Shown piece by piece: positions 1 to 64,000 of a stretch of 64,000 nt of DNA. Position 1 is the first letter of the stretch, and the number at the start of each line of letters is the position of its first letter. The notes below the pieces were generated by a model, which searched no databases, was not told the origin of the DNA, and was given only the letters and a program-made list of their open reading frames with translations. Made by a program: the position numbers and the translations under genes. The DNA lies in NCBI GenBank assembly GCA_964658305.1, contig OZ210885.1:15004001-15068000 (forward strand), given 5' to 3'. This DNA is from Leptogorgia sarmentosa (Eukaryota).

Positions 1-1
1 A

Positions 2-1933
2 TTAGGTTTTAGTCCATTTGACCTTGTTTTCGGTCATACAGTTAGGGGGCCTCTTAATCTTTTAAAGGAAAAGTTACTTTCCTCCAGTGGACATTCACTG
101 GACCTTTCACGGTATGTTTCAGACTTTCGAACAAAATTGTCGAAAGCATGCGAATTAGCCAAAGCAAACCTTCAGTCAACTCAAAAATGCATGAAAAATC
201 AGTACGACAAAAAGTGTGTCAGTCGTACATTTCGGTCCAGTGATAAGGTTCTTGCCTTACTTCCTATCCCTGGAAATACACTTCAGGCACGGTATGCTGG
301 CCCCTATCTCGTAGAAAAGAAAGAGAATGACGTAAATTATGTAATTGTCACGCCCGATAGACGTAAAACTAAGCAATTATGTCATGTAAATATGTTAAAG
401 CCATATTACGAGAGAAAGAGTGGTGTGCAGGTAGTTCAGACTATTGAAGTTAACAACAATCGTAATACAGAAGACACAACGGAACTCTTCAATTTGTCTG
501 AGTCAACTAAACTTCATAATTCTGATGTTCTTCGCGATATTGATACTAAGTTGAGTCACCTAAATGAATCTCAATGCAGCGACATCAAAGCATTAATACA
601 GGAGTACCAAAGCCTATTTCCCGATGTCCCCTCCAGAACTGACCGCATTGCCCACGACGTAGAGATCAACGATGCACTCCCCATAAAACAACACCCATAT
701 CGCTTAAATCCCACGAAGCAGAGATACCTCGAAGCAGAGATTGACTACCTCCTCGAGAATGATTTCATCGAACCAAGTCAAAGTAACTGGAGTTCACCCT
801 GTTTGTTAGTTCCGAAACCCGATGGCACCTACCGAATGTGCACAGATTATCGAAAGCTTAACAATGTGACAAAAGCGGATACATATCCTATCCCGCGGAT
901 AGACGATTGTATCGACAAAATTGGAACTGCAAAGTATGTGTCTAAGTTTGACTTGCTAAAAGGTTTCTGGCAGATCCCTCTTACCGAACGAGCCAAAGAG
1001 GTCTCCGCGTTTGTAACACCGAAAGGTCTCTACCAGTATAAAGTGATGCCATTTGGCATGCAAAATTCCCCTGCAACTTTTCAAAGGCTAATCAATAGCG
1101 TCATCGCTGAAATCCCAGGCTGCGAAGGCTACATCGACGACGTAGTAATATACAGTGATACGTGGGAAGAACATTTGGCTATAATGCGCAAATTTTTTGA
1201 CCGCCTCAGCGACGCAAAGTTGACAATCAACCTACTAAAAAGCGAGTTTGGATGTGGTCATGTTACCTACTTGGGACATGTCGTCGGTCAAGGACAAGTG
1301 AAGCCTGTGGAAGCGAAAGTCGAAGCAATTTCAATGTTCCCTCAACCAACGTCCAAGAAGCATGTGATGCGCTTTCTCGGTATGGCAGGGTACTACCGAA
1401 AGTTCTGCCCAAATTTTTCAACTATTACGGAACCTTTAACCCGATTGTTACAAAAGAATTCAAAATTTCATTGGACTGACCAATGCCAGTTTGCCTTCAA
1501 GCAACTTAAAGCCATGTTGCAACGTGCCCCTGTTTTGTCTGCACCTGATTTTACGCGCCCGTTCAAGCTCGCCGTTGATGCAAGTGATGTTGCAGCGGGT
1601 GGCGTCTTACTCCAAGAAGACCACGATGGAATCGACCATCCGGTATGTTATTTCTCGAAAAAATTTGACCAACATCAGAAAAATTATTCCACTATTCAAA
1701 AAGAATGCCTTGCCCTTATCCTCGCCCTGCAGCACTTTAACGTGTATGTCTCCTCCACCGAAGTTCCCCTCCTCGTATACAGTGACCACAACCCCCTCGT
1801 GTTCCTCCACAAATTAAAGGATAAAAACCAACGCTTGCTGCGATGGAGTTTGATTCTATCGGAATACAATATGACGATTTCCCACATCAAAGGACGAGAC
1901 AATTTGATCGCGGACTGTCTATCAAGACCATAA
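2..1933 (+). CDS. pol: Gypsy (Gmr1-like) pol, 3' part: integrase C-terminus, RT, RNase H; 5'-truncated by the window edge
   Basis: Frame is open from base 2 (LGFSPFDLVFGHTVRGPL, integrase core end). GPY/F motif (RYAGPYLV...HVNMLKPY) precedes RT (MPFGMQNSPATFQR, YIDD) and RNase H (LAVDASD, YSDHNPL, NLIADCLSR). Confidence 0.93.
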   Translation, partial: LGFSPFDLVFGHTVRGPLNLLKEKLLSSSGHSLDLSRYVSDFRTKLSKACELAKANLQSTQKCMKNQYDKKCVSRTFRSSDKVLALLPIPGNTLQARYAGPYLVEKKENDVNYVIVTPDRRKTKQLCHVNMLKPYYERKSGVQVVQTIEVNNNRNTEDTTELFNLSESTKLHNSDVLRDIDTKLSHLNESQCSDIKALIQEYQSLFPDVPSRTDRIAHDVEINDALPIKQHPYRLNPTKQRYLEAEIDYLLENDFIEPSQSNWSSPCLLVPKPDGTYRMCTDYRKLNNVTKADTYPIPRIDDCIDKIGTAKYVSKFDLLKGFWQIPLTERAKEVSAFVTPKGLYQYKVMPFGMQNSPATFQRLINSVIAEIPGCEGYIDDVVIYSDTWEEHLAIMRKFFDRLSDAKLTINLLKSEFGCGHVTYLGHVVGQGQVKPVEAKVEAISMFPQPTSKKHVMRFLGMAGYYRKFCPNFSTITEPLTRLLQKNSKFHWTDQCQFAFKQLKAMLQRAPVLSAPDFTRPFKLAVDASDVAAGGVLLQEDHDGIDHPVCYFSKKFDQHQKNYSTIQKECLALILALQHFNVYVSSTEVPLLVYSDHNPLVFLHKLKDKNQRLLRWSLILSEYNMTISHIKGRDNLIADCLSRP

Positions 1934-2005
1934 ACATTATATAGACTGTTACACTAGCATTTAAAAAAGAAAGCCTACCGACTTTCTTTCTTTCAAGGGG
2001 GAGGG

Positions 2006-2711
2006 TGTTACATGATAGCTATTATCATGTATAGTTTATAGTTTAATCCATATTATAATATATATCACTATATACCATAAAATACTTATTTACTATTTAC
2101 CCTTAGAAATTGTTTCACGCATGGGATGCCTTTTAGTTGAGTCATGCGTGAGCAAGCAAAATCTAGATTACCGCAAGTGCGTAATACATGGGAGAGGTTA
2201 CCGCAAGAAATGCAAATTCCTCCCAAAGGAAATGATAATGCATGAAAAGACTGTTCCTCTCCAAGGTATTTATAAGCAGGAGCACAACTCTTTAGATATA
2301 TATGTGTAGAGAGAGAGAGAGAGAGAGGAGAAGAAGAAGGCCTCCGAGCCTTGCTTTAAATAACGTCAAGCTATACAAGACCTTCGAGTCTTGTTGGTCA
2401 AATACATAGAAGGCTTTAACGCCTTGTTATACGAATTATACGGTAGATAAAAGAGACAAAGTTACAGCTACATAAAGAAGCGAAAGAGTTGTGCTCAGAC
2501 AAAGGAGAGATAAGTTGAACTTTTAGTTTAATATAAGTAATTTGATATTATATTCCAAAGACGCTATACTTATAAAGGTCACATAATAATTGTTAGGTTA
2601 AAGAAATAAATATAGTTATAAAAACGTAACTGTCTCACACTGATATTTTGTTGCGAGAGAAATTGAGCCAAAACGCAGGAAATATTAATTTTACGGACCA
2701 CGCTCGTAACA
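2006..2711 (+). repeat. 3' LTR of the Gmr1-like element (about 706 bp)
   Basis: Purine tract AAGGGGGAGGG at 1995-2005 directly precedes TGTTAC; the LTR ends GTAACA (6-bp inverted ends). BEL RNase H coding sequence resumes at 2712. Contains (AG)n at about 2308-2327. Confidence 0.8.
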
Positions 2712-3458
2712 GCACCCCCTCCTTTGATCCAGTAGAGGGCCACTGTGCTGTCCAACCATCCAGTGACTGATCTTACGGGGTATCCACTAAGCGAATTCCT
2801 TACATTCTCAACCAAGTTAGTTGCCATATGAGCCGAAACTAGTTCAAGTCGCGGGATGGTTAACTCTTTCTTTGCCAATCTTGATTTTGCTGCGATCAAC
2901 CCTTGGTTGATGCCCGACTTTTGTTGTACCACCGCATACACGGCTGCTGATGTTCCGTCCTTGCTGGAATCTCCGAACGTGTGTAGATCTACGGCTTCGA
3001 TTGGCTCCTCAACGCTGGTCAGGCTTCGTGGGAAATCTATTTCCTTCGGAAGGTTTTCCAGAAACTTCTGCCAACAAAACGCCAGCTGTTGCGATATCTC
3101 CTCATCCCAAGGCAACTTCCGGCCACATACCTCTCGGTAAATGAGCTTCCCTACGAGTCAGACGGGTGAGGCGAGTCCCAGGGGGTCGTAGATTGAAGCG
3201 AGGAAGCGTAATATCTCTCTTTTGGTTGTCGTTGGTGGTCTCTGGGGAAAGGATATTGAAATTGTGTCTTTCACCTTGTTCCAGGGAAGTCCCAACCTCG
3301 TTCCCAGGGTCTTGATCCTCGCTCCCGCTGAGGAGAGACCCTGGTTGCGGCTGGTCACGTGGCACGCAGAATAATTATCGCCTTAGGGGGCGTAGGAAAG
3401 TATCATGTTACACTTTTCCACTTTCAAAAAGCAATATTCATTCACGTGCAACTCCAAC

Positions 3459-5060
3459 ATGGCCGAATACATAGCCTTTCTGTGTTGCTTGGAATTTGCT
3501 CTTCTAAATAGTCTATACCAAGAAGTTATTTTAAAGCCAAAGCAAGTGATTTGTCTCGAGAGTGTCTATTTAAAAAATGATGTAATGTGCGTTTTGCCAA
3601 CTGGCTATGGAAAGTCGTTGATTTTTCATCTTTTGCCAATGCTGCTGTTCGCAAAATACAAGTTACGGGGTGATTTACTTGGTTGGAGATCGAAAAGCTT
3701 TTCTACAGCAGTTGTGAATGGCATAGTTATAGTTGTATCTCCTCTCAATTCCTTGATAAGGAACCAAATATCGCGTCTACAAATGAGTGGAATCCGAGCA
3801 TCTGTTGTTAATGTTAAACAGCCAGAAACGGAATTTTCCTCTGACGAAGAATTGGATACGACAGATGATACCGACTGTGATAATAACGTGAATATCGATT
3901 TCAGTTTATGCGAAGAGCAAAAGTTACGTGTTGGTCATTATCAAATCGTTTTCGCTCATCCGGAAACTCTGGTATCGAGTAAATACGGTCGCGGATTGTT
4001 GTTGAGCAAAACCTATCAAGAGAACGTGTCTGCAATTGTTGTTGATGAAGCTCACTGCATTGTGGAATGGTTAGTATTAATCTTTTTGTAATGCCACAGA
4101 CACAAAAGCCACAGCTCCGAATATATGTACTAGACTGCTATTTGTGTTATTTAATAAATCTTACAATATTAAATAAATCTTTTCAATAATTGCAGGGGAA
4201 GTGATTTCAGAAAGGATTATGGTAAATTGGGAGTCCTGTGCGCATTGTTTCCAGATGTTCCATGTCTTGCCATGACAGCAACAGCAAGTCGGACTGACAT
4301 GCAAGCAATTCAGGACTCACTGGGGTTAAAAAAATGCAGGTACATTGTTGCAAATCCTGACAGGAAAAATATTTTTTACAAGAAAGTGTTTCGGGATGGT
4401 CAGGATATTGATGCTATTCAATCAATTTTGATTCCAATTGCTAAATGCCTTTTGGAGAAAAAAATTGAATATCCACTCACAATTGTGTATGTACCCCTAA
4501 AGTTATGTGGTTTTGCTTACAAGCTGTTTGAACATCTTCTTGGAATTGGTCAGTACTTTCCTGTTGGTGCAGTACATAGCCCAGAAAATCGATTATTCGG
4601 ACAGTTTCATGCTTCACAAACACCTCAAATGAAAGAAGAAATTTTGAGACAACTTTGCTCTAAGGCAAGCACTATCCGTGTGGTTTTTGCAACGGTGGCC
4701 ATTGGGATGGGTGTAGACATCCCAAATATCCGTCAGGTCATTCATGTTGGACCTCCCTGTACAGTTAAGGCGTACTTCCAAGAAACAGGGCGTGCAGGCA
4801 GAGATGGGAAGCCATCTTCAGCTTGCCTATATTATAATAACAGAGACATAGGTATTCACAGAGTGGGGATGCAAGATGACATGCGTCAATTTTGTTCAAA
4901 CAAAGACATGTGCCTTAGAAAGCTATTACTGAAGTCACTTGACTATGAGCAAACAGATCTTGTCAGGCCATTACATCATTGTTGCAGTGTTTGTCAGGAA
5001 CAATGCAGTTGCTGTATGTGTTTGGATGATCGTTTAAAAAATAGGCTGTTAGTAACTTGA
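3459..5060 (+). CDS. RecQ-like SF2 helicase of AcademH-1; two exons (about 3459-4069 and 4196-5060), apparently intact
   Basis: PTGYGKS, VVSPL, VVDEAH, spliced W|GSDFR, MTATA, ATVAIGMGVD, QETGRAGRDG and a C-terminal Cys cluster. GT-AG intron at 4070-4195. Confidence 0.9.
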
Positions 5061-5149
5061 TTCAACATTGCAAAGAGAGAGAGAGCTACTGGTATTACTA
5101 TTAGTTTCTTTTTAGAGGCAACATTTTTCTATATTTTGCTGAAACTGTG

Positions 5150-5302
5150 TACACAATATATATTTTCGTGTTAACATGTCCAACTAATTTGCAATTAATG
5201 GCAATTATAAATAGCATTCATTCTCAACACAATATATATTTTCGTGTTAACATGTCCAATTAATTTGCAATTAATGGCAATTATAAATATCATTCATTCT
5301 CA
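5150..5302. repeat. Tandem duplication of about 77 bp
   Basis: ACACAATATATATTTTCGTG...CATTCATTCTCA occurs twice with two substitutions. Confidence 0.85.
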
Positions 5303-6648
5303 TTATGTTTGAAGGGATTTTGCAGATAAAACTCTGGCCAAAATGAAACACAATTAATATATTTCTTTGTTACCTGACATCTGTAACTAACTCACTAACC
5401 AGCTGATCAAAAATTTGCCAGCTATATTAACATTTGCCAAACAATTTTATTTGGGAAAGATGTGCAGTTTAATGGGTGAATGGCAGAAGATGAAATTCAG
5501 AGGAAAAGCTCAAATTTAATTAAGTTCAACTTTAATAAGTTAACAGGACATAAGTGCAAACAGACCAGTTAATCCAGTGACTGCCAGCACCCTCCCATTG
5601 ATAAGTAAAATTATCTAGCATTTGATAGACAAAAATAATTAAAGTGGTACCAACCCCTTTGACAAATTTTTGTCTATGTAATATTTGGGTTATTTCAAGA
5701 ATAAATGTAATATATCTTTATAACAAAAAGGGGTTAGTACCACTTTAAGAATAGTGAGTAACATGAATCTTATCCAGACAATTCTACTAATCGAGAGGAG
5801 AGAACTGGTGCATAGTGGTGCATAAATAAATGTACAATAATCTATTTACATTATTCAGAGGATTTCATCAGACTCTGAATCATCTGATGTATCATCACAT
5901 ACAGTGTAATGCATCAAAATGTTATTCTTGTGTCGTTTAACCCATTCTTTGAACTTCTCTTTATCAAACGATTGGATAGGGGAATAGGAAATGTCAACAA
6001 ATGAGTCAAAATTTCTTCCATCCTCTTTCTTAAAGGGCCTTAAAGCTCTTAGGTCCTTGCTGATTAGCTGTTCATCATCAGCTGCTGACTTGTGTGAATG
6101 CACAGTTGACTGTCGATGCATCTTTGCCTGTTTCTCATATGATTCTACAATCTTGGACACTCCACCTGATGCTTTGCTTGCCCTTCCAATTGCCTTTTCT
6201 GTTTTATTTGCTCCCATCGCAGTTATAAGCTTTTTCATTTCACAGTTTCTGTTTTCTTGAAATAAGTCGATTTCAATGTTGTTGCCAGCTCCACCTTTCC
6301 AATTTACTGTAGCAGCCCATTTACAGTTGTAGGCTTCCATTTCTGACAACAGAACTTCACATTGTAAAATGTTTACAAACATTTCAATTGCAAATTCATT
6401 AAATCCAGGTGTGGAGAAAAAGTGTACCAACAACTGTTTTCTAAGAGTTGACAGATATTCACCATTCCCCGAGGCAACAGCATCCTTGAAATCAGCTAGC
6501 AACATGAAGGATCGAAGGAGGTTTACACCATAACACCAAACACCATCAGTATCATCATTATCCTCACTGAAGACATATTCATCCAGGAACTTATCCAATG
6601 TGTTAATGATGTATTCTTTCTGGTACTCTTCTGTCAGGACATAAACAC

Positions 6649-9600
6649 TGTATCGAACACTCAGTAAAAATAGAGACCCCCCTGAAAAACGGGAGGAACC
6701 TGGACGCGGGTTTTTGGGTTCGTTTTTGTAAAGAACATATAAACTGACAACCGGATAGAACTCGCGATATTTTTGACTCAATCTTTGTATATTTGACTCA
6801 ATCTTTGAGTAAATAAAAGATTTTTGTTCGAGTGTAAATAGTAAGTGGTTGATATCCGTGGTAGTCCCGAAACGAAGTAGCACTCCCAAGCGAGAGTGCG
6901 AAACAGTCAAAAATATCCGTAGCTAAAGGAGGACTTGCCAGCTTGCAAAAATCGGGAAAACACAGCTTTCAAGGACAACCGACAGCAAAATACACAGCGA
7001 CAGACAGTCCTTTGAGACGCCCTGAAGAGCAAGAGTTGTCAAAAGGCCAATCAGGTCAGAAGATTCCGTCTTTGTGCATTTATTTACAAAAAAGATAAAA
7101 ATATCTGCGAATATTAAAGTAAATATTAGTGTGCAACGTGGACGGCGTGCGCCACGAAAACGAGGCTAATCAAATATACAAAACAGAATATTAAATCACA
7201 TCGCTCAAAATGCCACCTAAGGCTGTTGATTTGAAAACCCTCATTGGGAAAAGAGACAATGCTATCCAAGCTCTGACAGAATTATTTGAAGAATTTGGAG
7301 CAATTTATAGCGTTCAACCTGAATTAGAAAGATTAGAAAATATAATCAAAACAATCGAAACAAAATATAGAAACATCAAAAAACAACAAGAAGTCATAGC
7401 TGATAAAATTGTAGAAGATGGTATGTCCGAAGATGACGAATTGCTATCGGCTAATCAAAGAATCGGCGAAAGTTTGAAAGATAATTACGTAAAAGTTGCT
7501 AAAGAGTATGCCGCCTACCAGAAGAGGCTTAGCCAACCGTCACTCGCTACAGTTACCCCGGATGCATTAGGTGCTATGACGTCAGCTGTAACAAAGATGG
7601 CGGAGGTTATGCAGGGTTCAAAACCAGGAGCAAGCGGTCTCGAAAGACTACCTGTCCCAGCATGGGATGGGAGTCGGAGGTCATATCCTACGTGGAAGAA
7701 AGAATTCAACCACTGGATGAAAAAGTATTCACAAGACAAAGATGAACAGCTGCAACGTTTCAGAAAAGCCATGCCAAGAGGTTTTTGGTGGACAGACCAA
7801 ATTAAGACCTGCAGGTCTATTCATCACGCGTGGGAAATTCTTGATATTGAGTTTGCAGATAAACGTAAAATGATGGACGAGCTGTTGGCAAGCATTAACA
7901 ACCTAAGAACAGTTAAAGGCGATTCCAAATCATTCACAAGATATGCTACACAAATAACAAGTTATGTGAACGATATGGAGGACAATGAATGCTCAGTGAC
8001 ATCATCCTCTGAGACCCCTTTCTTTATGTCACAACTCCTGTCGAAGCTTGACCCCAGAGATAATGCAGCATTCGGAAGAGTAATGAAAAGAAACAGCCGA
8101 GAAGAAAATGTCCCAAACCTCATTCAGTGGCTACATGAAGAGGCAGGTCTGAGATCAAGAGGAAAGCCCGAGTCTGAACGTAACGAGGATCGCAGCCAAC
8201 AAAGAGGAAGTTACAACAGGAGAACTGACAACCATTCAAGTGACGTTGAAGTAACTAATGATGGCTCATGTCCATTTGGCTGCCAAACAAAACATCTTTT
8301 GGCCGCCTGCCCTCATTACCAGACCTCGACTGTTGATCAGAGATGGGAGATTGTCAAACAAAATCAAAGATGTAGAAAGTGCTTACGACCTCATCATACT
8401 AAGGACTGTAAGAAGACTGATGGGACCACCTGCGATAAATGCAAGAAGAACCATCATCGATCCTTGCATAATGATAAGAAAGCTCCGGTGAACCCACCTC
8501 TTAATCCTAATGCAGCATCCTTTCAAACACCTAACGACACTGTCAACAACAACGTTGATATGGATATCCCAGAAGAGAAACAATGTCAAAGCAGTACCGG
8601 GATTGGTTCCAGTTCAAAAGGTCAAAGTCCAGAATTCAACAGGGAAGTCTCTGGAGGTCCTTGCCATGCTAGATACCGGATCAAATACAAGCCTTCTCTC
8701 CAAAGCCGCAGCAAAGAAACTTCAATTAAGCGGACCACGAACGCACCTTACCATGAATCTTGCTGGGGGTAGTACAAGGTCCGAAACGTCAGAGATTATA
8801 GAAATAACCCTGGTATCACCGGTTGAAGAATGTATCGAGAAAACCCTTGTGGTGCACACCGTCAGTAAACCTTGTAGCAACGCCAAAACAGTGTCGAAGA
8901 GCTCCTTAGAGAAATACTGCCATCTCAATCCAGTTCTGGATAAACTTCACTTATCTGGTGGAAACGTTGATCTGCTGTTGGGAACTGACTTCATGGACGG
9001 GTTTGTTGACGTTCATACAATACGCGGAGGTCATGGAGAACCTATTGCAAAGATGAACTGTTTTGGTTGGTATGTTCTGGGACAGCTTACCCCAAGCGAT
9101 CAGAGCATCCAGTCAATCGACGTTGGTACCATGAGTGTGAAAGAGAATGTCGACATTCTCCTACAACAAGATCAACCGGGTGTCAAGCCTACGAAATTCT
9201 GCACCTGTACAGACAACGAATTACGAGAAAACAAGTTCGTACGATCCATAACTGAGTCAACCACCTTGGTAGATGGTCGAGTACAAGTAAAAATGCCCTG
9301 GAAAGAAAGAGGCCCGCCCAAGAGAAGCAACTACGATATTGCTCTTAAAAGAATGTACTCCACTGAGAAATCGCTGAAAGCAAAGCAATGTTCTCTGGTT
9401 GTTGCGGAAGAAGTTCGTAAATTAGTCGATCAAGGCTTTGTGAAAGAGATTCCGTTAAAAGAAGTCGATCATTCGAAGCCAGAATGGTATCTGCCGCTGC
9501 AAGCAGTCTTTACGCCAGATAAAACAACAAAAGTGCGACTCGTTTTTGATTCCTCCTGCGAAGGTCATGACGGCCTCTCATTGAACGATCATCTTGAAAA

Positions 9601-11160
9601 GGGGCCCAACTACATAAACGATATCCCAAATGTCCTGGCAGCGTGGAGATGGGACAACATCGCGTACTCAGGGGATGTAAGAAAGATGTTTAATCAGATC
9701 TTGGTACACCCCGATGACCAAGTCTTTCATCGTTTCCTATAGAGAAAGGAACCAACCGAAGAGCCTAATGTGTATCAATGGCTTCGTTTAAGTTTTGGGG
9801 ACAAACCAGCACCCGACATCGCCTCCAACTCTATTAAAGTTTTAGCGAAGGCGGCACAACAGCAACAACCTGACGCGGCCGTTGAATTGCTGCAACATGT
9901 TTACGTCGACGACGTTGCAGGATCCAGACCAACAGCAGATGGAGCTAAGAATGTAACGAGTGCAATTGATAGTATTCTCGAGAATGGCAAATTCGAAATC
10001 AAAACGTGGCATTCTAACAGTAAGGAAGTCGATCAATCGGACGGTGAAGTGATCACGGATTTGCTCGGTCACAAATAGAACAAAGAAACGGACAATTGGC
10101 ATCATTGCACCCGTGACAATAAAGACTTATCTCGGAGAAGTTATGCAAGGGTGGGATATGCAAAGAATCCAGAGCGTGCTCTCTGAAGAGTTCAGTTGCG
10201 ATTTCAAGTGGCATTGGAACACCCCACATGCCAGCCATCAGAATGGTGTCGTCGAATCTCTCATCAAATCTGTCAGGCAAGCTTTGAATTCCACATGCAG
10301 AGAGCCAGCATTTACGGAAGAGCAATGGAGAACATTCCTCGCAGAAATCACCTACCAGGTCAATAGCCGACCATTATACCCTGGTTCCGATAGCATCTGG
10401 GAGAGCCCACCAATCACGCCGAATGACATCCTGTTGGGTCAGCATAGTACACCTCCACAACCAGATTGGGAAGAGAAAGTAAATCCGAGAGACATGATCA
10501 GAAGTACGGAAAACCGAGCAAACGATTTCTGGTCTTGCTGGATGAAGTATTTCGCGCCAAATCTCCTGCCGAGGAACAAGTGGTTCCGGACAAGAGAAAA
10601 CCTGAAAAGAGATGACTTGGTATTGGAATTAGACCCTAAGCACAAAAGATGCCAGTGGAAGATGGCGACCGTTATTGATACATATCCAGGGAACGATGGA
10701 TGCGTAAGAAAAGTTAGAATAAGAAATGCTGATGGAGAGTATGATCGGCCAATCCACAAACTTTGTCTTATTGCGACAAAAGAAGAACTGAATAACGAAG
10801 GCGATTAAGTCAAACAGTTTTCAGTGAGGTTACATTGTTGTGTTAATATTTGTTTCGTTGCTCGATTAAGTTCGAAGAACATTATCTCCGCACTGGGGTG
10901 GAGTGTATCGAACACTCAGTAAAAATAGAGACCCCCCTGAAAAACGGGAGGAACCTGGACGCGGGTTTTTGGGTTCGTTTTTGTAAAGAACATATAAACT
11001 GACAACCGGATAGAACTCGCGATATTTTTGACTCAATCTTTGTATATTTGACTCAATCTTTGAGTAAATAAAAGATTTTTGTTCGAGTGTAAATAGTAAG
11101 TGGTTGATATCCGTGGTAGTCCCGAAACGAAGTAGCATTCCCAAGCGAGAGTGCGAAACA
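6649..11160 (+). mobile_element. BEL/Pao LTR retrotransposon 2 (young, internally deleted)
   Basis: 257-bp LTRs at 6649-6905 and 10904-11160 (one mismatch seen). 5-bp TSD AACAC at 6644-6648 and 11161-11165. Purine-rich GGGGTGGAG precedes the 3' LTR. Confidence 0.96.
7210..10808 (+). pseudogene. BEL-2 gag-pol: gag with Zn-knuckles, protease, RT, integrase C-half; RNase H and integrase N-half deleted
   Basis: MLDTGS protease; KVRLVFD, GDVRKMF and YVDD RT; NGVVESLIKS and RPIHKL integrase. Frameshift at about 8580, stops at 9740 and 10076, and an RT-to-integrase jump at about 10095-10115. Confidence 0.9.
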
Positions 11161-14061
11161 AACACTATGAGGACCATTTGCAGATGGTTGGTGTTTCGCA
11201 TCAGCCATTTGGAAAAATTCCATTAAGGCTTCAACAACATAACACCTTCCAACACTGAAAAACAGCTGCTCACAGTCCTCATAGTGTTTGACATCAACTG
11301 TGACGTTCCGGCGATTTAACTTCTCCCTGAAAAATCTCAGGGTGCCCTTCTCTCTTCCTGAATTCTTATATAGCCTCTTAAACGCAGTCTAAAAAAATGG
11401 CAGGGATGCATTTACTATGGGAGTGGATAATATGAAAATACGCTAATGGACTAAAATTTACCTTCACAAAGCTTCTCTTTGTATGCCAGTCCACAATACA
11501 GAAAGGATACAAATGATCAAACCTCTGTCGAGCCACATGACACCCTGCGCGTAAATCATTAGCTCCAGCAAGCCTAACACGGGTGAGTTGATCACCAAAG
11601 CATGGTATTCTCACACCATGCAATGGATCACTTTCAGATGCAGGTGGAGGAACATGAGAGGCAGGTTGATCAGGTCTGGAAGTTGATCCTATGGTTGGTG
11701 TGGTAGTGTCAGAAGGTTCAGGATCTGGTGAACATAAACCAGCAGCAGAATAGATGTATTGTGTCCACTTTTCCAGCTGATCCATCACATCCACACAATC
11801 CGAGTACTTCTTCTCGTCTTTCAGCAATACTGGCATGGTCACAATTTCTGACTTTGCTGACATATCTTTGGCATGGGTGCATTCTGTGAATTGGGGTGCA
11901 AATGGTTTAAACTTCTGAAATGCTGTAAAATGTTCAAACAAAATTCTCGACACAATCACTCGGTATCGTGATCTAACTGTTTCCAATTCAAGATTGTTAA
12001 CAGTTAACACATCATACACATTGAAATTCCTGAGATCCTGTTGCGAACCAGAGTCAGACAATTCTTTGTTGGTAACTCTATTAAATACAATGCTCGTTGC
12101 TACAGCATGTACACTTCGGTTCTGCACATCTTTCCTCATATCGTGTGCCTTTTCTTCCCAGTCTATATTGTCTAGTACATATACAAACTGGGAGCCTGAT
12201 TTGACCAACTCTGCTGCTCGATCCAGGAAGTGGTTGCCAATGTCATCAAGGATGGTATATTTCTTGGTTCGTTCCAGACATATGCCATACTTATTCAGCT
12301 GATTAACCAACTACAAGATGATAAAATGATACATTAATATGTAAACATAATATGATCTGGTCAAATTATGGCCAGATTACACTGCATATGAAATATTATT
12401 ACAAAGGCAAACTGGAGCACATTGAGGATCATCAGTTTAACTGAAATGATTCACACTATACAAAAGTGAGGAACATTAATTAACATGTTAAAAGAAGTAT
12501 GTATATGATGAGTAATAATTATACCAATGACTTACATTTGCAGATGCTTGACCTTGTATGAGTAGAACAGAATTTATCCTCTGAATTCTGCTTAATTCAT
12601 GGCATCTCAAGAACATCATGATGCCATAAATTAAGCAGACAGCAGGATTCTTTTAATCTGGATGGACACTGCATTCAAGAAGACAATGTAGAATGTCATT
12701 AACCACTGGACATCTGGTTGCCATTTCCTTGAGAACACTCGCCATCCAATCATCTGAAGACAAGCCATCATACAGTCTTTGTCTCAAAACGGAAGCGTCA
12801 CTTCGTCTGGCAATCTCAACGAGCTCTTTGTTTGCTTGACTCAAAACGTTTGATAGCGACAACGCAACAGCACCCTTTTTAAAATCAAACAAAACATTTA
12901 ATCGTACAATTTTTTATGTTTCCAAGCTATAGCAAACTAAAATATTTATATATATTATATGATCATGACGATGAATATGATTACATGCATCGATTAGCAG
13001 ATCTTATAAATGCAAATTAAGTATTCATAGGAAGCGGAAAATATTCACAGAACGTCGTAACGAACGTGCTATTCATCAAGTACCTGGCAATGACTGCCGC
13101 TTGGAAATAAAGTAAAATAGAAGCATGACATGATGCTTTATACTCACAGGATTTACAGCTGCACTTTGGGTCGGTTCATTCTCGTCTAACGCAACACCGA
13201 AGTTGATGCTACGTCGAATTGTTGTTGCAGTTGCCCGAACTTTGGTGGTCGGTTTGGAAATTGACGGAGATAGTTCGACGCATCGTTTTGTTCGAAGATT
13301 TTCCTGTATCCCGCGTTGCGTGTCAGTGATGGTCTTCTTAAACTGAATAAAGTTATTCAGTCTTCTCTCGCATGGTGCGCATATCAAGTGAGGCAGGTTA
13401 CTGTCTTGTGGCAATATACCGCCATAAACAATTTCAGCGCTGCGTAAAATTGTTTGATTCTGTGCGCGGTAAATATTTTTACTGTGACCAGGATCAACTA
13501 CACGGTTACAGAGTCTACAACGTGTTGTAACTGTCGATTCTGTTCGCTTTTTATATAGCTTCTTCGGCGTGTCTTTGCTAGCCATCGACGTGAATGCGAA
13601 TGAATGAAATTTGACCGAACCTCACGCTTTATAAGTAATTCAATGCCTCACAGGATGTATCAAATTTCGAATAATGTTTGTTTGGATTCATTTGTGCAGT
13701 TAACGCATATATTGAAAAAGCACGGCGTTGTTACTTTTCCATATCAAACATTACAAAGTTGGAAGTATTGAATGAGTAATTTTCTTTTGAGACGCAACAA
13801 TCCCTTGTCACCCCTCCCTGAGACAAATTTCAATTTACCCCGCAGATTCTGCGTGACACGTGACCAGCCGCAACCAGGGTCTCTCCTCAGCGGGAGCGAG
13901 GATCAAGACCCTGGGAACGAGGCTGGGGAAGTCCAAGCAATTTGGTTTCACCTGGTTGTACCCCAAGTTGGTCCTTTGCGTAACTCTGATCGGAGCGGTT
14001 TAGATCGTCGTTTTCCTCCAGCTCGCGCACATTGGAGTGCCATTTGTGTAAATCAAATTTT

Positions 14062-14777
14062 GCTTGTCCAAATATCTCCTTCAGTGTTCCTTTCAACTTG
14101 CATACACCGTCTCTAGTTTCTCCACCCGAGATGATGTCATCAACATAGAGGCTTCGTTCAATCTCTTCAACTTCCGAGGGATATTTCACTCGTAGACCTT
14201 CCAAGTGCTGGTGGATTGTCGCTCCCAACAAGAACGGAGATTGGACAAGACCAAAGAGTGCACGACTGAACCGCAAGACTTCAATTGTCAACGTCTCTTT
14301 GTCTTTAATCCAGTGGAACCTGAGCGAATCTCTATCCTCAGGTCGAATTCTTACTTGCAGGAATGCTTGTTTGATGTCCGCTGACAAGGCTATAGGTTTT
14401 AGGCGATTTCTGACGAGTACGTCCCACAGCAAATTCTGAAGGGGAGGGCCTGTCTCCAGGTGATCATTTAATGATGGACTGCTCTCCGAGGGCTTGACAG
14501 ATGCGTCATACACGTGAGTTTTTAAGTTTATTGGCTGGAAAGGTAGTAGACAAGTACATTCTACGGGATGATCAAGTGCAAGTAAGACTTGACAAAGCAC
14601 GGCTAGCAACAGAAGCAAGTATGAAGACGGTAACATCTGCTGGGGAGAGGTACGTTTGTAGGTTCCCTGGCTGCACAAAATCGTTTCGCTATGACAGGAA
14701 AAGACGACGCAATCACGAGAAAACGCACGATGGAATGGTCGTGGAGATTTGCCAAACCCAAGTACGTGATGTGGTAA
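14062..14777 (+). repeat. 716-bp chimeric block (BEL RT plus AcademH-2 transposase), duplicated at 21363-22078
   Basis: Near-identical direct copies; three substitutions seen near the internal junction. Confidence 0.92.
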
Positions 14778-17123
14778 TATGTGTCATACACAATCCGCAT
14801 CTTGGTGGATTCTGCAGCCTTCCGGATGACAGGTTTATGTGGGATGTAGTATACATTCCTTCCTGGCTCATCGGTCACTTTCTCAACAATCCCTTCCTTC
14901 AACTGATCTTGGATGATTTCATGATATTGGTCAAGCATTTCTGGGTTACGTTGCAATTTCTTAACCAAATTATTCAACCGTCCCAAACTGTTGGATTCAT
15001 TGGTTGGTAAAGGCTCGTCACGTCGGGGTTTCCATAGCAACCCGGTTTCGTACCAGCCCTCCTCGCTGCGTCGTAGTTGTTGTTTGAAGTCTTGGTACAC
15101 CGATTGCTGACTTCCGTTGGGTGGTTCTTGGAGCCCAAGCACATCCAGGCTACATAGCTTATCGTAATCTGTTGCTGAAGACTTGGTGAAATACACACTG
15201 CTGAGATCTGCTTCTTCGCCCGCTGCTATAATAGTCCAACCGAGTGTCGTGAGTTCTCCAACCGGCTCCCCGGGTTGTCCGAGCTTGGGTTGTGTGTTGG
15301 TCTTTATTCTCGCATAGTCGCTAGCTCCCAATATCATGGAAATCGGTAATTCTGGCTTAGTGTCATTGTCGTCCATTAACACATCTTTCAAATGTTCATA
15401 CTGATAGATGATCTTGCTGTACTGGGGGTTTGGTATAGACAACAGCACACCCTTGTCAACTTTGCTTGCCTGAGTGTTCATTTTGAAAGTTCCTTGAACA
15501 TTGGATACTTTCACGTTGTACCTCTCTATCTTCTGACTGGTAGAACATAACATCATCTCAATTCTCTTGTACTCGGTTTTGTTGGGTTTCTTGCCCAGGA
15601 GCTTAACCAGACCAGCTGAGATGTAAGAGCTCCCAGCTCCTGTATCCAGCAACGCTCTGCATTTTACACCATCGACCATTACAACTACCACTGGGTAGAT
15701 GACTCTGCCCATGCCAGTCGCAAGCATAACTTGTTGTGGAACTTGATCGCATATTGATGTGTGGTGCTTGGCCTTGCACTTCAGACAGGTTGCTAAGCTA
15801 CGACATTCTGAAGCCCGGTGCTTCAGACCTGTACAGTTGAAGCAACGTTTTTTCGCTGCGAGTTCTTTCTTCCTAGAAGCCACATCCACCACTTTATCAC
15901 AACCTACAGACTTATGTTGGTCTGAGTTGCAGTATACACAGGGCTTTGGTTTCCATTGCTGTTGGTTGGTTTGGAAGAACCTACTAGATTTGACTTTCGA
16001 GCCCCCGATCTCGCTCCCGCCATGCTCAGGTTTGTCTTCAACTATGATTGGATTTCTTTCACACCATTTCCTCAGGGCCTCAACCAGTTGAGGGAAACCC
16101 CATTCCTGCCAGTCGTCATCCAATCTTACTAAATCGGCACGAATACCAGGGAGTTTGTCAAGGGTTGGTCTGACAAACCCGTTTACTTGACTGATCTTTC
16201 CCATGGTCTCAAGGGCTTGGGTGTTGGTGACTAACGACTCGAAGAACTCATGTATTTTCTTGGATTGTGTCCCCTTAACTGCTGGTAATGTTATAATGCC
16301 TTGCATGTGGGCATTAGCTACCTCACTTGTTTTCCCATATTTTTTGCTCTGAGAATAGATTTAGCCCGTTCGTACCCCTCTGTGGTGAACAGAAGACCAT
16401 CAATATATGTGCGTGCTTTTGGGACTAAGAGTTCTTTAAGATATGACAGTTTTGCAATTTGGCTTATCTCAGCTTTATCTATCTCAGTCTCAAACTGGCC
16501 CCAGAATTTTTGCCAGTCTAGGTGTGTGCCTTGGAACTTAGTGGTCACTAGTTTAGGAAGTTTAGCATTGCTACCTTTTGTAGTCGATTTCGTCCGTGAT
16601 TCTTCCATCTTATGCTCGTACACGCGTTTCATTTCTAACTTGGTTTCTTAGAATTTAAGCTCTTCTTCGAAATGTAATCTTCGTTTCTCTTGTTCGATTT
16701 TCTCTTTCTCGTTTTTGACTTTAGCATATTCTCTCGTAATAGTCTCTCGTACCTCATCGATTACTGCTTCGAACCCGGAAACCTTGCTCTCGATTTCAAG
16801 ACTCCATTCTCTCACTCTGTTGCATCTCCTTTCTCGATTCTGTTTTGTTGAACTTCGATTTTAAGCTTGTGTGTTTGTTCGATTAGTTCTTCGAAGACCT
16901 TTGCATGACGTTCCATTGCTTTTACCTTGTGACCTTCCAGAACTCTTGGTGTATCCTCTTGAGTAAAGTTTAACATACGAAGTTTCCCCTCGATTTGGTT
17001 TAATAGATCTTGGTCGGCAGTTGCCATTTTCAAAATGGCGGCAATGTTATCTCACAAAGTTTCAATGTTTATTGATTACTCACGCTATTTATTTCTCGTT
17101 CCTTTGTTGTGATTTTCGGCTAA

Positions 17124-17142
17124 GATCCTGCCGGGGTCGCCA
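17124..17142 (-). promoter_or_regulatory. tRNA primer-binding site of BEL-1
   Basis: TGGCGACCCCGGCAGGATC lies 3 nt inside the LTR end. The TGG start matches a tRNA CCA end; tRNA identity (possibly Arg) not verified. Confidence 0.8.
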
Positions 17143-17145
17143 CTT

Positions 17146-17376
17146 TGTCGGAAACTCTGTTCTTACGCGACAAAACTTTTTTATTCAACTCAAAGGTACA
17201 TATACTTTTTCCTAACCCCTCCCGAATCTATCGTTCTCTCTTCATCCTCGCGGGCTCTCTCCCCCGTTCCCCATACTTCGTGTAATGTAAACTATAATGT
17301 CAAATAAATCCTACAAACGTTTAAATAGCTACTTGAAATAGAAGCAAGCGTTTGAAAAAGTTTCTTGAATACAACA
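17146..17376 (-). repeat. 5' LTR of BEL-1 (about 231 bp)
   Basis: TGT...ACA ends, AATAAA on the minus strand, adjacent PBS. The partner LTR is not in the window. Confidence 0.7.
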
Positions 17377-17809
17377 TACCACTCATTTTAATTTAGTTTT
17401 CTTACTCCACTCTTATGATGCATAATTATTAGGTATAAGAGCATAACATAACAAAATATAACATAATATAACATAACCCAAGAATAATAAACAAAAGGTA
17501 TAACATGAATGCATGTACTGTTGTAGCATTCAGTACAGCACATCCAAAAGTGACATACGCACTTCAAATGCCCACTACAGGTAATTATAATTATTACGCA
17601 CTCATGCTGTGTACCTTCCAATCTATAAGGAACAATGTAAAAATACACTAAACGGTAACGAAACAGCAACAATCGTATAGTATATATGGTTGTGCAGCAC
17701 ACATCATAAAGATCTAGCAGATCTAAAGTTTGATGAATACTATTATGAACGTTAGTATACTAACTGGAACAATACAGGAATGTGTTATATATGTATAGTA
17801 TTATACAGT

Positions 17810-18703
17810 TTTAACACACATATTTGGGCACATCTATATAGAACGGAAGTGCCACGACTGCGTTATTGATAACCTCATCAAACTGAATTCTAAAGTCATT
17901 GAAATTGTTGTATCCAGATGTTGGAAGATCTACAACAGAGGAGCAGGTATGCAACAAAACGTGCGGCAGGTTTCCTGTGTACAAGTGAACTATGACCTTG
18001 ATGGGCTCGCTCGAATATGTTGCACTACCAGTGCAGTGACAAATCGCAAAAAAGGTTCCTTTTCTGTAAGATTTCGAACGTTCCTTTTAAGGTAGGTAAA
18101 CACAGTCTCTTTTGCTTTCTTCATAGTCGAAGGGTCGTCTATGGTAAGAAGAGAAAGGACTTTCTCGGTAGTTACCGATAACTCATTGTAAAGGTCGTAT
18201 ACAGATTCCTTCGTAAAAACAGAGCTGCCGCTGATTCCGTAACGAAAACCTTCCTTCAACGCATCTACTGCCATACGTGGTTTACTCAACAGTTCTGTTT
18301 TTCTAACACTAATGAAAACATTCCTGTTTTCAGTTGTTGGCAATTTTGAAACAGCGTAGTCTGACATTATATCAATCCAGAAATTTTTACTTTCCTCAGA
18401 AAGGGTTTCCTGTTCCAAAATCTTGGATAGTTTGAGCCTCTCGTAAGAACTAGCGTATTCTAGAAAACCCTCCAAAAAATCTTCATCGCTAATACTATCT
18501 TTTCCAGAAAGCATTAACGCAACGAAAACTTTGTTTACTGAAATTGGGAAAACACCAGTCAGGACATAGCCATGCCATAATAATCTTCCAAGAATGGTGT
18601 ATACATCCTTGTCAATACCTGGGGAGATTCGTGGAACGGAAGTGCATGTACCTTCGAAGTAACGTGGAATTGCATTTTCCCGAAAGAGAGAATAGGCTTC
18701 TCT
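17810..18703 (-). pseudogene. HECT-type E3 ubiquitin ligase domain fragment, intronless and 5'-truncated
   Basis: Frame reads REAYSLF...YFEG...VP...LGRLLWHGYVLTGVFP into ORF 18514-17990 (FLRFVT). After a frameshift it reads LHTCSSVVDLPTSGYNNFNDF, resembling the catalytic HTC motif. Confidence 0.7.
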
Positions 18704-18705
18704 AA

Positions 18706-21700
18706 ATGTTATGCAGAGGTACTAAGAGGCAAATAGCTAGAGCTGTGTGGCATTGTGATACCATACGAACACACCTATATGAAGAAATCATTAAACAGAT
18801 TCATAAAGAATGTGTTGCCATGTGTGTGAAAGGCTGCACAAAGGAAGAGAAGAGAGAGAGCTGTCTGAGGAAAACTGATAAAGAAAGTGTGGTTAGCTTT
18901 TCTTTTGACAATTTGATTCAGGAATTACAAGACCGAGCCCCGTTGTTTCTCTTGGTGCTGAAGACTGCAGCTCTTAAGGCAAATGATATGGAAGAGAAAT
19001 GGAAGCCATCGATTGGTGTAGCGGCAGCTGTTTGTCTACGCAACAGGTCCAGGAATATGATTGCAGTTCAGCTGATAATAGCAATTATGAATCGCCATTC
19101 TGGATTTATGGTACAGTAAAAATTTACAGTATTTTGCAACATTAAAACGTTAAGTACTTAAGTATGCAGTACATGTGGGTAATAGGCTTAATAGGTTGAC
19201 AATAACATTCAATTTGGCAGATTAATTGGCTTTAAGTTTAGAAATCTTTGTCTTATTTATAAAAAAACTGTCAGTACTCTCTATCTAAGTGTGCCAAGAT
19301 GTACCATGCTATGCATATTCTGGCTATAGCATCTAAGAATATTAATTTGTCTAATTGCAGGCTATAATGAAACGTATGCAGGCTCTGAGGTTGATGCCAT
19401 CACATACTTACTTTTACAAAAAGCTTACTCAATTTGGAAAAGATCATGACAAAGTAATTCTGAGTATGGTGGAAAATGAAGGAAAGCGAATGACTGCAGT
19501 TCGAAAGATTGGGGCGATGCAGGAAGAGGAAGATAAGGAACCACTAATTAATGAAGACAATGGCATTGATGCAGTTGTAAGTGTACTTATTTGGCATGTT
19601 TTAGAGTTACTGTGGAAATGAAAAATATCATGCCTAAAAATGACATGTGAACAGTGTACATTTTTCAGATGTAGTGAAGAAATTTGGGCTTAGGTTTCAT
19701 TCTAACATCATTTTGAACCAACACTAACCCTAACTCTTTACCAATCCTAGAACTGTATCCCTAACCATATCTATGTCAATGCCTATACCAAATGTACTTC
19801 AGTAATCTCATTGTCAGCCTTAACTGGAAGCTAAATTTGCGAGATGTTTTTTATTGTCATTATTCTTCTCTAAGTAGGAAACAAGTGCTATGAAATCTAA
19901 AGATGACATCAACAGAGAATGTGGGAAGAGAATTCTAGAATCTTTAAATTCCCTGAAAACAGCGGTAAATGTTGGGGATTGTGTCAATGTTCCAGTGGAG
20001 CACATCTCGGTATATTCCAAATATTTAAAAAAATAACACCAAGAGATCAAAGAACATAACCAGCCAACAATGCCCCAAACCGATGCAATTGATGCTAGTG
20101 CCACAGGTAGTACTAAACCGTCTGTGATGCCACATGCAGAGCTCGTAAAATACGCAAATTTGAATCCTGATCTTGGACGAAAGCTAACTCTGGACAATAT
20201 TGACATACACCAAGCCACACATGATATGACAGAAGAGCACCAGAATCCAGATGCTCATTACTGTACGCTCATCTCAACTGAGAACCGCGTGTCTGGTAAC
20301 CATCTTAGTGATGATAAGCCAATTGGTATGTTACATGAATTGGAAAATGCAACATTTTGCCCGAGCAAATATGAGCACATCAAACAACGTGAGAACTACC
20401 TTAGTTGGTAGGGTCATCGTGGACTCCATTCCATCCTTGAATACCTTAAAAGATGCAGCTACTCATCATATACCCCATCAGTACTCCAAAGAAATGGCAA
20501 AATCTACTGACACAGTAAGATGATAACTATGTATTTTTTTAAAATTTAACATTTGCCTTATGTCCCTTAGAATGCATTCATAAACAATAGATAAATTTTT
20601 ACAGTTGCATAGGAGTGCTAATTAAAAATAATATCCAAAAGGACTTTGCCATTGGTGTTTCTATTAACAGCCCCAAAACATTACATGTGAATTGAACTTG
20701 TATTCAAAATATTTCGTAGACTTTTATTGGTGTCATTTATGAAGACGAAAATAAAGCTGATGGAATGCAAAAAATTCTTGACCATCTTCAGAAATATGTG
20801 CCCTCCTATGAGGAAGATGGAAGCATTGGATATGCAGAACAGGGCATCGTAGGGGATCAGCTGACTGTCGAGAGAGGAGTTACTGGGCTGTTTGAGGTGT
20901 CAAATGGATTTACGGCCGAAGAAAGGCACGAAGGACTTCATTTTGAGGTAGCTGATTTTCATGGTGGAATGAAATTTCTCGAGGTACAGTATATTGATTA
21001 ACTACCGCAACCATAAGTACAGCATCACAATATTTTCATTCACAAAGAAACGTTTCATTCAAAAATTCATTTTTTTTATTCACATTTTGTAGTATATCTT
21101 CAGTCACTTTTATCACCCAACTGCAGCCAATGACAAGTGCATGTTGTACAGTGATAGAAATTTGATCAACAGAAGAACTGTTCGTGCTGATGTCTCGAAA
21201 GACGTTAGTGCATGCAAAAAATTCTTTTTGCTTGAACTAGAGGCAAGAATTGTTGCAGCAACGATGGTTCTACTGGAAATGGAAGATATCGATGACACTC
21301 CAAGTCTGAGTAAATTGAATGTTAATATTGAAAGCGCTCAGATTCGAGAAAAAATATCTATCGCTTGTCCAAATATCTCCTTCAGTGTTCCTTTCAACTT
21401 GCATACACCGTCTCTAGTTTCTCCACCCGAGATGATGTCATCAACATAGAGGCTTCGTTCAATCTCTTCAACTTCCGAGGGATATTTCACTCGTAGACCT
21501 TCCAAGTGCTGGTGGATTGTCGCTCCCAACAAGAACGGAGATTGGACAAGACCAAAGAGTGCACGACTGAACCGCAAGACTTCAATTGTCAACGTCTCTT
21601 TGTCTTTAATCCAGTGGAACCTGAGCGAATCTCTATCCTCAGGTCGAATTCTTACTTGCAGGAATGCTTGTTTGATGTCCGCTGACAAGGCTATAGGTTT

Positions 21701-22737
21701 TAGGCGATTTCTGACGAGTACGTCCCACAGCAAATTCTGAAGGGGAGGGCCTGTCTCCAGGTGATCATTTAATGATGGACTGCTCTCCGAGGGCTTGGCA
21801 GATGCGTCATACACGTGAGTTTTCAAGTTTATTAGCTGGAAAGGTAGTAGACAAGTACATTCTACGGGATGATCAAGTGCAAGTAAGACTTGACAAAGCA
21901 CGGCTAGCAACAGAAGCAAGTATGAAGACGGTAACATCTGCTGGGGAGAGGTACGTTTGTAGGTTCCCTGGCTGCACAAAATCGTTTCGCTATGACAGGA
22001 AAAGACGACGCAATCACGAGAAAACGCACGATGGAATGGTCGTGGAGATTTGCCAAACCCAAGTACGTGATGTGGTAAATGATGATATATTCAATTACCA
22101 GTCTTCCTTGCTCGAAGTTGGCCTTCTTCTTATGAACTTTTATGATGCTATTACCGAAGGGGATGGACAACGATTGGTGAGATGTTGGAAGTTCGTGTTA
22201 TCGTATTTGAAAGAAGATGGCCAGAGAAGTAAGAAATACGCCCTTGAAGCATTTTTCCTCCTTTGTCAAATCAATAGCTTACTCTCTCAACAGGCTGCAC
22301 ATCTCTTGATTTGGAACAGGTTTTACAAGTTGAAACCTGGTCATGGTGGTAATATTCCACTTGATTTAGCTCTAGAGCATTTTAATAGGTTAATGAAAAT
22401 TTTGATAAAAAATCTTGGACGAAATGGCCTGAAGAATGCCATAGATCGGTATTGCAAAGCACTTTCTGTCGTCAGTGAAACCTTGGGCAATTTTGACAGC
22501 ATGTGTCACATTACTAAAAGATCCGGTACACATTCTTGTCGTTCTGCGAATATGGATTTCAGGAAGGTTGTAAATGAATTAATACAACAAAAAGCATTCC
22601 TACCTTCACATGGAAGAAGTTATAACCACTTCTCAGGAATGAAAGATAGTCTGTTGGCAGACCATGATCTCAATGCATTTTTCAAATGGATAAATATCCA
22701 CAAGAAAATGGTATATCTGAACAAGTGTGCTCGTTGA
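18706..22737 (+). pseudogene. AcademH-2 transposase, multi-exon, with frameshifts and a BEL RT insertion at about 21352-21813
   Basis: LTLDNID, VGDQLT, ADFHG, EGDG.R, KYALE, NIPLDLALEH motifs and a C2H2 finger (CRFPGC...H...H). Confidence 0.82.
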
Positions 22738-22825
22738 ACAAACTTTGATGTACAATAACTACTGTTTGTTACAGTTTAATCACAAAAGAATAATGTGCAA
22801 CAAAATCCACTATGCATTATGTGCA

Positions 22826-25032
22826 TCAGCTATATTCCATGCAGTCAATATCCTTTGTTATTGTACTCAAAACAAAACTCACATTATCATTGTCAAATCC
22901 GATACTTTCATTTTGACTGTTTTCAACAGTCATTTCTGATGTGTCCCCAAATTTGGAATCATCAAAATAATCAAATAATTCAGCCCTCTCAGTATCATCT
23001 CTTATTTCCTCCCAATCTTCTTCGCCCACTTCCATATCTTCAAAATCTTCTACTGACAACAATAGTGTGACACTTTCGTCCATATCTTTGAAAACCTCAT
23101 TTAATATGGTATAAACCATATTTGCATGAACATTTCTCCATAGCTCAACACAGCTAACAATGTCATTAATGGTAAATAGATGGGTACAGTTTGTCAGAAC
23201 TTGTTCTATTTGATAGTGGTCAAATTCAAACAATATGCCAATGGATCCACCAGGCAAAAATTGTTCTGTGCTTGCAGGGATTAAGCTCGCCCTGTACTCG
23301 AGAAGTTTCTGTTGAAGGAGAGTTCTTTGGTCCTTGGATACATGTCGCTTAATATTGAATGATGTCTCATTTTGGTCAACTGTTTCTCCAAAAGACATTA
23401 TGGAAATGTTACTATGTTCTGAACAGTCACATTTCTGACTACAACGATCACAGGACAAGCAACCAGTTGGCATATTTGTAATTGAAGTTGAGAAAAGCTT
23501 GGTAATAAAATTTTGCCGACAGTTCTTTGTTTCCACAAGTTGTTTCACCTGACTATCATAATGTGATGTCAAAAGCCCATTGTACAGTATATGGCAAATA
23601 CACTGTTTACCATCCCTTTCTAATCGTCCTGTTTCCTGCATAAGGCTCTCGACGGTGCTGGATGGTCCAAAATGGATACTGCAGTATACATCCTTACAGT
23701 CGATGCCCATCCCAAATGCTATTGTGCATATTAAAAGTCTAAGATGACTATTTCCCCTGGTCATTTCTTTAATAACATGACTTTTGACTGAGTCAGGACT
23801 ACCAGCATGAAACATTTGGACAAAACAGTGATCATAACTTGAACTACTTCCAACAAAGTTTTTTTTACCAAGAGCTGCTGTAAAAAGTCTGTAAAGAATG
23901 GAACACTGTTTGCGTGTTTGGCAAAAGATAATACACCTTTCTGCTTTCTCGCCTTTATCTTCAAGTTCACCAATCAACATCTTGAAAATAGTGTCTAATG
24001 ATTTATCTTTACTGATTTGGAAAAACTGGTAACTGATATTTCCTCGTAAAGGTGATTTTTCAATTTCGAATGAGCTGAAGACATTTAAATCCAGCATTTG
24101 ATAAATAGTATGCTTGGTGGCTTTGGTGGCAGTTGCGGTGAACACTGCATATCGAGTTGAGGAATGGAGCAGGGACTTCAACTCCACAATAATGCCATAC
24201 CACTTTCTAAATGGACTTTCCTTCTTCGTAGACAGTCCCCTACAGAATATATTCAGAATATTTGTATCAAGATCTTAAATGACCTTGTTTTGGACCGTGA
24301 TATGATGTAGCCAAGATAAATGAAAGATTTCTGGAACAGCAGGGGAGGGTGGTGACTTAAATGAAGTAATTTAAGTATAAATCGAATATATAAATATTTA
24401 GATTTTTACTGGTCCTTGACCAGCCAGTTTCTAGATATTGATGTGATGTGTTTGTTATACTTTATGCATCGTATCAGTAGGTGGATGTAACTCATGTTTA
24501 AGTAATTTAAACAATACAAAACTATTCTTACCAGTGTACCAAACAATGTGCCTCATCTACAACAACTGCAATACAAATGCCAGAGAGCTTGCGAGAGAGT
24601 CCTCCAACGTTTCTTCCCTACTAAGTATTCAGGGCTAGTATAGATTAACAAGTAAACCCCTTCTTCGATTACTTTTAAAATCTCTTTGTCCTGACCATCG
24701 AATATAGCAGCTGCAGATATTCCAAAGTTCTTGTTGATATTCCGTACTTGATCCTTCATGAGCGACAGTAAAGGAGATATCACAAGTACCATACTTGTGC
24801 CAATCAATTGATGCTCTATAATATCGGCAATTATCAGTATGGCTTGAAAAATGAGAGACTTCCCATAGCCAGTGTGAGCACTAAAGAACAAATCTTTGCC
24901 TTGAAAGAAATTATGCAAGGCTTCCTCTTGATCTGGATAAAATTTCTCAACGTTGAGGAACTTACACGCAGTGGAAATGGCGACAGAAAACCTAATTGAA
25001 TCAAACAACGGTCCTTTCGTTGCCGCCGCCAT
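22826..25032 (-). pseudogene. RecQ-like helicase of AcademH-2 (2 exons, frameshift at about 24590)
   Basis: HTGYGKS, VISPL, VVDEAH, FTATA, CTIAFGMGID and QETGRLERDG motifs. Intron about 24530-24241. Confidence 0.85.
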
Positions 25033-26819
25033 ATTTAATACATTTGACCAGCTGCATATTTAGCGCATTAATTTTCTTGCATAAATTATTTTCCCCAAAT
25101 TCGGGAAAGCATGTGTAGCAAGCATTCTGCCAAAATTGCGCAGTCCCTACTTCCTTCGGGAGCTTGCGACTGCACGCAGGCTACATATAGGGTTGGTATA
25201 ACACAAATATGAAATGATCTGACATTTTGTGAACATCAAAATTTGGAGATAAACCAGTTACGCCCTTTGGAAAGCATAATATATAATCACATAGCATGAT
25301 ATAGCATATATATACATAATTATATATATATGAGTGCTCGAAACCATATAGGTGCAGCCTATTATAACTGATGAGAATTAGGATATAGGGTTACATTGTA
25401 CTTACTGAAGTTGTTGACTATTTTCTATCAGTATGATCATGAATCATGTCGTCTATTTAGTCGACTAAAATAGATTACAAGGCAAAAGCGAGCAACTGAC
25501 TGAATTTGATTGTAGTTAATTATTCTTTTACATTGAATGGGAATATTTCCATAACCGCTAGGCCGCGACTATGGCGAGAACAAATGGAAACAAACACGTT
25601 CAAATAAATGTGTGAAGCGAATATATTGGCCATTATATATCAATAGTATGAACTAAATAAGGTTTAAAATTATGGTTTTCTTGTTGCGATGAGTTTACTG
25701 TGTTACTGCATTAAGTGTACCCTCAAGGCAAAGACGACAAACTAAAACATGTTTGCACATTTATAATATCCACGGCAGTAGTTGATAGACGGGCCATGGC
25801 TATTTTTGTTCATGACAAACCTATACATGTTTTCTAGATTCATCGCAGATATTCAAATAACATTTTAACTGCTTTGGCAACATGTTCAAACATTGTTGAA
25901 ACTTAGCCACAGTACTGATTCAATGTCGCACTCCTTAGCGTCCATCATATTGTATTACACAAATATTTCACCCCACGAACACATGCTGAGTTGCAATTGT
26001 CGTAAAAATCAAAATTCCGGAGAGGCTTTGCAGCATTGTGTACTATAACTTGAGGCATTTTAGATTACATTACTTCTTAGCTAAATTTCTTATCCATACG
26101 AATAACTGCAAACAATGATGAGCAATAGTATAACATTACAATTGGATAATTTTTGCTTAAAAATTGAAATGATATCGGTACACTACGGAGTTTCGCACAT
26201 CAACCGAATTTGGGACTCTCCGCCCGGAGGTTTACACTATGACTGTATGACTGACTGACTGACTCAGTTGAAATGTTGCCACCATCACAATACTGCAAAG
26301 TTTCTTTGAAGAAACTTCGCACTGCACTAAAAATGATGTTTGAGTAGTTTTTAGGAATTTGGAAAATATGTTAAAACTTCACGCAATTCAAGCAACTGAG
26401 TGCTTTTTGCACGAGTTTGCCTAATTTTTCAAATGTTTTAATAACGTTTCAGATGTAGGAAAAAACAACATGCACTCTAGTGATACTCGACAGTGTGCTT
26501 ACATTGATAAGAATGATGTTTGAGTTGTTCTTATGAAGTTGGAAAATGTCTTAAAACTTGACACAAATTCTAGCAACTGAGTGCTTTTTTGACGAGTTTG
26601 ACTAATTTTTCGAATGTTTTAAAAACGTTTCAAATGCAAAAAACAAGACTCAGTGAAGAGTGTGCTTACATTGATAAGAATGATGATTGAGTTGTTCTTA
26701 GGAAGTTACAAAATGTCTTAAAAAGTCACACAATTCAAGCAACTGAGTGTTTTAGGACGATTTTGACTAACTTTTCACGTCTTTTATTGAATTGTGTCAA
26801 GTTTTAAGACATTTTCCCA

Positions 26820-27190
26820 TAATCAGCCCAATTATAATGTCATAATTACCCTGTTAAGACGTCATTAATTCGGATCTTAAGACGTCATAATTAGTCTGTT
26901 TATGTCGCCACAATTGGCCCTTTAATTATGACGTCTTCTATGTACCAATTATGACATCATAAACACAGTAATGATGACGTCATCATAGGCCTAATATCAC
27001 TGCAAAAGCAGGCTGATTATGATGTCATAAACAGGGTCACTATGACGTCACTAGTAGGTTAATTATGACGTTATAAACAGGGTTATTATGACGTCATCAA
27101 TGGGCCAATTATGAGAGGGCTAATTATGACGTCATCAACAGGGTTATTATCAGGTCATCAAGGGGCGATTATGATGTCATAAACAGGGTA
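26820..27190. repeat. About 23-bp degenerate tandem array with a TGACGTCA core
   Basis: About 12 exact or variant (A)TGACGTCA(T) cores at roughly 23-bp spacing. Confidence 0.8.
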
Positions 27191-27785
27191 ACGATGAGTC
27201 TTGTTTTTGGCATTTGCAACGTTTTTTAAAAAATTTGAAAAATTCGTGAAAATCGTCCAAAAAGCACTCAGTTTTCAATTGGGCGAAGTTTTAAGACATT
27301 TTGTAACTTCCTAAGAACAACTCAATCATCATTCTGTTTCATCATCAGTCATATTTTTTCTTAAATTAAGCACACTCTTCACCAAAGTCTTGTTTTTGGC
27401 ATTTGAAACGTTTTAAAAAAAAAAGAAAAATTAGTCAAACTTGTCCAAAAAGCACTCAGTTTTGAATTGAGTGAATTTAAGACATTTTCCAACTTCCTAA
27501 GAACGGCTCAAACACCTTTATCTAATCTAATGCTATCGAATACGCAAAAACACAATGGTGTTGCCTGGAGCACAATGCGTTTATTGCTGCTGTTCACTCG
27601 AGACGTTACTGATACAAGCTACAGTGGAAATCAACCGCCTCACTGCTACGATATTTACAATGAAATTTGGGGTGAAAACCCCACCTGCATAAAACATGAC
27701 GGAGAATATAATTCTGAGAATGTACTGTCTTACATTATCTCCTGGGAAAACCCCTGCTTAAATAACACACAACCGAGCTGTTCGT

Positions 27786-30780
27786 TCATACTGTTAAATT
27801 GGACGACACTTCATATAGTTCATTATCTAATGGTTCAATGTACTTATTCTTTGATTCGGTGCATTTCCAACCTCTGTGGGCCTGCAAGGATAAATCTGAA
27901 AGATGTCTGCAACCTGGATCAGATGCGCCTCTGCTTCTCAAGCTGTGGGTACCCAACTTACTGAGATCGTCAAAGAAAATGCCCAACTTGGCTTTAATAA
28001 TGTCTTTAGCTGTAGTATAAGATATCCCGCGTGACTTGTGGAAAGACTGCATGCCGTTGCGATGCTGCAGTCGACGAACCATTGGGTGATGTGAGTCGGG
28101 TGGATCAGCCAAAAGACCCAACAGCCTTTCTGTGATAGCCACAGACAAGTTGGTTTACCAGAGCGAGCTATGTGAACCTTGTGCCCTAGCCGAAATTCTT
28201 CAAGGGTAGACTTCGGAGATGGCAAACCAGCCATGGAGTGCCCCCATCGGATACTGTATACAGCGGTGACCACAGGTGAAGGTGTATTGGATGAGTCCAA
28301 CAGATGACGCAAATACAGAGCGACAAACATGGGCTGCGCATGCAAATATTGAACACCGATCTTGGATTTGCACCAGATCTTCCATCGATTCCAGCCGTAA
28401 GCGTAATGCAACGTGGTGCTGCTGGCCTTGGAGTTCAACGCAACTTTAGGGAGGGACAACGCCAAATCAGACAACGATGGATCCACAATTTCAGAACACT
28501 CCTGCCACACGCCAACGTGAAATTCATCCAAATAAATCGGTACATGTATTACGGCTACAAACTATGACTTGCCGCGTGGAGTCAGCCGTCTGTGAATGAG
28601 GCAGAAACAAACAAAAATTGTTAAACATATCACCGAATTGATGTTTACAACAATAATAATGGTATGGCTAAACTGCTATGCTAAACAGCACAATAGAACC
28701 TATAAATCCCCCCATACGTGCATATTCTGAGGTACTAAGGACCCGAGCACCATGGCAAATGTACCTTTTCACAAATAACTCTTGCCGAAAACCGGCGGCA
28801 CTAAACGCCTTGGACCGCACATTCTTAAAATTGAATGGACAACGCAAGCAACTCAAAAGCAGGAGTACCCGTGAAAATTGAGGGTTTTCTCTGATAGGCA
28901 ATCAGCTGACCCTCCCCCGGAATACACATCTGTGAGCATTTGGGTAAAACCATGCTCTGTGATAAATGAAGCATACCGCCCTGGCTCAGGCATAAGCAGA
29001 GGCCAAAATATAGCCGAAGGCCAATACGGCACTATAAGAGTGCCCTTAGCGTTACAACTGCGCATATGACGAATCGTGGGGATGATTAGTGAAACTGGGG
29101 GACACAACCAATTTACATCGTTGGCCCAGTTCTGGGTGAAAGCGTCGACTGCTTCCGTCTCGGGACACCAGAACCGCGAATTGAATCTCGGTAACTGCGT
29201 ATTGTAATTAGACGCAAACCGATCAATGGTGAAAGGACCCCATCTGGCGTGAATCATTCTGAATAAATGTGGCTGAAGTTGCCAGTCGTCTAAATCTACC
29301 GTTTTACTCAATACATCCGCGATTTGGTTGGATGCTCGAGGTATCCATTGAGTATCAAGTTGTATGTCATTTTGAAAGCAAATGCTAAAAATTTGGACAG
29401 CAATGCGCTGGAGCTCGACCACTCGATTACCGACTGACACTATACGACATGCACTCTGACTGTCAGAAAATACTTTCACTCTCATGTGTGTTAAAACTTG
29501 CACTAGCGGTTTCAGCACCAGCAAAACAGCTAACAATTCTCTGTAACCACTTACAGACAGTCTTGGCACTTTGCTCGAGATTCCAGTGCCCATGGATTTT
29601 TAACCCCTGCGCTGCAGCCAAGTGGCCGCCGTAACCCACGCCACTAGCATCGGTGTATACATGCAACGGCGCTACAGACACCTTAGGCCTCAAGGAATAC
29701 CCATTGAGGCAGTTGAGATTGGTTAGCCAGAATCGTAACTCTTCTATTAATGGCGCCGGTAAGCAATCTAAATGACCTGACCACGAATCTCTTTGAGCAA
29801 TCGTGAAGAAAAGCTGCCGAGTGAGAAGCCTAACCGGAGGCCCAACCGCTAAATAGGGAATTTATGAACCCGGCGATTTTTGCCAGTTCGCGAAAGGCAA
29901 CCGACTTGGAGGATAAAACATATTCGATGTTTTTCTTAGCTTTATTCGATGTTTTTCTTAGGAATCTCAAAATGAAAGTTGATGGTGTTGATGATGAGAC
30001 CTAGCCATTCGCCTACTTGCATAGGTTCCCAATGCGATTTGGGGTCATTTGAAACAAAACCTGCAGCAGCTATATCAGATTTTTGAATAGTACTAGCGGC
30101 GAAAGCATCTAATCGCGCTTTGTGCCCCGAAATCCCATCGTCCAAATAAACAAAGGAGGCATGAGACATGCTGCACCATCTCTTCACCAATGGCCTCAAT
30201 AATTTCGTGAAACAATAACACGCTGAAGCTAACCCAAAAGGTAACACTTCGAATGTAAAGTAGCGAACCTTGCCGCTAAAAACCCATGCAAACCCTAGAA
30301 ACTGCCTATGCAGAGGGTAAATGTCCACATGGTGGTATCCCGATTTTAGGTCCCAAGTAAAAAACCAAAAATTTTCCTCAAACAGTTGTGACAGAGATCT
30401 GAGGTCCTCGTATCGGAATGGTTGCTCAGACAAATGCTTGTTCACATTCTGCAGATCTAGAACCAATCTGAGTTTCTTACCTTTGACAACTGACAAAGGA
30501 TTTACACAATGCGGGGGTTGAGCATGCTCGGTGATATAACCCCCTGCCAACAAATCCAATATTGCTTCCTGCACGAAGGCTGGATGATCCCTGGCGCATT
30601 TGTTATTATTTAAGTTACAACTCTCGGGGATTGAGCAAATTGGAATTTTGTAACCCTCATCAACTATGCTCTGAACAAATGGCGAAGCATGCAGAATATT
30701 TTTCCAAAAAGAGGAGCACCTCGCTAGACCCCCACGGACGCTAACGTCTCCGACAGATGGCTTATGCACATCGTCACTAC
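27786..30780 (-). mobile_element. DIRS-order tyrosine-recombinase retroelement, decayed (subgroup uncertain, PAT/Ngaro-like)
   Basis: RT (DLKSGYHH, LPFGL, YLDD; 30769-29942), RNase H (YTDAS, FSDSQ, WIPR), methyltransferase-like domain (IDRFAS...WLCPP) and YR fragments (28531-27786, HSLRSRGAS) with an internal deletion. Confidence 0.85.
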
Positions 30781-31273
30781 TTAATTTAACAAAGACAGGT
30801 CCAACCTGATAATCAGGCTCACTCTGTCACACACATCTACTCAACTGGACGAAGGCTTCGAGCTCGTTGCTAGGCACTGAAAATAACAGTTCCGTTGTAA
30901 ATGACCATACTGTAAACACTGTTGTGAAAAGAAAATTAAAAAAAAAAATTAACATTACGTTATCAAAAGTGTTCTAGACTGGAGTAAATTTGACTGTGTC
31001 ACATGAAAGCAGTGAGAACGAGCTGCATTGTGCAGCTGCTTATGTATGATAATGAACAAAAGAATGCTAATTGCATTTGACAATGCATAATTCTGCATGT
31101 CAAACAGTTAGATATTAATTCTATTTCATCATTAGTTACGTCACTAGGGAGTCACAATGAGATATGCGCGCGCAGATCAAGCCATCAGTTTTTGCACGTG
31201 TAATCAAGTACGTACAGTCAAAAATTTGTTTGTTCAAGCGGAAAATATTAATCTTTGCTTTTCCAATCGTATA

Positions 31274-32342
31274 ATGACCGAGATAACCAACCCTTCCGAT
31301 GCAATTGAAGATGAACTCTTGGATGAGGACGACGAAGAACAAGTTCCCGCTCTGGAAAAGGAGGTGCACGATGTCAAGAGTGTGATGACCAACCTGTCCA
31401 AGTCGCTGCAAATTATGGCGGGATCGATGCAAGCGATGGAAGTTTCATTGAAACGCCTACATTACCCCGGCGAAGAAACGACAAGAAGAGGTTGAAGTGG
31501 TGAGTGATGGCGAGGACGATGAGCTATCACAATCGATAGAACCTGCCAAGGCCGACTCGGCCGAAGGCGATCATTCGGCTCGACTCGAGCAAGATAACAG
31601 CAATGACTCATTGCTTCTGGATATTGAGCAAGATTTCTCCGAACAGGAGGATACTGGCCCTCCCATCTCGCCGAAACTGGCCGACATCATTAATAAAAGA
31701 TGGTCAGAAAAACTAAGTGAGCACAAATTACATGAAAAAAGAGAGAAATATCATCGCCCAACGAATTGCGATCGCGTGATTGTCCCACGAGTAAACCCGG
31801 AAATATGGGCGCGTATTGACCATGGTGCCAAACAGCTTGACCTGCGAGCAACTGCGATTCAGACAAATTTGGTCAAGGTGGGCGCCATTTTAGCCCAATC
31901 TACGGACAAATTATTGTCTTTGGCCCAAACAGACGTATCGCGCCCGGAAATTAAGGCTCTCATCACTCTGAATACCGATGCTATGGCGTTGCTCAGGCAT
32001 GCTTCTTGTGACCTTTCACAACGCCGACGTGAGACAGTTAAACCTCACCTAAATAAAGAATATGCGACGCTCTGTGCCTCGCATGTCCCTATCACTTCGT
32101 TCCTCTTTGGAGATGATCTTCAGGCTCAATTGACAAGCATCAGAGCCACGAACAAAGTGAGTAATACCATTGGGGAAGATCGCCGCGCCTCGCGGAGACC
32201 CCAACAGCCATCTTCACAAGGATGGCAGCAACGGCATAATAGTAGTGGCCGGGGCCATTTTTTGTCCAAGGGCTTCCAGCGGAGGAAACCGCCTCCAAAG
32301 AAAAACCAAGCCCAGTGGAAACCTCAAAGGAAAAACCAGTAA
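31274..32342 (+). pseudogene. gag: DIRS gag-like ORF (frameshift at about 31495)
   Basis: VPRVNPEIW, RRRETVKPHL and FLFGDDL motifs typical of DIRS gag. Confidence 0.8.
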
Positions 32343-34465
32343 CTTTTATTAACAATCCAAATATCTTAAGTCAATTACAGGTTGGTAGCCTGGCATTTAA
32401 TGAAACTAACATTAAACAATACTTCACACATAGAGTGGAGCACTTTCAAGCTGGTCAAATTTCAAGTAATTTTACTCAATGGCAAGCACTTACCTCTGAC
32501 TCAGAGATACTGTCTATAGTAAAAGGCCTAAAAATTGAGTTTAGCACCAGGCCACAACAACATCTCCCAAACTGGCCAACACATTTCAGCCCAGAGGAGA
32601 GAATTATCATTCATGCTGAAATAATTAAGTTACTAGCTAAAGGAGTCATTCAGGTATCTACACATGAACAAGGAGAATATATTTCTCCTATATTTGTGTC
32701 AGAAAAAAAGGATGGGTCATTTCGGATGATCCTCAACCTGAAAAAGCTTAATGTTCATGTGGTTTATCACCACTTCAAAATGGAGTCTATTTGGACTGCC
32801 ATCAGGCTCATGACTCCCAATTGCTTCATGGCCTCCATCGATCTAAAAGACGCATATTATTCAGTGCCAATTGCCCTGGAGGACCAAAAATACTTGAAAT
32901 TTGAATGGGATAACACCCTCTACCAGTTTACATGTTTTCCAAACGGGTTAGCCTGCTGCCCCAGAAAGTTCACCAAGTTGATGAAACCTGTTTTTGCCAT
33001 GCTTCGGCAAATGGGACATCAGTCATCTCCATATATTGATGACTCCTTCTTAACTGGCTATTCCTATGAGGACTGTGCTGCAAATGTTGTCGATACAATA
33101 CAACTCTTTGATAAATTAGGTTTGGTAGCACACCCTGATAAATCAGTGTTCATCCCCACACAGGAATTAGTTTTCTTGGGGTTTGTGTTGAACTCAGTAA
33201 CTATGCAAGTACGCCTTACTCCTGACAAAGCAACGAAACTTGCTAGAGCATGTCAAGACCTGTTGACCAAACCACAGCCTACAGTTAGACAAGTTGCAAG
33301 AGTAACAGGACTACTTGTTTCGAGCTTCCCAGGTGTAGCTTGGGGACCATTATATTATCGGATGCTTGAGGCTGACAAGACTGCAGCCCTGCATTATCAT
33401 AAGGGCAACTTTGACAAACCTATGTCCCTTTCACTCCCTGCCAAGCAAGAGCTTGAATGGTGGATCAATAATATCCCCACTGCATTCAACCCCATACTTA
33501 GAGATGAGCCTAAAATCACTTTAAGAACTGATGCTTCTAAGCTCGGTTGGGGAGGAGTTGTGCAAGACCATTCCACAGGGGGCCTATGGTCAGTAGCTGA
33601 AGCAACTGAACACATTAATTATCTAGAGATGTTAGCAGTCTTTCACTCTTTGAAATCATTTCGGGATTTGCTATATGGAAAGCATGTTAGAGTCATGGTT
33701 GACAATACTACTGCTGAATGTGTGATCAGGCAAATGGGTACAAGCCATGGCTGCAAATTGAATGAATTAGCCAAAGCCATTTGGCAGTGGTGTGCCGAAC
33801 AGGATATTTGGATCACCATGAGCCATATCCCAGGATGTGAAAATACCCAAGCGGATAAGGAGTCTAGGGTTTTCAATTTAAATACTGAGTGGTGTCTAAG
33901 CAAGTCAATATTTAAAATGGGCTGCCAAAAACTGCAGTTTACCCCAAATATTGACCTGTTTGCATCCAGAATTAACCACCAACTAAAACCCTATGTGTCT
34001 TACCGCCCTGATCCTGAGGCAATAGCTGTCAATGCTTTCCACATCAGTTGGACCCACTATTCACTCTATGCATTCCCCCCCTTTAGTGTGATAATGCAGG
34101 TCCTTCAGAAGATTCAGGAAGACCAGGCCACAGGGATTGTGGTAATCCCAAATTGGCCAACCCAAGTTTGGTGGACAAGAACAATGGACATGCTAGTTCA
34201 ACAGCCTGTGTTACTGCCAAGAGACAAACATTTGCTATTTCTACCGAGTCATCCCGAACAGATTCACCCTCTGCACAACAAGCTATGTCTGTTGCTATGC
34301 CACTTGTCAGGCAACAGCTCGGTGAGCAGGGCTTTTCGACAACAGCTGCAAGAGTCATCCAGAGCTCATGGAAGTCCAGTACAAGGAAACAATACTCATG
34401 CTATCTTGAGAAATGGATCAGCTACTGTGGCAAGCGGGGTCTTAATCCCATTTGTTCAAATGTAA
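32315..34465 (+). CDS. pol: DIRS pol: RT, RNase H and methyltransferase-like domain, open frame
   Basis: IDLKDAY, YIDD, TDAS, HINYLE, VDN, IDLFASR and YAFPPF motifs. Confidence 0.92.
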   Translation: METSKEKPVTFINNPNILSQLQVGSLAFNETNIKQYFTHRVEHFQAGQISSNFTQWQALTSDSEILSIVKGLKIEFSTRPQQHLPNWPTHFSPEERIIIHAEIIKLLAKGVIQVSTHEQGEYISPIFVSEKKDGSFRMILNLKKLNVHVVYHHFKMESIWTAIRLMTPNCFMASIDLKDAYYSVPIALEDQKYLKFEWDNTLYQFTCFPNGLACCPRKFTKLMKPVFAMLRQMGHQSSPYIDDSFLTGYSYEDCAANVVDTIQLFDKLGLVAHPDKSVFIPTQELVFLGFVLNSVTMQVRLTPDKATKLARACQDLLTKPQPTVRQVARVTGLLVSSFPGVAWGPLYYRMLEADKTAALHYHKGNFDKPMSLSLPAKQELEWWINNIPTAFNPILRDEPKITLRTDASKLGWGGVVQDHSTGGLWSVAEATEHINYLEMLAVFHSLKSFRDLLYGKHVRVMVDNTTAECVIRQMGTSHGCKLNELAKAIWQWCAEQDIWITMSHIPGCENTQADKESRVFNLNTEWCLSKSIFKMGCQKLQFTPNIDLFASRINHQLKPYVSYRPDPEAIAVNAFHISWTHYSLYAFPPFSVIMQVLQKIQEDQATGIVVIPNWPTQVWWTRTMDMLVQQPVLLPRDKHLLFLPSHPEQIHPLHNKLCLLLCHLSGNSSVSRAFRQQLQESSRAHGSPVQGNNTHAILRNGSATVASGVLIPFVQM

Positions 34466-35303
34466 AAGAAGGCATAAATTTCCTGGCTGAACTTTTCGAG
34501 ATGGGAGTAGGTTACAGTGCTATGAACACAGCTAGAAGTGCACTGTCTTCAATAATGAGTATGTCAGATCAAACTACGTTTGGAGCACATCCCTTAGTCT
34601 GCAGGTTTCTTCGTGGGGTGTTTGTAGAGCGACCAAGCTTACCTAGATACAAAACGATCTGGGATGTTAACACAGTATTAAAATACTTGAAACAATTTCA
34701 CATGGACAAAGAACTCACTCTTCGAGACCTAACACTAAAACTTACTATGCTATTAGCCCTGCTATCAGGACAGAGGTGCCAAACCCTCCACCTTCTTAAT
34801 ATAGAGGATATGAATCTTACTGCTCAACAAAGTACATTTAGGATATGCAAACCAATAAAGACGACGAAGCCTGGATCTAAAGCCTTGCAACTCAATTTCA
34901 AAGCATATCCAGCGGATAAACAGTTGTGTGTGGTACACCACCTTGGGGGGTATTTAGAGAGAACCAGGCTGCTGAGGGGAGATTGTAAGCAACTCCTCAT
35001 CAGTTTCCAAAACCACATGGGGCAGTATCAACTGACACTATATCTAGATGGCTAAAATTGGTTTTGAAACAAGCAGGAATCGACATCAATATGTTTAAAG
35101 CCCATAGTACAAGGGCCGCATCAACATCAGCGGCAGCGTCTGGGAATGTTCCTCTCAGCACTATAATGGCTAGTGCGGGATGCTCTAATGCTAACACTTT
35201 TTCAAAGTTTTATAATAAACCTGTCATTACAGATGAACAGAATTTTGGAGATGCATTACTGCAATCTCTCCTAACTACAAATGGAGACACTTTTAGGGAT
35301 TAA
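34153..35303 (+). pseudogene. DIRS tyrosine recombinase (frameshift at about 35010)
   Basis: SGQRCQ, HSTRAAS and FSKFY catalytic motifs; overlaps pol. Confidence 0.88.
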
Positions 35304-36444
35304 ACAAGTATCTCTTGTATTATATACTTCATATTAAAGTTTGGGTTGTTTGCTGCTTTCTAGTGATTGCACTGCTTTGAAGTCTCATTGTGACTCCCTA
35401 GTGACATAACTAATGATGAAATAGAATTAAAAAATTAAACGAGACTTACCTGAAAGTGTAAGGTGAAGTTTGATTGTAATTCTATGAATTATTAGTAAGG
35501 AACTAGGGAGTCACCCACCCTGTGTAACGCAGATTATTCGTTACATTTCACCCTCCCTTGGAGGTTGCAATCACTATTACCGCTTCAAAGACTGATGGCT
35601 TGATCTGCGCGCGCATATCTCATTGTGACTCCCTAGTTCCTTACTAATAATTCATAGAATTACAATCAAACTTCACCTTACACTTTCAGGTAAGTCTCGT
35701 TTAATTTTTAAATTATCTGCTTAACTGCGTAACACAGATAATAATACTTTCTCAAATCAAGCACACTCTAGAGATTCACCAGAGTATTGTTTTTGGCATT
35801 TGAAACGTTTTTAAAACATTTCAAAAAAGCTATCAGTTGCTTGAATTGGGTGATTTTTTAAGACATTGTCCAACTTCATAAGAACAACTAAAACATCATT
35901 CTTATCAATATAAGCACACTCTAGACTATCGCTATACTGTTATTGTTCACATTTGAAATTTAAAACATCAAAAATTAGTCAAAATCGTCCAAAAAGCAAT
36001 CAGTTGCTTGAATGGCGTCAATTTAAAGACATTTATATTCCATCTTCCTAACAACAACCCAAACATCTTTCTTATCAATGTAAGCACCCTCTAGAGATTC
36101 ACCAGAGTATTGTTTTTGGCATTTGAAACGTTTTTAAAACATTTGAAACATTTGTCTAACTCGTTCAAAAAGCACTCAGTTACTTGAATGGGGTAAAACG
36201 CGTTCCAAACTATTTTTTTGCCACAAAATTTTCCTGCCAAACCATGTTACACATAAATTTGGGACTGTAACTTGAAGAAATTTGTTGCAAAAGTAGAAAG
36301 CTTTTCAACTTTTCTTGCAACTTGCAGAAATTAAGTTTTTCTCTAAATAGGGAGTGTTACACGCTAAAAAATGCCTTGCAACTTGAATCTGGTTATTTTG
36401 CGACACAAGTTGCATGAGAAAAAGCAATGTGTAACAGAACCTTA

Positions 36445-37060
36445 AGATAAAAAAGGTGGCCGAATTTCAGACACCTAAATTTGTTCGAGTCTGCCAAAAT
36501 CAAAGATAAATTAGGTGGCTGAATTTCAGACACCCAAACTGCTTCGAGTCTGCCAAAATTGTATATAAATACTGATCAAACATAAATTAGGTGGCTGAAT
36601 TTCAGACACCCAAACTGCTTCGAGTCTGCCAAAATCGTATATAAATACCGATCAAAGATAAATTAGGTGGCTGAATTTCAGACACCCAAACTTGTTCGAG
36701 TCTGCCAAAATCGTATATAAATACTAATCAAAGATAAATTAGGTGGCTGAATTTCAAACACCCAAACTGCTTCAAGTCTGCCAAAATCGTATATAAATAC
36801 TGATCAAAGATAAATTAGGTGGCTGAATTTCAGGCTGCTAAAATTTTATATAAATACCGATCAAAGATAAATTAGGTGGCTGAATTTCAAACACCCAAAC
36901 TGCTTTGAGTCTGCCAAAATCGTATATAAATACTGATCAAAGATAAATTAGGTGGCTGAATTTCAGACACCCCAACTGCTTCGAGTCTGCCAAAATTGTA
37001 TATAAATACCGATCAAAGATAAATAGGGTGGCTGAATTTCAAACACCCAAACTGGCTCGA
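36445..37060 (+). repeat. 76-bp minisatellite, about 8 copies, some partially deleted
   Basis: Unit ATCAAAGATAAATTAGGTGGCTGAATTTCAGACACCCAAACTGCTTCGAGTCTGCCAAAATCGTATATAAATACCG; units start at 36651 and 36727. Confidence 0.92.
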
Positions 37061-38430
37061 ATTTGTAAAGATAAAACGGGCCCTTTCTCGATATATGAGA
37101 ACAGAAGTAAGTAGCAAAGGTTAGAATGGTGGCTTGCGGATAAAAGGTCATGTACTATAGTTATTTAATTTCAGTTGCTCACATGTCGAGAAAGCGCTCG
37201 AATTTTAAATATTGAAGTATCGATCGAACAGATTCAAGACTGCTGGATTGCTAAAATCAAATACTGAGCAGAGGTGAATACCAACTAGAGGAACCAAATT
37301 TTACACATTAACACAAAGTTGCGAGGAGTTTATCGGTAAACCGAGTCAAGTCTGAGTCCGAGTCAAATCCGAGTTCGAGTCAAATGCACGAGTCACTGCA
37401 AATATGCTAAAATTCGGATATGTGGTATGTGAAGTACTATAAAATGTGTGTCACTTTAGTTTTACATGCTAAATCAACAAAACTACGAAAATACATCCTT
37501 TCCAAGCCTCTCCGCGTATTTGGGGCGGGCGCTATTAGCACTGCGCCAGTGCATGCGAAGGGTTTCCACACGCGATAGTCTTTTTAGGGTTGTGAACGTA
37601 GCCTTGTTTTTTCTATCGCAAAATCTGTGAAATACAGCAGTATCGAGGTTACAACCGCAAATCGCGCTCGACTAATTGTACAAATTTATACTCGGGGGGA
37701 AATTGCTTTCACTTTCCAACTACATCCAATAGTGTATATTCCTAGAGGGAGTTCACAAAAAGGTCCTACCAGGAGTCCCTCCACTAAATAAGTTATAAGC
37801 AAATTCTAATATAAATGATTTTGCCAATTTCGCATTGTTCCGCTCACTGTAAAGTCTATAGATATTAAATTAGTGCATGCTCGCCTTATTTCTCGTTTTT
37901 GGCAGATAATTTCATTGATAACTCTCATGACCTCAATGATCCCCTCGCTTTAGCTGCCATCTGGCCCCGTACTCAGTTTCCCGTACGCCGCTGCAAGTTT
38001 GTGATGAATGCAACTTGCAAAACCTGGCATTGAATATTTTTAACCGATTATTCAATGCAAAATAATTACTGTTAAAATTTGTATATATAGTTTTGCGTGC
38101 ATCAAGCCATTTTTAAATCGAATAAGCACCTCCCTACTTTACAAATGTTACATTATGAAGTTCCAAATCTACACATGCAAAAAGTCGATGCCAGGAGCTA
38201 TTTTGCGAAATACGGTCTCTGCAACACAAAGTTGAAAAGTTCTGGCTTGCAACATACGTTGTCCCTTGCAAAGACCAACAATTTGAACATCCAATCTTAT
38301 AGTCCAGCAAACCAGCAAACACAACAGGTTAGAAGTCTCTTTCATCATCATGCATTAATTAGGTCGTTACGTGTAACTAAACAAGAACTCAAACTTTCAA
38401 AAAACAATGATAAGAACACTATAATATCCC

Positions 38431-41400
38431 TCAGTTGTTAAAGGACAGTGGGAGATCAAGAAGTGTTATCATCTCCCACTCTTGTTGACTGAAAACTGTA
38501 TGTGAATCAACATTGACTTCTGATGGAGGACTCATGTTCACGCTACCAGTAGGGGGATTTGCGCTAAAGCACTCCACTTTGCAACAGAAATGAAATTTCC
38601 TTGGTACGGTGAAACTTTTACCATCCACCGTTTTATGAGGTGGTGTCCACCTTGCAACACAAGTGATCTTCATGTCACCCTTTGTGATCTCTTTGCGACA
38701 TGTTGGACATCGCGGTTTGGTATTTAACACATGCCTGGTTATGGACCACGTACAGGTACAGGTGTGGCTGCCTTGCTCCTTACATCCGCTGGAGTATGCG
38801 ACGTTGTCTGTTGGTCATCAAAAATGGTTTCAAGTTCGTGACCAGTGTACCCACGTTGATGCAGCAGTGGATTATCTTCCGTAACATGGCAATGGTTGAG
38901 CAAGAGCCAAATGGCGTGGCTACATACATCACGATCGTTACAATAACGGCAAGAACAGTTTGGTGTTCTACAAATTTCAACGTCATAGGTCGCACCCGAT
39001 GCAGTAGCCAGAGTGTAATGGTGCTCATGTTTGTCTATTACCACTTCACGCTTCACCGAGGGAGACTTCATTTTCTTCGCTATGTCTAGGACTCGTACAA
39101 AGTTCTTGCTGCGGGTCTTTCTTGTAGTACATGGCCTTTTCGTCGTTCGCACTGGCTTGCCGTGGAGGATCATGTCTATGAGATGCACGCTCGTCAACAA
39201 ATGCCACGCGTGTCTTTGGTTGTGGGGGAACAGCGTCATCCTGATCCATGTATGCTACAAGCTCTGCACTGAAAGCATGAGCACGTTTCTCTTGCTCGGC
39301 ATAACTTCTCTTCGACAACTCGCTCTTTCCAGGACCCTTGCCACTGTACAAGCCATGCTCATAAGATTGGAGATTAGAGCGCAGTTGAAGATTCTCTGCT
39401 ACGTCTTGCCTTGCTGCATCGAGCAGATCCAAGTAGACAGTACCACTATTCTTCCACGAAGAGTGACCACTCTCGGCCAAGTTGACTCGTGAAATACGTG
39501 CCATTTCCTTCGTTCCCACCACGTCCACCAATTTACCAGCTGTTTCATTGGGTACTTCTGCTGGAACATGTCTAAACGGTTCTTAGCAACATCAAACATA
39601 TTGGGAGTAGCACTCTTCAAAATACCTGTAAGATATATTATTGGAAAAGTAGATGAGGTAAAGGACAATATATTATTGGCAAGAGTAAACGGAAAAACGA
39701 AGACGAACCGCGCCAATCCTGATCAATTATGGCCATTATATATTATGTTGATTGAGCGGAGACCCCGCGGCCGAGTAGTTTACAATATACTATAGAAGGA
39801 AGCGTGTCAGAGTTACAGTATTAGCTATATTGCAGTAACTGTCCTTAAGCGCTTAATGTAAACGAGTGGTCTTGATTTGTCGTCTTAAGCGCCTGGGTAA
39901 ATTGAGAAACTGTACGCACTGTAATTTATGCGAAAATACAAACGGACGTGAGTCAAGTGACATAATCAAATTTTGCACAGACCCAAAGAGGAAACAATGT
40001 CTATGTCTGTGACGTACGCTGTGAGTTTACTGGACATACCATCAGCGATATCCACAAATTCTGCACGAACGTCAGCGCCGTAAGTTGATTCTATAGCGGT
40101 TTCATTCCTTTTAACAGTGAATTTCCAATGCTTTTCGCAGCTTATTGTCCTGTCGATTGCATCGGATGGCAATTTTTCAGGGATCGATGCCCACCATCCG
40201 CCTCCCTCATCTACCATGATCCCACTCGGATTGAACTTGTAATCCTTGTCAGCGTATAACTCTCCCAATGCAGTGTTTAGAAGTCTCCAAAAAACCCTGA
40301 TATTTTCCTTTCCTTCCGATTCTGTTTCCATGGTCACGAGCTTAACAATTTGTCTCAAGATCGGGTGATTTACCTGCAGTTTAGAAGGAAGTATTAGTTA
40401 TGACATCCTTTGGAGTTGAATCTAATTAATTTGGGCCAATCAAAACGTGCAAATGTTTTCTCAGAAGTGAACTAAGTACACAAGCTTGTGTAAAATCATT
40501 AATCTTAATTAAGCAACAAAAGGTATACACAAATCAAAACAGCGTATGTAAACATTTTCAAGACTAATTGTCGATGAACATTTAGCAGCTAATTGCAGCT
40601 TTCAATGACCACGTGCAACCAATCACAATTTGGAACGGTTCCAATTTATGGGACAATATTCTACAGGTAACGGATCGTATATATTTTGCAAAAAAACTGA
40701 GTCACTTACCCAAAGAGTTAAAGTAATATACCTAGGACACCGTTTGTGATTGCCATCCGCAAAACAAACTTCTTTCGACAGTATACCGTCTCCATCCTTG
40801 TCCATGCTCAAGGCCATTTGAAGCTGAGTTTCGCTGCTTTTGAAGACGTAAGATGGTCCGCCTGATAGCTGCCCATTCATCGCCTTGTAAACGAGGAACT
40901 TGTCCAACTTGTCAGTTGTGACTTTGTATTTTGCTAGAGCATCAAAACTATGCCCAGCAGAATTCATACTTTTCTTTACTTTTTCTTTCACCCGTAGTAC
41001 TTTATTTGGAGCTAAATCTGAAGCCAAATTCATGACGTCATTGAGGTTTTTCCCTTCCTGTACCGCCTGTATGATCTGGGCACTTGCATATGCTTTGAGA
41101 CCCAGTTTCTTGGCAGTTTTGAACGTGGCAGTTGCATTCTCTGAAGTTTCCATTGACATTTTATGGCTAGGACGTGGAACACATGTGTGTGTACCGTGAT
41201 GATAAATATCGACCACTCCATCTTTATCCTTGAACTCCCATACTTTACTTGCATGACAGGCAACATTCACTGCGGGTGCTCCACAACTATGGCAAACAGT
41301 TTCACCACCTTTGTTTTGAAACTGTACTCTATTCCTTTTGGAAAATTGCTTGAGATAAGGACATTCATCATTAACACATTCTGAAGATCCTTTGCATCTA

Positions 41401-42801
41401 GCTAATCTACGTACTCCGAAAAACCCACTTCTCCTGGAAGTCATAAATGCTGCCCATGGCCTTCCATCCTTAGAGGATTCCATTCTTGACTTCTTTTCAA
41501 ATGGAATTTGATACTTCACAAGGCCGTCTATGTCATATGGCAATTTGTCCACTTTCTGACATTCCACATCTGCCCAAAGTCGTGGGACAAGGGCAACCTT
41601 TGAATTCCTGCAACATAATAAAAACATGATTAACTTATTATATTAAATTATTTAGCAATTCCTTGCTTATGGGTTCAGAATTTGTTTTAATCTTTTATAC
41701 TCTGTGTACAAGCCATTTTTATTTTTTCACCAAATTGGGAGCAATTTCAAAATTGTCAATTTTTTATGCCCCCTGTAGAAAGAATTTGTGAAAAATTCAG
41801 GGGTCACCAAACAATTCATATAAACTGTTACATTGGCATGCTTTATAAATTAATGTGATGGCAGACTGAATTTAAAGTCATGTGCAATTACAACACTTTC
41901 ACGATCACTGCATTGTTACAGTACCTGGCCACAGGTGAGATATCGGCATCCTGTTCATCGAATAAATCTGGATCCAAAGAATACATTGAATCACTTGTAC
42001 TAAAATAAAGAACTTTCAGTTTCAAACATTTTATTTGAACTATAATGGCTTTGTCCTATGCATCCAATATTGTCCAAAATTAACTAATAAGTGTTTGCAT
42101 CATCCACATAATTTATGAAAATAATGCCTTAATTAATAATTAATTATGATTGTAGCAACAGATTTGCCACATGGAAATCCCAGTCATAGAATATGTACTG
42201 GCCTTTTGAGGCCCTTAATTTATGCATGTTTTTTGTTTATGTAACTTTTGCGGGCTTTTCCCGTTTTCTGACTTTTCATTGGACCGTCAGGCTAATCAGG
42301 GGGTAGGGGGGATTTATATTTTTTGTTGTTTTGTAAACGGGCGGAAAAGCATTCCTTTTTTACCGCTTAGTATTGTTGAGATTTTTAAATATATTACGTT
42401 TAAAGTACGTCTCAGCGTTGGTTAACTGCTGGAGAAGGGTCCCACAGTACAGGGCTTGATAGACCAGAATAGAATAAATATCAAAGACTAGCTGAGAGCA
42501 AGTAAAGGAATAGCCATGATAACATTGTAAGGTGATATAAAAGCAAATTTGACTTTTCGTCACAGCACACAACATCTCCAGGATGTCTGACATAAAACAG
42601 TATAATACTTACATATTTTCCTCTTCCGTATCAGTTGTACTTGCAAAAAGTTTCCGTACAGTTTCAGACTTCTGCTGCATCTTTCTCTTGCCAACCTGGT
42701 CGCAGTTCCTTGCCGGTGAATCATCAATCTTTAAAACAGATTTACTGATATTATCACTATTCTTGTTAGTAGATGTCATTATGAGGGTTCCCACGTTTAA
42801 C
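38431..42801 (-). pseudogene. Divergent MULE-type transposase, multi-exon and frameshifted; possible extra 5' exons at 56895-56513
   Basis: WRKY/GCM-like Zn domain (C.GS..C...C...C..C...C...H.GTH.C), FADGNH (D), IMVDEGG (D), CEKH (CxxH), NLAES (E) and a SWIM finger CSC...CSH. Confidence 0.72.
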
Positions 42802-44868
42802 TGAAGATAAAATTTAAGGTCCTTTTTCAGTAAAATAAATGACCTAAGAACTGGAAAAATCTTTGAAAATTATTTGAGTTTTATCACTTAATTAATTAAA
42901 GTGTACATAAAATGAAAATTTTCATTGCCTTATCTGAAAAAGCACAAAAAATAGCTAGCAGAAGGCACATTACAGTTCTTTGGCATAATTTTTAGTTCCA
43001 CAGTTATAATGATCAAAGTGACTATATGGCCGGCAGCCGGTCATGGTTTATCAAATACTAAATGGCCGGCAGTTTTTCTGCGCATGTCATTTGCTTGAAA
43101 TAGCCTGGGGACGAGTTTACTTGTTGTTTCAGCCACTTCCTGTATTTCTTCGCGGGAAATATAAATTTTCGCGGAATTCCTTCGATTCATGCTTTGATAA
43201 ATACGGTGCGATCATTTGCATTCTCTGACGGTAATTTTTTGAGTTGTTCAAGCGTGAAATTTATTAATATAAACATGAATTCTTTGCTGCGAGTTGTTGG
43301 TCTTAGAAATCCTATTGGAGGAAATATTTGCTTTATGAATGCAGTAATACAAGGACTGCTCGGAGTGCCTGACTTGGCTGCAGAAGCGAAGGGTCATACA
43401 CATGAAAAAACAAACCCATCAGGTAAGACTAATATATTTCTTTCGATATTTAATATAGTAATCTCAAAGGCCTAAAACTTCTTTCATTAAATTATAGGAT
43501 TCTGCTTTCTTTGTGAATTAAAATATGCATTGTCCTGTTTCCATACTATGACCAACGTTAAGCCGATACAACTATCATCGTTGTGGCAAGCACTTCCAGG
43601 TACGGTTTGGTGTTTCAAAATTTAGTATAGCCAACCCCAAACATCTCAAACATGTCTGTGTTGGCATAAGCCCAATAATAAGCCAAACTGAAAGAGTGAT
43701 TTGATTGGCCAATGGAATGCAAGTGTGGATAAACACCAAACTTTTCTGGTGTTATGATATAGGCTCGTCCCAGGGCTGAATCCAGCAAAGATGCCTTGGG
43801 AACAGGGATGGCCCTGAAAAAAAGAGGGAGTCCAAAACAACCCCTCCCTGTTCCCCTGCATGGCCATTTTAATTAGACGCACCAAACTGCAATGATCTTG
43901 TGTGACGACTGGAAGTCCTGCAACCTTTGGGGGCATAGGAAGCCAGGCAGTCTCGTTCCCCAAGCCTGCGATATCCTTGGGAAGGAAACAGAGGCTTTGC
44001 AATAATCTGTTGCCAGAAGCCAGGAATTCTGGCTAAGTTGAACTGCACATGTATTCCTTATCAGTGGCCAATCAGATTCCTACCTGAAACAGCCTTCGTT
44101 TCCTTCCCAAGGATAGCAGGCTTGGGGACTGAGATTGGAAGCTGGGGATTGAGATTGATAGCCCGGGGGGCTGCCCCCGTTCCCCCATTATAAATTCTCA
44201 ATAAATTGAAACATATTGTATATAATATTAATTAATAATGTATCTGCAATTGTCCATTTTTATTAATTTCATTTTTTGTGTATCAATATTTGTTGTGCTG
44301 AGCTTCCCAGGGGCATTTTCCTGTTGAGAGGTTCCATTTTCAAGCTATATCAGTGGCCTTGTTTATAGTTTCTTTAATATTCTGTCTAATATTTTATTTT
44401 AGAATTTGGAGGTCTTCAATATGGCTACCAACATGATGCACAGCAATTTTTACTTGGTGTATTAAAAAAATACCCAACACTGCAAAGTTTATGCCAAGGA
44501 GAGCTAATAACAAATGGTATGGGTATGATATATTTAACAATATAATTGAATGAGTTTGGGCATGATATGAAGAATTATCAAGCTGCTTGCTGTTTGCTGT
44601 TATTAGCCAAAGCAAACTGAGGGCTTGATAATTCTTCATATTGTGCATTTTTTATATTGACTCTTTCATGTCAATTTCCCAATGTGAATGTGAAAAATCC
44701 ATATTTGGTTAGCCAGTGAGTTGATATGGCAATTTCACAGTTGCCTGTTAGCCTGTTAGCCAATCAAAAACCAGGTTTTTTTTAAATAAATATTACCTCA
44801 TCACCATCTGCAGAAAACCAACTGACTTGTATTAACCTGTTCAGTGGCAGCACTCTTCCATTGTATAT

Positions 44869-44987
44869 ATATATTTAACAATTATACCATGAGCTCGAGT
44901 CGTATATGGCTGATAGCCAACTCGGCTGCGCCTCGTCGGCTATCAGCTCATATACGACTCGAGCTCATGGTATAATTGTTAAATATA
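44869..44987. repeat. About 118-bp hairpin (palindromic MITE-like) repeat
   Basis: TATTTAACAATTATACCATGAGCTCGAGTCGTATATG...CATATACGACTCGAGCTCATGGTATAATTGTTAAATA. Degenerate relatives at about 44530-44645, 48945-49060 and 62187-62240. Confidence 0.85.
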
Positions 44988-45084
44988 GTAATTCTTGTCA
45001 TTCACTAGTTACCTGTTACAAATGCAAAGGAAAGTCTGCAAGCAAGGATGAATTCAACTCTTTGTCTATTCCTTTGAAGGTGTG

Positions 45085-45250
45085 TAAGAACAAACTATTT
45101 GTTCATGCTACTCTGTGAGTGCAGACTCCACAACAGGCAAGTTGAAAATCAGCTTGACCACAGTGGGATATTCAAACTTGTAACCTTGGGTTTGCTAGTC
45201 CTGTGCTCTCCAACTGGGCTACAAGGTCAAGTCAGTTTGAGTTGGACTTA
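45085..45250 (-). mobile_element. Degenerate tRNA-derived SINE
   Basis: Minus strand reads TAGCCCAGTTGGAGAGCA (A box)...AGTTTGAATATCCC (degenerate B box), followed by a non-tRNA body. Confidence 0.55.
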
Positions 45251-46756
45251 GTACATACCCAAGGTTGTAAGTGATAAGATTGTATACATCATGTCTCCAA
45301 TTTTTTTTTGTAAAAATATAGTGCTACTCCTTATGTTGTGGGACAGGCAATTTTTAGCACCCCGAACCCTCCTTTGAAATAATGTTGTCAATTACTTTTA
45401 ATTGATTTTCTCTTTAATAAAGGCCAGTCATGAGGTATCACTCTGTGAATATCTGGCAGAATGCAAGATAGAAGGCTTGTCATACTGTGAAACGTAATGC
45501 TCAAATTTAATAGAAAACTGCCTTAAGTTAAGGACAAAATACTCAGTATTAGTACTACCAAAAAGGGTAACTAGTGATTTGCTATTTCCTAACCTCTTAT
45601 GATAGGTGTAGTGGTTTCTGATTGGCTCTCCTAATATTCGAGGTCTAGGGGTAGGGATAGCCAGAGAGGAGCTGTCAGTCAGAGAAAACGATGCAGTTTC
45701 CATAATCACCAATGACTTTTAATTTGTCATTTTAGATGTGGTTCAATGGATTAAAAATCCATGTTTAAGGATATAAGTAGACGTCCCAAAGTTTTGATTA
45801 TTCATTTAAATAGGTGTTGAATTTTAAATTGTTTTGTGTGTGAATTAAATAGTTTAATATCCCTATGTTTATAATATCTGTAAACTTCAGTAATTTTTGC
45901 CTTGCGCATTTGGTAACTTTTGCAGGCTTGAACAATTGCTTGCTTATAAACACGCGGACCATTACACGTATAACTTTTAATTGCCACTTGAAAATGATGC
46001 AAGAAGCATCGAAATGTCGTTGTAATAAGATAAAATTATTAGCGCTATTTTTAATAAGTATTAGCTATTAGTTTTGTATATATAATTAAACGCTGTTATA
46101 ATTTTATAGATTTGCTTTTCGCGAAGAAGAAATTGTGAAACTAGAAGATGAGTGTTTATTTCCTGAACATATATCTTTATCAGCATCACCATATCATTCC
46201 TTGGCTGACGACATTGATGTCAGTGATACTGTAAGAATACTAATAAACTAAGGCGTGTCAAAATTACTGTCTCTTGTCGATACAAATTACGTTAATTTTC
46301 CATTCAAATTTTAGGAGTCCTGGTACGAGCTTACAGGAGTTATTGTGCACCAAGGATCACAGGCACACAGTGGACATTATGTGGCCTATATAAGGAATAA
46401 AACCACAAATGAGTGGTTTTTGGCAGACAACGAAAAGGTCCATGCCCATGCAACATGATACATGTACTGTACTGATACATGTACTGTACTGTAAATTTGT
46501 TTCAAGAACAATTCGTATCTTAAAAAGATGATCCAAATCTAATCTTGTATTTTTACATAATTATTTACTATATTTAGATAACTGAATGCACATATTCAGA
46601 AGTCCAAAGGCAGCAGGCGTATATGCAACAAAGGTGCTTATTCCATGGCACTGAGTTTTCTTAAACGTATAAATAAATTAAGCCCCTGAATTAAACTATT
46701 AAAGTAATGCCCTGAAACTAGCTATAATTACATGCGATGTTTTATTGTTTTCTCAG

Positions 46757-49700
46757 TCCTCTACTAGATTGCCTGACAGAAAAGAAAAGCCGGTAGATGT
46801 GGCAAGTGAAAATGGTACAGTAGTAACTGCCTTCGTGTAATATGTCGTGCTATAAATGTTAAATTTGGTGCTTGCAAAAACTTAATTTGTTTTTTTGTTC
46901 ACAGATGAAGACAATATTGTATCTGGGTCTGGGGAGAAAACTGTTGTTGAGGGCTTTGGCCAGAAAATATCAAACCAAACACTCAATCTGTTAAGTCATG
47001 GTCATAGGTTGAATGACGAAGTGAGTTACAAACATCTACGTACAGCACTATAGATATGAATTTTATGTTATATAGTAGCAACATACTAATATAGTTAAAA
47101 CGTCAGTTATCTGTAAGTATTATGAATAACTACTCGGTCATTCACTTTTATAGATTATAAATTTCTATCTTAAGCTTTTGGACGAGTTTGCCTTCAACTA
47201 CATGGTAAAGTACAGTATAACTTACTATCTGTGTTATTACATGTATGCCACTGTTATACTCCACACTAGCTATATTGTTTGGCAAATAGAATAACAGCTA
47301 TTATTGCATAATAGCTCTGGATATGAGGTATTCTTTAAGTAAGCAGGATATTAGCTCATATCCTGCTAGTAGAGAAAAACAAAATGCCGGCTCAAACTGA
47401 ATTTCCGAAGTTTTGCGAGAAAAAAACCCCAAGTTGTTCGCTTTGTATAGCTTTTACATGATTAAAATAAGTTCAACGTACAGATCGGTAGCCTCGTGGG
47501 AATATAGTACAAATACGATATTTATACAGTGTATTCTCGCAAGGCTTCTGATGTGTTAAACCTATTTAAAATTATGATTTTTCCTTAAAAATGCTAAATG
47601 CCCCCGACCAGGATTCATAATAGTTTTGAAACGTTCTCTGATCGTAAAATTATATTAGATACTTTCTACCTACAGGGGGTTGCCAAAAAAAAAGAGCCCC
47701 CTTGTCTCACACGGAAATAAACAAGGTTTATATAAGTCATATTCCTTATGTCGTAAAAAAAGGATTGCACGACAAATGAGATGTAGAGAAATAGTCCTAT
47801 TTCACTCTAAGAACACAACATTTGGTAAGCAATATGATATCCGCAACCTTTGATGATCTGTGGACTGCACCCAAGGATGTTCTAGACAAGTCTATGAACG
47901 TATTCATGGTTGTTATTCTTCCAACCCTGACTCCTCAAATAACTACTCCTCAATTCGAGATGAACATTTCATATCTAGTCTTCTCTCCTGGCTCCGCAAC
48001 AAATTCTAAATGGGATTGGGATCTGGGCTTTGTGTTAGCAAAAGAACACTTCAATTTTCAATTAAAATTGATTCCTCAGATAATATTCCACAATACGAAT
48101 CGTTTCTAGGAGTCCTTTTCATGCCGCCATATTAAGTTATCTCCATTGAGTAATCGGACTGAAGATTGTTTGAATTAAACTTTTCGGTTTATTTTTGGCA
48201 GAGACGGCGTTTTAGTCCATGGTGATATTTGGTTACATATATGTGCGCTTTATTAGTGGCTGTGCGAGGTCAGCGATATTTGGGCAAACATTCGAAAGTT
48301 GATAATCTCTTAACAGCCACTCTCATCAAAAGCCTGTCTTCATGAATCCTTGTCTTGTGCGGTGTTCCAGAACCTGGCATTCATCCAGCAATCTCACTTT
48401 CCTTCATACGACTTTTTTTGCCCAAGAATAGCTGAGTCTATATTCGTTGCTACTTTCCAAGCACTCGTGTCTAGCCAAGCACTCGTGTCTAGCACGGGAT
48501 GAGTCCAATATTGAAGGTTTCTAGCTATCTTCTTCTTAGCCCTTTCTTCTCATTTGCTTCCTCAATGGCAACAGTTTCACATTGATTACAGTGAGATTGG
48601 CTAAAACCCATCACTTTTAGCACGAACTATTTGTTGAATGCTTGTGAGGCAATATATTTTATCCATACCGCATGTGCGTCTACATTTACACAAAAAGCCC
48701 TTTTTAAATAGGGGGGCTCTTTTTTTTTGGCAACCCCCTGTAGATATTACACTTTTATTAGATACGAGCTTTCGACTGCCAGTCTGCAGTCTTGGACAGG
48801 TAAAATGACACTATTTAATAGTGTCAGAACGTTTCAAAACTTTATTATCAATGATTTTTCCATTATTTTTAGCGCTCAAATTGTGGATTTATGATTATTG
48901 TCTGTGACAACCAGGCTGACAACCTTAATTGAATTAGCTGTTTAATAAAACAGTTATTCCACTCACTCTCGTCGAATATGCGCGATAGCCGATTCAACGC
49001 TAGGCGCCTCATCAGCTATCAGCTCATATTCCATTCGAGTTCGTAGAATAACTGTTATATGTATATTACTCTCTTTTACAGGACCAAATCAATAAGAAAT
49101 GTGCTTTTCTTGAAACCTTCTATTTTACCAAGTTTAAAAAAGAAGGATGGAGTAAATCATTCATTAGATGGCTTGAAAAGGTTACAATTTTTAACGGTTT
49201 CAAATGAAATCAATAAATAACACATACATAAACTTATATATGATTACATTATTACAGGGAGGTTGTTTCAACAAGGAGCAAATTTTCATACCAATTCATG
49301 ACAATCTCCACTGGACAGTTTGTGTAAGCAATTATATCTGTAAATAAAACATATATAGTAACCGCGAACAATATGTCATATTATATAATTATTTATACAT
49401 GGTTAATATCGTATTACAGGTTGTTAATAAGTCCCAATGTCAGATCACATATTATGATTCATTGCTGGAAGATAATGTTGTAGGATATACATGTTGCAAT
49501 CATTTGAAAACTGTTGGGTAATTATATGGTATTATGGTTGACGATACAGTTCTGATCATTGCCTTGTAGACTAGATGCATGCAGTTTATAGAAATATTTT
49601 CTACTTAATTGTCGTTTTTAGAGAATTATGCCTATAGGCCTACTAATGAAAAGTAACTAGGCTTATGTCATGGTTATATATTGTATTTCTTTCACCATCA

Positions 49701-50246
49701 TAAAAATGTCATTTTTTAGGCAACTGGTAGAAAATCTGTTTGAAGATGTTTCCGCTTCCGCTTGGAATTACAAGATTGCGCAAGTACAGTACACAAAATC
49801 TTTCAGTTCTCAATTCGTTCACTATTTGCTTATTGAACCTTAAGGCTGGACCAATTGTCCGACTATAGCTGTCCTACGGGGGTTCAAGCATCACAATATT
49901 TTTCTACATTAAATATAGGGGCTACCAAAACAAGGCAATGGTATTGATTGTGGAGTTTTCGTGTGTCAGGTATTGTGAATGAAAATTTGAACAAGTATTG
50001 AAACGTGTTGTATGTCATAATGTACCAAATATTTTTTCTACATTTCCCCTTGCAGTATATCAAATGTATCGTTACCGGCAAATCATTTTCATTTTCTCAG
50101 GTTAGTGCCATAATTCACAGATTTACACAATTTACTTATTTGAATTCTTCAAGATATAACATTTTGACTCATTCGTCATTCCAGTCTGACATTAAACAAC
50201 TACGTGAATCTATGGTTCAAGAAATTATGGCCAAGAAGTTATTCAG
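46757..50246 (+). CDS. Ulp1/SENP-like peptidase C48 domain (exons 10-19 of the MULE gene)
   Basis: RLNDEIINFYL, IFIPIHDNLHWT (His), YYDSL (Asp), QGNGIDCGVFVC (Gln/Cys). All introns are phase-compatible. Confidence 0.9.
47673..48740. mobile_element. Non-autonomous Tc1/mariner-like element in MULE intron 12
   Basis: About 30-bp TIR CAGGGGGTTGCCAAAAAAAAAGAGCCCCCT, flanked by TA on both sides. Confidence 0.85.
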
Positions 50247-50365
50247 GTGCAAAATGTTTGAGATTACTTGTACATTATACACTTCCTATTTTTTTTCTAA
50301 TTACTCCTAAATGACTGAAGTGTTACATAAACGGAAGTATACAAAATGTCATTGTTCTTTTCCAG

Positions 50366-53312
50366 AGGGGCGGAGGAACAATCAGGTCGGTCGCCAGTTA
50401 GTCTACAAATGCTTTCCGTTCATATCACAGCCTCTGACACTAACGACAATGGAAGCAACATAAACTCAACCCAATCATCTGCAACACGGCGAAACAGTGG
50501 TCAAACTCCAATTTCAAATGCACCCACACATGGGTACAAAAAAAGCAAGCACGAAGGCGATACAGTCAACAAAACGGAAGTGAGACCTCACGTCAAGAAA
50601 GAACGCAACGAAGAAACCCCATTATTGAAAATTGGTCAAACCTCAATTCTAAATGCTCCCAAAATGAAGACGTCAACATGTGGGCAAAAAAGTAGCAAGC
50701 AGGAAGGCGAAACAGCCAACAAAACGAAAGTGAGACCTAAACATAAAAAAGAACAAGACGAAGAAAACCCATTATTGAAAATTGGGCATAGATTCTATAA
50801 CATTGAAGAAGTAGAAAGGGCTAAAGAGCTTTACGAACAAAAACATTTTTGTGAGTTATGGAAACGAGATTCAAGGACTCTGCAATCTGCAAAGAAACGT
50901 GTTCCAAAGCGTGTCAAACATGCAGAAATATCGCTACAGTACTATTCTCTGAAACTCTCGTGTAAATTTGGAGGAAAAGCCATAGATTCAAAAAAAGTGA
51001 GGAAAAGGAAAACAAACTCATTCAGGCAAGGGTGCCCTTTTGAGATTTATCTGGTTTTGTCCGAAGATGGAAAGGCATTAGAAGTATCCAATGTAACCCT
51101 GAATCATAACCACTCTCCATCGAAAGAATTATACGACCACCTTCCTCGTCAGAGACGCCTTGCGAAAGATTTACGACAACATGGCAAGGACGTCTTACGT
51201 TTGAAAGCTAACAGTAAGATGTTCCAACAAGAAATCGAGTCTACAACCGGTCATGCAATAACGTTGAAGGACATAGCAAACTTGAAGTACGAAGACAAAA
51301 AGAAAAGTAACTCAAACGATATAGAAGAAGTTGTAAATTATTTGAAAACTCAAGATGGAGCTAATGTGGATGTTATTGTGGACCAAGAAGGGGACTTTAA
51401 GTGCTTGCTCTATCAGGACAGATATATCCAAAATGTTTACAGTTCTTTTTCAGAGCTCATTATGGTTGATGCTACGTACAAGCTTCTGGATTTACGCATG
51501 CCTGTTTACATTATGTTAGCGATAGACGGAGAGGGTTTAAGTGAAATTGTGGCCATATTTATAGTCTCTGAGGAAACTGATTTAGTAATAACTTCAGCAG
51601 TGGAATCGTTCAAAAAACATAATCCCGCCTGGAGCAAAACAGTAACAATTTTCTCGGACAAAGACTTTAATGAACGGCAAGTCTTCACCAAATGTTTTCC
51701 TCAAGCTAAACTATCACTTTGCCTATTTCACACCCTTCGTAGCTTCAAACGAGAAGTCACAACTGAAAAAATGGGAATTACAACAGATGAAAGGATACGA
51801 TGCTTGGAAATTGTTACCCAGATTGTATACTCAAACTCACCTGCAGAGTATGATCGTCATGTTAAAAAACTCAGGGACACAAAACTTCAATCTGTTATTC
51901 AGTACTACGAAAAAAACTGGGAACCGATAAAAGAGCAATTTGTTACGTGCTTCAAAAACTCTATTTTAACATTTGGGGAAACCACTACTAATCGGTTAGA
52001 AAGTACGAATGCCAAAATCAAAAGCGTTTGTTCAAAGTACAGCAGCCTCCGCCAGTTCTTCGGTGAAATGTTTATTGTTCTGGGAGCTTTACGAAATGAG
52101 AGACGCCACAAGCAGCTCATGGCACTTTCATGTTTACCTACAGATTCTCAAAGTGGAGACACAGACATGCAAAAATATAGGATGTTACTGACACCGTATG
52201 CATACAAGAAACTTGAGCACAAAGTGAAAGTAACAAAAGTTATGCCAGACGGCTCAATTGTAGTTAACAGTTCAATCAATTCATCACTCAAGGCTTCACC
52301 TGCGTCTTGTGAATGCAACTACGTTACGATGATAGGACTTCCCTGCAGACACATTCTAAAAGCCAGGCGTATTCATAGGATGTCACGGTTTGACGAATCA
52401 CTGGTGTCTAAAAGATGGACAAGGTGCTATTACAGGACGACAACGAAAATGAAACCAACAGAAAATGTGTCAAGCACAGCTATGTTTGAAGTTACTAACA
52501 TAAAAACTGAAGAGTCCAAGTGTTTAACTCAAGCACAGAAGTATAGAAAAGCAGGCAAATTGACAAACTCTTTAGCTTCTCTTGCAAGCGAAGGTGGAAT
52601 GAAAACCTTTTCGCATAGGATGATACTTCGAAAACTATTAAACATATGGATGGCAGGCAAAAATGTCAATCTTAGTGAAGTAAATTCAACAGAAACCATG
52701 AAAAGAAAATGCCCCAGTCCTTTGAAAAACAAAGTTCCAAGTGATGGCACCGGTACCAAAAATGACAAAAATGATAGCAAAGATAAAACCTTCACGCATA
52801 TAAAGATGCCATTGAAAATGCTAAAGCATGGTAGACCAAAAGGATCTAAACTAACGGTCATAGGGTTACCTAAAAAGAAGGCAAAAAAGTCAAAGATAAT
52901 TCAGCCTTTCTGCAAAATTAAAGCAGAAGATAAAGATTGCATCTTGTTGGAATGCTTTGTGCAACCGTTATCTGCCAAAAAAGCCATGGATGGAAAGTTA
53001 TTGGCAAAACCCGAAATAACTGTCAGACTTAATTGTATTCCAGACATGATAAAAGATGAAGACAATGTCGATATACATAGAGTTGAAAAGTACTTTACAA
53101 ATGAGGCATGGGATCATATTCTGGATCTGGTTGCAAAAACTAAAAAAGAAGGTAAATGGATATGCCGTGGATGCAGGAAGGTCATCAAATGTGAAGACAG
53201 CGTTTCATGTGATAGATGTCTTAATTGGTATCACCTACAGTGCACATCACTCAGCAAGATGCCAAAGAAACGAAACTGGTTTTGTGCACATTGCATTTCA
53301 AAATACACATAG
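50366..53312 (+). CDS. MULE transposase with SWIM and C-terminal PHD finger (terminal exon 20)
   Basis: GCPF...HNH DNA-binding domain, MVDATYK, FSDKDFNE, LCLFH, TTNRLES, SWIM CEC...LPCRH and PHD CRGC...CDRC..WYHLQC...WFCAHC. Confidence 0.95.
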
Positions 53313-54702
53313 ATTATATATACAGTAGTTTAGCTTTGGCAATTCTGACAAGCACAGATGCTTTGTACTCACCCAGAGGAATTTGGCCACACCCCCAAAA
53401 GTCCCCCCCCCCCCCCGACACATTTCTTGTATATTTTGATTTGATATTTGATTATTCTTACTACTAAATCTGTAAAATTGCGAATATTATGTCTCAGATG
53501 CTGCCGTGCAGGCCTAGAAAACAACTTTTTGAACGTTTTCTTTGGCCTTTCTGGGCATTTCCACCAGGCCCTGGCCAAACCAGGCAGAAGCAACCCCCAA
53601 CCCAAATATTTACCCCCTTCTCCCTAAACTAAAATATATAATCTGTCTCAGGTGATTCACTATAGCATAAATACCAACAAAAAACAGGAAGTCCTGTGAT
53701 AAAATGAGGCTTAACCTATTAAGTGCTAGTACAGTAGTGCTCCCCCCTTGATGAAAAAAATTGTCCGGCATTACATAGAGTAAAATAATAAAGTGGGTGC
53801 ACCAGCGTGCAATGTGACTCAATGGGTTAATACTTAATAACAACCTTTGTAATGATCCAATGACTGTAGTATATCTAGAGGCTTGGAGTATCAATCCTCA
53901 AATTGACTGGCACATTATGACCAACATATATCAAAGTGACTATAATATATAGTGAATAAATTTATATTGTATAGAAATATAGTTATATGTTGCGACGAAA
54001 TTTATAGTGTACAGAAATATAATTATATGTTGAGACTTGGGACAAAACTTTCGGAAAAATGTCTGCGCAAACCGCATTTTGCGCCTTCAATGTTATAATT
54101 ATAGTTTAGTTTAGACTTTAATATTAGTATACGACTGATAAAGTACAAAATTACAAAGTTTTAGTTCAGTGATACAGTTTGTTTTGATTTAATCCGATAT
54201 ATGTATGTTTATCCGCCATTGATTATTTCGTATAGGCACTACAATGACGTCAACACGATTGCTGTACCGTAGTACTGGGAACAAGTTAAGAGCAAATGAC
54301 ATGCGCAGAAAAACTGCCGGCCATTTAGTACTTGACAATTAATTACAAAGTGTTTATATTAATAAATTTCACGCTTGAACAACTCAAAAAATTACCGTCA
54401 GAGAATGCAAATGATCACACCGTATTTATCAAAGCATGAATCGTAGGAATTGCGCGAAAATTTATATTTCCCGCGAAGAAATACAGGAAGTGGCTGAAAC
54501 AACAAGTAAACTCGTCCCCAGGCTATTTCAAGCAAATGACATGCGCAGAAAAACTGCCGGCCATTTAGTATTTGATAAACCATGACCGGCTGCCGGCCAT
54601 ATAGTCACTTTGTATAATGATTTAGAGCAAGAAAAAATATGGCACAAACAGCTGATCCAATACAAATTGTTAACATCAAAAATATAAGACATGCATTATC
54701 TA

Positions 54703-55514
54703 CAGGGTGTATAAAAAAAAACGCAATCCTATGTTCAAATGCAATTTTCATAACGAAAAGTAATAGAAAATAGGCTATATTTACCACCGTTAGAAAGCTC
54801 TATCATTTCGCTTTCTTAAGACTGCTTGTTTGTTAAATTTGAGTTGGAAATGAGCGAGTAATGATATTTTTAGTAAGTGTGATTGGACAATTTAAAATTT
54901 GAGATAGATTGAATTTATTAAAAATTTAACTTTAGTTGGTTACAATCATTCAACGTGGCCTGGCTTTCTCAGCACACACAAATCACTTCGACGTTGCATT
55001 TCCCGTGCAACTCTTCTTATTAGTTCATGATTTCCATGTAAAGCATCTGCTTTAAGCTGTATCTGCCGGTATTTACGTACGTTACGCCAAACGGTCGTCG
55101 AATTTGGGACTTGTCGATCCGGAAAAGCTATTCGAAACAATCTTAAAACTTCCTGAATACTTTTTGTTACAAAGTAACCTTCAACAATAAAAGTTATTTC
55201 TGCTGTGGTGAGCTGTTGCATGATGCCTAAGACTTTAAAATTATTTCGCGAAAATATTTCAAACAAAATATTCGCATGCAACGATAACGTCCCCTTCGGA
55301 ATTAAGAACGTCGAATTCGAAGCATCTAAAAATGACTGCTTGCAGTAAATCACTTATTTTGAAGTCCTAAATGGCCTAAAAAGTCACAATCGACCACTTA
55401 TTGAGTAGAAAAAAGATAGGGCTAAAACATGAACTAAAAGTTAAGACATGGAAATCTATATTATTTTGGTTATAAAGCCTTAAACTTGGTTTGCGTTTTT
55501 TTTTATACACCCTG
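54703..55514 (-). mobile_element. Internally deleted Tc1/mariner (maT/DD37D-like) element
   Basis: TIR CAGGGTGTATAAAAAAAAACGCAA with TA TSD. The remnant ORF joins an N-terminal HTH (FIVEGYF...P..TTVWRNVRK) to the C-terminal R...CV...GHVE; the catalytic core is missing. Confidence 0.85.
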
Positions 55515-56183
55515 TATAGCTACAATATTGGACAAAAGTAGTTGCAATATCTATCCTCTTTCTTTTTTGAAAATTTTCCTCACATTCATTTGGGGGAAGG
55601 GGGTGTTAAAACAATTTTGTCCAAGATTGTAGCTGTATGCCTAAATTTGATAATAGTATAAAATAAGTTCAAAATTATACTCCCAGTGTTAAATACAGGG
55701 TGTTTCCTAAAATCCATGCAGAATCTGGGTACAACAGTGTTGCCTTTGCAACAAAATTGGTAAAGCTGTGGACCATGTTCCATGTTGTACTATCTTAGTG
55801 GGGCTGTTCCAATTGATTCTGGTTCATATTACTAGGTCATATTTCATCTAAATATTCACCTTAACAGCAGTTTGTTTGTGCATATAATTTTCCCTTCATT
55901 TCAACATTTGTAACTGTAGAACTAAAAAAGGTATGAAGGAACTGTAAAGTGCATTCCAACCTTTGTTTTGTGCTCTTTTTGATACAGCAAGCAAAATTTC
56001 ATATACTTTAAGGAAAACAACATTGTACTATAATACATTTGTCTTAACATAGTACATCTGCATCAGTAGTCTGATGATACCATAATGCTGGTAATTTATA
56101 TAAAATTTTGGTTTATGGTCAGTACCGTATATTACTTTATTATTTTACATGAAAGAACAATCCTAAAGGTGGACAATTCAATT

Positions 56184-56353
56184 TAGCCATTTTCAAGACG
56201 AGCAGAGTACTGGGCTGTAGTTAGGTTTGGATGGGCAACAAGTCAATCTACCTCACTATTTGTCTACTTCACTATTTGTCCTTCCAAACATTTCCAACAT
56301 GCTTTGTAATCTCAACTCAAACCCAGTACTTTGCTCTTTTTGAAAATGGCTAA
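56184..56353. mobile_element. Small MITE-like element
   Basis: Inverted ends TTAGCCATTTTCAA..GAGCA.AGTACTGGG and CCCAGTACT.TGCTC..TTGAAAATGGCTAA. Confidence 0.65.
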
Positions 56354-57121
56354 CAATAATTTCTTGTACCAATCTAATTAATCAATGTCATTTCTTATAC
56401 ATAGTACATAGCACAATTTGAAGATACAGACTACAGTTTCCCTTCAAAACCTTATGGTCGAGTACTGAATTGCAAATAATAATTTTACAAATATAATGGA
56501 AATTAATCCTACCTGTCCAACGTCAGGTCAACAAGTGCAGGCTACATTTAATAAACAAAATATATAACATATTTATTGATTCAGTTGTAAAAATATAATT
56601 GAAACGCACATAGTCAACGAGGCGGCCGTCGACTAAAAGTAAAACATATTAAATATACAATACTATAATAATAATATTACAGCCTCAGCCTGTGTGGTAC
56701 AGTACCTTTTCTCGTTCCAAACTCGTCACATTTGTTAAAATGGCAAACACTATGACAAAAAGGGTAAAACATAATGCTACAGCTAGTTCGAATGCTGCTA
56801 AACGTAACCTAAATTTAATGCTACATGACAATGCCATAATTAGATGCAAATCGATTCAAAAGCAAATTTTACTCACACTCGTCTTCTTCCGCCATCTTTG
56901 CCGCCAAGCACGAATATGTGTGATCACAACGTCACATTAAAGATGTCACATGATAAATGTCACGTGACTGAATGACTCGCGCATTTGACTCGGACTCGAC
57001 TCGTATTTTAGATTTACTCAAGTTGCGAGCACACGGATAAGAGCAGCTCTTTTACTTGTGACCTTCACACCATGACTGAACTAAATTTAGGAAAAGTATA
57101 ACCATAATATTGATGATATAA

Positions 57122-57399
57122 TGGACCTTTCCCCTTTTAGACGGACGGGCATTTAAAGTTTGCTATTTTTGTATACTTTTGTATTACGCACGGCAAAGTG
57201 ATAATCACATTCTAAATCTGATTATCACTTTGCCGCACGTAATACAAAAGTATACAAAATTCGCAAAATGACTATATTTTCCACATTTTACGTTATTTTG
57301 CAACCAAACTTCACAATTCTACTAAATCAATGATGTTCTTCCAGCTGCGGTGATGAATTCTCCTAATTGGAAAGTTCGTCTAAAAGGGGAAGCGGCCAA
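57122..57399. mobile_element. MITE-like element with an internal about 90-bp hairpin
   Basis: Ends TTCCCCTTTTAGACG and CGTCTAAAAGGGGAA; internal palindrome at 57167-57259. Confidence 0.6.
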
Positions 57400-57591
57400 T
57401 ATCTCCCCACAAGCTCCAACAGGGAGTAAAACTATTTAATACATAATTCTCGTAATATAGTTTTTGCTATCTCTTCCTCCTTCACCAGGCATAGTGCATT
57501 TCAGCTATTTTCCAAACCTGAAGTAGCTCCAGCAACTGAAAACAATTATGTAATAGTTGATGGAATTAGTTGGAGGGGTACAGTTATTAAG

Positions 57592-60500
57592 TAGGGTAAA
57601 TATGCCAAATGAACTTCAAAATCATCAAGTAAAATCGCTTTTTTCCTATAGTAGGACTGCTAAGACAAAAATTTCAGGCAAATCCTTCAAATTGTGAACA
57701 CAATCTGAAACTTGGCACAGATACTCATTAGGGCATGGCGAATAAGGAATGGAGGGGTTGCCCAAAATTTGAGCAGGGGAAAGTGTCCATTTTGGCCCCC
57801 AAAGTGACGGCTTTGGCTATTTTCGGCTATATTACGAAAATGCAGTATCTCGAAGTCAAAATAAATCCATACAGGTCCCAAACACGGTTTTACTTAGCCT
57901 TTATATTTTACAGCCTCGCTAAGCAAAGAAAAATGCCAAGATACATTAAATAATACATAACACATGTATAATCTTGATGCGATTAATAAAAGTTCAAATC
58001 ATACTTGTATTTTACACTGATATGTGAAATAATAACCTCATTTGAAAAAAAAACCCAATCTTTCACGAATCTTGGTATGTAAGAAATGCTTTCCCATACT
58101 AAAATCGTTTGTTTGCCTTTTGGAATACCACATAATTATATTTATATCGACAGACAAAATGAAAGCAGTATCCGCCATTTTGAATTTTGACATCTTCGAG
58201 GATGCGAATATCCACAATTGTCCCAGAGTACCCTCAAGCCTTTTTGCCGGACTTTTAAGTTTTCGAAACGTTCCTGGAAAAATTACAGTAAAGAATATAA
58301 AATTAATATAAAGAATATTCTGAAAGGTGAGTTTAACTAAATGTTCTGCTTTATGTAAATGTAATATGCTCTTTAAGTGTAGGTTTAAAATTGTTAGATA
58401 TTTCTTTAAAGTTTTATGTCCATACTATATTATGATAATCTTGCTTTGTGATAACCATTTTGCGTTGTGTTTTGTGAATTTTGCTTTACTTGTCTTCTGA
58501 ATTTGTTTTAATACTAATACTTAATTATTAAATACATGATTTGGATGCACGGTGATGTTGAACAAACATTTTCACATTTCATTTAAGTTATATGATGTAA
58601 AATATCAAATAGACGACAAAATGGATTGGAGTTTATGTGTTCTGTGCCAACACAACAGCGATAATCTCGTTGTACCGTCTGCAAATTCGAATACGGCTGT
58701 ATGTGGATATTCACAATTAGCAAAGAATATAAGTGCATTTGTTGACGAAGGTCTTCCACTACCAAATAAGATCACCTCTACTTTGTCCGATTTGGAAGGG
58801 GATACAAATGTCGCTGATAACCTGAAAGCAAATAAGGCCCAGTGGCATGAGGGATGCCAAGCAGAGTTAGCGCCTTTGAAGTTTAAGCGTGCGTTAGAAT
58901 CCTCTGCAAAAAAAAAATGCAAGAAAGAACTTTTCAATTCCGGGGATGTGCCATCAAAAAGAACACGTTCCAGCTTAGATGCCAGCACACTATTACAGTC
59001 CTGTTTGTGTCTTTTTTGCAATGAACCAGGCGAATTCAGAGCAGAATATGAAAAGAAGAAGCACCCAAATGCACAGAGACGCACGAGTAAAGTTCGAACT
59101 GATAACTTACATGATTTTATCAGAAAAGCTGCAAACGAAATGGGTGATGTATTGCTTCTCGCTAAGCTCTCCGAAGGTAATTTATTTGCAAGAGATGCTT
59201 GCTATCATCTCCAATGTATGATGGGTTTTAGAAACAGATACAGGGCATTCCTAGCATCGCAAGACAAAGAAAGTACTACAATGAAGGACCACGAAAATTC
59301 TGCCCTTGCTGAAACAATGATGCATATTGAAGAACGTCTTTCCAAAAGTACGAACACTGGAATAGTGGCATCAATCAAGTTATCAGACATCAGGAAATTT
59401 TACGATACAAGTTTAAGCAGGTTGGTTGGAATTTGAAATTGAAGAAATTGAAACAGCTCCCTGCCAAATACACCTGTGTTTCGCCTTATGTGTTGAAGAA
59501 CAAAGACGTAGTCATGCCTGGTAGAAATGGGGCAAGGAAAGAGGTTGTGCACTGTTTCCTTTTTTTTCTTTAAAACTATATCATATACTACATAATACAT
59601 ATACTTACATTGATATGAACTTTTTGTTCATTAGTGGAACCCAGGTAAGTACCCTACGCGGTCTCATACAGTGAACGTTTATTATATGGTGCAAATAATT
59701 AACATAGGCTCACTGGTACGGTCACGTGATCATAACACAGAATACTTATTGATCTCAAAAATGGACATTTTATTATTTTCCAGGTCAAACTCCCAATATG
59801 ACAGTTGACCAACCGCTGTATGCTTTAGCGAAACAAATTCAGCGGAAGAAGTCGGGAGACATTGACGATAAGCATTTCCTGGTCATGATGGGTGATCTGC
59901 ACATAGAGATGACATTCATGGAATGCTTAGGTTGGGAATTAGAAAAATGGTCATGAATAATTAACTGTTTCACTGTATCCTGCGTTTACATAATAATTTC
60001 TTAATTACAGGTGATTGGCTGGATGGAAGTGGCTGGGCTCATTTGCTGGTGTTGTCTAATGTTGCCACACCAGGGAAGGCCAATGCTATGCTTAGTGCCT
60101 CGTCCAACATTGCGTTTTGCCGTTATGTCCACCAAGTTACAGCCTGCATCTTGTACCAAAGCAAGAAAGATGCCTATAATTCCTACTGTGACAACACAGA
60201 AAATCCGCTTCCCGAGACTGAGTGGTTGAAAGAAAGCTGTAAACACCCAATGTTCAAATTCTGGTCTATCACATTAAAGATGGAGCTGATCTTGCTGCAG
60301 TTTGTCAAAGCCATACGATCGGCAAATTTCAGCATGTACATAGATGCTTTGCAGTTGATTGCGCCATGGATGTTTAGCCTCAACCATTATAACTACGCCC
60401 GATGGTTACCGGTGCATATAGACAGTATGGTTACACTTCAAGATATCCACCCAGATGTTTACGAACAGTTTAAAGAAGGTTCATTCACAGCGCAAAAGTC

Positions 60501-62100
60501 GAACAGGAAGTTCTCACACATAGGATTGGACCACAACCATGAGCAACTTTACACGGAGATAAAAGGAGTTGGAGGAGCTATCAGACTTACCGAAAACGAC
60601 GCATCTCTTGGAAAGTGGCTCATCGCTGGTCCCGAAGTCTCTTGCATGGTAGAGGAGTTTGAAAACAGAGACAGATTGCACGAGTTCGATTCAATTCTAG
60701 AGCACCATGATTCCAACCCATCTGCACAGAAGCATTTTGTTGCTGACGTCAAAAAGATGTACAATGCACTAGATGAACTGGGAAATCCATTCCTTGATGA
60801 CAGTGCAGACCTATACGCGTTGGACACAAAGCTAGTCCCAGGAGAAGAGGCCATTAAACACCTAAATGCTGTGGAAGCTCTCGGACAAGAGCAATTCAAA
60901 TCCTATATGGACACTCGTGTGTTGAACAATGATATCCCAATTTCAGATGCCATCGTCAGAAACAAGATGCAGATTTTTAAATGTCCCAAAGCAAGGAAGA
61001 CGTCAAAGAAAGACATGCAGCTGAAGGCCGCCAGAAGTGACGCTGCTTTATTTTCAAGATTGTTCATTGCCTGCCAAAACAGAAATGGAGACCTCGAACA
61101 ATTTTTCTCTTACGAGAACCAAGGAGCACCCCCTAGCCTATCAGAAAATGGGAATTTGAGACCAGCAAAAAATAAATCATGTTCGCATATCGACACTTTC
61201 TGCAATGATACTGTGACAACTCATACATTATTAAATACGTTTAAAATAATAGGATTTAATTTCTATTCTTCGTTTCCTTTTGTTTAAGGTGTAATGGATG
61301 TGGTGTTGGCTGTCGAGTACACAGAAATTAATGAAGCTCCACCAGTAGATGCCAAAGTACTTGACGGACCAGCGATTGTAAATATGCTAAAGCCAAATGA
61401 CTCAAAGACGTTCAACGACTATGTGTCAACTGTCATCCAGCCCTATATAAGGCATCATCTAAGATCAGCTAAACAACTCGACTTCGTTTTTGATAGGTAC
61501 TTTAAAGATAGTTTAAAGTCGTGTGCACGATCAAACCGAGGCGACAGGGTTAGAAGGCTCGTGAAAGCGAACAGGAGTATGCCAAACAATTGGTCCACGT
61601 TCCTTAGATGCGATGAAAACAAAACGGAACTGTTTCCATTCATTGTTAAGGCACTGATTGAGAACCTTGATACAAATGAACTGTTCGTGGGTTCTCTAGA
61701 CGATGGAGCAGTGGCAAATCAGGATGTTGATCTGGAATCATTGATGCCGTGCAACATAGAAGAAGCAGATGAGCATATGTTCGTACATGTCCAACATGCT
61801 GCTGAATTGTATCCATGTGTCCTGATCAAGACTGTTGACAGTGATGTCGTTGTTATTGCGGTTGGAGCTTTCAACAGAATCAACAACCTCCTGGAACTAT
61901 GGATCGAGTTTGGAGTGGGTAAGCATTTAAAGTACATTCCAATTCACGAACCCCAATGCTCGGACCCCAGACCTCAACGCCGTTCTTGTTTTTCCACACA
62001 TTCAGTGGTTGGTTGCAATACTACATCATCATTAAAGGAAAAGGCAAGAAATCGTTTCACAGAACATGGAAAGCAATGCCCAACTGCGACATGCAGTTAG
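57592..62100 (+). mobile_element. AcademX-type DNA transposon, decayed (transposase with XPG-like nuclease)
   Basis: MDWSLCVLCQ, AKLSEG.L.A.DA.YH..C (58621-59436), VDQPLYA and MGDLHIE (59784-59929), NYARW and GLDHNHEQ (60011-61176), EEAD and TVDSDVVV (61289-61945). Possible left end TAGGGTA at 57592; no right end found. Confidence 0.85.
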
Positions 62101-64000
62101 ATGCTATTAAAACACTCATGTTTCATTTTGTTGGTTCAAAACGAAACATAACAGCATCGATAAACTCATGCGCAGATCCGCGCGGATATTTAACAATTAG
62201 ACAACGACGCCGAGTTGTCTATGAGCAAATAGTCAACGAGGACGAAGTCCAAGTTGTTTTAGTATACACTCTATGCCCAGAATTATTTATATCAAGAAAA
62301 TTCTGCAGAAACCTCAGCAAAACGTGAGTTTTCTGCAGTAGCCATATTGTTTTCCTTCGTTTTTTTCGCGAACCGTGGTCTATCAGGGATTAGTAGAATC
62401 ATACACTCGTATACTAATGCAAATGCTGCAATTTGATTGGCTACTTTACTTGCTATCTATTCCTCTATAGATAGCGAATAGCAAAATGTGTGAATTTTCA
62501 TTCAAGAAAATGTCCTCTGAGATGCGTTTTTGTTAGCTGTTAGCTTGCAGCCAATCAGCAAATTCGTTAGTTAAATCTGATTCAATTTAGCCAATAGATG
62601 ACAACGTAACATTGAGATGACGTAATTCTCACTGAGCCCACCCGCAAATTTAAGGGAAGCAACGTGAAGGTGTGCAAAGCAGTTCTTGCGGGCTAAATAT
62701 TTCAAAATGGCAGCTCATATAGGCGCGAGCTAAAGAGTGGTGATGTGTTTAATCGCATGAATATCCAGATAAAAAGAAAATATAATGGTTGCAGCGACGA
62801 GTGACTTCACTGAAACAGAGGTTAATTTATGAGCGCTTACGCTGTTTAGAACACTATTCTAAGTGCAGTCATGCGTAACATGGGTATAAAAAGACTGAGT
62901 CACATGTAATCGGGGTCAGTTTGTTAAACTAGACTCCGGGTTAACTTCGTTGGATTATGGCCGAACCCGTTGACGTCCCAGTCGTTTTGCCTGTACAAGT
63001 ACCTGATGTCGCGCCAGAAGAAAATCCACCAGCCGTTGCAGCCGCACAGCACGATGATGAACCTCAAGTACAGCCTCAAGCGTTGCCTCAAGCGCAGCCC
63101 GCCGAGGTATGTCGTTTTATACAGTGCCTTCAAACATTTTGAGATTTCTTTGGGGGCCATTCAGACTGACTGGCGTGAGTATCGTCTTTTTGGTTATTTT
63201 GTGTCTTACTTTTGAGATCAGCCTACCGCTTGCCTAGTTCTTAATCGTTCCGTTATTTGGGGCATTATTCTTGTCGCCCACCCAGTCATAGTTTTGGTTT
63301 GTGGGCCTTTGTAATTTTGGCTATTTACTACGTTTATGAGGCCGGTTTCCTTGCTTGTTTCCCTGGTACCTTGTAGGCGCTGCGTGCTGCCAGCTTTTCT
63401 CGATCTTGTGCTGATTTTACAGAGCGATTTTTTCCCCAGTTTCGTACGACTGTTTGTCGCCAGTTATAATCAATGGTAATTATGGTATTTGTTTTATTTC
63501 CCTCCGGTAATCGTCGTTCATTCATTTAGGGTGTGTTCCCTTAATCCCGTATTTTACATAAGTGGCTTAGTTTCGTTATGCTTTGATGCACGCCCTGGTC
63601 ATTTTAATACGGTACAGCATTACAATCGTTCTTCGTTGCATTTATGTGCTAGGCTCATAGGTTTTATGTTTATGATTTAATCTCCCGCTATGGTTGGGCA
63701 AAGTTTTCCCGGTTTGATTGCATGGATGATGTTTGTTTTGCCTTCGACCTATAATTACTGGTGGTTTGATTTTACTTCCACTCTGGGGTCATTACTATAG
63801 CTTTTTCGGTTGAGGCCGACTTATCGTAGAGCATGGTTGGATGATTTTCGCTGTAGTCATTCAATTTCGATTCGGAAAGAAATGTTTTAGTCGAGGTCCA
63901 GTTATAATTATGTTTGAGGGTATGTTGTACATCAAGTATATTGGTTGGGGCCAATTCTAGTCCTGTACATATACGAGCAGGATGTGTTTGTTGATGCTAC

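Follow-up and report, generated by a model that had tools for sequence, protein, structure and literature searches.

A Mutator-like transposon of Leptogorgia sarmentosa with predicted USP and Ulp1-type protease domains ahead of a MULE transposase

The window, a stretch of 64 kb from contig OZ210885.1 of Leptogorgia sarmentosa, contains one copy of an 11.6-kb element (whole element 43014-54612) bounded by long terminal inverted repeats (TIRs). The two arms have 3 mismatches over 262 nt, and the same nine bases, TATAATGAT, stand on both sides as an exact target-site duplication (TSD). Long TIRs, a TSD within 8-11 bp and a DDE transposase whose second Asp is followed by CxxH place it among the Mutator-like elements (MULEs), as the original prediction had proposed. 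The start codon had been put at the inner edge of the left TIR, and the ATG at 43275 does begin on the final base of that repeat; for this reason the promoter is likely to lie inside the left TIR. The window is rich in transposons, and the MITE-like element nested in intron 12 has a contig depth far higher than that of its host in the DNA-like run X3. The features are collected in Table 1.

Table 1. Features of the element, in positions of the window
Feature	Position	Strand	Basis or remark
Left target-site duplication, 9 bp	43005..43013	.	Identical 9 bases 3' of right TIR
Left TIR, 262 nt	43014..43275	+	Last base is A of start codon
Complete USP/C19 catalytic domain, exons 1-9	43275..46633	+	Pfam and motifs
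Linker and Ulp1 start (LNDE), exons 10-11	46757..47020	+	10/11 junction decides USP fusion
SENP1-like Ulp1/C48 catalytic domain, exons 12-19	47154..50246	+	Similarity, joints, tree
Nested 1.08-kb element, MITE-like, 48-nt imperfect TIRs, TA at both ends	47667..48746	.	In intron 12
Exon 20: low-complexity linker, ZSWIM3_N/FAR1-type, MULE DDE core, SWIM, PHD	50366..53312	+	Pfam, alignment
MULE DDE core	D 51468, D 51657, CxxH 51720-51729, E 51999	+	D, D, C, H, E invariant in 9/9 aligned rows
SWIM	52308-52352	+	Pfam 18.6 vs cut-off 19.6
PHD, C4HC3 pattern	53163-53294	+	Pfam 23.8 vs cut-off 24
3' UTR (likely)	53313..53960	+	X6 contigs extend to 53927; AATAAA at 53955
40-nt unit, about two copies	53941..54036	.	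Repeat scan
Additional partial TIR copy, subterminal, 48 nt	54291..54338	-	Repeat comparison
Right TIR, 262 nt	54351..54612	-	Inverted-repeat comparison
Right target-site duplication, 9 bp	54613..54621	.	Equal to left copy

The predicted model has 20 exons; all 19 introns start with GT and finish with AG, and the phases fit everywhere except at exon 9/10, as had been claimed. The window was compared with contigs, each an assembly and not a single molecule, from X3, which is possibly the window's own source, and from X6 and X7, which are RNA-like by behaviour (spliced public contigs) and come from one study. The TAA foreseen at 45752 is present in the window, and the suspected deletion at the end of the USP is a loss of 10 nt in exon 9: X3 has 10 extra bases behind 46621 and the X6/X7 joint shows the same letters. 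Both lesions are missing from X3 and X6 and are specific to the window copy. With the lengths found in X3, all junctions of the model are in phase and give a frame of 1,523 aa (4,572 nt including the stop). Exon 20 of the window copy is shorter than in the runs by 18 nt at 52209 and 3 nt at 52622. With 40 of 289 difference rows listed, the 34 tabulated differences between window and runs include 18 non-synonymous codons, 4 synonymous ones and 10 non-coding changes. Because non-synonymous codons so outnumber synonymous ones, and because the runs keep the usual Asp-Asp behind the USP His box, the window copy looks decayed and the family intact. The copy in the window is a recently inserted, slightly decayed jumping gene. 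X3 depth is similar (about 220-400) over the USP, Ulp1 and transposase exons, against 11.7 in a bin of the right flank. This contrast hints at several copies, although contig depth gives no copy number; the version in the runs differs from the window copy.

Pfam was run exon by exon, and domain calls were made from single exons, local comparisons and Dendronephthya proteins. Of 13 small exons put through Pfam, 10 matched no family alone. The USP is recognized by a Cys box in exon 1, a QHDAQ box in exon 3, two CxxC pairs in exons 4-6 and a His box in exon 8. The UCH profile matches exon 8 above its cut-off (E 1.7e-11) and exon 1 below it (E 3.2e-4). The predicted C19 Cys and His boxes are both there (codons 43329 and 46375), together with the catalytic Asp at 46426. 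Exons 3 and 4, each searched alone, gave no USP match, and theirs are what we take to be USP motifs. Cleavage of ubiquitin conjugates would be the predicted activity.

In the Ulp1 domain the predicted catalytic residues are likewise present (His 49309, Asp 49456, Cys 49949), with Gln 49931 in addition. The Peptidase_C48 profile matches exon 14 weakly (E 0.022). The call comes instead through the octocoral Dendronephthya gigantea, whose protein P0029 is 42% identical to the domain over 193 aa and has a C48 domain of its own at E 3.8e-25; in its protein P0038 the C48 domain has SENP1 as its best match (E 1.4e-28). The C48 domains of window and Dendronephthya form one clade (100/99). Capture of Ulp1 would be old, since it is shared with an octocoral. 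The Trp of the WLND motif is replaced by Arg in the window, and the string LNDEIINFY, encoded over exons 11-12, recurs unchanged in Dendronephthya. Peptidases of clan CE may cut ubiquitin or NEDD8 in place of SUMO; cleavage of SUMO would be the predicted activity here.

Exon 20 scores above the Pfam cut-offs for ZSWIM3_N, ZSWIM1-3_RNaseH-like and MULE (52.8 bits vs 27.6). The two ZSWIM matches, the 19 introns and the transcription could all be those of a domesticated, single-copy, ZSWIM3-like host gene that is no longer mobile. We consider this very improbable in view of the near-identical long TIRs and exact TSD, the intact DDE residues, a broken copy in the window with an intact version in the runs, Dendronephthya relatives at several loci and the wealth of transposons in the window.

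The RNA-like contigs bear on how the parts are joined. GT..AG joints at the model coordinates are found in X6/X7 for introns 1, 2, 7, 8 and 11-18; with 12 of 19 so placed, the splicing is not due to chance. Joints with replaced letters fit the model at introns 9 and 19, and the sizes of contigs fit model splicing at introns 5 and 6. No spliced form of introns 3 and 4 was seen in X6/X7 contigs, neither run has any depth over exon 4's 3' part, and some contigs retain intron 1, 3, 4 or 19. The pieces of record 2 of X6 (1,035 nt) add up to exons 7-19, so that one contig runs from the USP His box through to the end of Ulp1. In both X6 and X7 the junction of exons 19 and 20 keeps the frame, as predicted, and the Dendronephthya models are alike in this.

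The junction that decides the fusion of the USP is less simple. X6 and X7 join 46815 to 46901 across intron 10, where the model has 46814 to 46905, so that their join keeps five bases more. Exons 10 and 11 then total 185 nt in both runs (contig sums 1,035 and 268), which is out of frame; counted from where exon 10 starts, the USP frame would end after 50 codons. The X6/X7 contigs show no joint at intron 10 that stays in frame. These contigs carry a 6-nt insert over exon 10/11 that is absent from X3 and for that reason likely derive from a variant copy. X3 is identical to the window over 46736-47355, and there exons 10 and 11 are in frame with the model donor, which scores highest among 14 GT/GC candidates in 46790-46860. 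A programmed frameshift was considered, but no X XXY YYZ site was found at exon 10/11 by eye. The original claim of a single fusion therefore stands at the Ulp1-transposase junction but not in the RNA-like contigs at the USP/Ulp1 junction, and the transcripts proposed as a check across exons 9-10 and 19-20 agree with it at introns 9 and 19 but not at intron 10.

It is possible, if rather unlikely, that one transcription unit yields several products. The intron-10 splice would end a free USP of ~350 aa, retention of intron 19 would end a protease-only product, and Ulp1-transposase, or transposase alone from the ATG at 50346, would come from other isoforms; action of the USP in trans would resemble that of Kaonashi/VANC, which are genes of their own in plant MULEs. 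The out-of-frame join occurs in both X6 and X7, but no GT-AG splice can make it from the letters of the window or X3, and the insert points to a variant copy. Contigs retaining intron 19 are about as deep as spliced ones (4.8 and 4.6 vs 6.2 and 3.3), and the retained intron has a stop at 50308 followed by that ATG in frame, although such contigs may be pre-mRNA. Exons 1, 2 and 3 each have an end phase that suits exon 11, yet no exon-skip joint was seen in the contigs. The Dendronephthya models begin at Ulp1, as several products would have it. On the RNA-like join, exons 10-11 have no ATG in the Ulp1 frame, and the identity of LNDEIINFY in Dendronephthya argues for translation in that frame from an upstream start. 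A single polyprotein of USP, Ulp1 and transposase is the likely product, as judged from the frame.

Relatives share the Ulp1 and transposase but not the USP. Three Dendronephthya RefSeq models at three loci, all 'uncharacterized' (XP_028418842.1, XP_028413631.1, XP_028400643.1), combine C48 with the same transposase; like the window they have C48 - ZSWIM3_N - MULE in one protein, with a PHD in P0038, at identities of 42% for C48 and 53-57% for the transposase. Unlike the window, the protein models of the cluster show no UCH domain in 7 of 7 members. No USP was found among 271 proteins compared, nor any USP or SENP1-like exon at 25 metagenome loci, the nearest of which have <3 kb of upstream sequence. 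The odd N-terminus of P0029 was rejected as a USP His box in another frame, since 13 and 54 of 100 shuffles scored equally high. Scans of viral and prokaryote contigs gave no relative, and the Dendronephthya C48 domain, compared with proteins of 637-2029 aa, had 13 matches, none with UCH or MULE; two of the 13 are Adineta proteins with OTU+C48. For P0038, the Atlas yielded no more than leads (top score 0.90).

As none was found in relatives, the USP looks, on weak evidence, like an intron-containing gene that was added later. A stronger form of this idea, which we regard as improbable, is that the USP exons stem from a host gene captured in recent times and ride as a Pack-MULE-like passenger in front of an ordinary Ulp1-MULE, spliced because they lie behind the TIR promoter and useless to the element. 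An intron-rich structure is typical of genomic capture, and the RNA-like contigs are joined out of frame. A useless passenger is harder to reconcile with a USP that is complete in all its catalytic motifs and begins exactly at the TIR edge, or with the open fused frame in X3. Contigs from X1 and X2, from another study and diverged by several per cent, also cover USP exons 1, 3 and 7-8, Ulp1 exons and transposase, albeit unlinked. Nor did exon 8 reveal a close cellular relative: alone in a large protein search it gave no candidate, which is weak evidence, and its best match among solved structures reached E 6e-6 only.

The reading we favour, and hold with modest confidence to be the correct one, is a young Mutator-like family with USP and SENP1-like domains ahead of MULE-SWIM-PHD, likely in one 1,523-aa protein that would free the transposase, or proteins at cut and insertion sites, of ubiquitin and SUMO. 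Transcription would start in the left TIR and intact copies would yield one frame. The DDE core would excise the element and insert it with duplication of 9 bp; TIR binding may fall to the N-terminal FAR1-type and SWIM zinc domains, and the PHD may read histone tails. Tethered Ulp1 would strip SUMO, the mark through which hosts bring in silencing complexes and SUMO-targeted ubiquitin ligases. The USP, also tethered, would strip the ubiquitin chains that otherwise send the transposase to the proteasome, and transposition would likely be shielded in this way against control by the host.

Eight of 29 transposase relatives tested carry a different N-terminal domain with an Ulp1/SENP-like fold (pLDDT 77.6, best Foldseek E 4.8e-8); it occupies the same N-terminal place in sister elements, with His, Asp and Gln invariant. 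A fixed slot with two different Ulp1-fold enzymes would argue for selection over accident. The broadest reading, which is speculative and on balance unlikely, makes the 1,523-aa protein a self-contained SUMO/ubiquitin eraser at the element's own insertion sites. Splicing at introns 10 and 19 would decide which product is made, a free deubiquitinase, a protease-only form or the full transposase, and across the clade the N-terminal protease slot would be kept and refilled with different enzymes. If true, transposition in animals would require the removal of SUMO and ubiquitin. Unrelated transposons often gain such proteases, and in PMC2836005, PMC13317346 and PMC9741609 their role in transposition is only proposed. 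Here the family is young and transcribed, its catalytic residues are intact in the runs, and one unit carries both kinds of enzyme, a setting in which the cysteines could be tested singly and together. Annotation based on open reading frames misses transposase genes with 19 introns.

The original prediction had also considered the architecture new. No report of USP and Ulp1 both ahead of a MULE transposase was found in the literature, but the parts are known, as Ulp1-MULEs, a C19-transposase fusion and Helitron UCH/C48. Trichomonas vaginalis XP_001314237.1 joins an IS5-like transposase_11 to Peptidase C19 (PMC2836005); like the window it has a USP-type domain and a DNA transposase in one protein, but its transposase is of another superfamily and Ulp1 is lacking. 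Helitron-like elements carry OTU, VTD, UCH or Peptidase_C48 (PMC11417382, PMC9741609), the Helitron-borne DUBs are catalytically active, with activity shown for VTD domains (PMC9741609), and Ginger1 occurs with OTU or Ulp1, once with PHD (PMC2836005). These too are transposon-borne ubiquitin/SUMO proteases, sometimes two kinds per element; they differ from the window in having rolling-circle or integrase-type enzymes in place of a MULE, and UCH is reported there in a separate ORF. With the MULE-related Rehavkus/NOF-FB elements (9-bp TSD, PHD finger; PMC6446971 Table 1), whose Atlas cluster has C48 in 45% and PHD in 34%, the window shares the PHD finger and TSD length. It differs in lacking a minisatellite array before the 3' TIR, where only about two 40-nt copies are found, in its ZSWIM3-type MULE by Pfam profile and in its N-terminal proteases; our transposase tree, a quick version with long outgroup branches, has no Rehavkus sequence among its members. 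Kaonashi/KI-MULE (Vandal) elements are defined as non-TIR plant MULEs with Ulp1 in a gene apart from the transposase (PMC13317346), whereas the window has long TIRs and an Ulp1 that in-frame splicing connects with the transposase. Mutator elements bearing Ulp1 are described from hydra, lancelet, Arabidopsis (Kaonashi/Vandal), maize, rice and melon, where Ulp1 is proposed to act in transposition or anti-silencing (PMC2836005, PMC13317346). The window resembles them in its pairing of MULE with C48/Ulp1, and differs in the added USP (C19), in the N-terminal position of both proteases over 19 exons and in its long TIRs.

The Mutator-like element is real, young and spliced, and two complete protease domains precede its transposase. 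Identical 9-base sequences adjoin both ends as a target-site duplication, and the end sequence of the terminal inverted repeat (TIR) occurs only twice across the whole window. The 20-exon model originally predicted is borne out: every intron is GT..AG, phase is kept save at exon 9/10, and there is a stop in exon 6 at 45752. Within it, a USP (C19) protease occupies exons 1–9, a Ulp1 (C48) protease exons 11–19, and transposase, SWIM and PHD exon 20. USP and Ulp1 very probably both lie within the mobile, transcribed unit. A domesticated gene is a rival reading, but these termini and the transposase residues described below make it unlikely.

Features of the element, its relatives and the rest of the window (window positions unless a locus is named)
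Feature	Position	Description
Mutator-like element	43014-54612	11,599 nt
TIR arms	43014-43275 and 54351-54612	262 nt each, 3 mismatches between arms
Short repeat, intron 3	44872-44983	part of a common short repeat, ~110 nt
MITE-like insertion, intron 12	47667-48746	1.08 kb, 48-nt TIRs
Intron 19	50247-50365	stop at 50308; ATG at 50346
Likely nested transposons	3291-13927	82-nt inverted arms, 10.5 kb apart; inside, DUF6589, helicase and aspartyl-protease/DUF5641 frames
Second DUF6589 and helicase pair	21715-24274	
Retroelement-type frames	28853-35055	reverse transcriptase, RNase H, Dam-methyltransferase-like
Dispersed repeats	26328-27461 and 35782-36197	diverged, opposite orientation, satellite-like
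Ulp1-fold domain, N-terminal on sister MULE transposases	L002:827-1774; L003, L004, L015; P0005-P0008, P0010, P0013, P0014, P0083	unannotated

Exon 20 is an open frame in which the Pfam domains ZSWIM3_N, ZSWIM1-3_RNaseH-like and MULE score above cut-off, and SWIM and PHD slightly under it. The D, D, CxxH and E of the transposase show no variation (9/9 aligned transposases), and the SWIM Cys/His residues are kept in eight of the nine. Searched as single exons, exons 1 and 8 match Pfam UCH and solved USP structures, exon 1 matching the latter only at E ~0.4. Exons 3 and 4, each searched alone, gave no USP match; we take QHDAQ in exon 3 and CxxC in exon 4 to be USP motifs.

Splicing was read from contigs of X6 and X7, public runs on two samples of one study whose library type is off record and which are RNA by their behaviour; such contigs omit minor forms and do not equate to single molecules. 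Among the joints listed, introns 1, 2, 7, 8 and 11–18 are removed at the GT..AG positions of the model, joints with replaced letters are compatible with introns 9 and 19, and introns 3 and 4 have no spliced joint. Introns 5 and 6 agree with the lengths of contigs, and part of exon 4 is without depth. The pieces of one 1,035-nt X6 contig (record 2) sum exactly to exons 7–19, so that the USP His box and the entire Ulp1 stand on one contig. The predicted in-frame splice of exon 19 to exon 20 is seen in both X6 and X7. Contigs retaining introns are present for introns 1, 3, 4 and 19, the last in both runs. Intron 19 holds a stop in the exon-19 frame and an in-frame ATG seven codons ahead of exon 20; its retention could yield transposase-only or protease-only products, as the rival of separate products through splicing would have it.

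The original prediction was of a single fusion polypeptide. The Ulp1–transposase junction is in frame, but the exon 10/11 join of X6 and X7 is not. Both join 46815 to 46901 and have six additional bases near 47000; by two length sums made independently (1,035 and 268), exons 10 and 11 come to 185 nt, which breaks the frame between USP and Ulp1. With this join the USP would end 50 codons into the exon 10–11 stretch, and no ATG is available to the Ulp1 frame within exons 10–11. The join may be a genuine alternative product. The simplest reading is a variant, defective copy in these samples, since the join is impossible from the window letters by GT-AG splicing and X3, a DNA-like run, is identical to the window across 46736–47355. 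With this one direct observation against it, a single USP–Ulp1–transposase polypeptide is still somewhat favoured.

The window copy itself is not intact. Seven runs contain the window stretch or part of it, and five of these were compared; two with a small share of it are coral metagenomes. X3 contigs continue through introns and, relative to the window, have 10 additional bases behind 46621, 18 and 3 in exon 20, and two different letters at 45751-2, so that the stop disappears. X6 has the same changes. With X3 lengths all model junctions are in phase, giving 4,572 nt including the stop, or 1,523 aa. Behind the USP His box the runs have Asp-Asp and the window Asp-Asn. The comparison covers 34 of 289 differences, with six others left out (in the nested element of intron 12, or in X1/X2 only); among the 34 are 18 non-synonymous codons, four synonymous codons and 10 non-coding sites. 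These differences fit neutral decay of the window copy, assembly error being a possible alternative. The window may itself come from X3.

The X3 element contigs end at the edges of the intron 12 insertion, itself at very high depth in X3, so that X3's main version likely has it too; the X3 contig skips the intron 3 repeat, which is therefore likely specific to the window copy. Elsewhere in the window, the frames at 28853-35055 are of kinds that occur in DIRS-type and other retroelements.

The transposase search gave 36 matches, the nearest named being from an octocoral and a jellyfish. Together with the coral metagenome runs, these suggest that the host is a cnidarian, probably a coral. The octocoral match, from Dendronephthya gigantea, has Peptidase_C48 ahead of the same transposase. 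In the Dendronephthya cluster C48 occurs in six of seven members, at three loci, and UCH in none of the seven; P0038 has the complete order C48-ZSWIM3_N-MULE-PHD, and its best solved match is SENP1. The spliced Ulp1 of the window is 42% identical to that of Dendronephthya over 193 aa, and the two form one group (support 100/99) in a tree of 17 C48 domains. An intronless N-terminal domain missed by Pfam is found in 8 of 29 other transposase relatives and at four metagenome loci; its His, Asp and Gln are invariant, a Cys is present as well, and its predicted model (pLDDT 77.6) best matches Ulp1/SENP (E 4.8e-8). Two more distant ZSWIM3-type transposases (P0117, P0183) have C48 at the C-terminus. 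With C48 or a Ulp1-fold domain in Dendronephthya, sister and distant transposases, the Ulp1-fold protease is a recurring component of this clade. In their placement after LNDE, after the His strand and before the Gln loop, several Ulp1 introns probably agree with those of vertebrate SENP1, a correspondence that would suggest that genomic DNA was captured. In P0117 a PWP3A-B_C domain follows the C48, and two Adineta steineri proteins (P0259, P0260), possibly transposon-borne, combine OTU and Peptidase_C48.

The USP, unlike the Ulp1 fold, does not appear to recur in the clade, and could be a passenger. It had no match in 271 retrieved proteins and 25 metagenome loci, an absence that is weak evidence because neither set covers spliced exons or upstream DNA well. 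The X1 and X2 runs belong to another study; their contigs, short and unspliced, lie over exons 1, 3, 7–8, 10–12, 17–19 and 20, several per cent divergent and unlinked.

From MULE biology, the DDE core would act by cut-and-paste with a 9-bp duplication. The tethered SENP-like domain would strip SUMO, and the USP ubiquitin; the target would be the transposase itself or, alternatively, chromatin and repair proteins around the break. Proteins can be degraded by a SUMO-then-ubiquitin route, and silencing can depend on SUMO, which makes the pair of proteases logical; a protective role is predicted at even odds.

No description of USP and Ulp1 on a MULE transposase was found in a literature search of open-access main texts. 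The main text of PMC6446971 nowhere mentions 'ulp', 'protease' or 'ubiquitin', and the available portions of PMC13359780, PMC12973397 and bioRxiv 2024.12.02.626372 hold nothing further on USP. In the available text of PMC13317346 the function of Vandal Ulp1 is called unknown. Among Mutator elements, those of hydra, lancelet and plants have Ulp1 according to PMC2836005, which further gives Ulp1 or OTU for Ginger1 and lists an IS5-like transposase joined to Peptidase C19 in Trichomonas. Helitron-like elements with UCH and Peptidase_C48 are described in the available text of PMC11417382, and in that of PMC9741609 Helitron VTD domains are active DUBs.
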